Assembly: GCA_964647565.1 (NCBI GenBank)
Contig: CAZYIM010000007.1
Coordinates: 1 to 64,000 of the forward strand
Length of the DNA stretch: 64,000 nt
Direction: 5' to 3'
From: an uncultured Methanosarcinales archaeon
Lineage (GTDB): Archaea > Nanobdellota > Nanobdellia > Woesearchaeales > CAZYIM01
The position numbers and the translations under genes are program-made. Positions 1 through 64,000 of this stretch are shown here, one piece after another. A model generated the notes under the pieces. It was given only the letters and a program-made list of their open reading frames with translations. It ran no database searches and had not been told where the DNA came from. Numbering within the stretch: the stretch's first letter is position 1; every line of letters begins with the position of its first letter.

Positions 1-426
1 GTGTATTGATAAAGCAATTAAAACTTCCCTCCTAAGATCTTCGGGTTCCGATTGAATTGAAAGTTGAGATACTATGGCTTTTTTTCTATTACTATCGCAT
101 CTTCCATGAACTGTATCCCTGCCTAGAACCACAATAGGGAGATCACTAACAGCCAAAACATCTTGATCACCATATATTTCATTTAGATAATCAAAAATAC
201 TTGAACGTCCACAAAAATTATGTGCGGTGAAACCATAAGTTTCTGAAGTGTCAACAAATGAGAAAAGATTAGGATTCGTACTTCTATTAATGTCTTGATG
301 ATTCAGAACATTTACGCCATCATATTTTGATTTGAATCTGAGACCAGTCACCTTGGCGATTTGTTCAAGGGTATGTTTTTTTATTTCTGTGTTTAATGGA
401 ACAATTATTAGTTCTGCCATATTCAT
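1..426 (-). CDS. Archaemetzincin-like Zn metalloprotease, 5' part (runs off window edge; absent from ORF track)
   Basis: Hand translation MNMAELIIVPLN...DVLAVSDLP...VHGRCD...KAIVS...RREVLIALSIH is open to base 1. The layout matches archaemetzincin up to the first His of HExxH. BRE-TATA (ccgaaaagtttataaat) lies at 441-457 on the minus strand. Confidence 0.6.
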   Translation of the reverse strand, partial: MNMAELIIVPLNTEIKKHTLEQIAKVTGLRFKSKYDGVNVLNHQDINRSTNPNLFSFVDTSETYGFTAHNFCGRSSIFDYLNEIYGDQDVLAVSDLPIVVLGRDTVHGRCDSNRKKAIVSQLSIQSEPEDLRREVLIALSIH

Positions 427-552
427 TATGGGTTTAGTTCATTTATAAACTTTTCGGTTTGTAGTCACTTATGAGTGATAATTAAATAGGGAAGTTTGTG
501 AAGGATTTGGTGGTTAGTTAGTGGAAGATGTAGAAGAATTCTGGTGATGTGT

Positions 553-1476
553 TCAATTGGATGTTATTAGCATGGATCCGATTGGTTCTGTTTTTATCAT
601 CTGGTATTTCACTGAGAGCTTGGGGCCGAATAAGCCGTTATCAGCAACAGCGGAGTTCTTAACAGCATCAACAAGATCAACGCCCCTCTCTTCGAGCCAT
701 GCATTTCTTCTTGCAGCAACTTGAAGTGCAGATGTTGTCTCTTGAATCCCTGTCTCAAGGGATGTGGCTTTGACTTCATCATAGAAATCCCGTATCTGTC
801 TTTCCATATAAGGATCGTAGTCGCCTTTAAACCACTTACGAAGCTGGATGATCGGTCCTTGATCCCCATATTTGGGAGTGAAACTCTTTAATGGTCCTGA
901 ACCCTCATGCTCAAGCCATGTTGGGATAGATATTTCCTGATCATCTGCAGGAAAGTCTTTTGTAAATGACGGAAGGCATATTTCATCTGCGATCTCGTAT
1001 AAGGCTTTTTGTTGATTAACTAGATAGCCCATCCCCTCTAGATCAATGATGGCTTGAACGTACGATTCCTCTTGTTTTGGTTTGGACTGGACATCAGTTG
1101 GAAAATAATTCCAGGCATTAATGTTTGTATTGTCTTGAGTCCGGATTGTACCTCCGACGTTCCGATCAATTTCGAGATTTATCACTAATGCTCCTTCTAC
1201 AACATTTATGTATTCCTGGATAAGCTCAGGTGATAGTTCCATGGCCCTGTCTAAAATAAGGCCAAATCCAAACGCGCCAGTAATAAGGCAACCCTCATCA
1301 GAAGCAGGATATCTTTCTGGTGTCAAATATGCAATTCCATTAAGAGATACCTTTGCATTATCCCTGAGATGATCTGAAAGTCGATCAATTGCCCAACTCG
1401 CGTCCAATCTTGTTTCATCGGTATCTCTTTCTTCACCAGTAGGTTTTACCACAATATCAAGGCTTGTAACTTGCAT
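553..1476 (-). CDS. Hypothetical protein (307 aa)
   Basis: Long ORF with TATA-like sequence about 25 nt upstream; no recognised motif. Confidence 0.75.
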   Translation of the reverse strand: MQVTSLDIVVKPTGEERDTDETRLDASWAIDRLSDHLRDNAKVSLNGIAYLTPERYPASDEGCLITGAFGFGLILDRAMELSPELIQEYINVVEGALVINLEIDRNVGGTIRTQDNTNINAWNYFPTDVQSKPKQEESYVQAIIDLEGMGYLVNQQKALYEIADEICLPSFTKDFPADDQEISIPTWLEHEGSGPLKSFTPKYGDQGPIIQLRKWFKGDYDPYMERQIRDFYDEVKATSLETGIQETTSALQVAARRNAWLEERGVDLVDAVKNSAVADNGLFGPKLSVKYQMIKTEPIGSMLITSN

Positions 1477-1618
1477 AAGAATGGGTAATCCGTCTATCTA
1501 TATAAGATTTATTATAAATGCAGAAAATAATAATTTAAATTGGATTATCCTGCCCGCCCTAAAAGCCCCTTCGAAGAATAATTTATGTTGTAGGGTTTTC
1601 GGAGAATTTATAGAAAGC

Positions 1619-1651
1619 TTTAAATACTACTAAGTATTACTTAGAAATACT
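1619..1651 (+). promoter_or_regulatory. TATA box plus AATACT/AGTATT operator repeats of the RHH gene
   Basis: tttaaata at 1619-1626; aatact 1623-1628, agtatt 1633-1638 and aatact 1646-1651 sit directly before the ATG. Confidence 0.55.
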
Positions 1652-1897
1652 ATGCAAGCAGTAAGCCTGAAACTCGAGGATTCTTTTCTACAGGATATTG
1701 AAAAGACCATGAAGCAGCACAGATATACGACCAAGACAGAGTTTATCAGGGAAGCGATAAGGGATAAGATTATCTTTCTGCAGCGGCAAGAAGCCCTACT
1801 AAAGGTCTATGGTGCATCCAAGAGGAAAACGACTGACAAGGAGCTTGAAGAAGCGGGCGAAAAGGCATTCAAAGAACTGGAGAGACAGCTTAAATAA
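1652..1897 (+). CDS. Ribbon-helix-helix (CopG-like) antitoxin/regulator
   Basis: MQAVSLKL...TKTEFIREAIRDKI fits the RHH pattern; adjacent to a PIN gene. Confidence 0.8.
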   Translation: MQAVSLKLEDSFLQDIEKTMKQHRYTTKTEFIREAIRDKIIFLQRQEALLKVYGASKRKTTDKELEEAGEKAFKELERQLK

Positions 1898-2285
1898 TAT
1901 CTTCAGGCAATTTTACCTGTATCAAATCCTTTATTCTTTGGAAATGGAAATCAGTTGTTACGAGCTTGCATTGATTATCCCTGGCAAGAATGGCATGGAG
2001 GGCATCTTTTCTTGGTATGCTTCTGGTTTTTGCAATCTTTTTTGCTTCTTTAAGCTGAATCTTATTGATATGAACCTTTTTGATTAAGTTTACAGGAGAT
2101 AATATCTGCTGTATTTCATTTTTGCTATATCCTAAGATTTTCAGTTCCATCAATGTCAGATCAGAGTAAACAACAGTTTTGTTCTCCCTCATAAGCTTAG
2201 ATAATAACTGGAAAGCAAGCCTCCCATTATTGTTTCTGTTTTCGTAAAGGTCAACCCATATACAGGTATCCAGGTAATATCTCAT
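1890..2285 (-). CDS. PIN-domain (VapC-like) nuclease toxin
   Basis: YLDTCIW, E, DALHAILA and LVTTDFHF match the PIN acidic-residue motifs. Confidence 0.85.
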   Translation of the reverse strand: MRYYLDTCIWVDLYENRNNNGRLAFQLLSKLMRENKTVVYSDLTLMELKILGYSKNEIQQILSPVNLIKKVHINKIQLKEAKKIAKTRSIPRKDALHAILARDNQCKLVTTDFHFQRIKDLIQVKLPEDII

Positions 2286-2397
2286 AGATTATAAATCATT
2301 TGTAAGCTTAAAATAGCTTATTGACGTTTTTTCGGAGGATTTACATAATCTTCCCACCCACCCAACATTTAAATATTCCTCCATATTCCATTTTCTC

Positions 2398-2514
2398 ATG
2401 CGACCGAAGAAGACCATCGCTAAGCTTCAAAGTCTTGTACAGGAGTCAACCACTGACGATAATAAAAAGAGATTCAGGCAGTTCCTTCTCAATACGAGGT
2501 ATAGGAAGAAATAA
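2398..2514 (+). CDS. Small basic protein (38 aa), leaderless candidate
   Basis: MRPKKTIAKLQSLVQESTTDDNKKRFRQFLLNTRYRKK*; tttaaata lies about 25 nt upstream of the ATG. Confidence 0.45.
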   Translation: MRPKKTIAKLQSLVQESTTDDNKKRFRQFLLNTRYRKK

Positions 2515-2572
2515 ATTCCCACCACAATCCTTTTATATTCTAAGGTATTCCTTTTTTATCTCGGGTGATAAC

Positions 2573-3100
2573 ATGTTTGCGGACTATACACAACTTATTA
2601 AGGCTGCGTCTTTCAAAGGTTCTATTGCGTTCGAAGAGAGAAAGGCTGTTCGGTTTTTCGTTGATCAGGGAAAGGCTGAGCCGACTGAATTGTCTCTTCC
2701 GATGTTAAATATGCTCTATATTCCCAGTGTTCCTGATGTCTCAGATGGCTTCATGGGCATGTTGTATAGCAAGGGCTTCTTAGAGTATTCAAAGATGTTT
2801 TCAGCCTTTATGCAATTCGGAGAGATAGAGAACCTGCCTGATGTAAAGGACAAGGAATTCTATGTATATGCTCTGCATCACGGCTTCGACTATGGACATC
2901 ACGGGGAGGCTTGCATAACAGGCCTATTACTAGAATCCGAACATCTGGAGAGTAATTTAGGAAGGCCATTAGATGAAAACTCAGACATGTATAAGCTATT
3001 ATTGACATGGGAGCAGTTCGATACCCCGCAGAACCATGGAGGGGCTATCAAGACCTTTGATAGGCTGGAGCATAAGATAGTGAAATTAGAGATCAGATAG
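2573..3100 (+). CDS. Hypothetical protein
   Basis: Start moved from TTG 2321 to ATG 2573 (MFADY), which follows a GGGTGA RBS and a TATA box. Confidence 0.7.
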   Translation: MFADYTQLIKAASFKGSIAFEERKAVRFFVDQGKAEPTELSLPMLNMLYIPSVPDVSDGFMGMLYSKGFLEYSKMFSAFMQFGEIENLPDVKDKEFYVYALHHGFDYGHHGEACITGLLLESEHLESNLGRPLDENSDMYKLLLTWEQFDTPQNHGGAIKTFDRLEHKIVKLEIR

Positions 3101-3270
3101 CTGTCTATGTAACTTCCGCAAATTCTTCAATTTTTCCTGGCAAAGCTTTTTTAAGTTATGAACATTCTAATAAGTAGAAGAGAAACCAGTTCTGAAAAAG
3201 TTCATAGGGTTCTGGATGTAACTGATTGGTAACCAAAAAATTTATATAGTTTCGATTGTTACCACACCGT

Positions 3271-3852
3271 ATGGCAGTAAAAAAACTAAAAAAAACAAAT
3301 GATATTGAGCTCAACGAGGCATACAACAAAGCACTGAACTGGTTTTTTTCATTCCCAAACAAGGAGATAGGTCTAAACGACCTCTCAGAAGCTCTAAAAA
3401 TATCCAAGACAACCGCAAAAAGAGTGGTGCTTAAATTGATGAATGAAGGTTTCCTGAAAAGAGAAATATTGGGTAAGATATGGAGGATCTACAATAACCA
3501 GGGCCATCCATTTAACTATACAAGAAAGATCTGTTATAATCTGGCTCATGTCTATGAATCTGGCATCATGAATGCAATATATGACATCATTCCTAATCCT
3601 AAGGCAGTCATCCTTTTCGGCAGCTACCGAAAAGGGGATGACAATGAAAAAAGCGATATAGACATTGCTGTAGAAATAGTAGGCAATGAAGAGGTTAAGA
3701 TAGTTGAACTGGGAAGCGTAGATGAGTTCGGATACAGGAAAAATGTTCCTGTCAATCTACACATTTTCACAAGAAACAAGGTGGATCTGAATTTGTTTTC
3801 AAACATTGCAAACGGTATTGTAATTGAGGGATTCCTGGAGGCCAGACCTTGA
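3271..3852 (+). CDS. wHTH plus minimal nucleotidyltransferase (MNT antitoxin)
   Basis: N-terminal HTH; LFGSYRKGDDNEKSDIDIAV is the GS...DxD motif. Start placed at ATG 3271 behind tttatata. Confidence 0.85.
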   Translation: MAVKKLKKTNDIELNEAYNKALNWFFSFPNKEIGLNDLSEALKISKTTAKRVVLKLMNEGFLKREILGKIWRIYNNQGHPFNYTRKICYNLAHVYESGIMNAIYDIIPNPKAVILFGSYRKGDDNEKSDIDIAVEIVGNEEVKIVELGSVDEFGYRKNVPVNLHIFTRNKVDLNLFSNIANGIVIEGFLEARP

Positions 3853-4241
3853 GAATAAGAAGACCAGACAAGAAAAACGCATTGAGTCTTATACAGGCTG
3901 CTGGAAAGGACATGAAGTTCACATTATCCATACCGCCTACGGAGGCTTCTGGGCCTACTGTTGTTCGGAACATACATGAATGCTTCAGGAAACTAGGCGA
4001 TGCCTTGCTGATTGCACAAGGAATAGAATCTGAAGATCACATTCTGCCAATAAAGGAGCTCATGAAACTGAAAGCAGAGACCTCAAGGCCGATAAGCCTG
4101 CTGGATAACATGAGAAGACTGAGGATAAACATCAACTATTACGGATACAGGCCAAACCTGGATGAAGTAATAGATGCAATCTCAATTGCAAAAAGTATTT
4201 TTAAACCGTTAAAGGACGTGGTGTTAGAGAAAATGGACTGA
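3849..4241 (+). CDS. HEPN-like protein, partner of the MNT
   Basis: 4-nt overlap with the MNT gene; helical protein with ...MRRLRININYYG in the position of the HEPN Rx4-6H/Y motif. Confidence 0.7.
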   Translation: MRIRRPDKKNALSLIQAAGKDMKFTLSIPPTEASGPTVVRNIHECFRKLGDALLIAQGIESEDHILPIKELMKLKAETSRPISLLDNMRRLRININYYGYRPNLDEVIDAISIAKSIFKPLKDVVLEKMD

Positions 4242-4251
4242 AACCGAATGA

Positions 4252-4284
4252 AAAGAGGTAGCCAGCCCTGTTCTAACAGCATGA
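4252..4284 (+). pseudogene. 3' remnant of a DUF2283-type antitoxin gene
   Basis: Encodes KEVASPVLTA*, against QEPSPALTA* at the end of 6204-6566. The downstream DNA is also similar. Confidence 0.55.
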
Positions 4285-4332
4285 AATTGACTCTGGAATC
4301 TCTCTGCTTTTTCTCGCCGAATTATGATTGGC

Positions 4333-4998
4333 TCAGGCATTATGAATTTCGTTCATTTGATCGTATATTTTAGCTCCAAGGGACATTGTTGATTTGACGT
4401 GCTTAGGATCTATTCTCGAGCCAAACGTAGCAATATCGCCAATAACCTCGGGAAGTTCTGCTAAACTCGTATCCTGATATATATTAACATATGAATCATT
4501 TGTTGTTATTAATCCAAAAAAACTCAGGGCAACTTCTTTATTTAAGTGGGACTTACATTGACAAACTCTTGATATTAATTCTTTTTTCGAGTAATGATCT
4601 GCCAGGGTTTCCATAGCAAGATATCTCAATCCTTGGGATTTTCTGATATCCACAATTGAATCTAGCTGTATTTGAATTTTATCTCGTTTCAATTCTATGC
4701 CTTTATAGACGCTGTCTTTATCGTCTGGATCGACCTGTTTTGCTTTTAAATTAATTTTTGAATATTTTTTAAGTATTTTTTTTAAAGATTTTATCATCGC
4801 ATTATATTCTTTGGTGTTTTTGATGCCTGTTTCAATCAATAATTGTTTCATTTCAATCAGGGCATCATACTCTGATTGGATGCCGTTTTTTAGCGTTCTT
4901 CTGGGTTTTCTTCCAGTACCTGCCTCGACCACAGTATCCGACACATTATTCTCTCTAGCTCTTATATCATCCATAAGATCATTTATAGTTAACTCCAT
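4333..4998 (-). CDS. Hypothetical helical protein, partial paralog of 10164-10571
   Basis: Shares the EYDALIEM...LIETGIKNT..Y.A.I segment and the upstream leader with 10164-10571. Confidence 0.75.
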   Translation of the reverse strand: MELTINDLMDDIRARENNVSDTVVEAGTGRKPRRTLKNGIQSEYDALIEMKQLLIETGIKNTKEYNAMIKSLKKILKKYSKINLKAKQVDPDDKDSVYKGIELKRDKIQIQLDSIVDIRKSQGLRYLAMETLADHYSKKELISRVCQCKSHLNKEVALSFFGLITTNDSYVNIYQDTSLAELPEVIGDIATFGSRIDPKHVKSTMSLGAKIYDQMNEIHNA

Positions 4999-5071
4999 TT
5001 TATCGACCTCCCTTATGTCTGTTATAGACCTTTTTTAAGGGCAATCACCGGGTTTTTCTACCCTTTATAAA
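4996..5071 (-). repeat. Promoter/5' leader repeat, copy 1
   Basis: Hand alignment gives about 85% identity to 10569-10643. Confidence 0.85.
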
Positions 5072-5190
5072 TATTGCCATTATTTACCCCCTATGAGTGA
5101 TGAAAAAAGAAACTAGTGTCTGATCCTGGAGCTGTCGGTTAAGGAAAAAGAGTAAGATTTGCATTTTAGTGCAGAAATTAAATATTAACT

Positions 5191-5679
5191 TCATTTTATA
5201 TGCTCTAGGATCTCCTTGATGCATTCTTCCACTGGCTTATCTATATCTATGACAATTCCATAATCAAACTCAGTGGATTTCTTAAAGACTGCTATTGCTG
5301 CGTCTTTCCCATGGGTTTTCTGCCTATTCTTATCACGCTCTATACAAACATCCAAGGGCGCTTTTAGGGTAAACACATAGTGGGAACAGTCCAACCTCGC
5401 AATCAAGTCCTCAATCTGGGACTTCCAATAGAAGTTGCCGTCAAAGATAACAGGCTTGCCACTATCAAGCACATCTTTAGCCTTATCCACAATTATCTTA
5501 TTGGCTTTTATAAAACTCTTCTGAGAGATATATCCATCTTCCCAATCCCTATCAAGACCATGCTGCTCGAGCACCCTATCTACTGCAAAACACTCCGCAC
5601 CCAGTGATTCGGAAAGCCTTTTTGCTATTGTAGTTTTCCCGCATCCCAGTGGCCCGCGTATTATCAGATAAACGCTCAT
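5191..5679 (-). CDS. P-loop kinase (AAA_33/nucleotide kinase-like)
   Basis: GPLGCGKTT Walker A, VIFDGN, and a CIERDKNR lid motif. Confidence 0.8.
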   Translation of the reverse strand: MSVYLIIRGPLGCGKTTIAKRLSESLGAECFAVDRVLEQHGLDRDWEDGYISQKSFIKANKIIVDKAKDVLDSGKPVIFDGNFYWKSQIEDLIARLDCSHYVFTLKAPLDVCIERDKNRQKTHGKDAAIAVFKKSTEFDYGIVIDIDKPVEECIKEILEHIK

Positions 5680-5730
5680 AGAAGATCATAAAACATATGG
5701 ATTTAAAAGATTACCCTTTCCCGGAATCTC

Positions 5731-5760
5731 TCTGTTTTTTCCCGCTAAAGTTTTATGAAG
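5731..5760 (+). repeat. 30-bp direct repeat, left of TA module
   Basis: tctgttttttcccgctaaagttttatgaag matches 6594-6623 at 28 of 30 positions. Confidence 0.85.
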
Positions 5761-5782
5761 AGTGACTTTTTAATCTGAAAGA

Positions 5783-5869
5783 ATGTATGAATGTGCAATA
5801 GCAAGTGAAAAAAGCCTTGCCAAGGACTGGCTGAGCAAGGAAGAGGAAGAAGCATGGAAAGATCTATGA
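5783..5869 (+). CDS. 28-aa antitoxin-like minigene or remnant
   Basis: MYECAIASEKSLAKDWLSKEEEEAWKDL*. SE.SL.KDW...EE..AW.DL is a typical C-terminus of small antitoxins. Coupled to the next gene by an ATGA overlap. Confidence 0.6.
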   Translation: MYECAIASEKSLAKDWLSKEEEEAWKDL

Positions 5870-6207
5870 ACTTCCAGGATTATGTCGTCAACAGACTGAA
5901 AGCATTTACAAAGAGAGATATCATTTTCACCAGTCATGCTCTGATCAGGATAACGCAAAGGCAGATTGAGAAAAAAGAGATTATAGAAAATCTTTTAAAT
6001 CCGAAAAGGTTAGAATATGCTGTAAAGAAACAATCAAGATCAAGAGATGAAGAGAAATTTGTTTGTTACTTCGCATATACTAAAAAATTATGCCATATGT
6101 ATGTAATAGTTATTAAAAACAACATACTGATTGTTACTGTGGTGAAACTGAATAAGGTCTGGCAGATGACAACTGAAAAAAAGCTGTCGGCGAGGAGATT
6201 TCAATGA
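5866..6207 (+). CDS. DUF4258-like (RelE/BrnT-fold) toxin
   Basis: IIFTSHALIRITQRQI...ILIVTVV pattern; ATGA overlaps at both ends. Confidence 0.75.
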   Translation: MNFQDYVVNRLKAFTKRDIIFTSHALIRITQRQIEKKEIIENLLNPKRLEYAVKKQSRSRDEEKFVCYFAYTKKLCHMYVIVIKNNILIVTVVKLNKVWQMTTEKKLSARRFQ

Positions 6208-6566
6208 TAAGAAAGTTCAATTTTGATTATGATAAAGAAAATGACAGTTTGTTCCTATTCGATCCAAAATCAAAGACAAAAGCCAGCATAGAGATGGATG
6301 ATATTGTTATAGACTTCAACAATAAAAAAGAGGTTTCTGGGATAGAATTGCTGCACGCTACGGCATTCTTCAAAGGACTGGATATTGAAGGAAAGAAAAT
6401 CAGCAAGCAGATGCTTAAAGAAATTACCCAATGTAAGATCGAAATCATACCGAAAAATAATTTCATTATGATTAGGTTCATGCTGCAGTTTAAATCAAGA
6501 AAACAATTGACAACACCTGTTTATGTACCTTCTGTTCAAGAACCGAGCCCCGCTTTAACAGCATAA
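6204..6566 (+). CDS. DUF2283-like antitoxin
   Basis: YDKENDSLFL...IVIDF...VSGIELLHA signature. Confidence 0.8.
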   Translation: MIRKFNFDYDKENDSLFLFDPKSKTKASIEMDDIVIDFNNKKEVSGIELLHATAFFKGLDIEGKKISKQMLKEITQCKIEIIPKNNFIMIRFMLQFKSRKQLTTPVYVPSVQEPSPALTA

Positions 6567-6593
6567 AATTGAACCCGGAACACTCTAAACCTC

Positions 6594-6623
6594 TTTGTTT
6601 TTTCCCACTAAAGTTTTATGAAG
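6594..6623 (+). repeat. 30-bp direct repeat, right of TA module
   Basis: tttgttttttcccactaaagttttatgaag matches 5731-5760 at 28 of 30 positions. Confidence 0.85.
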
Positions 6624-6770
6624 CTTTTTTTCTAAGATTATTCTTGGCTATATTTATATAATAATCCGGGATTCTTTTCTTCATACGGATATAGATATTG
6701 TGAAAAATAAGGTAAATATGGGCTTTTTTCATAACTTTTAAATATGACTTATTAAACCTTATTCTTAAAG

Positions 6771-6854
6771 ATGAAACATTTAGCAAGCAAACGTAAATTT
6801 TCTAAGTTGTCTTTGCTAGATAGCATCCTGATTTGCTTCTGCTTTTATTGTTAA
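6771..6854 (+). CDS. Putative leader peptide (27 aa) of the aromatic amino-acid operon
   Basis: MKHLASKRKFSKLSLLDSILICFCFYC*; ttttaaata at 6736-6744 places the transcription start near this ATG. Confidence 0.55.
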   Translation: MKHLASKRKFSKLSLLDSILICFCFYC

Positions 6855-6929
6855 GCCCTGGGTTTGATTTTTAATCCTTGAGGCTCCTGACAAACATTTT
6901 TGTTGGGATTCTAAACCCGGGCGCGGCTT
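6855..6929 (+). promoter_or_regulatory. Structured 5' leader (attenuator-like)
   Basis: gccc(t)gggtttg 6855-6866 pairs with taaacccgggc 6912-6922. An inner stem pairs 6885-6894 with 6899-6908. Confidence 0.55.
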
Positions 6930-6966
6930 CAAGTGATTAATACAAATAACAACGAGGAGGATAAAA

Positions 6967-7992
6967 ATGATAATTGTATTAAAACCAGATGCACTGGAGG
7001 AGGACATAAAGCACCTGATGGAGATCATTGAGGAAAAGGGATTTAAGCCATTCAAGTCAGAAGGTGAGCTTAGGACACTGATCCATGTGATTGGCGATGT
7101 TCGGGATGATTCGCCGACACTTTTCAAGTCGATGCGCTGTGTTGAGAAAGTGATGAGGGTATTGAAGCCATACAAGCTTGCCAGCAGGGAGCATCATGAC
7201 CAGACAACCATAGTCGATGTTGGTGATGTTAAGATTGGCAATGGCGAGTTTGTGGTCATCGCAGGCCCTTGTTCTGTTGAAAATGAAGAGCAGATAATGG
7301 CCACAGCCAGGATATTGAAGAAAATGGGCGTCAGGATCATGAGGGCATCTGCATTCAAGCCAAGGACCTCGCCTTACGATTTCCAGGGCCTTGGCCTGGA
7401 AGGATTGAAACTCTTAAAGAAAGTCCGCGATGAGGTCGGTTTGCTGGTTGAGACAGAGGTCATGGATGTCCGCGATGTTAAGGTCGCTGCTGAATATGTC
7501 GATATCCTCAGGGTTGGCGCCAGGAACATGCAGAACTTTGACCTGTTAAAGGAGATGGGCAAGGTCAAGTTGCCTGTAATCTTAAAAAGAGGGATGTCTG
7601 CAACTGTCAAGGAGTTCATCATGGCTGCAGAGTATATATTATCCAGCGGAAATCCAAATGTCATCTTATGTGAACGAGGTATAAGGACATATGAGTCTGC
7701 CTACAGAAACACGCTCGATATCACTGCAGTCGCACTGCTAAAAAAAGAGACTCATCTGCCTGTGATTGTGGATCCAAGCCATGCTGCAGGGGATAGAGAA
7801 CTCATAACACCTCTTTCAAAGGCATCTGTTGCTGTTGGTGCAGACGGGATCTTAATCGAGATGCATCCAAATCCAGAGATTGCATTAAGTGATGGTGCAC
7901 AATCCTTGTATCCTGACCAATTGGAAAATCTTTTAAGTGAACTTAAAATTGTATGTGATGCATTAGGCAAGGTGTTAAAAGATGGAACTTGA
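6967..7992 (+). CDS. aroF: DAHP synthase, type I-beta with N-terminal ACT-like regulatory domain
   Basis: IAGPCSVE, FKPRTSPYDFQG, GARNMQNF, CERGIRT, VDPSH and LSDG motifs; GAGGAGG RBS. Confidence 0.95.
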   Translation: MIIVLKPDALEEDIKHLMEIIEEKGFKPFKSEGELRTLIHVIGDVRDDSPTLFKSMRCVEKVMRVLKPYKLASREHHDQTTIVDVGDVKIGNGEFVVIAGPCSVENEEQIMATARILKKMGVRIMRASAFKPRTSPYDFQGLGLEGLKLLKKVRDEVGLLVETEVMDVRDVKVAAEYVDILRVGARNMQNFDLLKEMGKVKLPVILKRGMSATVKEFIMAAEYILSSGNPNVILCERGIRTYESAYRNTLDITAVALLKKETHLPVIVDPSHAAGDRELITPLSKASVAVGADGILIEMHPNPEIALSDGAQSLYPDQLENLLSELKIVCDALGKVLKDGT

Positions 7993-8245
7993 AAAAATCA
8001 GGGAAAATATCAATATTGTTGATACTAAGTTAGTCAGATTGCTTGCTGAAAGAGACGCTCTTATCAAGGAGATTACGCCAATAAAGAAAAAACATAACTT
8101 GGCCATATCTGATCATAGTCGGGAAAACCAGCTTTTGGCCAATGTACAGGCTTTGGCGAGCGAAAGGGGTCTTGATCCAGACTATACCGAGTCCCTGTTC
8201 AGGCTAATCCTTGAAGAATCTAAGAGGCTGCAGAGATGGAGATAG
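7982..8245 (+). CDS. Chorismate mutase (AroQ type)
   Basis: LEKIRENINIVD..LV.LLAER...K...D.SRE...ES..LQ pattern; overlaps both neighbouring genes. Confidence 0.9.
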   Translation: MELEKIRENINIVDTKLVRLLAERDALIKEITPIKKKHNLAISDHSRENQLLANVQALASERGLDPDYTESLFRLILEESKRLQRWR

Positions 8246-8973
8246 GCATTATAGGTTTTGGCAGGTTTGGAGAGTTATTGGTCAAAAACCTGATAGATGA
8301 TTTTGATGTTTTTGTTTATGACAAGGAAGACAAAGTATCCCTAATAGAGTCTTTTGGAGCAAAACCTATAGGCCTTAAAGAGATCTGCCAGAAGGATATT
8401 GTAATCCCAAGCGTTCCAATATCTAATTTTAAATCGGTTATTGAACAGATTGCAGATAAGATTAAGGACGGCGCTTTGGTCATGGATGTCTGTTCAGTAA
8501 AGGAGTATCCTGCTAACTGCATGAAAGAGCTGCTTCCAACAACAGTAGGGATTTTGGCAACACATCCCATGTTTGGTCCAGATAGTGCTGCAAAAAGTGT
8601 AACTGGTAGGAAGATGGTCCTCTGCCCAATACGTATTGACGACAAATTATATAGCCAAGTGAAGGAGTACCTTGCAGGTAAACAGCTACATCTAATTGAG
8701 ATGACTGCACAAGAGCATGACAAGCAGGTTGCAGAATCACAATTGTTAACTCATTTTGTTGGCAGGTCCTTAATAGAATTTTGTCCTGAGAATGTTGAGA
8801 TTGGCACAGAAGGATACGCAAGGTTAAAGAACATACTTGGAGTTGTGCAGAATGATAGCTGGCAATTATTCGAGGATATGAATAACTATAATCGTTTTGC
8901 AAAGCAAGTCAGGAAGAGATTCCTGGATGCAGCTGAATGGGTTGATAAAAAGGTTAAAAAGGACAGAAAATAA
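8236..8973 (+). CDS. tyrA: Prephenate/arogenate dehydrogenase
   Basis: GFGRFG Rossmann motif, DVCSVK, THPMFGP and EHD...SQ.LTH. Confidence 0.9.
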   Translation: MEIGIIGFGRFGELLVKNLIDDFDVFVYDKEDKVSLIESFGAKPIGLKEICQKDIVIPSVPISNFKSVIEQIADKIKDGALVMDVCSVKEYPANCMKELLPTTVGILATHPMFGPDSAAKSVTGRKMVLCPIRIDDKLYSQVKEYLAGKQLHLIEMTAQEHDKQVAESQLLTHFVGRSLIEFCPENVEIGTEGYARLKNILGVVQNDSWQLFEDMNNYNRFAKQVRKRFLDAAEWVDKKVKKDRK

Positions 8974-9036
8974 TCTTCTCGCACTTTTTAAAATCCATCC
9001 AAACGTTTTTATAATAGTTCTATATTTGTTTAGTTT

Positions 9037-10122
9037 ATGATCAAGCTACCGAAGTTCAAGATCAGGGATCTAGAGATCAATCTTATACAGGGAGGTATGG
9101 GCGTTGGTATTTCTGGCAGTAAGCTTGCAAGTGCTGTTGCAAACTGCGGCGGTGCTGGAATCATTGCCAGTGTCGGACTCGGAGGATTGAAGAACTATCC
9201 TGGGAATTATATTAAGGCAAACAAGGACGCCCTGCGTGATGAGATTCGGGCTGCAAGAAAGATGTCTAATGGAGTCTTCGGCGTCAATATAATGACTGTC
9301 CTGACAGATTATATGCACTTGGTCGAGACTGCTGCCGAGGAAAAAGTCGATATGATAATTTCAGGGGCAGGCATTGCCAGAGACCTTCCAAAACTAGTCG
9401 GAAATAAGGATATAAGCTTAGTACCCATTGTTTCAGATGTAAAGGTTGCAAGATTAATAACCAGGGCATGGAGCAAATATAATAAGGCTCCAGACGCATT
9501 CATCGTAGAGGGTCCAAAGGCAGGTGGGCATCTGGCATATAAATATGAGGATCTGGTTAACAATACAGCGCCTCGTCTAGAGGGTCTTGCCAAAGATGTG
9601 ATTGATTTTGCAAACCATGCTGATAATTTCCCCAGCCCTGTGCCTGTAATAGTTGCAGGAGGCATATATACTGGAAAGGATATTGCCTATCACCAAAGAC
9701 TCGGGGCTGCAGGGGTTCAGATGGCAACGAGATTTGTGACAACACAGGAATGTGATGCAAATGAGAAGTTCAAACGACAGTATCTTGATGCGACTAAAGA
9801 GGACATACTTATCATCAGGAGTCCTGTGGGCCTGCCTGGAAGAGCCATAAGAACTCCCTTTTTAGATAGGGTCATGGAAGGTGAAGAGATCAAGTTCAGA
9901 TGCAATTACAAATGTCTTAGATCGTGTAGTCCAAAAGAATCCCCCTATTGTATTGCAGAAGCATTGGTTGATGCACAACAGGGCGATTTTTACAGGGGTT
10001 TTGCATTTGCTGGCTCAAATGCCTATAAGAGCACAAAAAAGTCCTGCCTTGATGAATCTGGGAATTTTATCACTGTCAAGACATTGATGCAAAGACTTTC
10101 TGATGAATATCATGCAGCCTGA
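9037..10122 (+). CDS. Nitronate monooxygenase/FabK-family flavin oxidoreductase
   Basis: IQGGMGVG, VEGPKAGGH, AGGI, GVQMATRF and SPVGLPGRA motifs, plus a Cys cluster. Confidence 0.9.
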   Translation: MIKLPKFKIRDLEINLIQGGMGVGISGSKLASAVANCGGAGIIASVGLGGLKNYPGNYIKANKDALRDEIRAARKMSNGVFGVNIMTVLTDYMHLVETAAEEKVDMIISGAGIARDLPKLVGNKDISLVPIVSDVKVARLITRAWSKYNKAPDAFIVEGPKAGGHLAYKYEDLVNNTAPRLEGLAKDVIDFANHADNFPSPVPVIVAGGIYTGKDIAYHQRLGAAGVQMATRFVTTQECDANEKFKRQYLDATKEDILIIRSPVGLPGRAIRTPFLDRVMEGEEIKFRCNYKCLRSCSPKESPYCIAEALVDAQQGDFYRGFAFAGSNAYKSTKKSCLDESGNFITVKTLMQRLSDEYHAA

Positions 10123-10163
10123 TTGTCTGTAGATATTTTGATTTTTCTTGAAAATAAAAAAAA

Positions 10164-10571
10164 TCAATTATTAAGTTGGAGTTTATTTAAGTACTCTCTG
10201 CCTTTTTCTCTTATTGCAAGAGATCTCCCAATAGCATCTGCTGTAATATCCATGATCCTGACAGACTCGATAGTTGAGTTCAATACTTGACTATAAGTTA
10301 TTTCGCCGCCTGCTTTGCATGCGTCTTCTATTCTTTGTTGTTCATTATCAAGTTGTACCTTTGTTTTCTCAAAATATTCAATAAGGGCATCATACAACTC
10401 TGTATTTTGTACACCTGCTTCAATTAATTCCCCTCTCATCTTAACCAATGCATTATATTCACGATCTAAAACGCGACCATGCATCTCAATTGAATTATCT
10501 TCGTTTTGAGCTTCAGATACTTCGATTGTAGTGTCTAAACCAGTTTGTCTTTTTTTATTCCAAAACATCAT
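10164..10571 (-). CDS. Hypothetical helical protein, partial paralog of 4333-4998
   Basis: EYNALVKMRGELIEAGVQNTELYDALI segment and shared leader. Confidence 0.75.
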   Translation of the reverse strand: MMFWNKKRQTGLDTTIEVSEAQNEDNSIEMHGRVLDREYNALVKMRGELIEAGVQNTELYDALIEYFEKTKVQLDNEQQRIEDACKAGGEITYSQVLNSTIESVRIMDITADAIGRSLAIREKGREYLNKLQLNN

Positions 10572-10643
10572 TTTATCGACCTCTTATATGTTTGTTATGC
10601 ACCTTTTTAAGGGCAGTCACAGGGTTTTTTAACCCTTTATAAA
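10569..10643 (-). repeat. Promoter/5' leader repeat, copy 2
   Basis: About 85% identical to 4996-5071. Confidence 0.85.
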
Positions 10644-10717
10644 AGTTATTATTTTAACTCCTTACAAGTAGTAAATAATCGAAACCTTTATAAACTAGTA
10701 AATCAATAAATGCTCTT

Positions 10718-11185
10718 ATGGAAACAAGAGTAATTAAAGGACCTTTAGCAGAGAGAGTTATTCAGGATTTCATAACAATATTTGCAGAGGATCTGACAGA
10801 GAGGTTTTCAGATGATGACCTGTATCACGGCCACGCTGTCTATGAAAAACCGACCAGAATAGAAGATTATTGTATGTCTGAATCTGATATTCAGAATGTA
10901 ATAGGAGATCCATCAAAATTAACAATTCTTTATCATGCACTGGAATTACAAAACCGACACCCAAAATATCCATACAGCAACATAGTAAGCACATCCTGCT
11001 TCATCATACAGTTAGACAAACAAGTTAAAGATCGTTTGCTGATTAGTGATGTCAACGAGCTTGGTAAAATGAGAAAATGGAGCCCATTCCAACTAAATGT
11101 AGTTAAAGCATCCGACGGCATATATACAGTGCAAAATACAAGAGTGAACGTAGAGATGACAATAATGACCGATATACGGAGTTAA
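10718..11185 (+). CDS. Hypothetical protein
   Basis: BRE-TATA (cgaaacctttataaa) lies about 25 nt upstream of the ATG. Confidence 0.7.
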   Translation: METRVIKGPLAERVIQDFITIFAEDLTERFSDDDLYHGHAVYEKPTRIEDYCMSESDIQNVIGDPSKLTILYHALELQNRHPKYPYSNIVSTSCFIIQLDKQVKDRLLISDVNELGKMRKWSPFQLNVVKASDGIYTVQNTRVNVEMTIMTDIRS

Positions 11186-11188
11186 AAA

Positions 11189-11857
11189 ATGCGTAAACTA
11201 ATCCACGTCCCATTGGTGCACGATCCCTGGTCAGAATACGAGCCTAATCTATTGATAGATTCTATAGGATCAAATCCAGACCAAACCCTGGTGAAACAGT
11301 TCAGGGAAGGGCTAAAACAATATTGGGATAAAGTCGACAAACGCCTTGCTACAGAGACAGTACACAGGATCTACCAGGATAGCTGCTATGATTTCTGCGG
11401 TCTGGATCATTACTTGCACCTATATAGGATTTCTAAAAAATCAAGGAATTTTGCCGCCATATGTTCTCTTCTCGACAGGGGTTCTGACCTGATGATAACT
11501 GAGTCCAATGAAGCAAAGAAATTAGATTATCTAGAGGATGACCCACAGGAGAAACATCAATATAGAGACTGGTTTGTTGCAAAAAACTTAAATTACACAT
11601 TACAAGATGGGGAAACCGGAGTTCTATTTATGGGACATAAGCATAAAGCTGCCCAGATCATTAAGGAAATGCACCCGTCAATCAATATTGAGAACATTAA
11701 CGGAGATCTTAATCATCTGATGAATATCTTTAAGACTTTGGAAGCAAACTATCAAGAAAACAAGGCTCAAGTCTTAAAAAATTATAATGCTGTCCAAGCA
11801 GGCAAGAATAAGATAGTTGTTCCACAAAGGGAAAAAATTCTAATTCAGGTTCCATAG
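11189..11857 (+). CDS. Hypothetical protein, possibly TraB/EreA-ChaN-like fold
   Basis: LIHVPLVH...YQDS...RD..VA...GVLFMGHKH pattern. Confidence 0.55.
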   Translation: MRKLIHVPLVHDPWSEYEPNLLIDSIGSNPDQTLVKQFREGLKQYWDKVDKRLATETVHRIYQDSCYDFCGLDHYLHLYRISKKSRNFAAICSLLDRGSDLMITESNEAKKLDYLEDDPQEKHQYRDWFVAKNLNYTLQDGETGVLFMGHKHKAAQIIKEMHPSINIENINGDLNHLMNIFKTLEANYQENKAQVLKNYNAVQAGKNKIVVPQREKILIQVP

Positions 11858-12556
11858 TACTGTCCAATACTTATCATATGAATCTGCAGCAATCTTGTTG
11901 TGGATAAGTATGCCTATTGGTTTTTCTGTCCATAATATGATACCAATCTTGTCATTCCTGATTATGGTCTCTGTCAACGGCTCAAAACCCATCTTAGTGA
12001 ACTTGTATTCTGTCCGGGGATAGAGGTTGATATCACACCACTCTTTCAACGACTCATTGAAAAGCAGTTTAGCCTTTATTCCTTTTGCAGCCCGTTTCTT
12101 ATGATAGCTTATCCAGAATGCATCACCCATCATAAGCGAGTTCTTGGAGGAGCCAAAGGTGTGATGTTCTTTTCCTCCAGCATCCAAGAGCACGTGCAAT
12201 AACTCCCTTATGCCCTTTATGCCTTTGAAAGTGACCACTTCAGATCTCTCTTTGGCCATCTGCTGTTTTAACATCAATTCCGGCAAAAGTTCCTCATACT
12301 GTTTTTTCTTCTCATCAATATAGTCAGAGATATGCTTAGGATCAGCCGCCTGGTAGTGATTTCTTTGGCCTTCCTTGATAAATGAGACAAATCCCTTATT
12401 GACCATCTTATTGAGGGTCATATGTACTACAGAGCTTTGCAGTCCAGACTTCTCGATTATGGGTCCTGCTGTACTCAAACCAAGCTCCAACAAAGCCAGA
12501 TATATCTTGATCTCAGCGTTTGAAAAACCCAGGTCTTCTAGTATTTGAGTTTCCAT
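11840..12556 (-). CDS. TrmB-family transcriptional regulator
   Basis: LEDLGFSNAEIKIYLALLELG wHTH, plus a C-terminal effector domain (FKGIKGI...DKIGIILW). Confidence 0.9.
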   Translation of the reverse strand: METQILEDLGFSNAEIKIYLALLELGLSTAGPIIEKSGLQSSVVHMTLNKMVNKGFVSFIKEGQRNHYQAADPKHISDYIDEKKKQYEELLPELMLKQQMAKERSEVVTFKGIKGIRELLHVLLDAGGKEHHTFGSSKNSLMMGDAFWISYHKKRAAKGIKAKLLFNESLKEWCDINLYPRTEYKFTKMGFEPLTETIIRNDKIGIILWTEKPIGILIHNKIAADSYDKYWTVLWNLN

Positions 12557-12673
12557 GAATAACCATTACAACCCCCATTATATAAATCTTTCTTTTTCTC
12601 CTCCATTTTTGGAGAGTAAATATTTAAATACTAATAACACTTAATAGTAGTAACATAAAAGGAGGTAAATAAA

Positions 12674-13249
12674 ATGGAAGAAAACCCAAAAGAATACATC
12701 ATGTCTGTTTTTGAAGCAGCAGAAAGAATGTCTGCCCCAAAAAATGAAGCTGCATTTGATGATGCAAAATATTTTAAAGGCAACACGGAAGATAAAGATC
12801 GAATTATTCATCTCAAAGGGAAATTTATCGTCAGACCTGAAGAGGCCTACGAACACGTAAAGCCCCAAAAGATGTTCAATCTTAATCTAGATGCTGCTGT
12901 TCAAGTTAGTTTCAACCAGAAATTTAAGATATCCCATCACGGCAGTGCCAGTTGGGCAGATCTCGAAACCTATGCATATGAGGACCTGCCAACATTACAA
13001 GAAGTCCATGCGCTGTATGCACAAGATGAGACTTTAAGATCAACAGATCTTGTCTCAAGAAGCACAATCAGTAAAAATAGCAGAGCCCTTTGTGGTGCAA
13101 ACTTCATAGAAAGAAATGCTCAATGGCTCAAGGACTGGAAAATGCAGGCAAAGGAAGATGCATGGTACACCGGAATAAATCTTTACGGCATGAATCACTT
13201 TGTAAGAACACACAGCAACATCTATGTCTTAAGGCGCATAGGTAATTAA
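12674..13249 (+). CDS. Hypothetical protein with DUF1566/C-type-lectin-like C-terminus
   Basis: SWAD...LPTLQEVHALY...AW.....G.....N.YVLRR resembles the DUF1566 layout; GGAGGT RBS. Confidence 0.45.
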   Translation: MEENPKEYIMSVFEAAERMSAPKNEAAFDDAKYFKGNTEDKDRIIHLKGKFIVRPEEAYEHVKPQKMFNLNLDAAVQVSFNQKFKISHHGSASWADLETYAYEDLPTLQEVHALYAQDETLRSTDLVSRSTISKNSRALCGANFIERNAQWLKDWKMQAKEDAWYTGINLYGMNHFVRTHSNIYVLRRIGN

Positions 13250-13292
13250 TTATTTTTTATTTTTTTATATTAACAACAAAGAGGTGAATAAA

Positions 13293-13859
13293 ATGAACAA
13301 AGAAATAATAACTATATTTGATTCGTTAGGCACAGTACAAGGATACAAAGGTGCAGAACCTGCAAAACACAAGGAATTCTATCTGGGAAAAGTTGCAGAA
13401 GAGCACAATATGCAGGTCGAAGAGATGCTAAAACATGTTCCTGCAGAGACCTATCTTCAATGGACAGCAGAGATGATACATAACAGGCAATTGACACCCA
13501 CAATATTACCAGGAGCAGGTAAGCTTATCCAGAGCTATAGAGACAATGGGATCAGGCCAGTAATCGTGACAGCAGACATTCCAGAAGCTGCCATGTTGAC
13601 AAGCGATCCGCTTGTAAAAGCAGGATTGATCAATAAAGAGGATGTATATGCAATATTAGATCTAGGAAGCAAGAAAGAGAGTTCAACATGGAAGAAAGCA
13701 AAAGGATTGTACTTCCCATCAGGATTGGTCAAGTCAGTTTACGAAGACACTCCTGCAAACCTGGACGGAGCTATCCAAGCATATTCAGGAAACACCAACT
13801 TTGCAGGATATCTTGTCAATGAAGACAGAAACGGAATAGTATACAACAGGAGGAATTAA
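13293..13859 (+). CDS. HAD-superfamily hydrolase-like protein
   Basis: IFDSLGT (motif I), IVTA (II), K (III) and YEDTPANL (IV). Start placed behind a GAGGTG RBS. Confidence 0.7.
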   Translation: MNKEIITIFDSLGTVQGYKGAEPAKHKEFYLGKVAEEHNMQVEEMLKHVPAETYLQWTAEMIHNRQLTPTILPGAGKLIQSYRDNGIRPVIVTADIPEAAMLTSDPLVKAGLINKEDVYAILDLGSKKESSTWKKAKGLYFPSGLVKSVYEDTPANLDGAIQAYSGNTNFAGYLVNEDRNGIVYNRRN

Positions 13860-13860
13860 A

Positions 13861-14904
13861 ATGAACGATTGGATAAAACATTGGGCAGGCGGTTGGAGTA
13901 TACTCACATCAACATATCTTGGAGAGCAATACACCCAATTGCTAAAAGAGACGCTGGGCCATTCCCTGAACTTATCTTTATTTGTCTCTAAAAAAGGCTT
14001 CACAACATGCTCCTTAGAAAAAGAGGATCACCACAGGTTTGGAACTGTTATGGCAGAAAAAATCATCCAGGACCAGGACAAAGCAAAGGAATGGAGCATT
14101 GAACTAAAGGCAAAGACAGATATAGTGTTGAAGTTGATAAGCCAACTGAAAGGTATAAGAATCTCAAGGGAAGATTACAACAAGTTTATTGAAGCAATGC
14201 TGGATTACGGCTCACCACACAGGGCTGTGAAGATTGCTGTTGATTTTTTGCCAGCAGAGATACTGGAGAAACACTTGCCAGTACTTAGTGAAGCAAGAGT
14301 CTATGCAGAGCCAGTCTATGAAAAGACTGAAGAATTCATGCAGAAGTTCGCAGCACAGCTAAGCCAGGTAACAAACTATGCCCAAGAACTCATCCTTGCA
14401 ATGACCAAAGATGAGATTGAGCTTTATCTAGAAAAAGGAAAATTGCCAAGTAAAAGCAGTTTAGAAGAGAGATTCAAGGCAGCTGCAATCGTATTTGAGT
14501 CTGGAAAATATCAAGTCCTGACAGGAAAAGACGTATTGGAATTGGAAAACCAGATCGAAGCCAAGCTTCTTCAAAATAGCCAGATCAAAGGCTCAACTGC
14601 CTATCCAGGAAAAGTCGTTGGAAAAGTAAGGATCATAATGAAAGCAGACCAAGAAAAAGAGTTCAATCCAGGAGACATCCTAGTCTCAGGCATGACACGG
14701 CCTGAATTCCAGCACCTTTTTGAGAAAGCAGGAGCAGTTGTGACCAATGCAGGCGGAATCCTATGCCATGCAGCAATTGTTGCTAGAGAGATGAAAAAGC
14801 CCTGTATAGTTGGAACAGAGATAGCAACCAAAGTGCTAAAGGACGGCGATATGATAGAAGTGGATGCAGATAACGGGATTGTAAGAAAAGGGGATAAGAA
14901 ATAA
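13861..14904 (+). CDS. PEP-utilising enzyme mobile (His swivel) domain protein
   Basis: GDILV..MTRP...GGILCHAAIVAREMKKPCIVG...GDMIEVDADNG; no ATP-grasp domain. Confidence 0.9.
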   Translation: MNDWIKHWAGGWSILTSTYLGEQYTQLLKETLGHSLNLSLFVSKKGFTTCSLEKEDHHRFGTVMAEKIIQDQDKAKEWSIELKAKTDIVLKLISQLKGIRISREDYNKFIEAMLDYGSPHRAVKIAVDFLPAEILEKHLPVLSEARVYAEPVYEKTEEFMQKFAAQLSQVTNYAQELILAMTKDEIELYLEKGKLPSKSSLEERFKAAAIVFESGKYQVLTGKDVLELENQIEAKLLQNSQIKGSTAYPGKVVGKVRIIMKADQEKEFNPGDILVSGMTRPEFQHLFEKAGAVVTNAGGILCHAAIVAREMKKPCIVGTEIATKVLKDGDMIEVDADNGIVRKGDKK

Positions 14905-14961
14905 TAAAAGAAATCAATTGTTCAATTTGAGAATATCCAGATAGTCCCTTTGATTAGTTTC

Positions 14962-15258
14962 TTAGTGCCTCTTATTATATGCAGCATCATGGCGTCCGAA
15001 GTCTATCACGTTAACGGTTCTTTTCATATGATCGATCTTGAATATCAACACAAAATGACCATTTATATGCACGCTATTGAGATTCTGAAGCGGTTTTCTC
15101 AAGAATTTATACTGATGATACGGATTCTGTCTAATAGCATCTAGTTTCTTATTGACTATTCTTAGAAGCCGCTTATTCTTCCCGCTCAACTTATAGAATA
15201 TCTTGTCTGCTTCGGGCTTGATATTGAGATCATAGCTTGTATCGTTTGGCAAAATCAT
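14962..15258 (-). CDS. RelE/ParE/YafQ-family toxin
   Basis: NPYHQYKFLRKPLQ...VHINGHFVLIF...HDAAY pattern. Confidence 0.8.
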   Translation of the reverse strand: MILPNDTSYDLNIKPEADKIFYKLSGKNKRLLRIVNKKLDAIRQNPYHQYKFLRKPLQNLNSVHINGHFVLIFKIDHMKRTVNVIDFGRHDAAYNKRH

Positions 15259-15460
15259 CGACCTTTATGCTTTTCTGCTTCTGTATCTGTTTTATCCTTT
15301 TTATGAATTCAGGTCGTAATTCCAGATCTTTTTCGGTGTCAATGTATTTGCTTACAACAAAGCTTATCGCCTCACCTTTATCTTTCAACTCGTATTTGGC
15401 CTTGACAGTATTCAACACTCGATTAGTGTTATCATCCAGTTGAACCAATGCTTGCACCAT
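15230..15460 (-). CDS. DUF2683-like antitoxin
   Basis: MVQALVQL...NRVLNTVKAKYELKDK...ELRPEFI signature. Confidence 0.8.
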   Translation of the reverse strand: MVQALVQLDDNTNRVLNTVKAKYELKDKGEAISFVVSKYIDTEKDLELRPEFIKRIKQIQKQKSIKVDDFAKRYKL

Positions 15461-15468
15461 ATTAGTCG

Positions 15469-15497
15469 AACTAAGTTTAACTAAGTTTATTAAGTTT
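15469..15497 (-). promoter_or_regulatory. Tandem operator repeats of TA promoter
   Basis: aactaagttt twice plus attaagttt (10-bp period) between TATA/BRE and the ATG. Confidence 0.6.
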
Positions 15498-15553
15498 TCG
15501 GTAATTCAGACGGAAAAGAAAATTTTATAAATCTCTACACCATTTATCTTTTC

Positions 15554-15814
15554 ATGCTTAAGTTCATCATGCGGTTGCTGGTAAGTTTCTTCTTCGGGGT
15601 ATGTCTGTTCATCATACTGACCATCTTCAGGGTGCCTTCTGGCTGGGCGTTTTTGTTCTCTGTCATTGTTTTATTCATCAGCCTGTTGGTAACCAAGCCA
15701 AAACTATCCAAACGAGAGAAATACAGGAAAAAGAGGATAAGAGCGTACTACCGCAGGAAATATGCTGAAGAAGAGTATAAGAGCGAGATGAAAAGGCACT
15801 ATAGGAATAAATAA
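15554..15814 (+). CDS. Small membrane protein (2 TM, basic tail)
   Basis: Two hydrophobic helices followed by a K/R-rich tail; TATA box upstream. Confidence 0.7.
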   Translation: MLKFIMRLLVSFFFGVCLFIILTIFRVPSGWAFLFSVIVLFISLLVTKPKLSKREKYRKKRIRAYYRRKYAEEEYKSEMKRHYRNK

Positions 15815-15816
15815 AC

Positions 15817-16059
15817 TCACTGTCCATCCTTATGATAAATGTCTAGAATAAGTATCTTATCATTTTTGGCTAAATAGGATAATCTGTATGGATGTATATA
15901 TAGCTCTCTTGTGCCTTTTCTGCTGTATCTCATTGGTTTGCCGATTTCTGGGTTTAGCTTAATTTTTTGTATCTGTCCTTTTATCCGATCCAGCATAGTT
16001 GGGTCCTTAATTCGCCTAATTTTTTTTATAAACAAGGCATTATATCTTAATCTCACCAT
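15817..16059 (-). CDS. RelE/ParE-family toxin
   Basis: NPEIGKPMRYSRKGTRELYI.PYRLSY...HKD pattern. Confidence 0.85.
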   Translation of the reverse strand: MVRLRYNALFIKKIRRIKDPTMLDRIKGQIQKIKLNPEIGKPMRYSRKGTRELYIHPYRLSYLAKNDKILILDIYHKDGQ

Positions 16060-16319
16060 TTCTCCATCTCTTTTATGAAATCATCAAATTCCATTTCAAT
16101 ATAATCTCCGCTTTCTATCTTCTCCAGGGCCTCATCAGTCCTTCGAGCAAACTCCAAGTCCTCTGCAAGCTGCAAGTCCAGTTTCGAAGCTTTCTTGATG
16201 ATCATTGTATCCTTTTTCTTGATAACCACCAACTTCTCGCCTATCTTGAAGTCCTTCCTAAGGTCATTGGGAATCACGATCTGTCCTTTTGTGCTCATTT
16301 TGGTTATACCTATATCCAT
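16053..16319 (-). CDS. AbrB/MazE-family antitoxin
   Basis: TKMSTKGQIVIP.DLR..F..GEKL; start placed at ATG 16319. Confidence 0.85.
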   Translation of the reverse strand: MDIGITKMSTKGQIVIPNDLRKDFKIGEKLVVIKKKDTMIIKKASKLDLQLAEDLEFARRTDEALEKIESGDYIEMEFDDFIKEMEKW

Positions 16320-16330
16320 AATTATCACCA

Positions 16331-16350
16331 AGGTAAGAAAAATCTTACCT
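16331..16350. promoter_or_regulatory. Perfect inverted-repeat operator of the AbrB-RelE pair
   Basis: AGGTAAGA-aaaa-TCTTACCT immediately downstream of the minus-strand TATA box. Confidence 0.7.
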
Positions 16351-16448
16351 ATTTAAAAATATTGTGATAACCTTGTTTGAATATTGATCATTAATATAGT
16401 TAATGCATGATTTAATGCAAATATTTCGAAAAGAAATAGCTCGAATCT

Positions 16449-17135
16449 CTATTGCCCATCAAAGTCTATCAGTCGAATCCTTTGGGGAGAAAGGTCTGCC
16501 AATCTATCATATAGATTATTCTCATATGAACCAAAGAAATGGAGATTGCCTGCAGGCACAACCATTGTTTTACCCTCACTCATCTTAACAAGTTCCCTGA
16601 TTCCGGGTTCCAATATATCATCAACTTGCTTTAGAGTATTCATACTTTTAGTATGATCTGGATTGACATAGGCATCTGTAACAATTTCTTGAAATTGCTC
16701 TATAGTCAATTCACGGATCTTATCTAAGAAGTCATCGGAAAATGTTCCGGGACTGCTCGAAATAGGTTGATATGCTTGACCACTAATCCGATTAAAAACA
16801 TCATCCTCAAAAAAAGGCACAATCTCCACTGGATGGTTTTGCTTATATTCATATGCCGTCCACATCTCATATCCCTGGATTGCCTGAAATTCAGCAACTA
16901 TATTTCTTTTCACTGGCTCTTCTTCGTCCAATGCAGAACTAATAACTTTCAGTATCCCACCATAAGCCTGTTTGAACATAAGATTCATTCTTCGCTCAAC
17001 CAACCTAGTAGCAATAAGCCCCTCAGAAGCCTCTAATCCAATAAAACTAGGTTTTTTATTTTCCAGGAATCTCTTCAGCCTTTCAGGCCCTTCCAAGTCC
17101 CAATGCACAGTGCCGACAAGGTATAGGTTTGACAT
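16449..17135 (-). CDS. TraB/TIKI-like fold hypothetical protein
   Basis: LYLVGTVH...IGLE...GYEM..A...VVPAGNLH pattern. Confidence 0.55.
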   Translation of the reverse strand: MSNLYLVGTVHWDLEGPERLKRFLENKKPSFIGLEASEGLIATRLVERRMNLMFKQAYGGILKVISSALDEEEPVKRNIVAEFQAIQGYEMWTAYEYKQNHPVEIVPFFEDDVFNRISGQAYQPISSSPGTFSDDFLDKIRELTIEQFQEIVTDAYVNPDHTKSMNTLKQVDDILEPGIRELVKMSEGKTMVVPAGNLHFFGSYENNLYDRLADLSPQRIRLIDFDGQ

Positions 17136-17257
17136 AAAAAACAAAAATCATTAAATCTTTATATACTTTTCCGACTTTTAAGTGGTAACTAACAAAAAGT
17201 TTATAAAATAACTCAACTTTACCCTCTAAGATTGGGCGAGATAGGAGGATAATTAAA

Positions 17258-17653
17258 ATGGAAAATGTTAAAGCATATGGCATGGAAAAATATCTACAGC
17301 TAAGCACATGGAAAACTGCCGAGAACAAAGGAAAAGTCAGTGATTGGATTGGAGGTATTCCTGCAAACGGAAAACGATTGGTATCAGATTATTTTGCACA
17401 GATAGCATTCCCAGGAGTCAAAACCTACAACAGAGTGGTCAGGTTAAAAAAAGTCGATGACGGCGTCAACGGCATGAATGTAATTGCAGATGTCTGCGAA
17501 TTTGATGGCCATGTCTTTTTGCATCTCAAACAAAACAAGAAAAAATTTGAAGCTTCAGGAAAGATATTCACAGGCAATCCTCATGTTGACACAGATTGGA
17601 TTCCTCTTGACAATGCCAAGCAATTATACCAGACTTTGGATAAATTAGTCTAA
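17258..17653 (+). CDS. Hypothetical protein
   Basis: AGGAGG RBS and a TATA box upstream. Confidence 0.7.
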   Translation: MENVKAYGMEKYLQLSTWKTAENKGKVSDWIGGIPANGKRLVSDYFAQIAFPGVKTYNRVVRLKKVDDGVNGMNVIADVCEFDGHVFLHLKQNKKKFEASGKIFTGNPHVDTDWIPLDNAKQLYQTLDKLV

Positions 17654-17677
17654 ACAAGCAGCATAATAGATTAAGTC

Positions 17678-18022
17678 TTACCCAAATCCGCCTGTCCCGA
17701 TTTTCAACAACACCCGCCTAATCTCTTCAAGGGTCTCTTTTTGGTGTTTCTTGTCCGACATGCGGACAAACATGATCAAGATATCTATGAGTTCTTCTTC
17801 TGAGAAGAACTTCAGCTTATAACCATCTACAAGGAAATATAATCTGAACTTCTTATATTTCAATTCCTTGATAACTATACCCCCAACAGTGCCCAGCCTC
17901 TTACCCTTATGAGGATTGTTTTCAAGAGTATATATTAGGTCGATTATCTTATTGGCCTCGTATCTAGAGAATCTTTTTTTGATCTCAAGTACCAAAGACC
18001 TGACTAGTTCAACCTTTACCAT
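17678..18022 (-). CDS. RelE-like toxin
   Basis: LENNPHKGK.LG...IKELKYKKFRLYF pattern; coupled to a small upstream gene. Confidence 0.65.
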   Translation of the reverse strand: MVKVELVRSLVLEIKKRFSRYEANKIIDLIYTLENNPHKGKRLGTVGGIVIKELKYKKFRLYFLVDGYKLKFFSEEELIDILIMFVRMSDKKHQKETLEEIRRVLLKIGTGGFG

Positions 18023-18215
18023 TTTTATGGTTTATGATCTTCCTGGCCTCTTCTAGAGTAACAGTGTTCTTCGATGACATCAAGAACTCTCTCAATTGCT
18101 CCTTGACAGCCAGCTTGTACATCATCTTGATGATATCCTCGTAGGTATCTCCCTTGGCGCCAAAGGTACTAATCAGTTCCTTGGCCTCTTTGCTTAGTTG
18201 TATTGTAGATAACAT
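18009..18215 (-). CDS. Small RHH-like antitoxin
   Basis: STIQLS.E.KE.I...G.KGDTYEDII...TLEEAR. Start at ATG 18215, preceded by three tatagt repeats at a 9-bp period (18218-18241). Confidence 0.7.
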   Translation of the reverse strand: MLSTIQLSKEAKELISTFGAKGDTYEDIIKMMYKLAVKEQLREFLMSSKNTVTLEEARKIINHKNGKG

Positions 18216-18386
18216 TCTATAGTCAGTATAGTGGCTATAGTTTATAAGATTTTCCATTTATAGCTATCTTATAACTAGGCTTTAAAAGAATTATCAAAGA
18301 CTTTCCAGAGGATTTCCGACAATGAAGATTCATTTATCACTTTACAAGAGTAATATTTATAAAGTTCTGGCCAATTCTGTCAAAAG

Positions 18387-19463
18387 ATGGTAGGAATAAA
18401 ACTTCACAAGGACAATAATCAGAACTATGGTTTTGATTTTAAATTGACTCACAAGGCAAATATAGGTCCGTTTCTATGGAAAATGGCTACAAACACCAGT
18501 TTTCCATATCTAAAGAACATGGCTTCATATACAGCACAGTCCATGTTCAGCACTAATGACAACGAATATAAGAGAGCTATAAACAACCTGACCATCAATG
18601 CAACAGGCAAATGCAATAAGAGCTGCAAAGGCTGTTATGCTGAGAACTATACCCCTGATGCACTGGGATATGACCTTTTGGACTCTATCGTAGGCCAGGC
18701 CGAAGATAATTTCGATGTTTTTGCATATACCATCCTGGGAGGAGAACCTCTGCTTGAAAAAGAGAGCCTGATCCCTCTTTTTGAAAAGTACAAGAAATCA
18801 AAATTCGTTGTATTCACCAACGGCACACTGCTCGATGAACGCACTGCATACTCCTTCAGCAAGTCAGGTAATGTCTATCCAGTAATCAACATACCTGGCC
18901 TTGAAAAGACAACCGATAATATCAGGGGTAAGGGCAGCTTTGATGAAGTAAGGGCAACTGCTGAAGGCCTCAGGAAGAATAAGGTGCCCTTTGGCTTTGG
19001 CTCTAATGTCATGTCCATCAACTATAAGGAAGTCACATCTGACCGGTTCATTAATCAAATGATGAATATGGGTTTCATGTTCGGCATGTTCTTCCCATAC
19101 TCGCACCATCTGGCAGCAGATGGAGACATTTCATTAGAATTGCAGAATGAAAACAAGCAAGAGTACCAGACAAGATTTAGCGGATTAAAGAAAAGATCCT
19201 TGCTGATCGTGGACAGGATGGAACTATATCCAGAAGGCGCTTGTGCAGCCATCGAAGGTACAAATATAAATGTTACTAACGACGGTTTTGTGACGCCCTG
19301 CTTAATTGCACCATTCAAATCAGAAAAATTTAATGTCCGAAACAGGCCATTTGCAGATATTGTCAACGATATACATAAAAAGATTTCTCATGTATCTCAA
19401 GATGGTAAAACCTGTTTGGGAGAAATGAACCTAGAAACTATAGAAACAACATTAGTAAAATAA
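18387..19463 (+). CDS. Radical SAM protein with SPASM/twitch-like C-terminus
   Basis: CNKSCKGC, GGEPL, FTNGTL and C...G...PC motifs. Confidence 0.9.
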   Translation: MVGIKLHKDNNQNYGFDFKLTHKANIGPFLWKMATNTSFPYLKNMASYTAQSMFSTNDNEYKRAINNLTINATGKCNKSCKGCYAENYTPDALGYDLLDSIVGQAEDNFDVFAYTILGGEPLLEKESLIPLFEKYKKSKFVVFTNGTLLDERTAYSFSKSGNVYPVINIPGLEKTTDNIRGKGSFDEVRATAEGLRKNKVPFGFGSNVMSINYKEVTSDRFINQMMNMGFMFGMFFPYSHHLAADGDISLELQNENKQEYQTRFSGLKKRSLLIVDRMELYPEGACAAIEGTNINVTNDGFVTPCLIAPFKSEKFNVRNRPFADIVNDIHKKISHVSQDGKTCLGEMNLETIETTLVK

Positions 19464-19474
19464 AAAAAAATAAA

Positions 19475-19508
19475 ACGCTTAGAAATTTTTTAACAAAATT
19501 TCTGGCGT
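19475..19508. repeat. REP-like palindrome between convergent genes
   Basis: acgc-tt-agaaatttt-ttaac-aaaatttct-g-gcgt. Confidence 0.65.
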
Positions 19509-19548
19509 CTCTTTTTTAATAAAAAAGTAAAAAAGAGATAAAAAAAAA

Positions 19549-22500
19549 CTAATTTCTTTTCAAGGCTTCGTCAACAGCTTTTTCGTCCCAGCCGACTTTA
19601 AGCAGGTCAACTCTAATGTCTTTCTTGCTCTTGTCCTTGGAGAGGCTCTTCTTGACATATTTGTCGAGCTTCTTCATAGCTTCCTGCTCTTCCTTATCCT
19701 GGTTTTTTAAATCTTTTTTCTTCTCAAGCTCTTTTCGCTTTTTCTCAAGCGCATCATCGACAACATTTTCTTTCCAGCCAGCTTTGATCAGGCTCGTCCT
19801 TATGACACTGACAGCCTTGTCCTCGCCGACCATCTTATCTATGAAGTCATTGAGCTTCTTGGCGTCTTTACTAGGCTCATGCACATCGTGTTCCTTGAGA
19901 TGCTCATGTGTTATCTTCTTATGCCTGTGATATTCAACATAGGCAAGGCCTCCTATCAGCACAACTGCTGCCAAGCATATTAGGATCCACCATACAAGAG
20001 AAGGTATGGGTCCCCTTTCTGAGCCTTCATCTTCAATCGTATCATCATCTGCAACCACATCTCCTGTTGGCGGCGGCACATCAGGCGCAGGCACATCAGG
20101 CGCAGGCACATCAGGCGCAGGCGCAACTACCTCTTCTTTCTCACCTATCATGAAATAGCTAAAGCCAGTGGCTGTCGCACTATAGTAGACATAGACATCA
20201 TCATCTGAAAGCACAGTTGTATCAAGCATCACCCAACTGGAGCCATCATACCTATAAAGAGCGACCTGTTCCTTGTTCATGCCTTGTTCTGCCAACCAGC
20301 TCTTCTTGACCCTAAAGTCAATAGTAGCTTTCTCAATATCGCTGTTCTCAAAGTAGACCTTTTGGATGTCCAGGTATTGATAGGCCTTTAATGCGAATGA
20401 TGCTGCATCTGATGGAGCTGATGATTTCAAGGTAACGATGATCTTGGCAATATTAAACTCCTTGATAAGGCTGAAACTTACATATGTCACATCTATCTCT
20501 TCCTTATTGACATTCAGCCTCTTAGTCTCTCCTGCCTTGATATCAGTCCACATGCCAGCCCTCTGGGGATCTGTTGCAGCTGCTCCACCGCTGCTGCCTC
20601 CGATTATCCCTTCAGCTTCTGTGACAGCAACTGAATAGGTCACATTATATGAGCTTGCCATCACATTGCCGGCTGAGTCATTACAAAGGATGTAATACGC
20701 CTCAGCAGCATCATCAGCAGTATAGCTGACAACATGCGTATGGTTCTGAGTGCCCGTGGTGTCCATATCAGTCATGTTCACAAAGGCAGTTCCCGCTGTT
20801 GTACTGTACCTGCAGGTGCCTGCTTCATCTGTATCGACATATACAGTGACATCAAGCTGTGTCTCTGTGGTTGACTGCTCGCCTGTCGGACCGCCAGAGA
20901 CAGCTGAAGGTGGCACACTATCTGCAATCGAGAAGTTATGCACTGTTAACCTTGACTGGTTTTTCAAGTCTGAACAGTTCACCCTGATATCATAGTTGCC
21001 GTTGCTCAAGGCACTAAATGCCACTGTAAATGTGTATATAGTACCTGTCTGGGCTGCAGCATCACCAGCTGCAAGCGCAGCGGTAGCATAGGATCCTGTT
21101 CCGTTGGTCAGGTTATAGACACAGAAACTGGCGGCAGGATTTGCCTCCTTGGCTGTAAAGTTCAGGGTAAAGTAGCTGTTGGTCAATAGGGTATTGTTGA
21201 CCGGATTGTTTATGGTCACTATCGGCGCCAATGTATCATTGACCAATGCACCTCCTGAAAGATGTGGCAGATAGAGCGTTGTATTTGCTGTTGTATTCAC
21301 AAAACAAGCTTCTGCAGGAATTGTAACTGAAGCAGGCGCAAGATTATTAGCACATTGTGCCAGACTATAGGTCTCAGTACCTGCATCATCTGCAATATAG
21401 ATCACATCCAGATCGCCAAGTACCTGGTCAAAGAACAATGCAACTGTATCGTAGGCATCATCTGCCAGGAAATCACTCATATCTGAGAAAAGCACTATCT
21501 GAGTGACATTAGTTCCAGTATTATTTCCAACACTTTCAGACTCTGTAGAGGTTATGTTGATGTCAATTGTAAACGTCTGGTTCCAGTTGACATCCAAGCC
21601 GTCAAAGGACGGTATCTCCACAGCAACATCAGTTCCGCTGCTATTGACAGTGAAGTTCATCGAGAGGGTCTTGTTGACAAAGATACTCTCGTTTCCAGAG
21701 ATGTCTGTAGCATTGTCCAGGATTATTATATCTGACAGTACACCTGCACCTGATGCCGCTATAAGGGAATTCTCAGTCTCGGAGAGATTGACTGCCCTGT
21801 TTACTTTGAATACAAGATTCCTAGGATCTCCCATGTTACCCGCCTCATCAATAGATCTAAAGACAGCTGTATGCCTTCCAGCTGAAAGACCGGTCAGAGT
21901 AGTCGTCTGGGTACCATTAGCAGTTGTGCTCTGAGTCCAGACACCACCATCAACAGAGATATTGGCTGTGGATAGGTTACCCTCAAAAATCGTCCAGCTC
22001 AGGCTGGCATTGCCATCTGCATTCGTAAAGACAGTATCATTCGCTGTATTCACAACTATATCAGGCGTCAATGAATCAACATAGATAAGCGTTGTATTGT
22101 CATTAAAGGTATTGCCTGCTTCGTCAGGTCCAGACAACCACACGCGGCTATCACCACCTCCAGCACTTACAGTCATACTTCCGTTGAAGATATAGATGTT
22201 GCCTACGTGGGCAATCTCAGTAAGGTTAACCCTATCTGCAGGAGTATTTCCCGATTGCACATAGCTCATGTTCTGTTCAGTCAGGTTGACCCATACAACA
22301 ATTGCTTGTCCAGGTCTCACATAACCATCACTAATCACTATCTGGTTGACTACAGGCGTTGTATCATCTATCACAAAGGCAACTGTGTTATCTGTTGCCT
22401 GGTTAGCTGCATTATCAAGAGCCACAACATTGACAGGAGAAGCCCCGTTCAACAGATTGATCTGACCAGTCCAATTGTCCCCATTATTGACCCGAGTCAA

Positions 22501-25401
22501 GGCAGTGCCCTCCGCAGTCACAGACAATATAGATGCGTCTGTAACATTGACAGTCACTGTAACAGCTGTATTGTTCTGCACATAGCTGTCAGAAAGCACA
22601 ACATTATTGATTGCAGGTGCTGTGTCATCAATAGTATATGTAACACTGCTATTGATTGCTACATTTCCAGCTATATCCACTGCTATAACATCGACTGCAT
22701 TGGTTGAGCCGTTGATCAATGTTATAGTGCCATTATAGTCAGTGGCATTGATCCTGGTCAGATTGACGCCTTCAGCTGTAACATTCCTTATAGTATTGGT
22801 ATCTGTTACAGTCACCTGGATAAAGACCTGTGTATTGTTCTGCACATATGTGTCATTCACAGTTATTGTCTCGAAAACAGGCGCAGTGTCATCTATGGTC
22901 ACTGTTGTTGTCTCAGTAACATTGATATTTGCCACATCATCAGTTGCATTGATGGTGATGGTGCATACCCCGTCTGTAGTGCATCCTAATGCAGTACCAT
23001 TAGTAGTCACAGTATAGAGTGTTCCTCCAGCGCTGGCCATTGTCACACCATTAGCTAGTACAGTACCTGATCCAAAGTTGGCATCAGTGACAGTAACATT
23101 GACCACAAAGTCAGTAGTGCTCTTGACTGCATTATCAGCACCAGTAACAACAATACCAGTCACTCTGGGCGCAACATCATCAATAGTGAACTCAAGTGTT
23201 GTTGTATCATTGTAGTTGCCGGCCTGGTCTGTTGCATTGAAAGTCAATGTACAGTTGCCTTCCACTCCAGTAGTACATCCAAGAGTCTCTGGCTGCACAT
23301 TCAACCTGAAATATCCTGTTGTGTTGGTGATGGCTGTAGAGGTGCCCCCACTCAAAACAAGGACAGTTCCAGTTCCAAACAGGTTGTCGCTTACAGAGAC
23401 ATTCAAGTGCATCCATGCGTCGGATTGCAATAATTTAGGTGTTATGTTCATCTGAGGATTATTTACAGTCGGCTTGGTGCCGTCAATCCTATAAGTGAAG
23501 TTCTGCTGGTTGTCAAATCCATTGGTATCCAGAGCAGTAACAGCTATGAGATAAGGTATGACCTCTACCCAAGCAGCAGGATCCAAGATGATCGAATAAG
23601 CTGTGGCTCCGCCTACACTTGTATTGGTGACAGTAGTCCAGACAGTTGTATCATTGTAGATTGTATAGTTCACATGATCCAGTCCAATTGAGGATGCCGC
23701 AGTCACATTTATGCTTTGTGTTGGCTTGATCACTGTAGCTGACGGAAGTGCACTCAATATCGGCATGTCCGACGGTGTTGCTGAGACAATGGCTGAAAGA
23801 TTTCCTATATTGCTGTCATCATCATATGCACCCACTCTGTACCAGTATTTCACGTTATTGGTCACAGCTGTATCTTCAAAATAAAGTGTACCTGTGCCCG
23901 TGACATTGGTCAATCTAGCCCAAGCGCCAGTCTTATTGGTATACAAGATGAAACCAGTCAAATCTGTGCAAGCAGTTGTATCGTTATTAGTGGTCACATT
24001 ATTCCAAGATATATTGACGGTTGCATTGCCTGCTGTAATCGCTGCTCCAGTCACTATGGCAGGAGCAAGGTCATCCACAGATGCATTGGCAGCAGTTGCA
24101 TTGACACCATAATTGGGTATCTCGTCATATGGAGAGACATCATACGAATATGATGTGCCGTCTGTTCGGCCTGTATCTGTATAAGTGACATTGTTAATAC
24201 CGATATTAGTCCTTATCAGGACATCATCCCTAAATATCCTGTATCCAACTGTATCAGCGCTCACACTCGCAGTCCAAGATATCAACAAGCTGCCCTCGTT
24301 ATTAGGTACATCAACTACAGTCAATCCTGCTACAGCAGTAGGTGCTAAACCATCTGTAGGTGTTGCAGGTGCAGGGTCCACAGGAGTTACGTTGAAGTTA
24401 CCTGAGGTATCTACAGCCACAACTGCAAAGCTATATGATGTAGTGTCTGTAAGGCCAGTCACATTGACAGTCAAGGTTCCAACAGCACTAATATTATTTG
24501 AGTTAGTCACGCTTGCTGCAGAGACATTGGTGATTGTTGCCTCATCATAATAGACATTGTAGTGGTCAAAATCAGCAGCAGCGCTCTGGGTCCACACAAG
24601 TGTAACGGTACCAGATGCGCCTGCAGTATCTGATGCATTTACATCAATAATAGGTGCAGGAGGCACAATGTCAGGCGTTGTCTTGGTCACCGTGTTAGAG
24701 GCGTCAGCTTCATTGGCTGAATAATCGTGGGCAGTCACAACATAGTAATATGTTGAGCTGTTCACAGTCACAGTGTCTGCGTAATACGTATTTGTAGTCT
24801 TTCCAAGCAGGTTTCCTGCTGCCTTGATGCCAACACTAGAGGTGCTTCTGTATACGCTGTAGTTGAGTACAGCAATGTTGTCATTAGGCGCGGTCCAGGA
24901 AAGGTTCACATTGGATGTGGAGAGGTTCACGTAGGTCAGATCAGCAATTGCAGAGGGGGCAGTTGTGTCATTTATTGTGACATTAAAATTGCTGATTGCA
25001 GCCGGGGCTCCAAGAGTCTTGTTGCCCTCATTTATAGCGATACCATTCACAAAGACAGCCACTTCATCGTTCTGCTGGCCTGACTTAACAAGCGAAGCAT
25101 TATTGTCCATAGCTATCCTTACGACAAATTGGTCTGTTGCTCCAGGAGTGTACGTAGCAAAGGTCTCGTAACCAGTGGTCGAGTTCCTCTTGTTGCCCGA
25201 AGCTCCCAGAGTGAAGTTAGTCAGCATGTTCGCTCCTTTGACTACAGATACGACCAGGAAATTATCATTTTGGTCAGCATAATAACCATCCAGGTTAATA
25301 TAACCCATCATAAAATGGTCTGTCTGTGGGATTGCCACAGTAAAGTTAGACAAAATCAGTGCTAATAATAGCACTAAGAATACCCCTCCTATTTTCCTCA
25401 T
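19549..25401 (-). CDS. 1950-aa membrane-anchored surface glycoprotein (FN3, Ig-like, PGF-pre-PGF, TM, cytoplasmic repeats)
   Basis: Signal peptide; FN3 repeats (L.W....Y..Y...Y.V.A.D); D..AP Ig repeats; YQYLDI...ATGFSYFMIG; TM helix; many N-x-S/T sequons. Confidence 0.9.
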   Translation of the reverse strand: MRKIGGVFLVLLLALILSNFTVAIPQTDHFMMGYINLDGYYADQNDNFLVVSVVKGANMLTNFTLGASGNKRNSTTGYETFATYTPGATDQFVVRIAMDNNASLVKSGQQNDEVAVFVNGIAINEGNKTLGAPAAISNFNVTINDTTAPSAIADLTYVNLSTSNVNLSWTAPNDNIAVLNYSVYRSTSSVGIKAAGNLLGKTTNTYYADTVTVNSSTYYYVVTAHDYSANEADASNTVTKTTPDIVPPAPIIDVNASDTAGASGTVTLVWTQSAAADFDHYNVYYDEATITNVSAASVTNSNNISAVGTLTVNVTGLTDTTSYSFAVVAVDTSGNFNVTPVDPAPATPTDGLAPTAVAGLTVVDVPNNEGSLLISWTASVSADTVGYRIFRDDVLIRTNIGINNVTYTDTGRTDGTSYSYDVSPYDEIPNYGVNATAANASVDDLAPAIVTGAAITAGNATVNISWNNVTTNNDTTACTDLTGFILYTNKTGAWARLTNVTGTGTLYFEDTAVTNNVKYWYRVGAYDDDSNIGNLSAIVSATPSDMPILSALPSATVIKPTQSINVTAASSIGLDHVNYTIYNDTTVWTTVTNTSVGGATAYSIILDPAAWVEVIPYLIAVTALDTNGFDNQQNFTYRIDGTKPTVNNPQMNITPKLLQSDAWMHLNVSVSDNLFGTGTVLVLSGGTSTAITNTTGYFRLNVQPETLGCTTGVEGNCTLTFNATDQAGNYNDTTTLEFTIDDVAPRVTGIVVTGADNAVKSTTDFVVNVTVTDANFGSGTVLANGVTMASAGGTLYTVTTNGTALGCTTDGVCTITINATDDVANINVTETTTVTIDDTAPVFETITVNDTYVQNNTQVFIQVTVTDTNTIRNVTAEGVNLTRINATDYNGTITLINGSTNAVDVIAVDIAGNVAINSSVTYTIDDTAPAINNVVLSDSYVQNNTAVTVTVNVTDASILSVTAEGTALTRVNNGDNWTGQINLLNGASPVNVVALDNAANQATDNTVAFVIDDTTPVVNQIVISDGYVRPGQAIVVWVNLTEQNMSYVQSGNTPADRVNLTEIAHVGNIYIFNGSMTVSAGGGDSRVWLSGPDEAGNTFNDNTTLIYVDSLTPDIVVNTANDTVFTNADGNASLSWTIFEGNLSTANISVDGGVWTQSTTANGTQTTTLTGLSAGRHTAVFRSIDEAGNMGDPRNLVFKVNRAVNLSETENSLIAASGAGVLSDIIILDNATDISGNESIFVNKTLSMNFTVNSSGTDVAVEIPSFDGLDVNWNQTFTIDINITSTESESVGNNTGTNVTQIVLFSDMSDFLADDAYDTVALFFDQVLGDLDVIYIADDAGTETYSLAQCANNLAPASVTIPAEACFVNTTANTTLYLPHLSGGALVNDTLAPIVTINNPVNNTLLTNSYFTLNFTAKEANPAASFCVYNLTNGTGSYATAALAAGDAAAQTGTIYTFTVAFSALSNGNYDIRVNCSDLKNQSRLTVHNFSIADSVPPSAVSGGPTGEQSTTETQLDVTVYVDTDEAGTCRYSTTAGTAFVNMTDMDTTGTQNHTHVVSYTADDAAEAYYILCNDSAGNVMASSYNVTYSVAVTEAEGIIGGSSGGAAATDPQRAGMWTDIKAGETKRLNVNKEEIDVTYVSFSLIKEFNIAKIIVTLKSSAPSDAASFALKAYQYLDIQKVYFENSDIEKATIDFRVKKSWLAEQGMNKEQVALYRYDGSSWVMLDTTVLSDDDVYVYYSATATGFSYFMIGEKEEVVAPAPDVPAPDVPAPDVPPPTGDVVADDDTIEDEGSERGPIPSLVWWILICLAAVVLIGGLAYVEYHRHKKITHEHLKEHDVHEPSKDAKKLNDFIDKMVGEDKAVSVIRTSLIKAGWKENVVDDALEKKRKELEKKKDLKNQDKEEQEAMKKLDKYVKKSLSKDKSKKDIRVDLLKVGWDEKAVDEALKRN
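20075..20119 (-). repeat. 3 x 15-bp tandem repeat encoding an APDVP linker
   Basis: ggcacatcaggcgca occurs three times with no mismatch. Confidence 0.95.
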
Positions 25402-25445
25402 TTTTTTGCACCTCTTTTTGAGTTGGTTTTTTTAAAGTCAAAAAA

Positions 25446-25477
25446 ACACCAGAAATTCTTACAGAATTTCTCAGTGT
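25446..25477. repeat. REP-like palindrome inside the surface operon
   Basis: acac-c-agaaattct-tac-agaatttct-ca-gtgt, followed by a T-run on the minus strand. Confidence 0.65.
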
Positions 25478-25497
25478 CTTTTCGAAATTGTTTATCA

Positions 25498-26247
25498 TTA
25501 CTTATGTTTTTTCCAAATCTGTTTTTGTCTTTGGTGATGTTTTGGTTTTTTGTGTATATTCATATAAACAAAGACTATGATTGCAATGACCACTACTATG
25601 ACGAGTAACCATATCCACCAAGTGCTGCTGGTGTCCTCTGTACCTGCAGGCTCCTCACCCTTAGGCGCTGTGTCGTCTCCTGTTTCAGGTTCTTGATCAT
25701 CTGCAGGCGGCTCGTCTCCTGTCTCAAGAGGCTCTTCGTCATCACCTGTGGTTATGGTGACTCCTGGATCATCCTCTTCAGGATTCAGCTCTTTGCCCTC
25801 CATGGTGTCAGTTGCGTCAGAGTTAACAACCTTGATCTGCTCCCTGGTTGTCAAGGTAGGCTCGCGACCAGTTGCAACAACTGTTATCAACAACTCTTCT
25901 GTCTCACCCATGCCGCCGACAATAAGAGGGTTTTCTTCTATAGGGTAGCCGTCAACATATATCTCGAACGTATCTCCCTCGCAAGCAGCTGAAATCATGG
26001 TAGAGCATTCACTATCAAGAGGAATTTTCAGTATATAGTTGTCAGTATCCCTATCACCCATCTGGTAAAATTCAAGAGTCTGGCCGTCAACCTGAGCTGT
26101 AACAATATGATCTGTATTGACCTTGGTCAACATCAGGTTGTTGAACTTGACTCGCCCATACACACTAAAGGGCGGTATAGGTATAGCCAGGCTTGAGGCC
26201 ATTAATATGAAAATAAAAAATAAACACAAAAAAATAGTTTTTCTCAT
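25498..26247 (-). CDS. Membrane-anchored secreted protein (249 aa)
   Basis: Signal peptide, a domain homologous to the 1950-aa N-terminus, an acidic linker and a C-terminal TM helix. Confidence 0.85.
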   Translation of the reverse strand: MRKTIFLCLFFIFILMASSLAIPIPPFSVYGRVKFNNLMLTKVNTDHIVTAQVDGQTLEFYQMGDRDTDNYILKIPLDSECSTMISAACEGDTFEIYVDGYPIEENPLIVGGMGETEELLITVVATGREPTLTTREQIKVVNSDATDTMEGKELNPEEDDPGVTITTGDDEEPLETGDEPPADDQEPETGDDTAPKGEEPAGTEDTSSTWWIWLLVIVVVIAIIVFVYMNIHKKPKHHQRQKQIWKKHK

Positions 26248-26248
26248 T

Positions 26249-27514
26249 TTAGCTCAGGCTCCATGTGTCAGTTGCAGTACCATACAGCCAGAAGCCTCTT
26301 CCCGGATACAAGGTGGAAAGATCGTTTAGGAACGACAAGCTCGGATCAGAATAGTAAACCCTGAAGACACCGCTTGAGAATCCCCACATAGATGAGTAGG
26401 ATCCGTCAATTGAGGTCATAGCAGTAGCCACATCCAGTCCGTCTGAATCAATTGAATTCAATCCGACCAGGTTCCATCCAGAAACAATCGCAACACTGTC
26501 TGTATTTGCATCGCCAGCAAACAATAGATTATCTGCGCCGGTCATGGACAGCCAGTATCCCTTGCCTGGCACAATATTGGTCAGGTCATTCAGAAACGAC
26601 AAGCTCGGATCAGAATAATACACCTGGAACACTCCACTGGTGAATCCCCAGACAGATACATAGTTGCCGTCAATGCTTGACAAGGCCCCTCCAACTGACG
26701 CATTATCCAGATCAACAGGTGTGCTGAACAGGTTCCAACCGGATATCAAGGATATGTTAACACTGACTACACCTGTTCCATTGCTGACATTGATTATGGT
26801 GGTTGCACTTGCATCCCTTGCATTGTCAGATGTGATGCTGACATTGAAATCATAATCCATTCCAGGCGGCAAAGGAGGAAGCTGCAGGTTCCATGTTATG
26901 TACTTGGTAGTCGATTCAGAGACATCTATGACAATGTCTGTCTTGTTCTCAGTGCCATTGATAGTACCGTTCAGGGTTGTGGTCAGGATGATATCAATGT
27001 TCCTTATATCTACCTGTGATTGGCTTGTTGTTATTGCCAGCGTCACAGAGACATTGTTATCAGTTCCATTGGTGACAGTGTAGTTGTCGTCGCTAAAAGT
27101 TGGTGTTATGGTCTGTGGCGGCAATACATTGACAACTGTACTCTTCGAAGCGATGTTATTGCTGTCGTCTGAGTGCGTAAAGGTCCATGTTATGGTCCTT
27201 CCATGAATATTCAACATACAAGCAAGACCTACTCCTGTGATCTCAAAGGTCGTCGAAGGATTTGAACCAGTGACTTGTTTGCTTGATGAGTCAAGCTGTA
27301 TACAGCTGGTTGAGAAGCCGCTTGGCTCAATGGTCACTGTGTCTGTCGTTGCTCCTATATCCGAGCAAGTCACAGTCACATCCTCGCTGCTGCCCTGTAT
27401 GACAGCCATAGAAGAGGCGACAGTACAGGTTGTTGCTGTTGCCATGCCTGCCAAGATAACAAGCATCAATGTCATTATTGCCAACAGGATTGTCTTTTTC
27501 ATTTTAGTCATCAT
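26249..27514 (-). CDS. Secreted protein with two GWNL...PGxGY/FW repeats
   Basis: Signal peptide; duplicated C-terminal domain with identical YYSDPSLSFLNDL. Confidence 0.85.
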   Translation of the reverse strand: MMTKMKKTILLAIMTLMLVILAGMATATTCTVASSMAVIQGSSEDVTVTCSDIGATTDTVTIEPSGFSTSCIQLDSSSKQVTGSNPSTTFEITGVGLACMLNIHGRTITWTFTHSDDSNNIASKSTVVNVLPPQTITPTFSDDNYTVTNGTDNNVSVTLAITTSQSQVDIRNIDIILTTTLNGTINGTENKTDIVIDVSESTTKYITWNLQLPPLPPGMDYDFNVSITSDNARDASATTIINVSNGTGVVSVNISLISGWNLFSTPVDLDNASVGGALSSIDGNYVSVWGFTSGVFQVYYSDPSLSFLNDLTNIVPGKGYWLSMTGADNLLFAGDANTDSVAIVSGWNLVGLNSIDSDGLDVATAMTSIDGSYSSMWGFSSGVFRVYYSDPSLSFLNDLSTLYPGRGFWLYGTATDTWSLS

Positions 27515-27515
27515 T

Positions 27516-30500
27516 TTACCACACCCCCCCAGTAGAATTCATGTACAGGGAAACATCTGCCCAGAAATTGGTCGGATCTGCAGGCACCCTCAACTGACAT
27601 TGGTCAGCTGCCTGGTCTGCTAATGGATCAAGCAATATCACTCCATTATCCAATGGCAAGTCATTCTCCCAGTCAGAGACATCTACAGTATCATAGATAA
27701 TGTCATTCGTTGTTGTAGTATCTGCAGGGCTATGACCAAAATAATCGATCCTCGTCCTAGCTGGCCAGGTAGTGTTAGCTTCAAAGTATATATCTAATGT
27801 CTCAAAGCCACCAGGTAATGAAATATTGCCGTTGTCATTCGCTGGATCCCACGCAACATCAACTCCAAGATTCATATTGGCAGGATCAAGGAAGAATAGA
27901 TTACTGCCTCCTGTTGGAAGACTGGTCACAAAGACAGCCTTATTATTGACTGAATCCCAATAAAAGACATCAATGGAAAAGTTCGAGGAATAGAGATAGA
28001 CCTTATCAGTAATGGTTCCATTGATACTGATGCCAGTGTTGGTTGTATTCGAACTTATCCTTAAAGATGATTCTCCAGCATGCAAGGGTGATCCATCTAA
28101 TCCATTTGCATAAAGGGACTCTACAACAGTATCAACAGTGTAGAGTGTATAGCTGTTCACAACAGGCACTGAGATGTTGAGCCTAACCCGATCCGTGTCT
28201 GCCCAATTCCAAGGAGTCCATATAGCATGGCCATCCTTGGTCCTGGTGCTTTGGTTCCATGCAGAAATATCACGCGTTCCATACAAGACATCATCTGTTA
28301 TTGACGTCCTTGAAGTGCTGTGGCCAAAATAATTGAATTCCCCAGGATTAGAAGGATCTTCTTCAAAGTAAAGGAAAATATCCTGGTCAGAGTCCACTAT
28401 GATAAACGTACCGTTGTCATTGGTGGTATCCCAATGTATGTCTATAGGTATAGAAGTGACGCCTGTATCAATAAAGAAGACAGCATCTGCGTTAGTAGTC
28501 AATGACCTATGGAATACTGCTTTGGAAGTCCCTACATCCCTATAATAGATATCAAGGCTTGAACCATCCGAATATAAATAAGCTTCGTCTGTGGTCTTAC
28601 CACCGACAATCAGGCCTACATTTCCATTACTCACAGATTCGAATCTCAAAACTTTAGCTGATGAAACATCTGGCGAAGGATTGCCTGGCAAAGCATATAG
28701 GTCCTGAGTACTCATTTCAAAATCATAGGTTATGATGTCAGTGCTCGACAAGCCATCAAACTTTATGCAAAGGTAGTTTCCAGGTGTGCAAGCCTCTTCA
28801 CCAACATATAACGGATGCTGTATGGCAGGATTTTCAGTTTCATCAGGATCGTCGACATCCAAGAACCATCTCGTTCCTAAGGTCATATATTGTGTATCAA
28901 GACCAGACAACACCCAAGTCCAAATTGGATTAGTTACATCTTCTCCCATGAATGCATCATTGTGGCTATATGTTTTTGTACTTCCATTATCCAGCTCAAC
29001 AGTTACTGAATCATCTGATGGTGCGCCCACGATTTTCAGGGTCTTGCCTAAGAATGGAAGCAAGATGAATTCAGTTGGAGATGTGTTGGATATATAGTTG
29101 CCGTTCTGCAGACCATCATCAAAGTGTGGATTATAGTAAAGGTCTGCAACAGTAATAGGTATAAACACTCTCTCCTGCCAAGCATCAGAAGGTAGAAATG
29201 TCAGACCAGTCTCAACAGCTATTCCTGGGTTCAGAACCAAGTCTTCTGAAAAGTTGTAGTCATTGTTGACACCATTGATATTAATATTCATAACTGTTTC
29301 TATCATCTCAGAAATGTCTTGATTGTTGACTATGCTTCCAAACATACCCGGATCTCTCAGTTGAGTGCCTAGCGGTACGTCCAGGTTCCAGGCCGCTGAA
29401 GTTACTGCAGGTTGTCCGCAGACAGCATTTAAGGACAGGTTCCTGATATGTGACCAGACATTCGAGTCCAATGTATTCCAGATCTCAATCATCATGGTCT
29501 GGCCAGGATAGTTGTTAAATTGGGTCATGTTGAATGTGTAGACTCCATATGCGGCGCCGGTTGCATTCAGTATAGTTGCTGTCTCATTGAACAATGTACC
29601 CATGGTCGTGTTATGTACATGGACTAATATCGTATTATCCACACCTGCACGTCCTTCAAATGTCAAGTTGTAGTATGTACAGTCTGAACGCAATTTAACA
29701 CCTTGCTCGATGACACCCAATAACTCTTCATCGTTGCTGCCCATCAGATGCAAGACATTTGGCTGATCCACTACAGGATCACAGCTGCCTGTTGTATCAG
29801 TGGTATAGCAGTACAGGTTGATCAGTGATGCATTGTTCATCCACTGGTGGAGACCAATGCCACTCCTGGTTGCATTGAATTCAGTCTCATCACTAATAGT
29901 GAAATTCCTGAACTGAGGATTCAATAAGAATCCAGACGTGCTGACAGGAGGTCCTTGAGGAGCTTCGTTCAAACAAACAGAGTCACATCCATCTCCATTG
30001 TCTGTGTTGCTGTCATCACACTCTTCATTCAGGTTCAATACAGCCGTACAGTCATTGTTACAGTAGCTACCGCTATGGATTGTACCGTCACCACATGTTT
30101 CTGTAACAGTATTACTGTCATCACAAACCTCAGATCCAGTTGGACTACCGTCTCCACAAACATCTGGAACTGAAGGAGCACTTCCATTGGAAAACTTGAC
30201 CAACCAGAAGTCTTCATTGCCTGCTCCAAGGGAGTCTGTGTTTCCCACTATCACAACACTATTATCTTCCGCTACGATAACATCATAACCATTCTCAGTA
30301 GGTACATAGCCCCAGAGCAATCCCCATTCAACTTCACCAGTAGAATTGGTTTGGACAATCAATAAATCCTCGCTACCTGCCCCAAGAACAGAATCAGAAA
30401 ATCCGACCAGGACAAATCCGCCGGAAGATGTCTGTCCTATTCCATAAGAACCAAATTCATTACCAGCAGTACCTATACTCACATTCCAAAGGTGTGTTCC

Positions 30501-33500
30501 GTTCTCATCTGTCTTGATAAGCCAGAAATCAGAACCACCATAGGCTGCATAGGAGGTAGTGTAACCAGATATGATAAATCCATTATCTGAGGTCTCTTGC
30601 ACATCATAACCCCAATCATTATTTGATCCTCCAAAGGTATAGTTCCACTCATGACCTCCAGTGCTGTTGGCCTTGATCAACCAGATATCGTCATTTCCTG
30701 CACCATATGAATTAGTGGATCCTACCATAATAAATCCTCCATCAGAAGTCTGGTCCAGAGCCCTGGCAATATCATTATTGGTTCCACCATAAGTCTGGTT
30801 CCATAAAGGAGTACCATTCTCATCTGTCTTCAGCAACCAGAAATCATTGACATTGGTTGAATCAACCCTCAGGTAACCAGCAACAATCAGTCCACCATCA
30901 GGAGTCTCCTGGATATCGTAACCTGCATCTGGGAATAATTTACCATAACTTTGGTTCCATAGCACAATTCCCGAACCATTTGTCTTGACTATCCAAAGTT
31001 CATCAGGGGGATCTACGCCATATGACTCTGTGTAGCCAACAATCGCGTAGCCGCCATCAGAGGTATTGGTAACTCCAAAAGCATCCCTATCATTAGCTGC
31101 TCCGCCAATACTGCTATTCCACAATATGTTCCCTGCTGCATCTGTTTTTACAAGCCAGAAATTATAATCAGTTCCAGGGAAGGATGTAGATTCACCAGCT
31201 AAGATATACCCTCCATCAGGAGTTTGCTTAAGGGCTTGTCCCCTATCAATCCAAGGTCCGCCATAGGTCTCATTCATTTCAATTGTAGGAGGTGCTGCGC
31301 ATGCCATCCAATTCTGCCCTACATAACTGCCTCCGCAGCTGTTGCTGTCTGTCCAGCCGCCGACACAGGTCTGATTACCATTCAAGCACATACTCCACTG
31401 ATCGCATGTCCAATTGGCATTGCCGCAGGTCAGGATGTCAAACATAGTCGTATCCTCAGCCCACAAACCTGTATAGTCTGTTGCATTTTCAGGGTCATCC
31501 ACCCAGGCCATATTAGTCACGTTATTGGCACTGCAGTTAGCAGTTATATTAACCAAAACAATGAAACTCTGACCAGATGTAAGATTGACACCGAAATTCG
31601 TGGTCAGATCTGTCCATTGCAGCAACTCATTTGCCAAGTCAACTGTATCTGGCGCTGGTGATGCCCAACTATAGTTCAGGCAGCTCGTATTAAATGTGTC
31701 CTCCAAAGGCACGCCTACAAATGTTGTGTTACCTGTGTTCGTGATGTTAATCTCGAACTTAATGGTCTCATTAACCCAAGGCATTCCATTTGGCATAACT
31801 TTGGTCTTGATAACACTGATGTTCTGACCTGATCCTCCGCTTGGCGCATCTTCTGTACATACAGAAGGCTCACCAGTGCAGGTCCATCCAGATTCCTCAT
31901 GGCATACTGAGTCACAGCCGTCTCCTGATTCAGGAGGACTATCTCCGTCATCACACTCTTCTCCGCCAGTAATAGCACTGTCACCACAGACATCCTCATG
32001 TCCTGGTCCTGGTCCACCCATCACAGGCACCCATCCACCAGTATCATTGGTGTATTGCCATCCGCTGTTGGGCACAAGATCAACAGTAGAGCTTAGGTTT
32101 GCCGCATAATAATTTACTGGATTACATCCATTTTGGTCACACCAGTCCATGGTCCAGCTAGAGTAGTATGCTGTCCAGTTGGTCATATAGACTCCAAGCA
32201 GGATCTGCTCAGGGTCATTGAAGGCCATCAATGACTTATCAACCTTGAAATCAATAGTCCCAAAGTCACAGACAACAGAGTAGTTGGCCTGACTTGGACT
32301 TGCATTGACAACCTGCCACACACCTGCAGAACATCCATAAAGGGTTCCGTTCACATAGCTTGCGCTCTGCCTGAACCTGACTTCGTACTTATAGTCAGCT
32401 CCAGTAGCATCACACGTACCACCAGGTACTGTGTCATAGAAGACCACATATCTCTGGCCATTGATTTGGCCCCTGTCAGTACTCGGGTATGAACCTCCAC
32501 AGTATGGTATGCCGCCATGCCATTCAAAGCCACCTGTCTCCATCTGGACATATATATAACTAGAGTCATTGGCCACATAAGCAGTGGTTATATCTCCACC
32601 TGGGCTTCCTCCGAATGGCTTAGCTTCATCAGCGCCTTCGTTACCATCCCAGCCCCAGTTGACACCTGCTGACCAGTTGCCAAAGGCATCACTAGACTTG
32701 TTCCAATTATAAAGCCAGGCAATATTAGATGAATCATAGTATTCACAGTTACACCAGCACTCTGCTATTGTATCCTCACCAAATGGTGTTGCTGTACAAT
32801 TCGCAGACGTCTGGCAATCACAGTTGCCTCCCATATCACTATGACACTGATGGTCCATCTGATCGCACCACTCACCTTGTGCACAATCAGAATCAGAACT
32901 GCATCCAATATGGTCATCCGGAAGATATACACATCTACCAGCTTCACAGAAAGCAGTATGGTCTGGAGGTGTATCCAGACAATTTGCAGCCTGCGTACAT
33001 TCTAGAGCAGTTGCATTCTCAGACCTGCACTCATAGTGCTCACAGAAGTCATAGGTGTTTGCATTGGAATCATCACAATCACTATCTTCTGCACAATTGC
33101 CTGTGACATTCTCACAATTGCCCTGCCAGTTACAGATTCCATAGAGGCCCATGCTAGCATTGTTTGAACACTCAAAGTCAGAAGTACATGAGACCGCACT
33201 CACATTGTTGTGCACACATTCCATAAGCACACAGACATCCCATGTTGAGTTGTCGTCGTCATTACAATCTGTATTTCTCATACATTCTCCTGCACTGCTG
33301 TTGACCTCATACTCAAGAGCCAGCATGTTCTCAAAGTTTGCATTGAACATGAATCCAGATCCTTTGTCCTGGATCGGCACCATGGTTAAGTATTCGCCTG
33401 GCCTATTCCTTGCCAACACCATGAAATGAGTCAATCCTCCAATATTAGGATTGAGATAGGTCTCTCCACCATAGAAGTCCTCTTTACCAGACTCTGGACC

Positions 33501-36500
33501 TCCACCCATCATCTCCTGCATAGATACAACTCCGTTTGACTGTCTCATATGCTGCGCAAATGGCGCTATAGCATATGCAGCAGCATTTGCAGGGCTTGTA
33601 TTGATATTTATCGATACAAACTCATTAGCCTGCACAATCGGATTATCCACTGTTGTCAAGAACGCAGAGCTTCCATTCTCATAGATAAGAATCATTCCAT
33701 CCAGGAATTCAATCATCTTACACTCTGTACCATTGTGTTCTTCATCAAACCAACAGTTGTTAGGATCAAGGATGTCTGTTATCAACATCACAGGTCCTGG
33801 GCTTGCATTAAGAGGTATGGTCAGATTAAACTCTACTGTTCCATTGTCAAATGCTACAACATCAGGAAGCTCATCCAGCATCACATCTGTAAGGAAGCAC
33901 ATGCCGCCTGAGCCGCCGCCACCACCAGATGGAGGGGCTGTGTTGTCAGGAGTTCCTTCTGGTCCGCCGCATTCATTACATCTAGTGTCACAATCTACAG
34001 CGCATGGTGATCCTCCAGGACAACCACTGCAATCAGTTTCACAAAAACCTCCTGGTTCGCAGTCTGGACTTCCTTGTTCAGGACCATCCATCATATGGTC
34101 TTCCCAGCTGCATCCGGGTGTTGAGTTGCAGGCATCCTGTGACCATTTGGACATACACGCCATCTCTTCTTCCATGTTGGCAAACTTAGATTCCTCTAGA
34201 GATGCAGAAACCGCATACTCATTGCCAACAGGGCTTCCATTGGTATAAAATGCTGTTATAGTTACTGGAATCTCATCACCAGGGAAAAATCCTAACTGTC
34301 CTGTATTTAGAGTCAGGTTGAATTTTCGGACAATGAAATTCTTATGGGTCCAGAACCAACCTTTCTCATGGGCATCGACATTCACCATAACCTCGTATTC
34401 TCCTTTTTTCAGAGCATTCTCTCCTGAGAAGTCAAAGGTGGCAACACCATTGTAGTTGGTATGCTTTTCTTCACGGATTCCTCCTCCGCCACCGCCAAAG
34501 CCGCCTCCGGTCTTGACAGCGTGACATTCATCCATTCCATAGTCATACCAGCACCAGCCTTCCTGATTCATGCATTCTGGCTCATTACCATCATAGTTGG
34601 CACATTGGCTATCCAGGAAAAGACAGTTAGGTTCCTCCCACCAACAACCCTCTTCAGGCATACATTGTACTGTTGTGTTTTTCTCAGAACAGTTGACCTC
34701 TTCTTCCTCTTGGGCTGCTCCGCCTTCAAACCAGTGTCTGCGAAGTTCCAATTCAACTCTGGCATTATCAATAGGTGATCCTGTCAGCGCATCACTTGCA
34801 ATGACAGTGATGGTTGCATCATCTCCCTGATAGAGCACTTTTTTCTGGCCGTCGATATCAACATCAACATTCAGTCCCTTGATCCTGAACCATCTCTGGA
34901 TCTTCTGGGTATCGACACCATCGCTTACCTCAAGCACCAGCTCATATTCAGATGGATGGCCTGGAGCCTGGAATTCTCCGATATATTCTCCATTGGCATC
35001 AGTGTAACCTGTTAAGTTAAAGGTCCTCTCAACCATATGACCTGCCCAGATATTCCTAAGCTCGATCCATTCAACACTTGCGTTGAATAAAGGTGATCCA
35101 TTGTAATATGTCACTTTTAACCAGAAACTTACATTCTGGTTGGCCATGATATTTTCAGGCATCAACATTGCAGGCTGGAAAGATGCAATATTAAACCAGG
35201 TATCCCTAAAGATATTCAAGTCTTCACACCAGACCTTCGCCATATACTCTTTTGCTTCGAGATCAGATGGTACCACCCATTTCAACATTGTCATTGGAGG
35301 TCCCCATGGATCTGTCGGGTACTCTAGCCATTGGGTCAGGTCGCCAGATGTCTTGACAACATCCCAGGTCTCTGAATCCCTTATTTCAGCAATCTCTATG
35401 TTGCCGCAGATAGCAGTCTCATTCTCATTGAACCAGCTCTGCCTGTTCCAGATCTCTACATTTACAGTGGCGTTTTGGCCTGTCCAAAGATTCCAGTTCT
35501 CTGTCCATGCATCGAACTGATAGTCTGCTTCTGCTCCTCCGAGCACCTCGAACCAAAGCCATTTCTCCTTTTCAGGATACCAGCCACCCCAATCACCTTG
35601 TTTTCTGAGTTCTACGATTGCTTCATATTCCCCAGAATCCATTGGTGCTGAGAAATTCAGGGTGAATGCACCGCTAACAGCCTCTAAGGCATCATAGTCC
35701 AAGCACTGGCCTATCCAGTGGGTCCGCCAGTCTCTCAGGCTTTGGACCCTGTCTAAACAAAGCTCTGATTTGTTATCATAGCCAGTAACATTGATAGATA
35801 CAAAGACCAAATCTCCTGGGCCTTTGCTATCCACATCATAGTTAGAGGTATCGTTGAGTGTTGGATCTGCTGTTAGCTCAACAGCCCAACTCGTTGCAGT
35901 TATCCTAAACCAGCGCCTCATCATGGTTGTTGATGCACCGTTTTGTATCTGGACTTCCATATCATAGTCCTTACCTGCAGTAAGATTAGCAATTCCAAAC
36001 CTTAACTCAGCAAGTCCATTTGCGTCTGTTGATGTATCTGTTGTGATACCTGTAATGTCACTCATTACACTCGTACCAGGCCCATTATGACCTATCTGCC
36101 AGACATCAATGAGTGTTACATTTGCTCCTGCTATTGCAGAACCGTTCTGATAGTTTACATCAACACTGACCACTACATTTGCAGTGGTAGGGAGTTCCCA
36201 ATCACCATAGGTTGCGTCTTCTCCAGTGACCTCTCCCCACACATTCATCCAGACATCGAATGGGCTTACCATTACGCCCCACCATCTTGTGACTGCACCG
36301 TTACCGATGTCTATCTCAAGATCATAGAATCCGTTGGCATCAGCTGGAAGGTCATAGTTGATGGTTGCTTTTCCATCTGCATCTGTGTCTCCGGCACTGC
36401 CATTGGCTATATCATTCCAGTTATCGGATTCGCTTCTGACTGTATAGTTCACTGACATGCCGCTGACAGGAGTGCCGTCATCTTCTTTGACATACACTTC

Positions 36501-39500
36501 AAGTGATAGAGTATCTCCTGCTGCATAAGGCCAAGGAGTTATTTCATAAATATCCACCCAAAGACTTGATGAGCTGACAGTTACTGTCCTTATCTCATTT
36601 TGGTCTGTCCAGTTGAGGATCGCTCTGAAGCTTCCCTTAAGATGAGGTGGTATTGTAAATGCAAGCTGGGCCTCACCATTGGCATCAGTAGTATCAGTGG
36701 TAGTTGTCAGATAGCTTACATCTATGGTCTGATTACCCCATTCAACATACTCAAGCTCCATGGTCTGACCGCTGATACCGCTACCATCAGGATTCCTGGC
36801 ATTGACAAACAAGTTGACAGTGTCTCCTGGCTTATAGTCTGGCCTGTCTGGCCATGCCCAGAAGTCTCCTGCAGATATCCTGAACCAGACATGCCTTATG
36901 ACCTGGTTGCTGCCTATATTGAATGCAACTTCTGCTTCATACTCGCCTAATGCAACTTGCGGGTTAAAACTAAAGCTTACAACACCGTCGCCTCCAATGA
37001 CTAGGTCGTTGGCAGTGATACCCACGCTGTCATTTAGAACATTCCAGTTCATCGGGTTGAAATATTGTAGTATTGTGACATTGATCTCTCCGCCATTCAG
37101 TGGATTGCCATCAACATCATATACAGTAAATTCAAGAGTCAGGTTTTCGCCATTGCCAATAAAGGTGTGCATGTTCTCCCAGTTGAAGAACACATCAAAT
37201 CCTGACTTGATATCAAATGGATAGTGAGCTTCCACATGCATAGGGCTATCAAGATCAGGGATGGCTGCGATTGCAACATACGGACCGCCGTCTGCAAAGA
37301 CCATGGTTTCCTGGTGGAATCCTGTTCCATCAGTAGTAAAGTCAGCCGTGAGTCCATCTAGTCTTACCCAACCGTCTGCATCAAAGATGTAAAGTTTTCC
37401 ATCTGTATCTGCAGGTCCTGAAATATTGAAATCAACATTATCTCCTGTTGAATACCTTGGCGGCTGAAAGTCCGGTGAGTCCATTGAAGAACCATCGCTG
37501 GTTATCAGGTCCAGATCATACTGCTTGACATAGAAGTGTATCATAGCCGTGTAGTTGACACCCAAATACTCTATTGCTACCTCAGCCTCGTAACCACCAG
37601 GATCAAGGGCAAAGCCTGTAAGGTTGACCAGTTTCCAACCTGCATTTGGAGAGTCTCCAACTGCCACAGTGAATTCAGAGGCCAGGTCAGTAGGACCATT
37701 CCATATATGCTGCAGATATACATCGCCATCTGCAACAGCTATAGCTCCGCCAACATTATTTTCCAGTTTAACCTCTAATGATATTGTATCTCCAGATGCA
37801 TAGCCACCCATTGGGTTAAATGGCCTGCCCCATGGGAAGACATTGTTATAGACATTGAAGGTGTATACCCTTTGGTCGCTTGTATTGGTGCATGTTGCAC
37901 CAGTATAGATACACAACTCAACATCAAATGTGCCTGATTGGGTCAGACCAGAAAGATCATATGTATAATTCTGTTCCTGTCCTTCACTGAAACTCTGCTC
38001 TGTACCTGCAATATTGACTGCTTGCCCAGTATCGATGTTAGTCAGGCCGGTAACATTTATCTTTATATCACCGCCAGTATTCACTCCAAAGACTAATGTC
38101 TGTCCCAGATCAATACCATATGTCCTCAGCCAAACATCATAGTCAAAAGTAGCACCAACTATCTCAAAGGTAACCGGTATTGACTTGATGTTATTATCAG
38201 TATCCTTTGCCTGAGTCACAAGCATATACTTGCCTTTCTTGGAGGGTGCTGTGAATCTCAATATGTTTGTTGTATCGAAGTCAGATGTCTTCTTAGCTCC
38301 AAGCTCGCTTACCCAAGGAGGTGGAGATGCAACCTTGCATTGAGGAGACAGGCAGGTGTATTGAACAAGCTTAAGCTCATTCATGTCAACTGCTCCGCCG
38401 CCAGGATTGCTCAACAAGAAATTGACGCTAATGTTGCTTTCAGGAACAAATTGTGTTGTCTGCGCTCCATTGCTGTCCTGAAGCTGGACTTCTACTTCTG
38501 TCTGATAAACTCCCAATTCACAAGGCCACATGCCTGCTGAATAGGAATCACTTGAAAGCTCCTCACCGTTCACAGATGGAATAGGTCTGTATCTGCCAAT
38601 TGAACTTGGTGCAGTAACAGTAATAGTAGCCACACCATCAGCATTGGTGGTTCCAGAGCTGGTTGTAGTCGCAACCTTGTCAGTCCATGACTCAAGATCT
38701 GTGAATTTAGTGATGCTCACATTTTGGTCAGCCACACCTGTTCCGTCTGTATTAGTAATAGTTATCTTGTACTGGACAGATGATGAAGGCGAGACTGTCG
38801 ATTGGTCTGAATCTACAAAAGAACATGACAGGCTTGAGAACTTTTGGATCTGCAAGTAGTCAATATATTCCTCTGCTTCTCCTGTGTTAGGATTAAAGGC
38901 ATCAATCACATAGACATAGACATCCTCTATTGCAGGGGTTGAGTTGACATTAAGCTCAAAGCTGCCCCATGCATTGGTTGTTGTAGGGCTGGCTCCTATC
39001 TGTTCTACAAGATCAAAGTTCTGTGTGTCATAGAATCCTTCAAAGGATATGTTGATATTAGGTATCAGGTTGAAATCCGGATCAAACACAAAGCCGTATA
39101 TAGTTGTCGGTACGCTTGGTTGTGCATAATAGAATGGCATGGTGTATGCGTAGACAAAGAATGATTTTACCATGAACCATGCTTCCCGGATCTCCTCAAC
39201 CGAACCTGTATCGACTTTCACGAACACAAGGTAGTCTCCTTTCTTAAGACTCTGGCCTGATTTAGGTTTTACAGTCACAACTGTCTGGCCGCCAGCAGTG
39301 GTGTTGGTGGTCGCAGTATATTTGTCTGTAGAGATGACCTTAGGAGATTTTCCAGATATGAACAACAGCTTATCAACAGTAACATTAGAACCATTTGGAA
39401 CTGGCGTGCCATTAAAGAAGTTGGCAGTCACTGATAATTGCACTGTATCAGTAGGTTTGAAGACAAATGCAGAGCTTCCTGATCGCTGCGTATCTACAAA

Positions 39501-41612
39501 GACATCAAGATTGCTGACCTGGAAGAAAGCTGTCCCTGTATCAACACTACCCTCATCATCTGTAACCTCTACTTCTGCTTCATAGAATCCTGAAGTCAGG
39601 CTTAAAGGTTCCAAGGAGAGATTGATCACTGGTTTTCCCTTGCTTCCTGTTGTTGCATTGACTACTGCATGTCCAGTAGAGGTAACATTCATACCCTCTT
39701 CGCTCACACTGTAGGTGGTGCCTGTTATTATATTGGTCAGACCAGTCAATTCGACTGTCAACTTGGAAGCAGCAACCTGCTGCCAGGCATCATTCATAAC
39801 ATTGACATGGAAATAGGCATTTGAATCAGAGGCAAACCTCCAAGCCCAATCCCAATTGGCACCTGTTTTTTTCTTGGTCTCAACCCAGATATCATACTTC
39901 TGGACGCAGACTTGCTCTTGAGTATAAGAGGTTCCATTGGCAGTCTCAACTTTCATTGTACAGACATAGCATCCACCGTCAGACGGCGCACTCATGTTTA
40001 CACTTGAACCGTTATTTGTGGCATCACCACCACTAAGCATATCATCTGTAACATCATTGCCGTCGCCGTCAACACAGCCTTCGACAGTGACCCTGTCTAC
40101 AGAAGTCTCAAAGTTGCTTGACAGCCAGGCCTCAGTATCAAAGGTAAGGCTCTCGCCTGAGCGGACCTTCCATTTCATGTTCTCAAACCTGTCTTTTACA
40201 GATGCGGTCGAGAAAACACTCTGGACTGTGATGTAGACAGTACCAGTTATGTAAGAGGTTGTTGTATTGACTCTTATCTTCAATTCATAGGTTCCACCAG
40301 TATTTGGCGTCACGAAATTGAGGAATTTGGTAAAGCCCTCGATTGTACTATCCGCCATGGTGCCAGTTGTGGGCAGATCTGCCAGGCAGTCCTTGCCGTC
40401 CTTCTTGCAGGATATGATATCTGCGTCTGTTATCTGGCTGCTGACATAGGAGTCGCCTGTTGCCAGATCAACTACATTGATGCCTACTGTAACATTATCA
40501 TTCTTGAGAAAAGCTGTGATATCCTTATTTGCGAATATTGGTTCCAGTTCAAGATCAAGGCTATTGATAATCATGAATTTCTTCTGGGTCACAGACTGCG
40601 TCTTTGTGGCTGTGACTTCAACATAATAATTTCCGCTCTGCACTGAATTAAGCTTGTATGGCGTTGAGGTATAGACGCCATCGCTCTCAGTGAAATCAGA
40701 AGCACTAAAAGTATGCTGGGTTGTTCCTGAAGTATCTTCATTGTTGGACTTTAGTTGTGCAGAAATCTGGACACCAGAAACAGGTACAACGTTTCCGCCT
40801 GAACTCTCTTTTGTGATAATTACTTTTACGCTGACATTGTTAGCTGTGCTGAACTTATTGGTCTTAACATTCTTATCATTCAATAGGATGACATCAACAT
40901 TGAAGTAAGGAACCTTGAACATTGCCATGGACTTGCCGTTCTTGACATCAACCAGGTATTCACCATAGGCTGCAGCCTCATCTGGTACAGTGTAGATCAC
41001 AGTTGCAGTACCATTGGTTGTTGTTAAGCCTGGCTGGTCAATGACTGGCGTTCCGTCTTCCCTGAAAACTATCAGAGGAACCTCTGCACCATCTGCAGGT
41101 GTCTTAGTGCCATTGGCATCAATATCATAGACCTCTATTGTTATGGTGACATTGTCACCGATGTCATAGATATATTGATCAGTGTAAACTTGGTATTCTC
41201 TTTCTCCCTCAACAAAGAAGAAGGCAAAGCCCATTGTGGGCGGCATGGGGGGTATAGCGTTGCTCAGAAGTTGTACGATAGCAGTATATTGTCCAGAGGT
41301 GCTCGTACCAGTGAAATTGTCTGAGGTGAACTTACCTTCAGCGTCTGTAAGCAGGGTGCCCTGCGCATTGACAGTCGTGCTTGAACCCGCCGGATTGCGG
41401 ATAACAACAGATATATTACGATTCGCCAGAGGGCTGCCGCTACTGTCTAAGGCTAATCCTCCAACTGTGACAATGTCATCTGTCTGGAAGTGCATGGTCG
41501 GATTGATGTTGACCTGCACGCTGTCTGCCATTACATAACTTCCTGCCAGTACAAAAACAATGCACAACAGAAACATGGTTTTGTTTAACAAATTGTTTGC
41601 TCTATACCTCAT
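27516..41612 (-). CDS. 4698-aa giant secreted protein (macroglobulin-like domains, Cys-rich/DUF4215, DUF11-like, beta-propeller, S-layer-like C-terminus)
   Basis: Signal peptide; repeated TDQYIY.IGD.V and PDRPDYKPGDTV motifs; CGD...EECDD...GDGC repeats; QT.DGG.I..G...D.WL.KTD repeats; GAGGTG RBS. Confidence 0.9.
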   Translation of the reverse strand: MRYRANNLLNKTMFLLCIVFVLAGSYVMADSVQVNINPTMHFQTDDIVTVGGLALDSSGSPLANRNISVVIRNPAGSSTTVNAQGTLLTDAEGKFTSDNFTGTSTSGQYTAIVQLLSNAIPPMPPTMGFAFFFVEGEREYQVYTDQYIYDIGDNVTITIEVYDIDANGTKTPADGAEVPLIVFREDGTPVIDQPGLTTTNGTATVIYTVPDEAAAYGEYLVDVKNGKSMAMFKVPYFNVDVILLNDKNVKTNKFSTANNVSVKVIITKESSGGNVVPVSGVQISAQLKSNNEDTSGTTQHTFSASDFTESDGVYTSTPYKLNSVQSGNYYVEVTATKTQSVTQKKFMIINSLDLELEPIFANKDITAFLKNDNVTVGINVVDLATGDSYVSSQITDADIISCKKDGKDCLADLPTTGTMADSTIEGFTKFLNFVTPNTGGTYELKIRVNTTTSYITGTVYITVQSVFSTASVKDRFENMKWKVRSGESLTFDTEAWLSSNFETSVDRVTVEGCVDGDGNDVTDDMLSGGDATNNGSSVNMSAPSDGGCYVCTMKVETANGTSYTQEQVCVQKYDIWVETKKKTGANWDWAWRFASDSNAYFHVNVMNDAWQQVAASKLTVELTGLTNIITGTTYSVSEEGMNVTSTGHAVVNATTGSKGKPVINLSLEPLSLTSGFYEAEVEVTDDEGSVDTGTAFFQVSNLDVFVDTQRSGSSAFVFKPTDTVQLSVTANFFNGTPVPNGSNVTVDKLLFISGKSPKVISTDKYTATTNTTAGGQTVVTVKPKSGQSLKKGDYLVFVKVDTGSVEEIREAWFMVKSFFVYAYTMPFYYAQPSVPTTIYGFVFDPDFNLIPNINISFEGFYDTQNFDLVEQIGASPTTTNAWGSFELNVNSTPAIEDVYVYVIDAFNPNTGEAEEYIDYLQIQKFSSLSCSFVDSDQSTVSPSSSVQYKITITNTDGTGVADQNVSITKFTDLESWTDKVATTTSSGTTNADGVATITVTAPSSIGRYRPIPSVNGEELSSDSYSAGMWPCELGVYQTEVEVQLQDSNGAQTTQFVPESNISVNFLLSNPGGGAVDMNELKLVQYTCLSPQCKVASPPPWVSELGAKKTSDFDTTNILRFTAPSKKGKYMLVTQAKDTDNNIKSIPVTFEIVGATFDYDVWLRTYGIDLGQTLVFGVNTGGDIKINVTGLTNIDTGQAVNIAGTEQSFSEGQEQNYTYDLSGLTQSGTFDVELCIYTGATCTNTSDQRVYTFNVYNNVFPWGRPFNPMGGYASGDTISLEVKLENNVGGAIAVADGDVYLQHIWNGPTDLASEFTVAVGDSPNAGWKLVNLTGFALDPGGYEAEVAIEYLGVNYTAMIHFYVKQYDLDLITSDGSSMDSPDFQPPRYSTGDNVDFNISGPADTDGKLYIFDADGWVRLDGLTADFTTDGTGFHQETMVFADGGPYVAIAAIPDLDSPMHVEAHYPFDIKSGFDVFFNWENMHTFIGNGENLTLEFTVYDVDGNPLNGGEINVTILQYFNPMNWNVLNDSVGITANDLVIGGDGVVSFSFNPQVALGEYEAEVAFNIGSNQVIRHVWFRISAGDFWAWPDRPDYKPGDTVNLFVNARNPDGSGISGQTMELEYVEWGNQTIDVSYLTTTTDTTDANGEAQLAFTIPPHLKGSFRAILNWTDQNEIRTVTVSSSSLWVDIYEITPWPYAAGDTLSLEVYVKEDDGTPVSGMSVNYTVRSESDNWNDIANGSAGDTDADGKATINYDLPADANGFYDLEIDIGNGAVTRWWGVMVSPFDVWMNVWGEVTGEDATYGDWELPTTANVVVSVDVNYQNGSAIAGANVTLIDVWQIGHNGPGTSVMSDITGITTDTSTDANGLAELRFGIANLTAGKDYDMEVQIQNGASTTMMRRWFRITATSWAVELTADPTLNDTSNYDVDSKGPGDLVFVSINVTGYDNKSELCLDRVQSLRDWRTHWIGQCLDYDALEAVSGAFTLNFSAPMDSGEYEAIVELRKQGDWGGWYPEKEKWLWFEVLGGAEADYQFDAWTENWNLWTGQNATVNVEIWNRQSWFNENETAICGNIEIAEIRDSETWDVVKTSGDLTQWLEYPTDPWGPPMTMLKWVVPSDLEAKEYMAKVWCEDLNIFRDTWFNIASFQPAMLMPENIMANQNVSFWLKVTYYNGSPLFNASVEWIELRNIWAGHMVERTFNLTGYTDANGEYIGEFQAPGHPSEYELVLEVSDGVDTQKIQRWFRIKGLNVDVDIDGQKKVLYQGDDATITVIASDALTGSPIDNARVELELRRHWFEGGAAQEEEEVNCSEKNTTVQCMPEEGCWWEEPNCLFLDSQCANYDGNEPECMNQEGWCWYDYGMDECHAVKTGGGFGGGGGGIREEKHTNYNGVATFDFSGENALKKGEYEVMVNVDAHEKGWFWTHKNFIVRKFNLTLNTGQLGFFPGDEIPVTITAFYTNGSPVGNEYAVSASLEESKFANMEEEMACMSKWSQDACNSTPGCSWEDHMMDGPEQGSPDCEPGGFCETDCSGCPGGSPCAVDCDTRCNECGGPEGTPDNTAPPSGGGGGSGGMCFLTDVMLDELPDVVAFDNGTVEFNLTIPLNASPGPVMLITDILDPNNCWFDEEHNGTECKMIEFLDGMILIYENGSSAFLTTVDNPIVQANEFVSININTSPANAAAYAIAPFAQHMRQSNGVVSMQEMMGGGPESGKEDFYGGETYLNPNIGGLTHFMVLARNRPGEYLTMVPIQDKGSGFMFNANFENMLALEYEVNSSAGECMRNTDCNDDDNSTWDVCVLMECVHNNVSAVSCTSDFECSNNASMGLYGICNWQGNCENVTGNCAEDSDCDDSNANTYDFCEHYECRSENATALECTQAANCLDTPPDHTAFCEAGRCVYLPDDHIGCSSDSDCAQGEWCDQMDHQCHSDMGGNCDCQTSANCTATPFGEDTIAECWCNCEYYDSSNIAWLYNWNKSSDAFGNWSAGVNWGWDGNEGADEAKPFGGSPGGDITTAYVANDSSYIYVQMETGGFEWHGGIPYCGGSYPSTDRGQINGQRYVVFYDTVPGGTCDATGADYKYEVRFRQSASYVNGTLYGCSAGVWQVVNASPSQANYSVVCDFGTIDFKVDKSLMAFNDPEQILLGVYMTNWTAYYSSWTMDWCDQNGCNPVNYYAANLSSTVDLVPNSGWQYTNDTGGWVPVMGGPGPGHEDVCGDSAITGGEECDDGDSPPESGDGCDSVCHEESGWTCTGEPSVCTEDAPSGGSGQNISVIKTKVMPNGMPWVNETIKFEINITNTGNTTFVGVPLEDTFNTSCLNYSWASPAPDTVDLANELLQWTDLTTNFGVNLTSGQSFIVLVNITANCSANNVTNMAWVDDPENATDYTGLWAEDTTMFDILTCGNANWTCDQWSMCLNGNQTCVGGWTDSNSCGGSYVGQNWMACAAPPTIEMNETYGGPWIDRGQALKQTPDGGYILAGESTSFPGTDYNFWLVKTDAAGNILWNSSIGGAANDRDAFGVTNTSDGGYAIVGYTESYGVDPPDELWIVKTNGSGIVLWNQSYGKLFPDAGYDIQETPDGGLIVAGYLRVDSTNVNDFWLLKTDENGTPLWNQTYGGTNNDIARALDQTSDGGFIMVGSTNSYGAGNDDIWLIKANSTGGHEWNYTFGGSNNDWGYDVQETSDNGFIISGYTTSYAAYGGSDFWLIKTDENGTHLWNVSIGTAGNEFGSYGIGQTSSGGFVLVGFSDSVLGAGSEDLLIVQTNSTGEVEWGLLWGYVPTENGYDVIVAEDNSVVIVGNTDSLGAGNEDFWLVKFSNGSAPSVPDVCGDGSPTGSEVCDDSNTVTETCGDGTIHSGSYCNNDCTAVLNLNEECDDSNTDNGDGCDSVCLNEAPQGPPVSTSGFLLNPQFRNFTISDETEFNATRSGIGLHQWMNNASLINLYCYTTDTTGSCDPVVDQPNVLHLMGSNDEELLGVIEQGVKLRSDCTYYNLTFEGRAGVDNTILVHVHNTTMGTLFNETATILNATGAAYGVYTFNMTQFNNYPGQTMMIEIWNTLDSNVWSHIRNLSLNAVCGQPAVTSAAWNLDVPLGTQLRDPGMFGSIVNNQDISEMIETVMNININGVNNDYNFSEDLVLNPGIAVETGLTFLPSDAWQERVFIPITVADLYYNPHFDDGLQNGNYISNTSPTEFILLPFLGKTLKIVGAPSDDSVTVELDNGSTKTYSHNDAFMGEDVTNPIWTWVLSGLDTQYMTLGTRWFLDVDDPDETENPAIQHPLYVGEEACTPGNYLCIKFDGLSSTDIITYDFEMSTQDLYALPGNPSPDVSSAKVLRFESVSNGNVGLIVGGKTTDEAYLYSDGSSLDIYYRDVGTSKAVFHRSLTTNADAVFFIDTGVTSIPIDIHWDTTNDNGTFIIVDSDQDIFLYFEEDPSNPGEFNYFGHSTSRTSITDDVLYGTRDISAWNQSTRTKDGHAIWTPWNWADTDRVRLNISVPVVNSYTLYTVDTVVESLYANGLDGSPLHAGESSLRISSNTTNTGISINGTITDKVYLYSSNFSIDVFYWDSVNNKAVFVTSLPTGGSNLFFLDPANMNLGVDVAWDPANDNGNISLPGGFETLDIYFEANTTWPARTRIDYFGHSPADTTTTNDIIYDTVDVSDWENDLPLDNGVILLDPLADQAADQCQLRVPADPTNFWADVSLYMNSTGGVW

Positions 41613-41737
41613 TTTTCAGAACACCTCTTACTAGTTGGACTATCAATTTTTCAGAAAATCTATTGATTATAATATTACTATTAACCATAATCTCTATCTC
41701 CCTCTAATCATATTTACTTTACCTTCCCTCTTACTAT

Positions 41738-41777
41738 CTAAGTATGTACTTAGCCATATTTATCCATACTTATAAAG
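41738..41777 (-). promoter_or_regulatory. Promoter and palindromic operator candidate of the giant-protein operon
   Basis: tttataa (minus strand) at 41770-41776; CTAAGTA-tg-TACTTAG at 41738-41753. Confidence 0.5.
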
Positions 41778-41910
41778 ATTTGTCTTAATTCAGGAGTTAT
41801 AACTGCCATTTTTTCAGAAATTGTTTTTCATGTGGATAAAAACCATTAAAAAAATACAAAAAAAATAGCCGTTTAACCATTTAGAAATGATGAAAAAGAA
41901 ATAGTTATTG

Positions 41911-42285
41911 TTATTGTCGTTTTCCTACACTCTTAAACTCTAAGAATTGATATAGATGGTTATTTTCTAAATTATCAAAAGTGTCTAGTTCAAGATGTCC
42001 AATATCATCCAGATCTCCGTTGTAAATAAGGAGTTTCCTCCTGGTATCAATAATGACCTCTTTAGGATTCCCACCTAGAAATTCTGTCCTATGTTCATAA
42101 GGAAGCAACTCTTTAGCAGTCTTCCTAAACCATTCTTTATATTGATATATTGTTGGTTTTGGAGTTTCATCCAGAAAATCCGATAACCTTTGGATTACAT
42201 CATATACTTTGCCACCGTCATGAGTGGTCGAACCATACAACGTATCTTTACCGATTCTTAGTTCAAGATTGCCTATAGTAGCCAT
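41911..42285 (-). CDS. Hypothetical protein
   Basis: ORF with a TATA box about 25 nt upstream. Confidence 0.65.
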   Translation of the reverse strand: MATIGNLELRIGKDTLYGSTTHDGGKVYDVIQRLSDFLDETPKPTIYQYKEWFRKTAKELLPYEHRTEFLGGNPKEVIIDTRRKLLIYNGDLDDIGHLELDTFDNLENNHLYQFLEFKSVGKRQ

Positions 42286-42392
42286 ATTAAAAAGGTAACT
42301 CTAAGTAGTATATAAATATTAGGATATTCCACTAGAAAAACGACTGAAAAACAACCAGCCACTACACAGATAATACCTTAGAATAATAAACC

Positions 42393-42582
42393 AATCCCTG
42401 GCGGCAGACGATGCAATAGAAAGTTATCAATCCAGCCATTCATGGCGGCCAGACGGTCGTGCTTTGCACGCCCTGTAGGGGGTGTCTGTAGCACTTAGAA
42501 AAGCTTCATTTTTCTGGTGTCCCAGAAAGCTTTGTTTTCTAAGGAGAACAACCCACCCTCCTATCTGCGCCATGTCTGGATT
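42393..42582. ncRNA. Unidentified structured non-coding element
   Basis: About 51% GC intergenic island with nested helices 42429-35/42576-82, 42441-47/42568-74 and 42480-84/42554-58, plus a hairpin at 42458-70. Confidence 0.5.
42491..42544. repeat. Double REP-like palindrome
   Basis: gcac-tt-agaaaa...ttttct-ggtgt immediately followed by cccagaaag...ttttctaagg. Confidence 0.65.
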
Positions 42583-42637
42583 TCAAACTAATAGCCACAC
42601 ATTAAAAAAGAAATAATCTATCTCCATACCCTACTAC

Positions 42638-45600
42638 TTACTTAAACAGCTTCTTGATCTGCTTCTTGGACCAGCCCTTGGCCTTCAAAGCCTTGCTGAT
42701 GTCTTTCTTAGAATATCCCTTGTCAAGTTGATGCGCTACGAACTTCTCCAGCTCCTTCCTCTTAGCATCTGTCAAACCGACTTTAGCCTCTTTCTTGGCG
42801 TCTTTCTTAGTCTCTTTCTTAGTCTCTTTCTTCTTTTCTATCTTCTTCTCTTCTTTCTTATGTTTTTTCTTGCCTTTCTTTTCTGCTTTGTCAGCCTTAT
42901 CAGGAGGAGGAGCCTTTTTGACATCCTTAGCCTCTGCTTTCTTGAGTTTCTTGGCAGATGTATGCAGAATGTCATCCACAACCTTAGCTTTCCATCCTTT
43001 GGCCACCAAAACATCTCTTATATGGGCGTGGTCGTGACCTTTCTCCATCTGGTGCTCAATAAAGGATTCAAGCTGTTTAATCTTGTTGTGAGGCATATGC
43101 ACATTATGCTCAATTAACTCTTTCTCATCAATCTTGAACTTCTTTTTATTCTGCCTAGCAGTAGCTAAGATCATCCACCATCCTACGATCAGCATGACCA
43201 ATAATAGCACAAGCCATGGCCATAGCTCCTTGATCTTCTTGATAAAGACAGGAGGTACTGGCGGTTCAATTACATCATCACTTGGTCCACATAGGGAAGG
43301 CATGCCTGTACAACGCCAACCTGCCTCAATTGCGCATGCATCTGAGCAGCCATCTCCAGTCACCAAGTTGCCATCATCGCACTCTTCTCCTTCGCTGAGT
43401 ATACCATCTCCGCAAACCAATAATGGAGCCACTACTTCTTTGGTCTTGAGGCCGATTGCATAGTAGCTCAAGGCTTCTGAAGTTGCCATATAGTAGTAGA
43501 ATGTATCATCTTCATCTACTAATGTAGTTGGCAATATATTCCATTTATTATCCTCAAACCTATAGAGCACTACATCTCCAGGTTCTGCTGCATATGAGCT
43601 CACCCAGACCTTTGCAACCTTGAAATATATCTTGGCAGATGAGATCTGGTCATCATCAAGGTTATCTTTTGTGATCTCAAGGTATTTGTAAGCCTTGTTA
43701 GCTTCAACATCAACTGGCGAAGCATCAAGCAGTGTGACAGTGATCTTGACATTTCTGGCCACCTTCTCGAAGACCACATCAATCTTGCTCACTGCCTTAT
43801 TAGGATCAGTGACATCAAGGCTCTTGGTCTCTCCAGCCCTGACCAGGGTCCATACGTCTGGATCCGTGGCAGCACTACTTCCGCCACCACCTACAGTATC
43901 AGGTTCAATATATATACAAGCCCTGTTGTTGCCGCCGCCATAAACAGCACCGCAGCTGTTGGCATCTGTCCATCCAGTACAGCTTTGTATTCCATTTGAT
44001 TGACAAGTATTCCATCCATCACAGGACCATGAAGGCGTACATGTTGAGTTAGTCTGGCTAAGAGCTGTATGGTTCAGACCCTCAACTACAAACTTGTTGA
44101 TATCAGCATCATAGTTACAGATGTACTGTCCGAAATATGTTGCGCCGTCGCAAGGTATTATCATTTCTTCAGTTCCATTACATAGGGAAGATATCTCGCT
44201 GACAGAGGCAACCGGCTTATCCTTGACACAGACCTTCTGCTTAGATGCGTCGATCCTGGTTATCCTTACTGTCTTGGTCTCTGACTGTCCAGTCAGGTTG
44301 ATACCTGTTATCACAACCACAGACACACCTTCTCCTGTATCTGGGTCAACTACGATCTCTTCGTTGATTGTGACATTTGAAAGGTCCAGTTTGGTTGTAT
44401 TTGCGAAAGTGAAGTTGAACTCAACAATTGGAACAGCCTCAGTCTGGTTAGTGGTCTCATTGATGACATTGGCCATGAACTCTATCTTTTTCTCACCAGC
44501 AAACTCCTGGCTTGTGTTGGTTGAGTTCTCAACCCTGAATGTCAGGTTATCGATATTGGTGTCCACAAAGCTGACATTACCTAAGAGGAAGTCAACAGAT
44601 TCGTTGATCGGATCATTATCAAAGTCAGCTCCCTGGTCTTCGTCGCAAGCATCTCCAATTGTATCTAGATCAGTATCTGCCTGTCCAGCATTGGCCACAA
44701 ACTTACAGTTGTCAGCATAATCTGAGACACCGTCGCCGTCAGAGTCCCTGACATCAGTCGCAGTTAGGTTCCAGGTCTGGGTTGTAGTGTCAATACCATC
44801 AGTTACCTCAGCAATGATCGTGTAGGTTCCAGCAGATAGTGAGTCTGGCACCATGTTGAACCAGCCTCCTGTGCTGTTATAGGCAGTTGCATCTTCTCCC
44901 TTCCTTACAAACCACTGTGCCTGGGCAGTATTGTCGCCCTGCGCATCCGTAAAGGTTACACTGTAGTTGATGGTCTGGTCTTCTCTTATTGTTGTTGCCA
45001 GATCCTGAGTTGCAGCGGCTGCACCAACCTTGCTTGAGAAGTTGGTGATGACCGGAGCAGCATTGGTGTTGTTGATGAACGCATTGAAGGTCTCGCTGTC
45101 CCAGCTATTGCCGTCTGTTACATTGATTATGACATTGTTATGCCAGCCTATGGTCTCGCCGGAAGTGATCCTGACAGTTGCGCTTGCAACTGCATCGTTA
45201 GTTACAGTTAAGTTAGCCAGAGTACTAGCGCTCTGTACAGCAAATGTAAGGTTGGCGTCCTCTTCATCAACTGCGCTGACTGTGTAGGCATTGAGTGCAG
45301 TGTTGATGCCTGTCAGGCCGCCTATTGGATTAAGTACCGGTGCATCATTGACTGGATTGATGGTCAAGGCAAAGACATCGCTGTCAACACCGCCTCTTCC
45401 GTCGTATACACTCACTCTTATATTATAGGTGCCGTTCTGGTTGTTCACAGGTGTGAAGTTAATCACTCCCTGGCCATTAACAGTTGTGATCGTAAATAGT
45501 GTGCTATTGGTTCCAAAGGTCAATGGATCTCCATTGCCATCTGTTGCATTTGCAATGTGCACAAAGTTAGTATCCTCAGTTGCAGTCCTGTCTGCCACAG

Positions 45601-46804
45601 TTCCAATCACAGGAGCTACGTTGGCAGGTGTTGCATTCAAGGTGAAGACAGCATCGCTGTCATCCAAGGCCATAAAGCCGTTGTTGTCTGTTGCATACAC
45701 CCTGACTTCTGCATCAGTTGCATTGACATTTGGTATGGTCCATGCATATGTGCCATCATTGCTCTCATTCTGAGCAACCAATACCCAGCCAGTGCCATTG
45801 TAGAAGCGTATTATAATAGAGTCAGCTAATACGCCGCTTGGATCCGTAGCAGTCCAGAGGATATTCTGAGTTGAGTTGAAGACCCAGTGCTCTCCACCGT
45901 TTGGTGAGATCACTGCGACAGTAGGTCCTGAATTATCAATAGTAATATTCTCATTGGTTGATGATGCATTGCTGCCATCAGATGTAAAGGCAACTGCTCT
46001 TATATAATAGGTGCCATCAGCAATTCCTGCAGAGTTGAATGTATAGCTACTGTTGACAACAGTGTCAGTTCCAATGGTTGCCCAGCTCACATTGTCTGTT
46101 GAATACTGGAAGGTCACATTGATGACTGATGCGCCAGCAGTGTAGTTAGCTTCATAGTTGCCAAAGACAGTCTCATCATCTGCAGGCCTGGTTAACACAA
46201 TGAACACAGATCTTGCCACATCAAAACTTGATGAGCTTTCTGTCTTATATTGCCTGTGTACTCCGTTTCCAAATGCCTCTGCATAGAAATCAGCATTATA
46301 GTCGCCATTTATTGGTTCAGAAGAATTGAAGTTCCATACGATTGTAAATTTCAGTTCATCAAGGACAGCAGTTTCATATCCATATCCGTATCCTGTTCCA
46401 AAACTGGTATTCTGATATATATAGGGGCCTGTTCCATCGCTTGAATATCCATAGCCCCAACTTAGGCCTGAGCTGCCCATTGGAACATTGACTGGTGTGA
46501 TTACAAGGTTCTCACAGCCAGAGATGACTGTGCCATTAAAATAGAATGTGCAGGTCTTGTTGACAGGACCCACGATCTCAAGAGTCAAATTATTGACAGG
46601 CACCCTCTCACCATTTTCTATATTCATAGTGACATTCATGGTCAGAGAAGTGTCAGATGGTGTGACGCTTGAAGTGGAAAGATCTATAGTCAAGACAATG
46701 GCTTTTACAGGTCCAGAAATTAGAAGAAGGGTTATTACCAATAGAGTCACTGCAAGACTGATAATGCTTTTCTTGTTGATTATATGATGTTTTCTATCAC
46801 TCAA
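42638..46804 (-). CDS. 1388-aa membrane-anchored surface protein (cadherin-like/Ig, TSP3, PGF-pre-PGF, DUF4215, TM)
   Basis: TTG start behind an AGGTGAG RBS; PVNDAP repeats; DSDGDGV.D.ADNC; AYKYLEI...LSYYAIG; CGDG...EECDDGN; TM helix. Confidence 0.9.
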
Positions 46805-46960
46805 AAACTGCTCACCTACTTACTGAGGACACACCCCTTTTTTGACTAAATCTCTTTTTTTAACAGATCTGTTTTCCACTATTAAACTATAAATATTTTA
46901 TAAACTTTTCGATTTGGAAAAAATCTGTTTTTTACCAAAAAGTGAAGAACGATTGTCACA

Positions 46961-47500
46961 TTAATCAGTGACGTTGCTTTTCTGCCTGTTTTCATCTGTA
47001 ATCATATAAGACAACATCCCAATTAAAAGGGCCGAAACAACACCAATTAAATATGCCAGCCAGCCCAATTGTATCACCTTCAAAAAGATGAAAGCACCGC
47101 CGACAACACTGACCAGGACCAGCTGCCAAAGCTTGACTTTTTCATCCATCTTTTTTCCTGGCAACAGGATGACTAGAAAACCAAAGACCAGCACAGCGAT
47201 CAGCAGATAGTTAAGGTTGAAGAACTCGACTGGTTTGAACTCATTGACAAAAAGCAGCACTATATATAAGAAAAGCAGGATCTTGAAGATGGTCTCTGAA
47301 ATCGATGAAATGATTCTCAATCCTTTTTTTCTGCTCAGAAAAAATAACAGCAACACCAGAGTTACCATGGCCGAACCATAGACGATCCAACCATAATAGC
47401 CTACCTTGACAAACACTGTAAGAAAAGAGAGAAAAACCAAGACTAAGAATGCCACTAGAAGAATCGAGATAATCTGTCTTCTTGTTTTTCTGTAAAGCAT
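46961..47500 (-). CDS. Integral membrane protein (about 6 TM)
   Basis: Six hydrophobic segments. Confidence 0.8.
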   Translation of the reverse strand: MLYRKTRRQIISILLVAFLVLVFLSFLTVFVKVGYYGWIVYGSAMVTLVLLLFFLSRKKGLRIISSISETIFKILLFLYIVLLFVNEFKPVEFFNLNYLLIAVLVFGFLVILLPGKKMDEKVKLWQLVLVSVVGGAFIFLKVIQLGWLAYLIGVVSALLIGMLSYMITDENRQKSNVTD

Positions 47501-47533
47501 TGTAAAGATTAAGACACAGAGAGTATAAAAACT

Positions 47534-48433
47534 TTACTCCTCTCCTTCGTCAAAAAAGTCAACCACCTTTGAAAAGAAACCCTTGCCTTTCTGTTTTTTA
47601 GGCTCTGACGACTCCTCGCTGGGCTCCTCAACTTCCTTTATCTCAAAATCCTCTTCTGTAAAAGATTTCCTGGGCTTTTTCTTTTCAAGCTTTTCAAGCT
47701 CATCCTCAAAAGATTCTGTTCTTCGGGAAAGGAAATCAATCTTCTTGGACTCTTTTTCCTTGAACTTGGAGATGTTATCGATCTGCTCCTGCATCTGCTT
47801 AAGGACCTGCTTGATCTTCTTGTAGTCAAGCTCTGCCTGGTCATAGCTGACAATGGATCCTACTTTCTCATGCATCTGTCGCAGCTCTTCCTTAAGCTCT
47901 TTTCTTGAGACCATCTGGTTTGTCTTGTCCCTTATTTCGAGGACATCTTCCTTAAAGCCGTCAGATCCCATTGACTTGATTGATGAATGAAGTTTCCTGA
48001 TGACAGCGTTCTGCTGGTCAAGCTTCTTGTAAAGAGCAGCCACTTCGTGATTGAGGGCATCAATTTCAGCAGTCGGATCCTTCTTATCCTTGATCGCCTT
48101 CTTAAGGGTCTTGACAGCGGCTACGAAATCCTCTTGCTCGACCACCACCTCTTGCTTAGGCACTTCATTGAGTTTTGACTTGAGATAAAAAAGTGACTTC
48201 TCTGTAGCCTTGTTCGTTTCCTTTAGTTCAAGTATGGCATCAGAGAATACTTTCTTGACCTCGTTGACCTCATGCAACATTGCCTCTTCCTTGACAATGG
48301 TGTGCTCCTTGAGCTTAAGGAACTTATCCTTGATCATGTCAATGGTCTCATTCGTATCAGCGACATGTTTCTTTACCTTCGTAAAAGAAGTCTCTAGAAC
48401 TTGGTTCAGCTCTGTAAAAGATCTTATCATCAT
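47534..48433 (-). CDS. Coiled-coil protein
   Basis: K/E-rich heptads and an amphipathic C-terminus GFFSKVVDFF. Confidence 0.75.
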   Translation of the reverse strand: MMIRSFTELNQVLETSFTKVKKHVADTNETIDMIKDKFLKLKEHTIVKEEAMLHEVNEVKKVFSDAILELKETNKATEKSLFYLKSKLNEVPKQEVVVEQEDFVAAVKTLKKAIKDKKDPTAEIDALNHEVAALYKKLDQQNAVIRKLHSSIKSMGSDGFKEDVLEIRDKTNQMVSRKELKEELRQMHEKVGSIVSYDQAELDYKKIKQVLKQMQEQIDNISKFKEKESKKIDFLSRRTESFEDELEKLEKKKPRKSFTEEDFEIKEVEEPSEESSEPKKQKGKGFFSKVVDFFDEGEE

Positions 48434-48549
48434 ATAACAACCACCCCTATAGTATTTTAGTTTAACATCTCTTTATTTAATATCCACTCTAAAATAAGAA
48501 CAGATATATAAGTTTTTCGGAAAGTATAAAGAAAACATAAAAAAATAGT

Positions 48550-50442
48550 TCAGTTGTCAGAACCTATTAAAACCTGCACCGGCATAAATACCTGCTGAAA
48601 ACCAGTCCCTTTCTTGACAGTAAGCCTCAGAATATATAAGCCATCCTTATCGATGTTAATCACACCTAATACACCTTTACGGACTTGCGTCCCCGAGCCA
48701 ATTTGTTTCCAACAATCATTACACGGATAAGATGCTTTTCCTATTTCAAGGATATAGCTATCACCTGTTGCACTGCCCCTAACTTCAGTTCCAAAAGAGA
48801 CCACATCCCACATAAGAGAGTATATCGGATCTACATGGTACATTCTCGGACTTGAAATCCAAGCTACAGCTCCGCCAACCATCGAATCACTTATGCCAGC
48901 CAATGCTTTATGAACATTTACCCTGCCAGTTCCAAAATAAAAATAATCTCCGGGTCTGTCAAACATAGAGAAGTCTGTGCCAGGTATATCGACGCCTTGC
49001 TTGATAATATCTTTTAATTGATTAGGGTTAAGATTGGAGTTCTTTGACAGGATAAGACCAGCTAACCCTGCAACATACGGCGCAGCCATGCTTGTACCGC
49101 TGTAAGTATCATATCCATCAGGAACTGTCGAGATTATCTTACCGCCAGGTGCAGCAACATCTACCCAGAATCCGAAATTAGAAAAACCTGAAGGTTGGTT
49201 ATCTTCATCAAAAGATGCAACTGAAAAAACATCGCTAAATGCAGCAGGATATGATTCTCTGATAAACCCTGCGTTACCTGCAGCAGCCACCAGAAAGACG
49301 CCATTGTCATTTGCATAATCCAAGGTTTCTTCAAGAATAGATGAACGATATTCACCACCAAAACTCATAGATAGTATATCAACGCTATTATTTGTTGCAT
49401 AGTAGATACTTCTAATAACTGCGTCTGAGACAACTAGTCCGACCTCATAATAACCATCGGAGATGAATCTTTCTATGACACCTCCTGCCCTAAGGGGCAT
49501 AATCTTACAACCAGGACAGACCCCTGCAATACCCCTTGCATTATTTGTTGTTGCTGCAGCAATTCCTGCACAATGAGTTCCATGTCCATAATAATCCAAG
49601 GGCTCATTATCCCAGCCCATATAATCCTCCCCATCAATAAATCTATAAGGATCTGAGTTATATTTAGCAGGATCAAGATCAACAAAATCATAACCTGTAC
49701 CAGGAGGACACCCCTGGGTACAATCTGAAAGCATATTATCAAATAAATCCTCGTGAAGATAGTTTATACCTGTATCAATTACACCAATAACAACATGAGA
49801 TTTTCCACGCTCAATATCCCATCCTTTTTCTGCATCAGTCGCCCTATGAGCCCATTGCTGATCGTACAGCCCATCATTCGGCTTGAAGAAAGTGTAGTAT
49901 ATATAGTTAGGTTCGACATGCTCCACATTGGGATCCTGCTTAAGATCTTTTATCGCAGTCTCAACAGACCTCGCATCTTTAAGCTCGAGTTTGTATGTAT
50001 GACGTAGACTTGGATCTTTAACATTATCAGCCAATCCCTTGAAATCTACCACTCTATGCTTTTGCACGAGAACATTGACTGATTCCACACTGCTTAAGAC
50101 ATCAAGACCATAATTTACTGCCTGACCCGACACCCCCTGGCTGCCGACCAGTTTCTTCAATCCGGGATCATTCTTAAATTTGACAAGCACCTCTCCTGGC
50201 ATATAAGCAGGCAGTCTTTTTGCAACAGACAGCTTGGGCCCCCACACACCAGCACTAATACCATCAAGATTTAAACTCCTTCCATAATTCCTCAAAGCCC
50301 CACTTGATTGATCTCTTGCAAAACCCGCAAGGGATTCAGTTTCCTGTCCATCTAATCTGTTGTTCAAGAACAGGAGCGTTAATCCAGACATGACCACAAT
50401 TGCAATCAGAGAGTATATAAACGTAGAAGGCGGAGTTTTCAT
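48550..50442 (-). CDS. Subtilisin-like S8 serine protease
   Basis: VIDTG, HGTHCAG and SGTSMAAP catalytic triad; N-terminal TM helix and propeptide. Confidence 0.95.
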   Translation of the reverse strand: MKTPPSTFIYSLIAIVVMSGLTLLFLNNRLDGQETESLAGFARDQSSGALRNYGRSLNLDGISAGVWGPKLSVAKRLPAYMPGEVLVKFKNDPGLKKLVGSQGVSGQAVNYGLDVLSSVESVNVLVQKHRVVDFKGLADNVKDPSLRHTYKLELKDARSVETAIKDLKQDPNVEHVEPNYIYYTFFKPNDGLYDQQWAHRATDAEKGWDIERGKSHVVIGVIDTGINYLHEDLFDNMLSDCTQGCPPGTGYDFVDLDPAKYNSDPYRFIDGEDYMGWDNEPLDYYGHGTHCAGIAAATTNNARGIAGVCPGCKIMPLRAGGVIERFISDGYYEVGLVVSDAVIRSIYYATNNSVDILSMSFGGEYRSSILEETLDYANDNGVFLVAAAGNAGFIRESYPAAFSDVFSVASFDEDNQPSGFSNFGFWVDVAAPGGKIISTVPDGYDTYSGTSMAAPYVAGLAGLILSKNSNLNPNQLKDIIKQGVDIPGTDFSMFDRPGDYFYFGTGRVNVHKALAGISDSMVGGAVAWISSPRMYHVDPIYSLMWDVVSFGTEVRGSATGDSYILEIGKASYPCNDCWKQIGSGTQVRKGVLGVINIDKDGLYILRLTVKKGTGFQQVFMPVQVLIGSDN

Positions 50443-50508
50443 CTTAAAGCTAACTCAGAAAATAGATATTTAAAAACTTTTTTATACGATCCAGATATAC
50501 ACAAATCA

Positions 50509-50871
50509 ATGAACCAAAAACTACTCACATGGCTGCCGCTGATTGTCTATCTTTTGCTGACATTTGTGGTCTCATCCATGCCGCAATCAATGGCAGAGCC
50601 CAGGGCAATGGGTATCCCAACCTATCTGATACATGCAGCCGAGTTCTTTGTGTTGGCAGTTCTCGTTCTCAGAGTTCTTTTGTTCTACAAGGTCAAGCAA
50701 CCCTTCATGATGGCAATATTGTGCACTGTCGCATATGCATCCTTTGATGAAATGCACCAGCTTTTTGTGCCAGGCAGAAGCGGAGAGCTTTTAGATGTGA
50801 TTGTCGATACTATCGGCAGCTTCTTTGTACTGATCTTCAAGAATAAGAAGCTGAGGAAGATTATTGAGTGA
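50509..50871 (+). CDS. VanZ-family membrane protein
   Basis: H..EF..L...YASFDEMHQLFVPGRSG...D...D..G signature. Confidence 0.9.
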   Translation: MNQKLLTWLPLIVYLLLTFVVSSMPQSMAEPRAMGIPTYLIHAAEFFVLAVLVLRVLLFYKVKQPFMMAILCTVAYASFDEMHQLFVPGRSGELLDVIVDTIGSFFVLIFKNKKLRKIIE

Positions 50872-50892
50872 GAATAAAAAAATAGTGATCGC

Positions 50893-51321
50893 CTATTCTT
50901 CTTCAAGCAGTTTATGTAATTTCCTTAAACCAGTTTTATTTCCATCCCACTTAAGCATCTGCATCGCTTTATCAAAAGAACACCATCGATGAGCATCATG
51001 TTCCTCATAAATATTTTTATCAAATGTTATTTTTTCATCTGCATTGATTTCTGCACCAAATACATATTCAGTAAAATGTTTTTTGTCTTCCAATGTGAAC
51101 TGATGCACATCATTAATTATCCTTTTGATCCGGGCAATCCCGGTCTCTTCTCGCACTTCCCGAACAATCGCATCATGCAATTCTTCTCCTTCTTCTAATC
51201 CGCCAGTCACTGGCTGCCAAAAACCACCTCTTGATGCAATTCTCTTCAGTAAAAGATATTCATATGAACCGTTGACAAACCTGAAGATCACCACCTCAAC
51301 TTTTATTGGTTTTCTGCCCAT
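50893..51321 (-). CDS. Nudix hydrolase (NudB-like)
   Basis: FWQPVTGGLEEGE...AIVREVREETG and EH...W motifs. Confidence 0.9.
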   Translation of the reverse strand: MGRKPIKVEVVIFRFVNGSYEYLLLKRIASRGGFWQPVTGGLEEGEELHDAIVREVREETGIARIKRIINDVHQFTLEDKKHFTEYVFGAEINADEKITFDKNIYEEHDAHRWCSFDKAMQMLKWDGNKTGLRKLHKLLEEE

Positions 51322-51411
51322 ATATATCTAAAAATGATTTTAATTAATAAAAGTTATCATAATTAAATTAACCTACAATCATGTTCTTTTGTTTGTCAAG
51401 AATTAAAGACT

Positions 51412-51900
51412 TTAAGAAAACTGTATAGTGCCCTTGGTCAATTTAAAAGGAGGTAGCTTATTTTCCTGTGCCCATAATTGATAGGTCTCAAATTCTGCAT
51501 AATTGTTCCCGAGTTTTTCTGAGTATGGATATTCATGATGGGCTTTGGTGGTAAATGCGTCTCGCATTTTGTGGAACTCAGGCCATTCAAGCTCACAAAG
51601 CACATCTTCGAGTTTGACAAAGGGAGACCTCAACTGAAGATTAGTATCCATCAGCACACTAAAAGGATCTTGGAGGATATGGTATGCCACCGCGCTATAA
51701 CTCCGCTTATGATCTGCCTTTAGAGGACGCTCTTCTGATATGAAAACAAAATCCCCTCGGTACCGTTTATCTTTAATGCCATAGATTCCACTCCTTTGTA
51801 ATATGACACCAGTAACAGGAACTTTTTCGTGAATAGTAATGACTTTTTTATCAGTACCAGCTTCACCACATTTCTCACAGATATAACCTTTCAACACCAT
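51412..51900 (-). CDS. Hypothetical protein with N-terminal CxxC
   Basis: YICEKCG...HE; TATA box upstream. Confidence 0.65.
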   Translation of the reverse strand: MVLKGYICEKCGEAGTDKKVITIHEKVPVTGVILQRSGIYGIKDKRYRGDFVFISEERPLKADHKRSYSAVAYHILQDPFSVLMDTNLQLRSPFVKLEDVLCELEWPEFHKMRDAFTTKAHHEYPYSEKLGNNYAEFETYQLWAQENKLPPFKLTKGTIQFS

Positions 51901-52048
51901 GGAAAATCAGAAGTCCAAGATATTATTTAAACCTTTGGAAAGTGGTTAAACAGATCTTTAATGGCGTTTTCATACAACCAAAAAAAACACCCTCTTCATC
52001 ACCTGCTAAAGAAAGTTATTTAAACATCCAATCCAAATTAAACAATAT

Positions 52049-52450
52049 ATGAAAACTAAGCCAATCTTGAAAAAAATCATCCACTATATGATTGCAGTTT
52101 TCGTCCTTATAATCCTATTTTTCTTCGTGGCGGAGAACAGGAGTATGTTTATATTCCTTGCAATACTTGGAGTACTCTTCCTGGCTCTGGGAATCTGGCT
52201 GATCATACTGGCCAGGAAAGAAAAAGGCAGGTTGAAATTGTTCCTGATGGTAACAGGCATCTCCTCTGTTGCTCCCTTTGCAGGCACCATACTGCATAAC
52301 ATGTTCTACGCCTTTGCCATAACATTTGAGAAGCTTGCATTCTTGTTTGAGGCCCTGCATGCAACATTCTTCATCATATCACTGGTTATGGCGCCATTAG
52401 CATTTATAGTGGGAATTATAGGCAGCTTGATCTGTTTGAAGAAAGTATAG
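52049..52450 (+). CDS. Membrane protein (4 TM)
   Basis: Hydrophobic helices and an LHN motif. Confidence 0.75.
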   Translation: MKTKPILKKIIHYMIAVFVLIILFFFVAENRSMFIFLAILGVLFLALGIWLIILARKEKGRLKLFLMVTGISSVAPFAGTILHNMFYAFAITFEKLAFLFEALHATFFIISLVMAPLAFIVGIIGSLICLKKV

Positions 52451-52534
52451 AATAAAAAATTCCCCAACACAATTCACCATCCGTCAGAGACTAAAATGAA
52501 AATATTTATATAGTTGAGAAGAGTGCTTTTATTC

Positions 52535-52792
52535 ATGAACAGCAAACCCGAAAGACCGAAGGGCCTGACAAAACATCAAACTACATTCTATGATAAATAT
52601 ATTTCTAAAGGATATGAAAAAGATTCAGCGTTATACCTGGCTTCCATGGCAGGAATGCCTATAAAAGGCGGCTTTGTAAGCGATCCAGAGAAATATATTG
52701 CTACACATCCTGCAGCCCATTTAGCTTGGATGGACTTCCACTCGCCAAGTGTGATGGAGGAGTTTCGAAATAACTATATAATAAATATGTGA
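52535..52792 (+). CDS. Small hypothetical protein
   Basis: Start at ATG 52535, about 25 nt after tttatata. Confidence 0.6.
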   Translation: MNSKPERPKGLTKHQTTFYDKYISKGYEKDSALYLASMAGMPIKGGFVSDPEKYIATHPAAHLAWMDFHSPSVMEEFRNNYIINM

Positions 52793-52810
52793 TTTTTTCT
52801 AAGAAAAATA

Positions 52811-53482
52811 CTAATCCCTACATCTCATAATATTATAACTCACTATCTTGAACTCCTGCAGACTGTCGCTGTCTTCAGAGATTGTGTTGACAGGTTCTAG
52901 GATAAGCTTGTTGATCTTGAAATAGAGTTCGTTATAATCGTATGTCAGGAACTCATCAGTCAGTTCCTTGCCAAAGCCATCATCAGGAACCTTAAAAATA
53001 CCAGACATTTCCTCGCCATCTTTCCAGGTCTGCATAGTAGTTTCACCACCACTAATCACCCTTCTATTGAACCACCAATTACCCTGGCCATGAGTCCTTA
53101 ATATAACAGTATCAGGGATGAGCTCCCTTACTTTTTGAGTGCAATCATTTTCCTCAACAGTCTTATCCGGCCTGCATGAGCACCAGCAGTTATGCTTCCT
53201 TCCATATTTAAGGGATTCAGAAACATCGGATTTCTCAGAGTCAGAATATATAGCTTCTATGTTGACCATCGAACAATCCTGGCTGTTGCAAAGGTCGTTG
53301 CAAGTTTTTATACATTTGTCTTCAGAATCAAACCAAGTCTTCTCCGCATCACTCAGACCTTTACCTGTAGGATTGCCAGGAACATCATAGATGCCTTTGC
53401 TAAGATCACGGCAGGTATTGCATCCTGTAATAAAGATAGTGCACAACAAAACAATCAACAGAACAAGTGTCAGATATCTCAT
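52811..53482 (-). CDS. Cys-rich putative lipoprotein
   Basis: MRYLTLVLL...FITGC lipobox; C..TC..LC....C and CWCSC. Confidence 0.7.
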   Translation of the reverse strand: MRYLTLVLLIVLLCTIFITGCNTCRDLSKGIYDVPGNPTGKGLSDAEKTWFDSEDKCIKTCNDLCNSQDCSMVNIEAIYSDSEKSDVSESLKYGRKHNCWCSCRPDKTVEENDCTQKVRELIPDTVILRTHGQGNWWFNRRVISGGETTMQTWKDGEEMSGIFKVPDDGFGKELTDEFLTYDYNELYFKINKLILEPVNTISEDSDSLQEFKIVSYNIMRCRD

Positions 53483-53636
53483 GCTAACCCTAACGAAGAT
53501 TCTCATTTAAATAATTTTCTAAAAGAAAAAGAAGAAAATTTATAAAAAACAGATTAAATGATATCATAATTACAGAGGTGCTGACCAGTTAGCTGCTGGC
53601 ACCATCTTCGTTTAAAAAACTCAGAGGTGATGCATA

Positions 53637-53849
53637 ATGAAGAAAACAAAAGCAAAGAAAGAAAAATGCTGTCATAAGTTCGGCCATAATTGCAGCGGAG
53701 GCTGTACATATTTCATGGGCTTTTTAGGAGCAGTGATCTATTTCATATCAACTGCAACTGGCTTTTGGAGTGGAGTGCTGGGAGTGCTAAAGGCAATCAT
53801 CTGGCCGCTTATCCTTGTTTTCGAAGTGCTTAAGTTCATGGGCGCATAG
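53637..53849 (+). CDS. Small membrane protein
   Basis: GAGGTGA RBS; YFMGFLGA.IY...GFW.GVLG.LKA..WP. Confidence 0.75.
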   Translation: MKKTKAKKEKCCHKFGHNCSGGCTYFMGFLGAVIYFISTATGFWSGVLGVLKAIIWPLILVFEVLKFMGA

Positions 53850-53859
53850 AAGCAAACGC

Positions 53860-54564
53860 TTATTGCCAAATTATTGCATTATCCTGCCCAGCGGAAGCAT
53901 AATTGCTGTATCCTGTATCAATAATATCTTTCAAAGAGTTAACTACTTTTCTAGGTTCTCCAATCAAGACAGGAAACTTCCATCTGGAGTCAGATTCATA
54001 ACAATGATTTGAGATGATCTGCCTATACTTATGTGCAGCAACCATTTCATTGACAGCGCCCTCAGCTCTTAGTTCAAATTCCCTATTGAGTGCTCGCGTA
54101 AACACTTTTCCATCTCTGTCTGCACGTCTTACCAGAGAATCCAACATCAATTCAGGTAAATAACTCTCCAACAAGTTTTCCTGTCCAACCAGCTCTCCAA
54201 TCTCATCTGCACCAAGCGGAGATATGAAAGTTGATGCGAAATCAACAGAGGATTCATACCTATCTTTTAAGAAATCCAGTGTAGTATAATAAGTTTCAAG
54301 CAAGACAACATCATGCGTTTCAATTGCAGAATCCAGCTCATCCAGATATATTCTTTGTTCAACTCCCCTACAATCATATTGAAAGTAGTTCCCCTTTTTC
54401 CCATCAAAACCCAAGTCTTCTTCAGTGCCTTTATGCCTCTCTGTCTTTGTCTTCCTGACTTTTACCTGATACAAATCAGGGAAGTATAACTTTTTAGTCC
54501 ATTCAATGATCGGCCCTTTCCCCACCCCGGATGGTCCTGAAACGACGACCAATCTATTTTTCAT
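53860..54564 (-). CDS. Guanylate-kinase-like P-loop protein (divergent)
   Basis: LVVVSGPSGVGK, VLLE and TFISP. Start placed at ATG 54564, overlapping the upstream gene. Confidence 0.7.
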   Translation of the reverse strand: MKNRLVVVSGPSGVGKGPIIEWTKKLYFPDLYQVKVRKTKTERHKGTEEDLGFDGKKGNYFQYDCRGVEQRIYLDELDSAIETHDVVLLETYYTTLDFLKDRYESSVDFASTFISPLGADEIGELVGQENLLESYLPELMLDSLVRRADRDGKVFTRALNREFELRAEGAVNEMVAAHKYRQIISNHCYESDSRWKFPVLIGEPRKVVNSLKDIIDTGYSNYASAGQDNAIIWQ

Positions 54565-55279
54565 TTTTCCTAACCTCATAGATCTCTGCTTTCTGATAGT
54601 CTCTCCACACAGAATAATGGGTATCCCCGCCATAGACTTCTTCTGCGCAGGCAATGTGCGTGACCTTTTTTTGGCCCTTGACTAGTTGCTCCAGTTTTTC
54701 ACCAATTAGGATCTTATCGAATCGGCTTCTATAGACCAGCAGCCCATTGGTTTTCTCAATAACTTCAGATTCATGTTCACATTGACCAGTATACAAACCC
54801 AGCTTTCTTGGTTTTATATCGCCAGACGCAGATAATAATTCCAGGTCTGCTGTTGAGAAATCATAGAAGTAGGTTACAAATTCCCAATCTTCAAAGATTG
54901 TGTTCTGGCCGTCAGGTATTTCACGTACATTAGTTATTGAACCCGCTGGCCTATCCATAACTGACTTATAGGCTGGTGATGGAAAGAAAGAGACTTCCTT
55001 GTAACGATCAAATATTTTTTCCCATATTGATGCAGCACCAGCAGTTGCTTTACCGGACTTTTTCTTGTTTAAGAATATGTCGGGATGAAGGAATTTTCCA
55101 TCCTCATCTACCAAACACTCAAGGTCAATCCCACAAAAATGATCGTTCAGATATTGAGAATATCCCTTGATAGTTTCTATTGCCTTAAAATACGCATCCG
55201 TCGGGTTAGGAGCTTCCACTGAAAACTCGCTTCCAGTCCTGTCATCCTCGCAATCATGCCATATAATTTTATATTTCAT
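54554..55279 (-). CDS. Hypothetical protein
   Basis: Long ORF translationally coupled to the kinase-like gene. Confidence 0.7.
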   Translation of the reverse strand: MKYKIIWHDCEDDRTGSEFSVEAPNPTDAYFKAIETIKGYSQYLNDHFCGIDLECLVDEDGKFLHPDIFLNKKKSGKATAGAASIWEKIFDRYKEVSFFPSPAYKSVMDRPAGSITNVREIPDGQNTIFEDWEFVTYFYDFSTADLELLSASGDIKPRKLGLYTGQCEHESEVIEKTNGLLVYRSRFDKILIGEKLEQLVKGQKKVTHIACAEEVYGGDTHYSVWRDYQKAEIYEVRKNEK

Positions 55280-55387
55280 TTTTCCTAGTTTAGATAATGA
55301 ATATACTATTTTAATTTAATGCATACTTTATGTATTTTGAATACATTTTTCGAAAAGTTTATATAGTAAATAATCCAACACAAAAAC

Positions 55388-55441
55388 ATGTCCTAAGAAA
55401 TTCAATTAGCATTTAGGGGACATTGTAAATCTTGGAGATTT
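55388..55441. repeat. Composite palindrome in the 5' leader of the PhoU regulator
   Basis: atgtcc-taa...ttag-g-ggacat (55388-55423) plus aaatct-tgg-agattt (55427-55441). Confidence 0.55.
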
Positions 55442-55444
55442 CCA

Positions 55445-56353
55445 ATGAGAAGAAAACTGATCCAACACGGAATGTCATCACTGACCATAACCCTGCCAAG
55501 AAAATGGATCAAAAACAACAATCTGAAGAAGAGTGATGAGATTGAGTTGGATGAATCGAATGGAAAACTGATTATTGCCACAAAAAAACACTATGAATCC
55601 AAAAAAATCGCAGTAGATATCTCTAATGCAAAGCCCATGATAAGAAAAATAATAGGGGCCACCTTCAAATCAGGCTATGACGAAGTCAATATCAGATTCA
55701 GCTCGTTCAGTGAATTAAAGGCAGTCCAGGACCTGATGAGGGAACAATTTTCAGGCTTTGAGATAATCAAACAGACTAAGAACAGCATCTTAATAAAAAA
55801 TGTATCTCAATCAAATTTTGGAGAGTTCAATAATATGCTTAGAAGATTCTTCTATATCATGAATCACACAGCATCTGAAGTCTCTGGCGCAATAGGCAAA
55901 AACGATCTTGCATGGCTGAAAAACACAACCCTGATGAAGATTGAATCAGATAAATGTGCCGATTACTGCAGAAGGGCCATCAATATGGGCTTTGAGACAG
56001 AATTTAAGAGAATAGGCCCATTATATACTATCATTGAACAGCTTGAAAAGGTTGTGGACAGGTATAGGGACTTGGCAGACCATATTGCCTCAAAAAATAT
56101 TAAAGCCAGCAATAAAATCAAATCTTTCATAAAAAAACTAGCTGACTTTCAAGAATTATTCCGCAATCTGTTTTACAAATATGAACAAAATAAGATGGTG
56201 GAATTTGGCAAAAAGAAAGTGAGCCTACAAAAGGAACTAGACAAAATATCTGAAAACTGCTCAAAAAAAGAGATGAAAATCATCACCCTCCTGGACAGGA
56301 TCCTGAATCTAATTTTCGATCTAAACGGTCCGTTGATCTCAATCAAAATTTAA
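55445..56353 (+). CDS. AbrB-PhoU phosphate-uptake regulator family protein
   Basis: MRRKLIQHG.SSLTITLP.KW, Y..GYDE, GFEII, LRRFF and QLEKV.D motifs. Confidence 0.9.
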   Translation: MRRKLIQHGMSSLTITLPRKWIKNNNLKKSDEIELDESNGKLIIATKKHYESKKIAVDISNAKPMIRKIIGATFKSGYDEVNIRFSSFSELKAVQDLMREQFSGFEIIKQTKNSILIKNVSQSNFGEFNNMLRRFFYIMNHTASEVSGAIGKNDLAWLKNTTLMKIESDKCADYCRRAINMGFETEFKRIGPLYTIIEQLEKVVDRYRDLADHIASKNIKASNKIKSFIKKLADFQELFRNLFYKYEQNKMVEFGKKKVSLQKELDKISENCSKKEMKIITLLDRILNLIFDLNGPLISIKI

Positions 56354-56489
56354 ATTATGTTCAAAAAATCATAAAACAATAGAAAGGATTTGAGGCTTTC
56401 ATTATATAAAAACCGAAAGCTTTATATATTAAAGGCAACTAATATATAAAAAAGTATATTAATAATAAAAAAATAAAAGAGGTGTAAAT

Positions 56490-56885
56490 ATGAAAATAAA
56501 TAACATATTAATGATTTTGGCTGTAATAGGTCTTTTATTTGCAGCAGGATGCGCATCTGGAAAGGCTGGTGATGATACTATCACTATGACTGGAACTAAT
56601 AATACAAACACAACCAACGGAACAATAATAATAACACAACCAACAACACTAAACGAAACAAACACAACCAACAACGAAACAAACGGAACAATAATAATAA
56701 CACCAACAACAACACTAAACGAAACAAACACAACCAACAACGAAACAAACGGAACAATAATAATAACACCAACAACAACACTAAACGACACCAATCAAAC
56801 CAATAAGAGTGTAATACCACCAAGACCGCCTAAATACGAGAACGATACAAACACGACGGTTAATGGAACTAATTACACAAGTTAA
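56490..56885 (+). CDS. Small Asn/Thr-rich lipoprotein
   Basis: GAGGTG RBS, FAAGC lipobox and 18 N-x-S/T sequons. Confidence 0.8.
   Translation: MKINNILMILAVIGLLFAAGCASGKAGDDTITMTGTNNTNTTNGTIIITQPTTLNETNTTNNETNGTIIITPTTTLNETNTTNNETNGTIIITPTTTLNDTNQTNKSVIPPRPPKYENDTNTTVNGTNYTS
56616..56788 (+). repeat. 66-bp tandem repeat (about 2.6 copies)
   Basis: aacggaacaataataataacac starts at 56616, 56682 and 56748. Confidence 0.95.
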
Positions 56886-56911
56886 TTTTTTTCTTTTTTC
56901 TTCTTTTTCTC
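56886..56911 (+). terminator. Pyrimidine/T-rich archaeal terminator
   Basis: ttttttcttttttcttctttttct directly after the stop codon. Confidence 0.5.
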
Positions 56912-56956
56912 TAAAAAAGACTATATATTTTTATAGGTATTTCCATTCCCTACTGT

Positions 56957-57850
56957 ATGGAAACCAAAAGGCAGCTATTAATCAACGGACTCTCAGAATC
57001 ACACCTAGAGCTGAATCTAACCAATGTTTGTTTTGATTATTGCAGCCATTGTTATGTACCTTCTGTGCTTCCAAAGGATCCCGAAGCTGTTTACATGGAT
57101 CCAGAACTTGCCATCGAAGCTGTCAAATTGTTTGAACCGCATAAGCGGAATGAAAGTGTGCCTGGTTTTGTAGGGCTCAATGGCGGCTGTGCTTTTGCCC
57201 ATCCAGAACTGGTTGAGATAGTTTCTGGTATCAAGAAGATCGACAAGAAGATCAAGTTGGTCATCAATACCTGCGGATTGCCCCTATTGAAAAAGAAAGC
57301 AGATAGGGTGCTCTATAATCTAGCACCATTATTGACAAATGAAGACAGCATCTTACTTCCCCAGGATGACGGCTTCCACAAGTTCCCTTATAAAATGCAG
57401 AATCAAGCGGCAGTAAGACTGACTAACTTGGGAATACAATCGACCGAGGGAAACCAGGGCACAAGGTTGATGTGGGCAATCGGAAGAGGCACCTCGTTGC
57501 CAAAGGATAAGATCTGTGATTGGGAATTGCAGAAATGCCTGACTCATTCAGTTTTAGCATCATCAGACAAAAAAGATGCCTTATCTATGGATGTAAGCCT
57601 GAACATAAGCCCTGACGGATATTTCAGGTATTGCTGTTATGCATCAGGCAGCAATGTAATCCATTTTAATGAAATCCAAGGAATGAAAAAAGAACAGGCA
57701 ATAGAGAAAATTGCAGACGGATTTATGCATCCCAAATACCAACACCTTCCAGATGACCTAAACGCATTTTTCCAACAGCACGAAAATATAGGATACTCAA
57801 GCCTGCCAGCCAACTGTGCAAGATGCGTAGCAGTATTAAACGCTATTTAG
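56957..57850 (+). CDS. Radical SAM protein (divergent)
   Basis: CFDYCSHC, NGGC (in place of GGE), and C-terminal C...PDG...CC...CARC. Confidence 0.8.
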   Translation: METKRQLLINGLSESHLELNLTNVCFDYCSHCYVPSVLPKDPEAVYMDPELAIEAVKLFEPHKRNESVPGFVGLNGGCAFAHPELVEIVSGIKKIDKKIKLVINTCGLPLLKKKADRVLYNLAPLLTNEDSILLPQDDGFHKFPYKMQNQAAVRLTNLGIQSTEGNQGTRLMWAIGRGTSLPKDKICDWELQKCLTHSVLASSDKKDALSMDVSLNISPDGYFRYCCYASGSNVIHFNEIQGMKKEQAIEKIADGFMHPKYQHLPDDLNAFFQQHENIGYSSLPANCARCVAVLNAI

Positions 57851-57854
57851 TTTT

Positions 57855-58838
57855 TTATCTGTATTTTCTCAATCTTCTCAAGGGATCATGTGGCTTGTTA
57901 ACTGTAACAGTTCCGCCTTCGATCGTAACATTATCTAGTTGCAGCTTCTCCACTTTCCGCACATCATACCAGTGCTTCAGAAGTCCACCCACCAATTGTT
58001 TTCTTTGGCTGGCACTAAGATCCTTTAGAACATCATGATACGGCACCTTCACATCGTAATCAGCAACATCATACATAGATCCGGCTTTCTTGACAGCGAC
58101 GTGGGAACAGGCACCGATGCTTCCCAGCTGCCCGAGGTCGGCATTGATAGGCGAGAATATGTTGAATAAAATTCCAGGAATATTATACTTGATATAGCCA
58201 TATATACCCCTGCCAACTGTTTTTATGCTTATAAGCTTATCTGATCTTCCGTATGTTTTCAAAGGATTATACTTCTTGATCATGGAAATTACCTGGTTTC
58301 GGGCCTTGTTTAGGTCGTCTTGGTATACATCCTTGAATGCTATTGTCATGTCTTCTATATTATTGACTATTTCCTTGTCTTTTTGAGAAGTCCATTTCTC
58401 TTTTTTTTGCTTCTCCCACTGGGATTGTACCTGATTCATCACATTTTTTCCTGCCCTGCGCACTTTTTTACCAATTGAACGGCCTATAAGATCTGATATT
58501 ATTGGAATTGGTGCACTATAAATAATGCCCTCTTTTAGAAGAGGCAATATCTGCTGTTGCACATATTGTGCGCCTTCCTTGAAAAAAGCGCTCGCTACCA
58601 CAACACCGACACCTACAACTGTTGGCAAGGCGATGTTCTTAGCAATTCTCCGGGTCTGTTTCCTGAACTTGGCCAAAGGAGTCTTTGATTTCTCAATCCT
58701 GAATTTCAATACGCCAACCAGGTCATCAAGCCTAGAATAAGCTCCAGAGTTCTTGAATTTCTCATCTGCCTCTGAAGTCAGTGTCTTGATCTCTTCATTA
58801 TATAATACTTCATATATATCTCTTACATCATCATTCAT
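57855..58838 (-). CDS. Hypothetical basic protein with hydrophobic hairpin
   Basis: 327-aa ORF with a GGTGGT RBS-like site. Confidence 0.7.
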   Translation of the reverse strand: MNDDVRDIYEVLYNEEIKTLTSEADEKFKNSGAYSRLDDLVGVLKFRIEKSKTPLAKFRKQTRRIAKNIALPTVVGVGVVVASAFFKEGAQYVQQQILPLLKEGIIYSAPIPIISDLIGRSIGKKVRRAGKNVMNQVQSQWEKQKKEKWTSQKDKEIVNNIEDMTIAFKDVYQDDLNKARNQVISMIKKYNPLKTYGRSDKLISIKTVGRGIYGYIKYNIPGILFNIFSPINADLGQLGSIGACSHVAVKKAGSMYDVADYDVKVPYHDVLKDLSASQRKQLVGGLLKHWYDVRKVEKLQLDNVTIEGGTVTVNKPHDPLRRLRKYR

Positions 58839-59027
58839 TTTACCACCCGAAACTATTTAGAAATGGAAAGTCAGTTATTCTATATAAATATTGCCTAATA
58901 TTGAACACCATCAAGCCTGTATCTAAGTAAATTATATAAATCAAATTGCGTTACCTATCTTCTAAAGGGGTGATGACCACAATCGCTCAGGGAATATACT
59001 TTTTCTGGGGACAAGGAGGTTATTAAT

Positions 59028-59492
59028 ATGACAACAATGAGTATAGGTGATGTAGTGAAGATATTCATCAAAGATAATTGCTATCTGTTAGCATCAGATG
59101 TCACAATTAGAACACGATATCAACTCCTGAACACAGGATTATGCTCTTATGATGGTAACACTATTGGAGGAGTAATAAGAAATTTAGATATAAGCCAGAA
59201 AAGAAGAAAACTTATCTTTGAAAATGAGATTGAATATGAGGATCTTACATTTGATGAGAAAGCACTTGCAGATCACTTAAGTTTCGGATTTCAAACCGCA
59301 CCAAACGTGGTTTTTGGAGTTGTAGGCTTTTTCAATAAAAGAGATAGATATGTTGCTGTTTTCCAAGACTTATTTCCTTCAGAAAAAAAAGATGGCACAT
59401 ATAGAGTCCTCGGGAGTAGCATTAAAGTTAAGAATTTAGCAATCAGTTCAGTCGTTACTTATGACAAAGTGAAATTAGAGGGAGGTAAATAA
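59028..59492 (+). CDS. Hypothetical protein
   Basis: AGGAGGT RBS. Confidence 0.7.
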   Translation: MTTMSIGDVVKIFIKDNCYLLASDVTIRTRYQLLNTGLCSYDGNTIGGVIRNLDISQKRRKLIFENEIEYEDLTFDEKALADHLSFGFQTAPNVVFGVVGFFNKRDRYVAVFQDLFPSEKKDGTYRVLGSSIKVKNLAISSVVTYDKVKLEGGK

Positions 59493-59493
59493 A

Positions 59494-59623
59494 ATGTCAA
59501 CAGTGAATGTAGGCGATATAGCATCCCTCAAAATTACTGTTATCTGGTCAGGGTACTGGAATAAACATAGATGCAATAGCTTCAATCTATACATATGGTA
59601 AAGTAGATCTGGTCACTGACTAG
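59494..59623 (+). pseudogene. Internally deleted, frameshifted paralog of 59028-59492
   Basis: MSTVNVGDI, NYCYL and AIASIYTYGKVDL (in three frames) match MTTMSIGDV, DNCYL and AISSVVTYDKVKL. Confidence 0.7.
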
Positions 59624-60402
59624 AACAAGACAGCATCATGGTCATCTCCAAAAAGAGCTCTGGCCAGTTTATCTTCTGAGTCTTCTTTTTCATCCCAGGC
59701 AGCAAAAGATAACTGGTCATCAAAGCGAACAAGCTTATCTTCCAACGAGTCAGGCAATTCTTCATCCCCAAAATAGATCAGTTTTAGATCAGGGTAAACT
59801 TCACGCGCCAGATCAATGACCACATGGATGTTGGCAGGATCAAGGCCTGATAGAGGATACTGTTGCTTGCGATGATTATCAACAAAATAAACATGTTTAA
59901 ATCCTTTCCTGACAATCATATTTTTTCTTCTGATCGGGAGCTGATCCTCGGATGTAACTCTTGTCACAAGGGCACTACAATCAGAATAATCTATCCCCTC
60001 TTTTTCGATAATTGGCTCGATGATGCCAAACTGCCTGTTAAAAGTCGATGTCTTTAGATATTTTAGGACAAGGATATTCTTATCAGCTCGCGGGCCTTTG
60101 TCACCCTTGCCAACATCATGGCCTGCGTGGCTTTTCAGGCCCACAGCAATGGTCTGCCCAGATCCTGTCTCTCCAAAAAGATAAGAGCCATCTTTTACTG
60201 TCCTTTTCGACCTGTGTTTTTCCTGGAAAACACCACCCAATGTATGAGTCAGGGCCCTGATTGCCTGTGTCTTGCCTGCATATGTATCGCCAATCAAACC
60301 TATCTTTACCGGATCCAGTTCCAGGAAACCCTCAATATAGAACGCATTATCTCTTATTGTTCTTAGCGGACCTGCTAGGCGATCTGAAGTTAGTTCATAC
60401 AT
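59620..60402 (-). CDS. Divergent small-GTPase-like P-loop protein
   Basis: KIGLIGDTYAGKT (G1), RT (G2) and SHAGH in the G3 position. Confidence 0.55.
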   Translation of the reverse strand: MYELTSDRLAGPLRTIRDNAFYIEGFLELDPVKIGLIGDTYAGKTQAIRALTHTLGGVFQEKHRSKRTVKDGSYLFGETGSGQTIAVGLKSHAGHDVGKGDKGPRADKNILVLKYLKTSTFNRQFGIIEPIIEKEGIDYSDCSALVTRVTSEDQLPIRRKNMIVRKGFKHVYFVDNHRKQQYPLSGLDPANIHVVIDLAREVYPDLKLIYFGDEELPDSLEDKLVRFDDQLSFAAWDEKEDSEDKLARALFGDDHDAVLF

Positions 60403-60444
60403 AAGCTAAAAAGTAACCACCAATATTATAAAAATCTTAACTAT

Positions 60445-61239
60445 TTAAACCAGAAAACTAATCACCAGAACCAATATCGCCATAAACCAAAGATAATAAG
60501 AAAACCTGATCAATTTCTTCCTTCTTATCAATCCAAGCAACCATTTAAGAGACAAGACTCCAAAGACAAAGGCAAAGAACATTCCAACAATGACTGCAGT
60601 CAGGTTCTCGATCACAATTATATCCTTGGCCTTCATCATACCTGCACCAAGTATGGCTGGCACTGCCATTAAGAAAGAGAACCTTGCAGCTTCTTCTCTT
60701 TTTATACCTGCAAACAGGCCAGTAGCTATGGTGGATCCACTCCTTGAGATGCCAGGAATAATAGACAATCCCTGCATCAGGCCCATAAAAAATGCTGTAT
60801 AATAGTTCATCCGCCTGTTTTTTCCCTGCGGCCACTTCTCTGCTATATATATGATGAAACCTGTTATTATCAGCATAAAGCAGACCACGCGGACATTATC
60901 AAACAAGGCCTCGAAATATCCGCCTAAGAAATAGCCGATCAAAGCAGTCGGGATCGATGCCACCACTATATATAGCAGCATCTTCCTGTAAGGCGCAAGC
61001 ATCTGGTTGGTCTTAAAGACCGAATAGAACAATTTCATTATATCCCTGAAAAAAACAACCAGTATCACAAGTAATGTTGCCAAATGCAGCAATACATCAA
61101 AGGCTACAGCCTGGCTGATGCCAAAGAAATGCTGGACAATGGCCAAATGGCCTGAACTAGAGACTGGCAGCCACTCTGTTATACCCTGTATAATGCCAAG
61201 GATGATCGCCTGAATTACAGATACCATAATATCAGTCAT
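60445..61239 (-). CDS. uppP: Undecaprenyl-diphosphate phosphatase (BacA)
   Basis: QGITEWLPVSSSGHL and PGISRSGSTI motifs. Confidence 0.95.
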   Translation of the reverse strand: MTDIMVSVIQAIILGIIQGITEWLPVSSSGHLAIVQHFFGISQAVAFDVLLHLATLLVILVVFFRDIMKLFYSVFKTNQMLAPYRKMLLYIVVASIPTALIGYFLGGYFEALFDNVRVVCFMLIITGFIIYIAEKWPQGKNRRMNYYTAFFMGLMQGLSIIPGISRSGSTIATGLFAGIKREEAARFSFLMAVPAILGAGMMKAKDIIVIENLTAVIVGMFFAFVFGVLSLKWLLGLIRRKKLIRFSYYLWFMAILVLVISFLV

Positions 61240-61473
61240 AATTATTTATTTTAAAAAATCTTCGGCTTTAAGACATCGATAATTCATCACTATAAGATGA
61301 TGAATAACCGAAAGCTTTTTAAAGGATTGGAGAACATTATAACTTAGAGAGCATTACTATGGACGAGAGAGCACTTGCTCAGTTATATCTGACATTTCGC
61401 TTTTTCTAGAGAAGTGCTATAAATAAAACATATATGAATATATTACTAGTAATATATTAAAGAGGTATATAGA

Positions 61474-62835
61474 ATGAACTTATTTGAAAATTTTGGCTTA
61501 AGCCAAGAGCTATTATCAACAATAAAAAGATTGGGCTTTACACAGCCCACCAACATACAGGAAGCATCAATTCCTCACATAATCCGAAAAAAAGACGTTA
61601 TTGGAGAATCTTCAACAGGTTCTGGAAAGACACTCGCATTCGGATGCGGCATCATAGAGCAGGCAGTCCGCGGAAAAGGCATACAGGCACTAATCCTGGC
61701 CCCCACACGCGAACTTGCTGAACAGGTCAAATGCATGTTAAATGAGCTTGCACAACATAAAAATCTGTTAATCACATCAATCTATGGCGGCGTAGCCATC
61801 AATCCACAGATCAACGATCTCAAGAGGGCTGACGTTGTAGTTGCAACACCCGGCAGATTATTGGATCATCTTCAAAGGAACACAATAAACCTATCCAGGG
61901 TCAATATACTGGTGCTGGATGAAGCAGACAGGATGCTTGATATGGGATTTATAGATGATGTTGAAAAGATAATCAAGAACTGCCCACGAGAAAGGCAGAC
62001 CATGTTCTTCTCAGCAACAATGCCGCCCAGGATACAAGACCTGGCGCACAGGTACATGAACCATCCAATAAAGGTTGCAGGCACCAAGATGGTTGATCCT
62101 GCAAAACTCAAACAGGCCTTCTACCAGGTCCCAAGAAATAAAAAACTAGCCTTGCTGATACACCTGCTCAAGGAAGAGCAGTCAGAACTAGTCATGGTTT
62201 TCTGCAATACAAGAAGAAATACAGATTTCCTTGTGAAAAATCTCAAGGCCAACGATATCAAGGCTATTGCTATCCATGGCGGGCTGTCCCAGAACAAGCG
62301 GACAAATACCCTAAAGGTATTCAACAACGCCCAAAGAGAAGTATTGATATGCACAGATGTTGCTGCAAGAGGCCTGGACATTGATAATGTTTCCCACATC
62401 TACAACTATGACATCCCCAACGATTCCAAAGACTATGTCCACAGGATAGGCCGGACTGCAAGAGCAGGAGAAGCAGGCAAAGTGATAAATCTTTTATGTG
62501 ACATCGACTGGGATAACTTCAGGAGAATTCTGGATGAATATAGAACAATGAATGTTGATGAGCTGGCATTGCCTCAACTGAAAAGAGTAGAGATGATCCG
62601 GACATCAGAAAGGTCAGGAAGATTCGGCTCAGGAAGATCTGGCGGCAGGTCAAACAACAGGAATAGGGGACCTCCATCAAGAAACCGATCATCCGGCGGC
62701 CCAAGAAACAGAACAGGAGCAGACTCAGGAAACAGATCGTCCCAATCCCGAGACCCAAGAAGAAGAGGCCAAGGATCAGGCCAGGGCCCAAGAAACAGAG
62801 GTTCAGGCCAAAGAAGACCCAGTTACAGAAGATAA
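61474..62835 (+). CDS. DEAD-box RNA helicase with R/G/S-rich tail
   Basis: Q motif, TGSGKT, PTRELA, DEAD, SAT, ARGLD and HRIGRTAR. Confidence 0.95.
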   Translation: MNLFENFGLSQELLSTIKRLGFTQPTNIQEASIPHIIRKKDVIGESSTGSGKTLAFGCGIIEQAVRGKGIQALILAPTRELAEQVKCMLNELAQHKNLLITSIYGGVAINPQINDLKRADVVVATPGRLLDHLQRNTINLSRVNILVLDEADRMLDMGFIDDVEKIIKNCPRERQTMFFSATMPPRIQDLAHRYMNHPIKVAGTKMVDPAKLKQAFYQVPRNKKLALLIHLLKEEQSELVMVFCNTRRNTDFLVKNLKANDIKAIAIHGGLSQNKRTNTLKVFNNAQREVLICTDVAARGLDIDNVSHIYNYDIPNDSKDYVHRIGRTARAGEAGKVINLLCDIDWDNFRRILDEYRTMNVDELALPQLKRVEMIRTSERSGRFGSGRSGGRSNNRNRGPPSRNRSSGGPRNRTGADSGNRSSQSRDPRRRGQGSGQGPRNRGSGQRRPSYRR

Positions 62836-62893
62836 AGTAATAATACTCAGCAATTTAATTTATTGTGTCGGCTCTCGATGTTTTTACTAGAAG

Positions 62894-63871
62894 TCAAAGA
62901 AGATTCTTTATGTCTTCAACAATTTTATCATCTATCTCCAAATAGCCTTTCATCAAATTTTCTTTCATCAAATTTAAGGCTCTTTCACCAGGAATTAGAA
63001 TCTCATCAAAATCACTTGCTTTTTTACTGGATTTAATCTCTTTGATTAATTCTGAAACTTCATCTTTGAAAGTCTTTATATCAACAAAAATTTCAGGATT
63101 TATCACTAAAAATAGGAAACCTCTATCAAGACTGCCTTTTAGTTTACTGCCCATTTTCGCTCGCACAAAAGACCCTGCAATAATCTCTATTGCTAAACAC
63201 AATCCATACCCCTTATATCCTCCAAAGGGTGTGAGAGCGTTCACTTTATTAGGATCTTCTGTCAGATTCCCTTCTTTATCTAAAGCCATGTTATCTGGTA
63301 AAAGTTTTCCTAATCTTTTCGCAAGTCTAACTTCTCCCATCGCTCTTGTTGATGTAGCCATATCTAAAACAAAAGCAGTATTATTTGTTGGAATAGCAAG
63401 ACCTATTGGATTTGCACCTAATTTTGGTTCTATGCCTCCAAAAGGCGCAACTCTTGATTTAGAATTATCTATTACAATTCCAATCATATTTTTATCAGAT
63501 GCCATTTTAGCATAATATCCTGGCATCAGATATGATTGCATATTGTTCATTCCGACAAGAGCAATTCCTTTTTCACGAGCTTTTTTTATGGCTAAGTTCA
63601 TCGAAAATTTTCCAACCAATTGACCAAAATTTCCATTCGCATTAATCAAAGCATAAGAATCATCTTCTTTTTCGACTTTCCAATCTCCTTTCCGATTCTT
63701 AATTTTTTCTACAGCAAATTTTGGAAAAGAAACAAATCCATGAGATTTTTTACCAGTCAACTCTCCATAAAGATACTCATCTACGACAATTTTAGAATCT
63801 TCTTGGTTTAATCCTGATTTTAGCAAAATGTCAGTACATAATTGCTTGATTTCATCGATATGAATTCTCAT
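62894..63871 (-). CDS. Ldh_2-family (malate/L-lactate/ureidoglycolate) oxidoreductase
   Basis: G..SHG, VAPFGG...LG.NP, LDMATS, PFGGYKGYGL and IPGE motifs. Confidence 0.9.
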   Translation of the reverse strand: MRIHIDEIKQLCTDILLKSGLNQEDSKIVVDEYLYGELTGKKSHGFVSFPKFAVEKIKNRKGDWKVEKEDDSYALINANGNFGQLVGKFSMNLAIKKAREKGIALVGMNNMQSYLMPGYYAKMASDKNMIGIVIDNSKSRVAPFGGIEPKLGANPIGLAIPTNNTAFVLDMATSTRAMGEVRLAKRLGKLLPDNMALDKEGNLTEDPNKVNALTPFGGYKGYGLCLAIEIIAGSFVRAKMGSKLKGSLDRGFLFLVINPEIFVDIKTFKDEVSELIKEIKSSKKASDFDEILIPGERALNLMKENLMKGYLEIDDKIVEDIKNLL

Positions 63872-64000
63872 ATATTTAATAATAAAATTGATATTATTAA
63901 AATTTTTCTAATACCCCTATCAAAAACTTTTTAAATTCTATTTATAAAGACATTATTCATGAAGCTGTATTTCAGTGAATCATTGAAGCTTTTGTTCAAG

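Follow-up and report, generated by a model that had tools for sequence, protein, structure and literature searches.

A candidate family of leader-peptide attenuators upstream of DAHP synthase genes in Woesearchaeota-like archaea

Ribosome-mediated attenuation is a textbook bacterial mechanism, with pheL/pheA, pheM/pheST, trpL, and thrL of Escherichia coli as its familiar examples, and we know of no described archaeal counterpart. The window analyzed here, a stretch of 64,000 nucleotides from an uncultured archaeon, raises the question of whether an archaeal operon for aromatic amino acid synthesis could be controlled in this way. An initial annotation of the window had proposed that a short upstream ORF (uORF) with Phe and Tyr codons before its stop senses these amino acids by translation-coupled control from an archaeal promoter. 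We analyzed this leader together with the upstream regions of related genes.

The leader and operon in the window

The three genes said to lie downstream of the leader, encoding DAHP synthase (DAHPS), chorismate mutase (CM), and TyrA, were all confirmed by Pfam (Table 1). The 27-codon ORF with Phe and Tyr codons near its stop was found at the coordinates given in the initial annotation, its stop codon being 112 nt from the DAHPS ATG, and the proposed complementarities within it (6781–6791 with either 6813–6818 or 6832–6838) are present in the sequence and short. Also present is the TATA box (TTTTAAATA, 6736–6744) that was thought to place the transcript start at a leaderless ORF; its 8-mer, which we scored against the archaeal TATA consensus TTTWWATA, sits 34 nt before the ATG.

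Table 1. Features of the leader and its surroundings, in window coordinates
Feature	Position	Strand	Basis or remark
DUF4258/DUF2283 pair, 5′ of the leader	5854–6566
TATA box TTTAAATA, with an A-rich, BRE-like stretch (tcataact) just 5′	6737–6744	+	8/8 match to TTTWWATA
Leader ORF, 27 codons plus TAA (6852–6854), MKHLASKRKFSKLSLLDSILICFCFYC	6771–6854	+	Translation; location and size typical of the family
Putative sensing codons C-F-C-F-Y-C (TGC TTC TGC TTT TAT TGT)	6834–6851	+	Sequence; C22, 6834–6836; F23, 6837–6839; C24, 6840–6842; F25, 6843–6845; Y26, 6846–6848; C27, 6849–6851
Segment 1, G+C-rich, predicted 5′ arm of stem A, from the first base after the stop	6855–6865	+	Nascent-RNA folds, swap test, compensatory changes
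Segment 2, predicted 5′ arm of stem B, within the stem A loop	6871–6884	+	Folds; compensatory change relative to L039
Predicted inner hairpin (6885–6894:6899–6908), common to both states	6885–6908	+	Folds, covariation alignment
Segment 3, predicted 3′ arm of stem A	6913–6922	+	Nascent folds, covariation alignment
Segment 4, predicted 3′ arm of stem B, the pyrimidine/U-containing tract after stem A, GCUUCAAGUGAUUAA	6926–6940	+	Folds
AU-rich inverted repeat (6937–6951/6968–6982), SD and ATG in its loop	6937–6982	+	15 nt, 87% complementary
Shine-Dalgarno-like GAGGAGG (SD) before the DAHPS ATG (6967)	6954–6960	+	Sequence
Putatively regulated genes (DAHP synthase, chorismate mutase, TyrA-like)	6967–8973	+	Pfam; ends overlap
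DAHP synthase, 341 aa (DAHP_synth_1 and an N-terminal ferredoxin-like domain)	6967–7992	+	Pfam
Chorismate mutase, type II (CM_2)	7982–8245	+	Pfam; overlaps the DAHP synthase end
Prephenate dehydrogenase-like gene (PDH_N/TyrA)	8236–8973	+	Pfam; overlaps the chorismate mutase end
NMO-family gene	9037–10122		Pfam; 64-nt gap after TyrA

The caveats that accompanied the initial annotation hold for the copy in the window: its aromatic codons are few, Cys codons are interleaved with them, and there is no hairpin–poly(U) terminator. Three of its last eight codons are F/Y/W. When upstream regions of this kind were dinucleotide-shuffled, 249 of 1700 shuffles reached this count; taken alone, the window uORF is only marginally distinguishable from chance. 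Each of its Cys codons (TGC/TGT) is separated by a single base change from a Phe or Tyr codon (TTC/TAT).

The genome (2.68 Mb in 86 contigs, 87% complete) encodes TBP, and the nearest named relatives of its DAHPS are found in Candidatus Woesearchaeota MAGs; the archaeal setting is therefore supported. In an Rfam search of positions 5500–8000, the leader had no match to any curated covariance model, including Phe_leader-type families, T-box, and riboswitches, and cmscan with E values of up to 10 returned two chance-level matches, both within the DAHPS gene. A tRNA scan of the leader region found none.

Aromatic uORFs upstream of archaeal DAHPS genes

A DAHPS protein search matched 23 of 61 genomes at E ≤ 0.001 and was then carried to 401 genomes of the same archaeal order, 91 of which (a tally that includes three unpublished genomes) had a DAHPS at E ≤ 1e-40. 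The upstream DNA was collected without the three unpublished genomes. Distant paralogues (L020 and L026), a locus at the same place as L006 (L024), loci with no upstream DNA (L005 and L075), and one with only 134 nt upstream (L035) were dropped, leaving 85 upstream regions of up to 400 nt, which include tandem second copies, genes within operons, and a few near-duplicates. For scoring, F/Y/W residues were counted over the final eight codons of every ORF of 8–60 codons that begins with ATG, and each region received its highest count.

The scores formed two peaks (score 0, 13 regions; 1, 21; 2, 7; 3, 7; 4, 4; 5, 8; 6, 21; 7, 4). A score of at least 5 was reached by 33 of the 85 regions, by none of the 85 on the reverse strand, and by 2 of 1700 dinucleotide shuffles, although these loci are kin and not independent, so that this and the other family tests overstate significance. 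Genome-wide, 65 of the 34,813 small ORFs in the window's genome reached a score of 5. The 52 regions lacking a score-5 uORF count against the attenuation reading.

Typical peptides of the family end in ...NFYYYFFS, ...GYFTFYFFN, ...YFRYFYFYFA, ...DYFAYFYFYFS, ...TFYFYFW, ...GYFYFFW, or ...FISFRFFW, and their N-terminal parts are unrelated and not conserved. In 29 leaders retained after removal of near-duplicates, the last aromatic codon was the final codon in 20 and the second-to-last in nine, a placement that is partly built into the selection, and F/Y/W residues occupied 83–97% of positions −2 to −5 in the relatives, which the selection partly favors as well. A sliding window free of this bias still placed the end of the aromatic run no more than five codons from the stop in 30 of 32 leaders.

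The initial annotation had tied its proposal to a uORF with F/Y codons in homologous operons, and an F/Y/W-rich end was indeed carried both by the 33 regions and by seven of the ten closest orthologues of the window's DAHPS (65–72% identity; L003, L029–L033, and L039). The remaining orthologues, L002, L034, and L035 (the last with its 134 nt of upstream DNA), had no aromatic uORF. The distance from the uORF stop to the DAHPS ATG was 115 nt in L003, 116 nt in L029, 104 nt in L030, 122 nt in L031, 108 nt in L032, and 103 nt in L033; for L039 it was computed as 74 nt in one analysis and 122 nt in another. The relatives have five to seven aromatic residues among the last eight codons, compared with three in the window, whose copy is the weakest, degenerate member of the leader family. 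The only relative with the same DAHPS–CM–TyrA gene order, L002, has an 80-nt spacer and no uORF, which also counts against the attenuation reading.

DAHPS was followed by DHQ synthase in 10 of 12 leader-bearing loci and by a trpC homologue (IGPS) in one. The mixture of F, Y, and W codons suits DAHPS because this enzyme feeds all three aromatic pathways. The idea that the leader Trp codons track operon content was dropped, as nearly all leader-bearing operons consist of DAHPS and then DHQ synthase. As read from the translated upstream sequence, four DAHPS genes that lack a uORF (L008, L042, L047, and L053) lie directly behind a transketolase-like gene; a leader of these loci, if any, would sit further upstream.

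We also examined the promoters of these leaders. A TATA box with at least seven of eight matches was found 30–36 nt before the in-frame uORF ATG in 29 of 34 leaders, 22 of which had all eight matches, in a search that covered 24–39 nt before the ATG and broke ties towards 31, so that the spacing looks slightly tighter than it is. In these 34 leaders an A-rich stretch usually lies just 5′ of the TATA box, and the peptides read from the chosen ATG are mostly 20–27 residues long. Given this spacing, transcripts would start at the ATG or within a few bases of it, and the uORFs would therefore be leaderless, without an SD of their own, which fits the transcript start envisaged for the window.

It is highly improbable that these leaders contain no sensor at all and that their reading frame is incidental, with the T-rich tract acting as a signal in DNA or RNA (an upstream terminator or a protein operator, for example) or with the ORF encoding a small hydrophobic peptide. 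T-rich archaeal terminators do read as Phe codons, but here a TATA box lies upstream of the T-rich tract, TAT/TAC and TGG codons stand in frame with TTT/TTC, and the stop follows within zero or one codon in 29 of 29 leaders. Nor are the N-terminal parts of the peptides conserved, which speaks against this reading as well.

Predicted helices at the uORF stop codon

Pairing between the 16 nt after the stop and the next 90 nt was compared among 32 leaders in a swap test. The mean energy was −12.58 kcal/mol when each leader was paired with its own downstream sequence and −8.18 kcal/mol with the downstream sequences of the other 31 leaders, and none of 20,000 permutations gave a mean this low. Within the window's clade, all seven leaders had their own partner ranked first or second of the 32. 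With folding begun 24 nt before the stop codon, the mean pairing probability peaked at 0.78–0.83 at positions +4 to +11 from the stop. A further figure carries little weight with us, because the folded segment began at the stop and had no control: the first helix started between −2 and +6 nt relative to the stop in 30 of the 32 leaders. In the window, the fold of 6850–6950 was better than that of most shuffled sequences (z = −2.67; 4 of 200 shuffles as good), whereas the whole-leader fold (6765–6970) was not significant (z = −1.31; 23 of 200 as good), a result that counts against the attenuation reading.

The initial annotation had described a large stem starting at the base after the stop (6855–6866/6912–6922) with mutually exclusive pairings inside it. 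The large stem, here called stem A, is predicted for the nascent RNA: 6852–6923 or 6852–6930 folds into 6855–6858:6919–6922, 6860–6865:6913–6918, and 6881–6883:6910–6912 plus the inner hairpin, with an energy of −25.4 to −26.5 kcal/mol. As for the inner pairings, the hairpin starting at 6885–6894 was predicted too, but the conserved switch is a different one, in which 6871–6884 pairs with 6926–6940 (stem B). This conserved alternative lies partly outside the structure as first described.

Stem A is predicted to form first in the nascent RNA of the window. Once 6940 has been transcribed, stem B is predicted to be about equally stable, at −24.7 kcal/mol or, with a small extra hairpin, −27.3 kcal/mol. 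Masking 6852–6866 left only stem B in the predicted fold. In our reading of these models, stems A (segments 1:3) and B (segments 2:4) are interleaved with linkers of 1–5 nt, and the two could not coexist at full length. The unconstrained minimum-energy fold in the window already shows B, which blurs which of the two is the default state and counts against the attenuation reading.

Five other leaders of the clade (L039, L030, L031, L032, and L033) were predicted to fold, when unconstrained, into a long stem A with segment 3 about 55 nt downstream of segment 1. Masking the stop and the following 12 nt changed the predicted fold from A to B in L039, L030, L031, and L032; in the window (L001) it left B, the stem already seen in the unconstrained fold, as the sole large stem. 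No switch on masking was predicted in L033 or L029.

A covariance model built from L001 and L039 (R1) recovered L030 and L031 alone, and not L032, L033, or L029, so that base-pair changes could be counted in four sequences. In these, 93.8% of the cells of stem A and the inner hairpin were paired, and 5 of 23 pairs were changed on both sides, a count reached by 1 of 500 shuffles, with the alignment of the four sequences fitted to the structure. MAFFT alignments of the leaders (A1–A3) were out of helix register, and stem B had 6–7 of 14 pairs in the non-reference rows of A3 and 5–6 of 14 in A7; pair counts were therefore taken from none of A1–A3, and none were taken for stem B. In individual comparisons, the stem B pairing CUUAAG:CUUAAG of L039 corresponds to CUUGAG:CUUCAAG in the window, an exchange of A-U for G-C. 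The leader RNAs of these two loci are 86% identical, and their proteins 66%. The sequence CTTAAG is a palindrome that L039 and L030 carry in segments 2 and 4, and L031 carries it there at least once; it could be the site of a dimeric protein, as an explanation without a sensor would have it. Against this, L032 builds stem B from segments 2 and 4 that are wholly different in sequence, mutually complementary, and non-palindromic.

Thus the uORF family, the promoter spacing, the covarying helix next to the stop, and the A/B alternative are computed features of these leaders, and the feature in the window is significant because the uORF, the helix, and the TATA spacing are conserved in relatives. 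The control by Phe and Tyr that the initial annotation envisaged is supported by the uORF family (33 of 85 regions), the TATA spacing, the TBP gene, and the Woesearchaeota relatives. We consider it likely that the window is a member of a Woesearchaeota-like family of ribosome-mediated leader-peptide attenuators. The scheme outlined next is inferred in four respects: that the uORF is translated, that ribosomes stall on it, which way the switch works, and that expression is turned off by termination. In it, the TATA/BRE promoter would start the transcript at or near the uORF ATG, and the uORF would be translated as a leaderless message. The sensing codons would be its final ones, for Phe and Tyr and, in many relatives, also Trp. 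When charged aromatic tRNA is scarce, the ribosome would stall on them with a footprint covering the stop and about 12 nt, that is, segment 1. Stem A would then be blocked and, in the window's clade, stem B would form, allowing the polymerase or the message to proceed to DAHPS, chorismate mutase, and TyrA; in the many relatives with a single hairpin, no helix would form while the ribosome is stalled. When the supply is ample, the ribosome would depart, stem A would form once segment 3 has been made, and expression would fall.

The off step would most likely be premature transcription termination at a U-rich stretch a few bases past the helix. In 30 leaders, positions +1 and +2 after the 3′ end of the helix are mostly C or A, the U fraction at positions +4 to +11 is 0.37–0.57 (background, 0.28), and an A-rich stretch comes after this U-rich flank. 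Judged by base composition, the flank is laid out like an intrinsic terminator in which the spacer is short and the U tract interrupted. What follows stem A in the window is GCGGCUUCAAGUG, which contains no oligo-U and counts against termination at a U run. Runs of at least four U after the helix were discarded as evidence, as they were seen by eye in about a third of the leaders and are uninformative in AT-rich sequence.

Archaeal intrinsic termination is described as depending on oligo-T and not on a hairpin, so a hairpin-controlled terminator would be unusual in Archaea. Both polarity and termination by FttA occur in Archaea, and the same sensor could act through a factor (aCPSF1/FttA) or a 5′–3′ exonuclease that attacks the naked U-rich leader, with the stalled ribosome or stem B hiding its target. 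Two features would suit such a factor: U is enriched past the helix with no canonical oligo-U immediately at the helix foot, and stem B is predicted to sequester exactly the U-rich tract in the window's clade. An intrinsic mechanism, however, explains equally well why helix and stop abut so tightly and why the helix covaries, and we regard a factor-dependent switch-off as rather unlikely.

Alternatively, the output of the same sensor could be translational, in that the stalled ribosome refolds the leader and frees the SD and start codon of DAHPS, as in mycobacterial polycysteine or ermC-type leaders. In the window, the SD and ATG are enclosed by the AU-rich inverted repeat, whose 5′ arm shares 4 nt with the end of segment 4; by inspection, the stretch after the helix (C/A and then U-rich, often CAUUGUU-like) could pair with the A-rich region that ends in AUG. 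On masking, the initiation region was predicted to become more accessible, with a gain above 0.05, in 7 of 32 leaders, including L039 (0.18 to 0.68), L029 (+0.23), and L032 (+0.22), whereas 24 leaders were unchanged and one went down; in the window the value was 0.76 in both states. Translational occlusion was set aside as the general mechanism on these counts, and we judge a translational output to be quite improbable.

Returning to attenuation at the U-rich stretch, its operation in the window itself has to be weighed against the decay of this copy. If the family is real and the window's member is a relic, Phe and Tyr codons would have changed to Cys, the U tract would have weakened, and control would have been lost or become leaky. 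The low aromatic count, Cys codons each one base from Phe or Tyr, a minimum-energy fold that already shows stem B, a weak tract after stem A, and the complete loss of the leader from the same operon in L002 all fit this explanation. The window's copy is otherwise intact, however, with its promoter, uORF length, abutment of stop and helix, and both stems at nearly equal energy, and its leader RNA has stayed close to that of L039; moreover, two regulatory codons suffice in E. coli trpL. A decaying relic is unlikely in our estimation, and it is reasonably probable that the window's copy functions. It may be a tuned or leaky version of the leader or, as in L002, one heading for loss.

Relation to known systems and to other loci

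The archaeal leader design appears, by analogy, to be a variant of the logic of bacterial leader-peptide attenuation. Like the bacterial attenuators, it has a short 5′ leader ORF that ends in a run of codons for the products of the pathway and mutually exclusive helices, here predicted ones, placed so that a stalled ribosome could choose between them, and it precedes biosynthetic operons and, in this genome, also aminoacyl-tRNA synthetase genes. Unlike them, it has an archaeal TATA/BRE promoter and a putatively leaderless uORF without its own SD; its candidate sensing codons are the very last ones, with F, Y, and W mixed and the helix beginning at the stop. The predicted pairing is 1:3 versus 2:4, or a single helix, instead of 1:2/2:3/3:4, and there is neither a canonical stem with oligo-U terminator nor an Rfam match.

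Leaderless short ORFs have been described in mycobacteria, where a ribosome stalled on polycysteine codons is reported to unblock a sequestered RBS at several loci that form a "ribulon" (Canestrari et al., bioRxiv 10.1101/834739). The two designs would share a leaderless sensory first cistron, control of the downstream operon by pausing on a run of codons for one amino acid, and occurrence at several loci, and they differ in that masking changes the accessibility of the initiation region upward in only 7 of 32 of our leaders, the window not among them, in contrast to the bacterial type. The window uORF has three Cys codons, unlike the uORFs of its relatives, which have none. A full-text literature search, with subscription papers and supplements outside its scope, found no paper on leader-peptide attenuation in Archaea; in passages of a 2026 review of termination and of a Methanosarcina Ribo-seq paper, uORFs are mentioned in general terms only.

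Some bacterial DAHPS genes of the same type (50–54% identical to that of the window; from Clostridiales, Calditrichota, and others) also have F/Y-rich short ORFs, 67–151 nt upstream; examples are L214 (MNKKFYAFAYNYYYYFTNVK), L233, L216, and L227. A score of 5 in the last eight codons was reached by 3 of 77 regions among named genome records, compared with 33 of 85 in the archaeal order, and by 5 of 77 among metagenome contigs, most of them bacterial-looking. In these bacterial leaders the aromatic run often stops two to four codons before the stop codon, unlike in the archaeal family. Metagenome and GTDB-wide DAHPS relatives added few archaeal leaders because they were mostly bacterial. The leader device may have travelled with the DAHPS gene.

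To find similar uORFs elsewhere in the same genome, we scanned for those with a TATA box 29–35 nt upstream and a terminal run of one residue. One uORF, MQTDCYNYLLALLLLV, with a stop-adjacent hairpin (AGACCCU/AGGGUCU) and a run of six U, was found 70 nt before a gene that Pfam identifies as LeuRS, and another, MATVIAKELKTIASIISIIIM, 68 nt before one identified as IleRS. A scan without the TATA filter found a uORF ending in ...SSTTTTTTI before ThrRS, about 300 nt from its likely start. These runs of Leu, Ile, and Thr codons before the cognate synthetase genes are a further argument against leaders without a sensor.

Among relatives, Leu-rich uORFs (at least four of the last eight codons) preceded leuS in 3 of 28 loci, with no other amino acid reaching this score; Leu-rich uORFs before leuS are thus uncommon. 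Ile-rich uORFs (at least four of the last ten) preceded ileS in 5 of 29 loci, where Phe and Leu reached the score once each and the other 17 amino acids not at all. These counts indicate that the device is used sporadically but specifically. A wider reading, which we put forward tentatively and hold to be somewhat short of probable, is that Woesearchaeota-like archaea use genome-wide, ribosome-read sensing, in which leaderless uORFs and a stop-abutting helix control termination and govern DAHPS, leuS, ileS, and thrS; this system may have arrived together with genes of bacterial type and been adapted to an archaeal promoter.

If this reading is true, it would give Archaea their first case of attenuation that is coupled to translation and depends on RNA structure, in the role that T-boxes and leader peptides have in bacteria. 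A conserved archaeal family of this kind would show that transcription–translation coupling serves gene control in Archaea, that RNA hairpins can matter for archaeal termination or message fate, and that small-genome DPANN archaea control both biosynthesis and the charging of tRNA by cis-acting RNA and not by protein regulators. A simple, searchable signature for the annotation of regulation in uncultured archaea would also result: a TATA box some 30 nt ahead of an ATG, followed by roughly 24 codons that end in a run of one kind, a stop, and a helix. In the window's genome, the scan with the TATA filter found one more uORF with a hairpin, MSTTNLISIVLILVVVVLV, which precedes a 121-aa ORF without a Pfam match.

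Leaders of DAHP synthase loci

The region upstream of DAHP synthase varied among loci of the same archaeal order. In translated upstream sequence read by eye, the gene lay directly 3′ of a putative gene for the C-terminal part of transketolase in L042, L047, L053, and L008, and in these loci it had no uORF of its own. Some relatives carried tandem duplicates of DAHP synthase (L006/L024, L050, and L051), with an aromatic uORF (a short upstream ORF rich in Phe, Tyr, or Trp codons near its stop, a candidate leader peptide) before the first copy only. The leader of another such locus, L016, contained two aromatic uORFs, MPKRQFISFRFFW and a second frame ending in ...SLYFFRYFHFWRQ. Short ORFs rich in Phe and Tyr were also found 67–151 nt 5′ of DAHP synthase genes of the window's type in loci of Clostridiales, Calditrichota, and other bacteria (L214, L233, L216, L227, and L197); in these bacterial ORFs, the aromatic run frequently stops two to four codons ahead of the stop codon.

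Repeats around the leader

The DUF4258/DUF2283 gene pair is flanked on both sides by a 36-nt direct repeat (core, CTCTNTGTTTTTTCCCRCTAAAGTTTTATGAAG). With a tolerance of up to six mismatches, the 2.68-Mb assembly contains no further copy of this flanking repeat. The arrangement suggests that the gene pair is a cassette inserted immediately 5′ of the leader promoter. At the other end of the leader, the DAHP synthase start codon and its Shine–Dalgarno sequence lie inside an AU-rich inverted repeat, the 5′ arm of which shares 4 nt with the end of stem B, the leader pairing predicted to exclude the stop-adjacent stem A.

Features near the window's leader and uORFs elsewhere in its genome (G000)
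Feature	Location	Strand	Details
36-nt direct repeat	window 5725-5760 and 6588-6623		92% identical
DUF4258/DUF2283 gene pair	window 5854-6566		
AU-rich inverted repeat	window 6937-6951 / 6968-6982		15 nt, 87% complementary
Aromatic uORF MSKYFNSYFSYFY, second in this genome	L258 (G000:C11:33300-35500)	minus	TATA-like box upstream
Leu-rich leaderless uORF MQTDCYNYLLALLLLV	L254 (G000:C4:69200-72300)		~70 nt 5′ of leucyl-tRNA synthetase (325-3015)
Thr uORF, ending ...LASSTTTTTTI	L256 (G000:C48:250-2750)	minus	upstream of threonyl-tRNA synthetase
Val-rich leaderless uORF MSTTNLISIVLILVVVVLV	L257 (G000:C15:4900-5700)		71 nt 5′ of a 121-aa ORF
Ile-rich uORF MATVIAKELKTIASIISIIIM	L255 (G000:C1:118400-121950)		68 nt 5′ of isoleucyl-tRNA synthetase

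Other uORFs in the same genome

The second aromatic uORF is located 71 nt 5′ of two genes that may function in the final steps of Phe/Tyr synthesis, encoding a D-2-hydroxyacid dehydrogenase and a class V aminotransferase. The Val uORF is followed by a stop-adjacent hairpin (GCAAGGCC/GGCTTTGC), and the ORF behind it had no Pfam match. The Thr uORF, with six Thr codons in a row and UCUUUUCAUUGUUC immediately 3′ of its stop, lies ~300 nt from the probable ATG of the synthetase gene.

A TATA box is positioned 30 nt 5′ of the Leu uORF. Between this uORF and leuS lie a hairpin adjacent to the stop codon and then a run of six U residues (U6). Leu-rich uORFs were present upstream of leuS in three of 28 loci, the other two being L283 and L285. 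Similarly, Ile-rich uORFs preceded ileS in 5 of 29 loci (L255, L290, L305, and L316 among them; example from a relative, MNSKAGLEICRIIASAIIISIIIIM). The order has two IleRS types: identity to the enzyme of L255 was 61–70% in six genomes and 35–44% in the remaining genomes.

Follow-up and report, generated by a model that had tools for sequence, protein, structure and literature searches.

A 4698-residue archaeal surface protein ends in an anchorless S-layer tile that may dock it into the cell's own coat

The window analyzed here is a 64,000-nucleotide stretch of DNA from a marine DPANN-type (Woesearchaeales-like) archaeon. The assembly comprises 2.68 Mb at 86.9% completeness, the largest among the 61 genomes listed, and has 42 open frames of ≥1000 amino acids. 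The genome is thus not small; the original prediction had supposed that 14 kb would be a heavy outlay for a small symbiont genome, while the gene occupies 0.5% of this one. With a genome of about 2.7-3 Mb, this archaeon is unusually large for a member of a Woesearchaeales-like order, and it is rich in giant surface proteins. One of these, referred to below as the giant, and its neighbours are arranged as follows.

27516..41612, minus strand: complete coding sequence of the giant, 4698 aa plus stop, ATG start
26249..27514, minus strand: p421, secreted protein of 421 aa directly downstream of the giant and kept beside it in relatives
25498..26247, minus strand: p249, small type-I membrane protein made up of a signal, an ectodomain of ~110 aa, an acidic stalk and a TM segment
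19549..25401, minus strand: p1950, large surface protein anchored by a C-terminal TM segment that a cytoplasmic tail follows (sequence analysis)
42638..46804, minus strand: p1388, large surface protein anchored by a C-terminal TM segment, two of its modules being common to the giant

The GC content is 0.44-0.46 at the giant locus and 0.38 in the flanks, and the GC3 of the giant gene (0.417) is within the range of the other genes in the window (0.22-0.49).

The giant is built of a signal-like N-terminus, a long array of beta-sandwiches, a series of middle modules and a C-terminal tile. The parts that precede the tile are:

41526..41612, minus strand: signal-peptide-like N-terminus, residues 1-29 (hydropathy scan and sequence)
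34347..41540, minus strand: ~21-22 tandem MG/Ig-like beta-sandwiches of ~105 aa, residues 25-2422 (self-trained HMM, Pfam)
32733..34346, minus strand: Cys-rich repeats and beta-sandwich pieces, residues 2423-2960 (Cys positions; MG3-like match at 2428-2495, 22.9 bits against a cut-off of 23.1)
32013..32690, minus strand: possible DOMON/CBM9-like domain, residues 2975-3200 (ESM-Atlas neighbours, lead only)
31488..31994, minus strand: DUF4215/myxo-type Cys repeat, then a DUF11/DUF7507-like domain, residues 3207-3375 (TIGR02232, Pfam)
30123..31427, minus strand: Cys-rich module, then seven ~53-aa repeats, residues 3396-3830 (similarity to p1388, repeat motifs)
29382..30158, minus strand: DUF4215-like Cys repeats, then a possible carbohydrate-binding jelly roll of ~190 aa, residues 3819-4077 (Pfam, Atlas)

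The N-terminus has a basic n-region and a hydrophobic core, with cleavage predicted between VMA and DS. The sole strongly hydrophobic 19-aa stretch of the protein (Kyte-Doolittle mean >1.8) begins at residues 11-14; a signal-like segment is therefore present, and the same scan of all 4698 aa found no C-terminal TM helix, both in agreement with the original prediction. N-X-S/T sequons number 123, compared to 58.7±7.0 in shuffled sequences, an excess that makes an extracellular glycoprotein plausible. Judged from these sequence features, the giant is a secreted, probably heavily N-glycosylated surface protein. None of the eight sequencing runs listed for its gene is an RNA dataset.

A domain HMM seeded from the giant itself, and circular to that extent, recovers 17 strong units of ~105 aa in residues 25-2422 and leaves room for 4-5 more. 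In whole-protein Pfam scans MG2 (60.4 bits, cut-off 32.8) and MG4 (32.5, cut-off 24.7) exceed their cut-offs, and MG3 (22.9 bits) is just under its cut-off. Scans of 300-aa windows place MG2 at 142-227 (36.3 bits) and 1585-1666 (49.4) and MG4 at 1701-1760 (37.5); when 22 array segments were scanned singly, MG2 was found in three, MG4 in two, MG3 in one and Big_1 in four. A profile of the 22 segments has its best matches among PDB sequences in E. coli YfhM (E = 0.0022) and the MG2 domain of human alpha-2-macroglobulin (A2M; E = 0.0053). The MG-like motifs quoted earlier for the N-terminal sandwiches lie at residues 142, 1587 and 1641, and the MG assignment made from them is supported by these matches.

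Most of the modules predicted to follow the sandwiches were recovered. Cysteines are clustered at 2308-2363, 2486-2548 and 2777-2956, as expected of the Cys-rich repeats. The DOMON-like domain is a lead only: residues 2975-3200 have no Pfam match in whole-protein or window scans, and their ESM-Atlas feature neighbours (Glucodextran_C, 0.93; CBM9_1, 0.88) come with a recognition under the tool's mark. This possible domain is the last of a conserved core, and one of two orthologues (G369, see below) stops there. The DUF4215 repeat is clear (TIGR02232, 43.3 bits at 3207-3245, cut-off 20.8), while the DUF11-like domain at 3270-3375 is borderline (24.7 bits vs. 24.6; DUF7507, 24.6 vs. 27). A lineage-specific tail, missing from both orthologues, begins with the 3396-3830 module, whose Cys-rich part from 3396 on shares 41% identity with residues 926-1009 of p1388. 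The seven ~53-aa repeats (3440-3830) are 33-39% identical to repeats of two bacterial giants (P0191 and P0192) and would fit the predicted beta-propeller, putatively with seven blades. Within 3819-4077, DUF4215 scores 21.9-22.3 bits, under the cut-off of 27, and the Atlas neighbours of the putative jelly roll are CBM_4_9 and GalBD_like (0.87-0.88, lead only). A TSP-like module, also expected here, was found in the giant neither by whole-protein nor by window Pfam scans; the TSP_3 match belongs to the neighbouring 1388-aa protein p1388.

The remainder of the giant resembles the S-layer protein (SLP) of its own genome. The SLP candidate (G000:C3:28075-30219, 714 aa) is a canonical SLP, with PF05124 at 60.8 bits over residues 32-688, TIGR01564 at 29.3 (cut-off 25) and an AF2 model of pLDDT 83.5. 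In this model the combined N- and C-terminal segments are predicted to form an anchoring domain, matching 9fsa_A (PDB title ‘Cell wall anchoring domain of the surface layer protein of Methanococcus voltae’) with Z = 16.5, rmsd 2.4 and 31% identity over 123 of 135 residues. Residues 88-591 match the Methanosarcina acetivorans tile 3u2h_A (Z = 7.6, 211 aligned), such a Z being a common best score. The relatives of the SLP are labelled Woesearchaeota, Nanoarchaeia or DPANN, which agrees with the DPANN flavour earlier ascribed to the C-terminus of the giant. The tile of the giant consists of three parts:

28743..29381, minus strand: tile subdomain A, residues 4078-4290 (aligns with own SLP 94-300; AF2 pLDDT mostly >90)
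28173..28727, minus strand: tile subdomain B, copy 1, residues 4296-4480 (aligns with own SLP ~385-575; Smith-Waterman, AF2)
27582..28142, minus strand: tile subdomain B, copy 2 (B'), residues 4491-4677 (Smith-Waterman; BLASTP to SLP 363-593, E = 7e-32)

The last 621 aa of the giant are homologous to the central tile of the SLP (BLASTP, E = 2e-65), and residues 4078-4480 are colinear with SLP residues 94-575. The alignment to the genome's own SLP, proposed as a check of the original prediction, thus gave clear homology for the S-layer-like repeats. The own SLP is also the protein most similar to the tile, with 41% identity and the best of 143 phmmer matches (E ≤1e-3). The predicted tandem duplication was overlooked by BLASTP self-comparison and detected by Smith-Waterman alignment of 4296-4480 with 4491-4677 (score 275 vs. 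39.3±6.6, maximum 64, in 200 shuffles). Subdomain A lacks the ~75-aa insert of the SLP (220-293), and B' occupies the place of the C-terminal half of the SLP anchoring domain. The anchor halves themselves have no match in the giant at E ≤1e-3 with HMMs built from 34 SLPs; the last 649 aa have no Pfam family at E ≤1, including PF05124, and DUF1608 is listed neither for these residues nor for the whole protein. The conserved motifs of the SLP family are kept in the tile alignment; 12 near-invariant family residues were listed in the numbering of the giant, and two of them were verified by eye.

The AF2 model of the tile is confident over 4078-4497 (pLDDT mostly >90) and drops below 50 over 4498-4698, because the alignment placed SLP anchor sequence, and no homologues, at these positions. 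For the confident part, the top VIA-align match is the DUF1608 tile of M. acetivorans (3u2h_A; Z = 8.1, rmsd 3.5, 134 aligned, 15% identity; next match, Z = 5.8), with the caveat that best scores commonly fall at a Z of about 7-8; Foldseek searches of the PDB with the tile model returned only beta-propeller-like noise (TM ~0.1). A predicted complex of SLP 85-600 with giant 4078-4497, run without controls, scored 0.00, which speaks neither for nor against binding. In a tree of 64 tile sequences the tile of the giant has a long branch (1.52 vs. a median of 0.64) and is not resolved as a sister of the own SLP, which pairs with P0003 (100% SH-aLRT). Its lattice contacts may have been lost.

Tiles with no anchor are found beyond the giant. 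In a family pool of 187 proteins, most are SLP-sized with both anchor halves present, and 20, including the giant, have no anchor half and end ≤30 aa from the tile end. The other 19 are smaller, and no tile-bearing protein of >1,233 aa other than the giant was found in the pool. In the family member P0076 the tile comes after a PEGA domain. Several small anchorless tile proteins have TM-like or lipobox-like N-termini, so that their pre-tile parts would sit under the lattice. In a further family member, P0112, an FG-GAP propeller is followed by the tile and a C-terminal TM helix, an order that places the tile on the cell-proximal side.

The conserved core of the giant (residues 1 to about 3190-3390) has orthologues in two of 400 sampled genomes of the order, encoded by ORFs of 3650 aa (G064) and 3235 aa (G369). 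Both ORFs, read directly, end without a tile, and a search for the tail of the giant, run without a positive control, found it in neither genome. Across the genomic orthologues, of which there are three (G000, G064 and G369), the core is kept and the C-terminal tails diverge. The core thus works, and is presumably held, without a tile. The gene p421 is 42% and 39% identical to the ORFs that follow the G064 and G369 giants, respectively; in the p249 position G064 has a 225-aa ORF with no BLAST similarity to p249. What really holds the core could be p421 or else a small TM protein.

Among known systems, the giant ANME cytochromes MHC-A and MHC-B, as presented by Chadwick et al. (2022, PMC9012536), are the closest precedent: these are likewise very large extracellular proteins with an S-layer tile near the C-terminal end, for which integration into the S-layer was proposed, as it is here. 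Their tile is Pfam DUF1608, whereas that of the giant belongs to the Methanococcales/DPANN SLP family; their cargo is a cytochrome rather than an MG/Ig-like array, and they carry TM helices at the C-terminus as well as numerous CxxCH haems, where the giant has neither. A cytochrome conduit was rejected on the same count (no CxxCH motif in the giant). SLPs of the Methanococcus voltae type (TIGR01564, PF05124; PDB 9FSA; PMC11410804) have a homologous tile whose conserved motifs the giant keeps. Compared to its own SLP, the giant is without the split N- and C-terminal anchoring domain and the 220-293 insert, has subdomain B doubled and carries 4,077 aa before the tile. The DUF1608 paralogues of Methanosarcina, in the account of Rohlin et al. 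(2012, PMC3361143), are secreted proteins of 34-139 kDa (at most ~1,300 aa) with one or two tiles and, in some, a TM anchor; they belong to the other tile family and are poorly expressed, and that account describes no MG-array cargo. The hami subunit of Altiarchaeum, a surface appendage protein (Perras et al. 2015, PMC4460559), also has sequence in common with Methanococcales-type SLPs, in its case an N-terminal segment (S_layer_N/TIGR01564, aa 5-98) from the SLP end that is absent from the giant; the giant shares the central tile. The giants of Nanohaloarchaeota (‘SPEARE’, SVXNc_0300), according to PMC10266531, are DPANN proteins with a Sec signal, tandem Ig-like arrays and a proposed role in host contact. 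They end in a TM domain and a cytoplasmic VirB4/TraG-like ATPase; the giant has neither and ends in the tile, and membership of this type was rejected.

The tail of the giant copies the lattice-forming part of the SLP without the anchoring part, which suggests that a very long adhesin-like fibre is plugged into the coat of the cell that makes it. We give even chances to the reading that the giant is docked by its tile in the S-layer lattice of its own cell. The layout would be that of a conserved core (sandwiches, Cys-rich modules, DOMON/CBM9-like domain), a lineage-specific propeller and CBM-like jelly roll, and a paralogue of the SLP tile. The giant would be exported by Sec, and its tile would co-assemble with those of the ordinary SLP by making lateral tile-tile contacts; this would hold it in its own S-layer with no need of a membrane anchor, and the 4,077-aa N-terminal part could then project as a fibre of ~100 nm and bind glycans or other cells. 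An attachment end at the C-terminus is favoured by analogy with the neighbours p1950 and p1388, which end in TM anchors. The geometry is less favourable. In the SLP model both tile ends enter the anchoring domain via low-confidence linkers (75-82 and 598-611), and SymProFold puts the SLP anchoring domain at the anchoring side, as reported in PMC11410804; with a tile seated like that of the SLP, the 4,077-aa part would thus leave from the side that faces the cell, unless the chain passes through the lattice. The tile-free orthologues, the TM-like or lipobox-like N-termini of small anchorless proteins and the long tile branch also count against docking.

What accessory envelope proteins usually have in common with the major S-layer protein is its anchoring module, as in SLH and CWB2 proteins and at the N-terminus of the hami subunit. 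The giant reverses this sharing, keeping the lattice-forming part and dropping the anchor. Little is known about how DPANN archaea attach to surfaces and partner cells. As of the account in PMC11329633, no DPANN S-layer structure had been solved. No description of a DPANN fusion with a tile and no anchor was found in a literature search of main texts with few subscription journals among them. Should the tile indeed sit in the lattice, the idea of surface display by protomer mimicry could be put to the test, since both the partner (the own SLP) and the domain boundaries are defined; the 19 smaller anchorless proteins would then make up a wider class that is as yet undescribed. As a long shot, we nonetheless put forward a general archaeal ‘lattice plug’, a portable module that displays DPANN cargo by replacing one S-layer protomer, with no membrane or cell-wall anchor. 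In its boldest version, a tile at the fibre end would insert into the related tile-type S-layer of another cell, a partner or host, so that the two lattices are stitched together as the physical basis of DPANN attachment.

The order could also be inverted, although we regard this as unlikely: the giant would be held at or near its N-terminus, with an uncleaved signal anchor or partners such as p421 or p249 as the holder, and its variable C-terminal tail would be a binding head, the tile engaging S-layers of other cells, either kin (aggregation) or a host with a related tile-type S-layer. A conserved core with differing tails is what adhesins with variable tips have, ligand-binding-type modules (propeller, CBM-like) adjoin the tile, and orthologues exist without it; MSTP-like tiles, reported for class I methanogens and DPANN in 10.1101/2024.05.28.596244, make a related host lattice conceivable. 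Yet the tile is most like the SLP of its own cell, the N-terminus resembles a cleavable Sec signal, and the C-terminal end is cell-proximal in P0112, the ANME cytochromes and the nanohaloarchaeal giants. Entering a closed foreign lattice from outside would also be mechanically harder than co-assembly in an own, growing one.

A further reading, to which we attach a rather low probability, denies the tile any lattice role: it would be a reused beta-sandwich spacer or glycan binder, and the giant would be shed or held by other products of the conserved operon (p421, small TM proteins). The long branch, which suggests changed constraints, and the loss of the 220-293 insert are consistent with this, as is the giant-p421 pair being kept in G064 and G369, whose giants are tile-free. 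Retention of the near-invariant family residues and the confident model argue against it, as do at least 19 other tile-only anchorless proteins, whose existence points to a separate task for the module; its sole known role is lattice formation.

The giant was predicted to be macroglobulin-like, and this holds for its MG-type domains and not for an A2M identity. The C.EQ thioester motif is absent from all 4698 aa, as predicted. Whole-protein Pfam scans found no TED, A2M or receptor-binding family at E ≤0.1, A2M_BRD reaches at best 17.3 bits (cut-off 22.7) in one 300-aa window, and A2M_recep has no match in whole-protein or 300-aa-window scans. With no thioester, TED or bait region, the giant is not an alpha-2-macroglobulin; its likeness to the bacterial ones (E. 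coli YfhM, PDB 4ziq/5a42) is at the level of common MG-type beta-sandwiches, and it differs from them in having no thioester, TED, bait region or receptor-binding domain that we could find. A2M has the layout MG1-MG7, bait, CUB, TED, MG8, which 22 sandwiches, a propeller and a tile do not resemble. A protease trap or shield in the style of bacterial YfhM/ECAM, to which the MG2 and MG4 scores and the YfhM and A2M profile matches might point, is thus very improbable and largely refuted already by the missing thioester domain.

That the gene is an artefact, a dead gene or a chimeric assembly of a giant gene and an S-layer gene, is hardly credible, even though the source genome is metagenome-assembled in 86 contigs and read depth in the runs holding the locus is only ~3-5x, given the following observations. 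The frame has zero internal stops over 14.1 kb, and the tile is only 31-41% identical to the SLP gene of the genome and is thus not that gene itself. Logan contigs from four runs in two studies, one of which may be the source sample, show 0 differences to the coding sequence and bridge each internal junction, in keeping with the predicted 4698-aa reading frame. Contigs of runs X1 and X2 span positions 29381 and 31442, the B/B' junction is spanned in all four runs, and the bridging contigs have no joints and no loose ends.

The 4698-codon open frame at 27516..41612 (minus strand, ATG start) encodes a giant protein whose C-terminal part (residues 4078-4698) is homologous to the lattice-forming "tile" of an S-layer protein, with subdomains A (4078-4290), B (4296-4480) and B' (4491-4677). 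The tandem duplication originally predicted here is real: B and B' align with a score of 275 (39.3 ± 6.6 in 200 shuffles). The giant's tail has one paralogue in the same assembly (G000, GCA_964647565.1), a 714-aa ORF on contig C3. This S-layer protein (SLP) has a signal peptide and matches PF05124 (S_layer_C; 60.8 bits, the match being split between residues 32 and 688) and TIGR01564 (29.3 bits, cut-off 25). Its 53 relatives (392-1250 aa) come from Woesearchaeota, Nanoarchaeia and DPANN-group MAGs, and some are named "S-layer protein" by their source. The AF2 model of the SLP (pLDDT 83.5) has two parts, with low-confidence linkers at 75-82 and 598-611. Its N- and C-terminal segments together match PDB 9fsa_A, the anchoring domain of the Methanococcus voltae SLP (Z 16.5, rmsd 2.4 Å, 123/135 residues, 31% identity), and residues 88-591 match the M. 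acetivorans S-layer DUF1608 domain 3u2h_A (Z 7.6, 211 aligned). The SymProFold paper (PMC11410804) has the split domain as a dimeric anchor and, for the central part, an arrangement as in the M. acetivorans lattice.

Residues 4078-4480 of the giant are colinear with SLP 94-575 (BLASTP E 2e-65, 31% over 500 columns; 40-41% in tblastn blocks against the SLP gene), and B' matches SLP 363-593 (E 7e-32), which bears out the S-layer-like character proposed for the C-terminal repeats. The tile retains the conserved motifs of the SLP family, has no counterpart of either anchor half (SLP 1-93, SLP 600-714), and is missing the SLP insert at 220-293 (~75 aa). Pfam found no PF05124 match in the giant's last 649 aa, and anchor-half HMMs made from 34 SLPs did not match the giant; with no anchoring domain in these searches, it is not an SLP in its own right. 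The AF2 model of residues 4078-4497 is confident (pLDDT mostly >90), and its best VIA-align match is 3u2h_A (Z 8.1, rmsd 3.5, 134 aligned; next Z 5.8), at a Z level common for this search and thus consistent, not decisive. Structural matches of the SLP insert region (226-303) are middling (Z 6.1-6.8) and fall on CcmF/CcsBA periplasmic domains and on domain I of class II fusion proteins, archaeal Fsx1 among them; they probably reflect a common beta arrangement only. A 311-aa protein with an HTH-like N-terminal region and no signal peptide (G000:C15:12801-13736; L024:3802-4737) matches the C-half of the PF05124 anchoring domain (41.8 bits), which places the S-layer anchor fold in what appears to be a cytoplasmic protein; it has a 321-aa counterpart in genome G369.

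All 187 family proteins collected as SLP relatives or as phmmer matches of the tile, as well as the giant, were sorted by their matches to HMMs of anchor-N, tile A, insert, tile B and anchor-C.

Architectures in the tile family
Anchor C-half present: 110 proteins
End no more than 30 aa from the end of a complete tile, no anchor half: 20 (giant included)
Over 30 aa after a complete tile, no anchor match: 10
Shortened tile, probably fragments: 24
No tile-B match: 23

The other 19 anchorless tile proteins are 357-804 aa long, with 0-307 aa ahead of the tile. Because so many anchorless proteins stop exactly at the tile end, random truncation is unlikely. Example architectures include Cys-rich repeats plus tile (P0100), PEGA plus tile (P0081 and P0076), and an FG-GAP propeller, tile, extra domain and C-terminal TM helix (P0112). 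Ahead of its tile the giant has 4077 aa, at least seven times as many as the longest of these examples (570 aa, P0112).

C-terminal of an array of macroglobulin (MG)-type units, the giant carries several modules that had been foreseen, namely Cys-rich clusters, a myxo-type DUF4215 repeat (TIGR02232, 43.3 bits; cut-off 20.8) and, at 3440-3830, seven ~53-aa repeats compatible with a propeller. The DUF11-like domain is present at a borderline level, and the DOMON-like domain is a lead only, as is a CBM-like jelly roll that ESM-Atlas suggests for 3885-4077. The predicted TSP-like module was not found in the giant, and the TSP_3 match belongs to the neighbour p1388.

Among 1.84 billion representatives, phmmer matched 143 to residues 4078-4698 at E <= 1e-3. 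They are mostly 550-800 aa long and none exceeds 1233 aa; the giant's own protein is missing from them, a sign that proteins of extreme length may be under-represented. A word-seeded search of proteins of 2583-8222 aa found the giant alone (1/1331 candidates scored). Three proteins are clearly related to the N-terminal 4077 aa: P0188 and P0189 (both partial, 54% identity across ~525-3254) and P0190 (3629 aa, 44% identity across 27-3393); two bacterial giants match the propeller only. P0188, the nearest of the partial core orthologues, has the source label Candidatus Lokiarchaeota archaeon; as all other context points to DPANN, this may be a binning or labelling error. The core (residues 1 to ~3190-3390) is present in 2/400 other genomes sampled from the same order, G064 and G369. 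The G064 ORF (3650 aa) stops ~260 aa past the equivalent of residue 3393, its final part being unrelated to the giant's tail, and the complete G369 ORF (3235 aa) stops at the equivalent of residue ~3192; the tail has matches in neither genome. An orthologue of the neighbouring protein p421 directly follows the giant in both (42% identity in G064, 39% in G369). Since both genomes keep core and p421 without the tail, these two form an old, rare unit, to which propeller, CBM-like domain and tile are, judging from these comparisons, a lineage-specific addition.

Most economically, the giant's tile would make lateral lattice contacts, as tiles do, and so hold its cargo. We see an even chance that the giant docks into the lattice of its own cell and works through its N-terminal part. 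Among the phmmer matches, the genome's own SLP is the nearest relative of the tile, and co-assembly would be easiest for two proteins exported together. The cell-proximal element is C-terminal in P0112, in ANME S-layer-domain cytochromes (PMC9012536) and nanohaloarchaeal giants (PMC10266531); p1950 and p1388, large surface proteins of the same locus, are anchored by C-terminal TM helices. N-X-S/T sequons in the giant are enriched about twofold (123 vs 58.7 ± 7.0 in shuffles). Against docking, both tile termini of the SLP lead into the anchoring domain, so that in a natively oriented tile the 4077-aa part would start on the cell-facing side. Also against docking, the giant's orthologues do without a tile, several small anchorless tile proteins have TM- or lipobox-like N-termini, and the giant's tile sits on a long, poorly placed tree branch. 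That the tile is instead a distal tip is unlikely beside the C-terminal cell-proximal elements just listed; a tile without any lattice role is somewhat less probable still, given its retained SLP motifs.

In its presumed working the giant comes closest to the giant ANME cytochromes proposed to be integrated into the S-layer (PMC9012536), and likewise to the Methanosarcina DUF1608 paralogues (PMC3361143). Its tile belongs to another sequence family than theirs, its cargo is different, and it has no membrane anchor of any kind. With the hami subunit, it is the other end of the SLP that is shared (PMC4460559). A limited literature search brought up no DPANN protein described as a fusion to the tile without its anchor.

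The three motifs originally quoted as MG-like lie at residues 142, 1587 and 1641, and MG-type domains exceed Pfam cut-offs in the whole protein (MG2, 60.4 bits, cut-off 32.8; MG4, 32.5, cut-off 24.7; MG3 slightly below cut-off). Scanned in 300-aa windows, the protein has MG2 at 142-227 (36.3 bits) and 1585-1666 (49.4 bits) and MG4 at 1701-1760 (37.5 bits). A repeat HMM seeded from 12 giant segments, which is self-trained and so counts repeats without proving homology, found 17 strong ~105-aa units within residues 25-2422, the gaps having room for 4-5 more. When 22 segments were scanned singly, MG2 matched 3, MG4 2, MG3 1 and Big_1 4; the top matches of the 22-segment profile to PDB sequences, E. 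coli YfhM (E 0.0022) and the human alpha-2-macroglobulin MG2 domain (E 0.0053), are weak but specific. The N-terminus resembles a Sec signal, with its basic n-region, a hydrophobic core and VMA|DS, the sole strongly hydrophobic stretch in a hydropathy scan of all 4698 aa beginning at residues 11-14. As predicted, there is no C-terminal TM helix in that scan and no C.EQ motif anywhere in the giant. Despite its MG domains, an alpha-2-macroglobulin-like trap is very improbable, and the giant was ruled out as an alpha-2-macroglobulin on thioester/TED and bait features, which were sought and not found.

The fusion is not an assembly artefact, and the chance that the giant is one is negligible. Eight runs from two studies (marine or seawater metagenome labels) contain the stretch, at a low depth of ~3-5x and with one study possibly the assembly's source. 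Contig pieces from four runs have 0 differences to the locus, with neither joints nor loose ends reported; separate pieces in runs X1 and X2 span the tile start (29381) and the core/tail border (31442), and the B/B' junction is spanned in 4/4 runs.

The assembly has 2,676,741 bases in 86 contigs (86.9% complete, 1.85% contamination) and at 2.68 Mb is the largest among the listed order-level relatives (0.6-2.3 Mb), contrary to the small symbiont genome that had been supposed. It has 42 open frames of at least 1000 aa, four of them at least 3000 aa (5053, 4699, 3875 and 3179 aa), the giant being second largest; the others lie at C26:13360-28518, C1:11753-23377 and C4:76059-85595. With a large genome and many long frames, the case for a 14-kb gene as a big investment in a tiny genome falls. 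The organism is DPANN-like, to go by its SLP relatives and order-level kin; its genome size, together with the DAHP synthase and prephenate dehydrogenase-like protein at 6967-8973, is unusual for this type and hints at a less reduced lifestyle.

No Pfam family was found in p421, whose residues 231-421 (26249-26824) are two terminal ~95-aa repeats (GWNL...PG.G[YF]W). This module, which may be another surface-attachment module, also closes 1857-aa and 1749-aa proteins of G064 (L013 ORFs 2251-7824, 8212-13461) and matches the C-terminal end of the 3875-aa frame (G000:C1:11783-12331). The neighbours p1950 and p1388 share a ~160-aa domain (19549-20601, 42638-43891), which we take to resemble the PGF-pre-PGF domain; behind it lie a proline-rich spacer, a single TM helix and a cytoplasmic tail that is helical, rich in Lys and has repeated ~35-aa units. 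GC content of the surface-protein locus (20000-46000) is 0.43-0.46 vs ~0.38 in the flanks; because the giant's GC3 (0.417) lies inside the range of other genes, the rise may stem from amino-acid composition. A gene 1.7 kb upstream of p1388 and in the same orientation (48550-50442) encodes a secreted S8 subtilase whose prodomain is fervidolysin-like.

Follow-up and report, generated by a model that had tools for sequence, protein, structure and literature searches.

The closest described counterparts of the repeat reported here are REP sequences and REPINs, which are intergenic, multi-copy, patchily distributed among related genomes and in many cases arranged in head-to-head pairs, as set out in PMC3733652 (see also PMC3116915). 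Their folding as single strands matters, and in the account of PMC3733652 the letters GTAG or CGTC, the two tags that define the REP super-families, adjoin the hairpin, with no dedicated transposase known there for the CGTC class. The family described below resembles them in location, copy number, patchiness, pairing and single-stranded folding, and the same letters adjoin one of its hairpins. It differs in that its unit is a three-way junction with a conserved bulge, whereas the REPs of PMC3733652 are single palindromes of 20-40 bp, in that its host is a DPANN archaeon, whereas those treated in PMC3733652 belong to bacterial phyla, and in that the source genome lacks genes of the Y1/RAYT type, as do 22 of the 42 genomes in which the family was found.

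MITEs offer a second comparison, and a census of these elements places a Woesearchaea genome among the MITE-densest archaea (PMC11602168). Like MITEs, the units described here are short, non-coding, intergenic and multi-copy, and in one genome (G048) they are carried by a 182-bp element that has inverted ends and is bordered by target duplications of 9 bp. In contrast to MITEs, conservation across genomes is confined to an internal core that folds: G048 and a second genome (G080) have different terminal repeats, such repeats appear to be missing in the source genome, the outer stem covaries copy by copy rather than forming a fixed transposase site, and the copy in the window (the whole 64,000-nt stretch of DNA analysed here) has no target duplication. 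A further parallel is provided by the ERIC/IRU elements of enterobacteria, intergenic imperfect palindromes of ~100-130 bp that have a conserved fold, occur in either orientation, vary greatly in copy number between relatives and in some variants contain internal insertions. This likeness is one of general description; the ERIC/IRU elements come from another domain of life and are not known to be related to the family in sequence. Transposon-encoded structured RNAs, for instance the ncRNAs at IS1341-type tnpB genes (PMC4615843), are likewise structured RNAs that travel with mobile DNA, whereas the units described here stand alone between ordinary genes.

The island at 42393-42582 and its setting

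The initial annotation of the window described a GC-rich island (~51%) amid AT-rich spacers. Counting gave a GC fraction of 0.50 for 42393-42582, compared with 0.29 and 0.31 in the flanking spacers and 0.41 over the whole window, in agreement with that description. The island had also been placed directly between two giant surface-protein genes, which needed correction: its neighbours are a gene for a 1388-aa surface protein, whose stop lies at 42638, and a 124-aa ORF that starts at 42285, both on the same strand. Contigs from four DNA runs, which may include the sample of origin, reproduce the sequence, and one contig of 378 nt covers 42310-42687 with zero differences. No joined or deleted form of the locus was seen in these contigs, at a depth of ~3, and no RNA run was listed among the public runs.

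The island contains one copy of a structured repeat of ~100 nt, located at 42428-42585 on the minus strand and matched by two family models (R2, 46.9 bits, E = 4e-9; R1, 41.4 bits). The copy is 158 nt long because of a nested insertion. All of the helices proposed for it at the outset are present where they had been placed, one of them a pair short. The pairing aatccag/ctggatt forms the outer stem P1 (42429-42435 with 42576-42582, assigned from sequence and fold), catggcg/cgccatg pairs 42441-42447 with 42568-42574, and gggtg/caccc, the side hairpin and the double palindrome at the apex are found as described; of the cagac/atctg helix, four of the five pairs (caga/tctg) could be found and the fifth could not. 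P1 is separated from P2 by an unpaired bulge at 42436-42440, which measures 3-5 nt in family copies (alignments A2, A3 and A4). The conserved P2/P3 helix, which includes a bulged base in its first arm, joins 42441-42454 to 42564-42574 and was assigned from the pairing statistics of the family. P4, the side hairpin of the three-way junction (cgtgc-ttt-gcacg, 42455-42472), is seen in sequence and fold, and family copies have a hairpin at the same place. The first arm of P5 (42476-42482) was placed by analogy with another copy of the source genome, C2:9562-9664, and its second arm (42557-42563) by sequence and family covariation. A conserved bulge at 42547-42556, rich in C when read on the plus strand and in G when read on the minus, was delimited by alignment A4 and by its mirror covariation with the 3' strand of P6. 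All of these parts lie on the minus strand.

The loop of P6 holds the nested insertion, or apex (42488-42544, 57 nt, assigned to neither strand), which consists of two tandem hairpins that include an A-run arm and a T-run arm. An early guess that 42491-42544 is separable was borne out, as the window's own copy is the only one among 53 aligned copies to carry the apex. Modules resembling it stand alone in the intergenic DNA of four relatives (G013, G041, G030 and G011) and also occur in contigs C44, C45 and C4 of the source genome. A 211-nt stretch of the locus folded with an energy of -66.5 kcal/mol on the plus strand and -70.0 kcal/mol on the minus strand (z = -2.8 and -2.6 against shuffles), with 2 of 200 shuffles equalling the native value on each strand. 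The energy of a single fold is not decisive; the recurrence of the same architecture with compensatory changes in hundreds of copies is.

The comparison with known RNA families that the initial annotation had proposed, and in which a hit would have told against its reading, identified none. The whole window had no match in Rfam 15 at the gathering score, and at E<=10 the region returned no more than two lncRNA hits, both attributable to chance (24.5 bits where the cut-off is 50, and 11 bits where it is 45). Three Rfam hits at eight loci with paralogues overlapped none of the elements, and 18 loci from other genomes had no match at E<=1. The reported absence of tRNA and SRP signatures also held: ARAGORN detected no tRNA in the window, and the SRP RNA gene lies elsewhere in the genome. 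A divergent SRP RNA and a divergent 5S rRNA were rejected as identities of the element; the source genome has its SRP RNA at C4:72228-72550 (94.4 bits) and its 5S rRNA at C16:2897-3012 (79.5 bits), places that neither R1 nor R2 matches. The HDV ribozyme, the SRP Alu domain, 5S loop E, K-turns, H/ACA RNAs, integron attC sites and BHB introns were dropped on the basis of their known architectures and Rfam because the architecture did not fit.

Distribution of the family and conservation of its fold

Short-word BLAST and regular-expression searches found shorter paralogues without the apex in the source genome, which holds eight clear copies and ~10 weaker ones. Model R1 gave nine matches in this genome, and model R2 gave 19 at E<=0.1, which correspond to 18 distinct places. 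Within the same archaeal order, R1 matched 31 of 151 genomes at E<=0.01 and R2 matched 42 of 151 at E<=0.001 (29 of 115 among genomes at least 90% complete). The R2 matches over the order number at least ~370, i.e., several hundred copies, and reach at least 26 in the densest genomes; 12 of the 42 positive genomes have a single match, and the family is absent from some genomes that are closed or almost so, among them G016, G025 and G028. When genomes were sampled across the phylum, the 24 with a match all came from this order. Among the 80 pattern loci listed from named records, 32 match R1 and 29 of these are titled Woesearchaeota, Nanoarchaeota or Nanoarchaeia, so that an initial guess of a DPANN host is borne out by record titles, while the high-GC bacterial pattern hits in named records were unmatched by R1. 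A search of viral contigs with one exact pattern, the sole sequence variant sought, gave one hit, which the model did not match. A large number of copies sit at the ends of contigs, those of a single genome can be near-identical, and some genomes show near-identical multi-copy bursts. No description of the family was found in the literature searched, apart from which the supplementary MITE sequences of PMC11602168 may contain members.

The unit comprises a long closing stem (P1, bulge, P2/P3), a three-way junction, the variable hairpin P4 and a P5/P6 arm that bears a conserved 7-nt G-rich bulge on the favoured strand, which is the minus strand of the window. In alignment A3, 91.4% of cells are paired, compared with 71.2% after shuffling, compensatory changes occur in 23 of 27 pairs, and none of 500 shuffles matches this result. 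Alignment A4, a sequence-only MAFFT alignment on which the structure was set by hand, has 86.2% of cells paired as against 30-46% when slid, and compensatory changes in 16 of 25 pairs. P1 shows compensatory changes in all 11 pairs with 95.5% of cells paired (A3), P2/P3 has 94.6% of cells paired and changes on both sides in 7 of 11 pairs (A3) or 5 of 11 (A4), and all five pairs of P5 covary. A hairpin occupies the place of P4 in the family, and 41 copies yield 39 distinct sequences for it; its loop reads C(GNA)G on the minus-sense strand in 22 of the 41, a loop type that is unusually stable in DNA. Within the source genome, three short paralogues gave fold z-scores of -1.7 to -6.2 over both strands, and the eight copies differ from one another by compensated changes in every helix. 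These compensated differences fit purifying selection on a function better than the decay of selfish DNA.

The reverse complement of the R1 orientation gave the better fold in 48 of 53 copies, and G-U pairs make up 121 of 2054 on that strand compared with 35 of 1954 on the R1 orientation. G-U pairs and folding energies over the family thus point to the window's minus strand as the one that folds; the window copy itself opposes the G-U trend, with five such pairs on the plus strand and two on the minus. P6 is closed by a G-U pair in 35 of 41 copies, and conservation over many families of the order extends to nucleotides that are not paired. A specific tertiary structure or a ligand is suggested by the G-rich bulge, by the short P5-P4 junction and by the G-U pair. 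In addition, the G-run shows mirror covariation with the 3' strand of P6 (63 of 78 cells versus 47 +/- 2.9, a value that none of 10000 shuffles reaches), a pattern compatible with base triples. The island is one old, diverged member of a dispersed folded repeat; it is not unique, and it is neither a one-off switch nor a small gene.

Mobile repeat, structured RNA or regulator

We consider it probable, if not strongly so, that a dispersed, non-autonomous repeat confined to one DPANN order has left in the island a diverged copy that can probably no longer move. A non-autonomous mobile repeat is indicated by the patchy spread, by the existence of identical copies and head-to-head pairs, and by carriage within a MITE that has 9-bp target duplications. 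All four copies in G048 lie within an identical unit of the 182-bp type, between the same inverted ends and 9-bp direct repeats, the copies of G080 have common inverted ends different from those of G048, and adjacent pairs within 200 nt are head-to-head in 14 of 14 cases. The G048 end sequence has 32 hits, many of them at contig ends, and the same inverted ends also bound units of 126, 214 and 258 bp that match neither R1 nor R2; therefore, the core may be cargo and not the mobile part. In the source genome, the outer stems vary and covary copy by copy, and shared terminal inverted repeats appear to be absent. No direct repeat longer than 6 bp flanks the window copy, where chance alone gives 5-9 bp, and flanking direct repeats exceed chance in two of the eight source-genome copies, C27 (11 bp) and C2:9562 (17 bp). 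These two repeats look like bits of neighbouring family copies. Among 22 scanned flanking ORFs, no transposase domain was found; one contains a phage-integrase domain (G015). Of the three readings offered at the outset, that of a non-autonomous element is supported by the finding of a multi-copy, patchy repeat with no Rfam family, and that of a cis-regulatory switch is not supported.

Under the mobile-repeat reading, the units would spread as selfish DNA, and their fold would be kept because a trans-acting enzyme or host factor recognises the single-stranded form, which could be either ssDNA during mobilisation or a transcript. The window copy would later have been struck by the 57-nt tandem-hairpin module and would now adjoin the broken end of another copy. 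At this site it may do no more than supply a highly stable fold to the spacer that separates the gene of the 1388-aa surface protein from the ORF that follows; if transcribed, it would protect an RNA end or block transcription, and would not serve as a ligand sensor or two-state switch.

A second explanation, which we regard as possible but rather doubtful, is that the units are genes for a small structured RNA (trans-acting, a component of an RNP or a ribozyme) under purifying selection, that some copies have merely been amplified by MITEs and that the window copy is a paralogue, possibly disabled by its apex. Deep covariation of the helices, conserved unpaired nucleotides and the prevalent G-U closure of P6, the preference for one strand and the triple-compatible mirror covariation all argue for it, as do the genomes with a single match, the core being the cargo of only one among several G048 units with the same inverted ends, and the fact that source-genome copies are old and yet all fold. 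However, 109 of the 151 genomes of the order, complete ones included, have no match, and the unit is therefore no housekeeping RNA. A composition profile of the flanks of 53 copies revealed neither a promoter-like AT-rich block at a fixed upstream distance, in either orientation, nor a general downstream T-run, and there is no space for promoters where units placed head-to-head overlap by ~20 nt. The near-identical bursts in some genomes also weigh against this explanation, as do the copies of G080, among which the outer stems remain identical although P5/P6, together with the G-rich bulge, has been lost or exchanged for other sequence.

A related and somewhat less likely proposal, which we put forward tentatively, is that the unit represents a new class of structured RNA that would itself be the active principle of a DPANN mobile element. 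On this proposal, the mirror covariation suggests a compact three-way-junction fold in which the groove of the P6 hairpin accommodates a G-rich strand, and the RNA may be a small ribozyme, or a partner, guide or scaffold of a putative recombinase. A dependence of the element's movement on its own RNA would then explain why the fold is conserved.

It seems improbable to us that the unit is a REP/REPIN-like element processed as ssDNA by a HUH/Y1 (RAYT-like) transposase that recognises the three-way junction. Adjacent pairs are exclusively head-to-head, as in the REP families of PMC3733652, copies are intergenic, the P4 hairpin is bordered in alignment A4 by the tetranucleotides GTAG and CGTC when the favoured strand is read, and the DNA-stable C(GNA)G loop is frequent. 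Y1_Tnp (PF01797) is also somewhat commoner in genomes with the element (20 of 42) than in element-negative genomes (35 of 109). Nevertheless, this domain was not found in the source genome or in G004, G008, G029, G050, G075, G095, G131 and G147, genomes that, from G004 through G147, have between 12 and at least 26 copies each, and the one Y1 gene of G080 lies ~6 kb from the nearest copy on its contig. Moreover, a unit of ~100 nt with three helices is unlike a 20-40-bp palindrome, and the tag letters are partly base-paired here, whereas they are unpaired in the REPs described in PMC3733652. The link to a Y1 transposase is a weak one.

Very little probability can be given to the proposal of the initial annotation that the island is a cis-acting, riboswitch-like two-state regulator of flanking genes that works through two mutually exclusive aatcc..tggcggc..agacg partners. 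The partial duplicate behind this proposal, aatccctggcggcagacg at 42393-42410, is real and able to replace the proximal strand, and the composite form, in which one strand fits two near-identical partners, recurs in four other genomes. However, the alternative pairing costs 16 kcal/mol (-52.9 versus -68.8 on the plus strand and -55.8 versus -72.0 on the minus strand), and a downstream duplicate of the 3' strand is absent as a family feature, being no commoner in 49 copies than in three control flanks. Judged by its letters, 42393-42410 is a stray 3' end of another family copy and not a feature of the family: on the minus strand, 42399-42410 equals the family consensus 12-mer in all 12 letters, and the whole fragment (42393-42412, minus strand) corresponds to the 3' strands of P3, P2 and part of P1. 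Copies have no preferred orientation relative to genes (of 36 contexts, 11 are sense, 10 antisense, 9 divergent and 6 convergent), and the neighbouring genes of copies are mutually unrelated. Only two homologues of the downstream 124-aa ORF were found, both distant (51% identity), and both have a spacer of ~50 nt with no element. Multi-copy, MITE-borne spread is likewise unlike riboswitches.

The 48-codon minus-strand ORF at 42427-42573 exists, as annotated, but can almost entirely be discounted as a small protein gene, since its ATG, although kept in 41 of 48 copies (CTG or TTG in the other 7), is part of the conserved P2 helix, its frame runs for 12-68 codons with scattered stops in 48 copies (3 more exceed the flank read) and is shifted by changes in P4 length, it has no Pfam match, and the conservation among homologues that the initial annotation had named as a sign of coding was not observed.

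Implications for DPANN archaea

DPANN archaea have small genomes and, to our knowledge, next to nothing is known of their non-coding RNA or mobile DNA. What is new here is a dispersed folded repeat family of Woesearchaeota that has no Rfam entry, and whose fold shows covariation in every helix and clearly favours one strand. In the annotation of the window, the island is better labelled neither a riboswitch nor a small gene. The repeat accounts for part of the contig breaks in Woesearchaeota MAGs and could serve as a marker for strain typing. It also provides a defined object of ~100 nt, with a predicted tertiary contact between bulge and helix, for structure probing and the search for a protein partner. 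The family would be a new structured RNA or, alternatively, the first system of structured repeats of the REP or ERIC kind to be reported from this lineage.

The GC-rich island and its gene setting

The intergenic island that the initial annotation had singled out at 42393-42582 has a GC content of 50%, compared with 29% and 31% in the flanking spacers and 41% in the whole window, and the helices proposed for it, as well as a partial duplicate at 42393-42410, were all found in the sequence where they had been placed. A 211-nt stretch of the region gave a predicted fold of -66.5 kcal/mol on the plus strand and -70.0 kcal/mol on the minus strand, with z-scores of -2.8 and -2.6, respectively, and 2 of 200 shuffled sequences equalled it on each strand. 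The proposed comparison with known RNA families, run on Rfam 15, returned no match at gathering score across the whole window and, at E ≤ 10 over the region, just two chance lncRNA matches; ARAGORN detected no tRNA. The genome carrying the window is archaeal; an Archaea_SRP match lies on its contig C4 and a 5S rRNA on C16.

A position between two giant surface-protein genes had been claimed, and this holds for one side. There, a 1388-aa surface-protein gene (42638-46804, stop at 42638) carries TSP_3, Big_9, Cadherin_5 (Cadherin-like) and DUF4215 domains and a lysine-rich C-terminus; on the other side lies a 124-aa ORF without a Pfam family (41911-42285, start at 42285), and a 4698-aa ORF (27516-41612, minus strand) is found further on. 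The element, the 1388-aa gene and the 124-aa ORF are all encoded on the minus strand. Homologues of the 124-aa ORF, at 51% identity, occur on two metagenome contigs, neither of which has a copy of the element within 1.5 kb of them. On the contig that was read (L185), the homologue follows a membrane-anchored surface-protein gene by ~50 nt, an arrangement suggesting that surface protein and small ORF may form a conserved pair. A subtilase gene is also present in the window, at 48550-50442. Contigs from four DNA runs, at a depth of ~3, match the sequence and show no indel variants; among the public runs none of RNA was listed with the region.

A repeat family with a three-way-junction fold

The genome comprises 2.68 Mb in 86 contigs (38% GC). 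When the element was searched against it by short-word BLAST, both arms of the closing helix were located on C27, just 85 nt apart, and more pieces on C2; the sequences at these places are complete units, 90-100 nt long and without the apex seen in the window copy, and a regular-expression search added more. A search model built from four such paralogues (R1) matches 9 places in this genome, including the window copy, and a second model built in the opposite orientation from 41 copies of many genomes (R2) gives 19 matches at E ≤ 0.1, corresponding to 18 distinct places. Eight of these are clear (C2:9562-9664, C27:9610-9701, C3:23795-23896, C2:6691-6787, C3:43211-43316, C48:2303-2406, C7:71106-71204 and, as the one copy in the window, C7:42428-42585) and approximately ten are weaker. 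Owing to its insertion, the window copy scores lowest among the eight, at 46.9 bits. Three short paralogues gave fold z-scores of -1.7 to -6.2, both strands taken together.

Described on the favoured strand, the unit begins with helix P1 (7-10 bp), which differs in nearly every lineage and has a 3-4 nt bulge on the 3' side, followed by the helix P2/P3 (11 bp, almost invariant in sequence, with a single bulged base) and a tight three-way junction. P5 (5-7 bp) leads into P6, a short C/G hairpin with a conserved closing G-U pair and a 7-nt G-rich bulge before it; a 2-3 nt junction then precedes P4, a 4-11 bp hairpin whose sequence takes 39 distinct forms in 41 copies. In A3, an alignment of 53 copies that was fitted with the model and is biased towards its own structure, 91.4% of cells are paired compared with 71.2% after shuffling, both-side changes occur in 23 of 27 pairs, all 11 P1 pairs covary, and none of 500 shuffles reaches any of five measures. 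Because of this bias, a structure set by hand was also counted on A4, a plain MAFFT alignment of 41 copies, where 86.2% of cells are paired versus 30-46% with slid partners and 16 of 25 pairs show compensatory changes. The third P4 pair in A4 is recurrently a G-A or A-G mismatch (GGGC...GACC or GGAC...GGCC) and is A-U in other copies.

Among the weaker R2 places is a related, second type of repeat, which has an additional hairpin domain (C3:100738-100819, C8:61635-61718, C11:14966-15108, C44:12458-12530 and C61:8057-8150). It has the P2/P3 helix and junction words in common with the main family, its P5 is a simple hairpin, and the added domain sits within a long outer stem; the C11 copy contains a large internal insertion.

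The data show a preference for one strand, which may fold as RNA or as single-stranded DNA. In 48 of 53 copies, folding is energetically more favourable for the reverse complement of the R1 orientation (mean -53.1 versus -49.5 kcal/mol), and 121 of its 2054 predicted pairs are G-U, compared with 35 of 1954 on the R1 orientation. In A4, 35 of 41 copies have the G-U pair closing P6, and several other positions switch between G-C or A-U and G-U, pairs which the opposite strand would turn into mismatches. The favoured strand corresponds to the window's minus strand, which also encodes the flanking genes; the window copy itself runs contrary to the family trend, with five G-U pairs on plus and two on minus. 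On the favoured strand the P4 loop reads C(GNA)G in 22 of 41 copies, and the P6 loops are pyrimidine-rich (12 of 41 readable as U-N-C-G).

A mirror correspondence links the G-rich bulge, at its first two letters, with the 3' strand of P6, at its last two, in the classes (bulge with P6) GG-GG, GA-GA, AG-AG and TG-CG. Agreement extends to 63 of 78 cells, compared with 47.0 ± 2.9 after shuffling, and none of 10000 shuffles reaches 63, in a test inflated by the kinship of the rows; exceptions are 2 of 8 GA rows and 4 of 9 AG rows. Purine-type base triples would be expected to give such a pattern, in which the bulge runs antiparallel to the P6 purine strand and has the same letters.

The apex, the partial duplicate and the reading frame

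The 57-nt apex (42488-42544) is found in the window copy alone of the 53 aligned, in the P6 loop, and is made up of two hairpins in which a run of A forms one arm and a run of T the other. Apex-like modules stand alone in intergenic positions in 4 of 60 relatives searched by BLAST (loci L003-L006 hold such tandem hairpins) and at three places elsewhere in the own genome (C44 ~9600-9660, C45 ~5390-5460 and C4 ~87490-87560), the C45 and C4 copies being near-identical over ~100 nt. Accordingly, the apex is a small module in its own right that is nested within the unit; it may be mobile, or may have arisen as a terminator-like palindrome.

On the minus strand, 42399-42410 is the consensus 12-mer of the family, comprising the 3' strands of P3 and P2, and the fragment runs on into a P1-like arm. 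The partial duplicate appears to be another copy's broken end, placed in tandem with the intact unit. It had instead been read as an alternative partner in a switch. Strands with two possible partners do recur in composite pairs of units, and the fragment does pair when the proximal strand is blocked, but the resulting fold is 16 kcal/mol worse on either strand. When the 3' strand of each of 49 copies was compared with that copy's downstream flank, the best matches did not exceed those in three control flanks; given this lack of enrichment and the loss in free energy, the switch is not supported. The 48-codon minus-strand ORF noted across the island exists as a reading frame, with its ATG inside the conserved P2 strand, but its length varies among copies and its ATG is lost in some: read from this anchor in 48 copies, the frame spans 12-68 codons (three further copies run off the flank read), and the start codon is CTG or TTG in 7 of the 48.

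Distribution, mobility and known relatives

Among 151 genomes sampled from the same order, R1 is positive in 31 and R2, at E ≤ 0.001, in 42 (29 of the 115 genomes that are ≥90% complete), with at least ~370 R2 matches at up to 26 per genome; these counts take in an unpublished positive genome, G131, whose row L020 is in A3 and A4. The 109 genomes without an R2 match include some that are closed or nearly so, such as G016 (1 contig), G025 (1) and G028 (3). In a phylum-wide sample, all 24 positive genomes belong to the same order. A pattern scan of named species genomes gave 80 loci among the matches listed, 32 of which R1 matches; their titles name Woesearchaeota, Nanoarchaeota or Nanoarchaeia (29), small contigs of Methanosarcinales MAGs (2) and a Thioploca MAG (1). 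The other 48, mostly from high-GC bacteria, are chance pattern matches that R1 does not match.

Signs of mobility are seen in genome G048, where four identical copies each lie in a 182-bp unit with inverted-repeat ends, between its own, different 9-bp direct repeat. The 16-nt end sequence occurs 32 times in G048, bracketing units of 126, 182, 214 and 258 bp, often at contig ends. R1 and R2 each match just the four 182-bp copies there, hence the core is cargo in this genome, and the ends suggest a MITE family with varied cargo together with an unassembled autonomous element. Contigs with the end sequence are C51, C60, C69, C83, C104, C107, C113 and others. In G080, copies have other inverted ends in common and identical outer stems, and differ in P4-P6. 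Many matches lie a few hundred bases or less from contig ends.

Neighbouring copies are frequent; all 14 pairs within 200 nt are head-to-head, several overlap by ~20 nt, and a composite form was seen in four genomes. In the composites at L071, L100, L034 and L038, the outer stem is missing from the first unit, whose 3' strands overlap that of the second unit, so that one strand fits two near-identical partners. In the own genome, C2:9562-9664 abuts a degenerate inverted copy, and another pair is present on C49. The degenerate unit (C2:9480-9560) lies ~1 kb from the S17e and Alba genes, and a copy in genome G129 (L040), 70 nt from an Alba gene, has similar outer-stem words; the two may represent a shared old position.

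The units are intergenic and favour no orientation (among 36 gene contexts, 11 are sense, 10 antisense, 9 divergent and 6 convergent), and 22 neighbouring ORFs that were scanned are mutually unrelated. Flanking direct repeats above the chance range accompany 2 of 8 own-genome copies, the window copy not being one of them. Copies differ from each other chiefly by compensated changes, and unpaired positions are kept across many families of the order. A Y1 transposase domain is weakly associated with the repeat (20 of 42 positive versus 35 of 109 negative genomes) and was not found in the own genome, nor in several high-copy genomes. Altogether, the few direct repeats, the compensated changes, the conserved unpaired positions and the weak Y1 association argue against plain selfish DNA.

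Among known elements, bacterial REP/REPIN elements and MITEs come closest. With REP/REPIN elements the family has in common its intergenic site, head-to-head doublets and a GTAG/CGTC-tagged hairpin (PMC3733652). Unlike either kind, it conserves a three-way-junction core of 100 nt, and not terminal repeats or one short palindrome. A census places a Woesearchaea genome among the MITE-densest archaea, in a passage that characterises no families (PMC11602168), and no published description of this repeat family was found in the literature searched. The observation made in the initial annotation is confirmed and, of its interpretation, the novel, non-autonomous, structured element stands whereas the switch does not. 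There is a real chance that the unit is a new structured RNA, and the family is a new form of a known genome feature, similar to REP/REPIN elements and MITEs.
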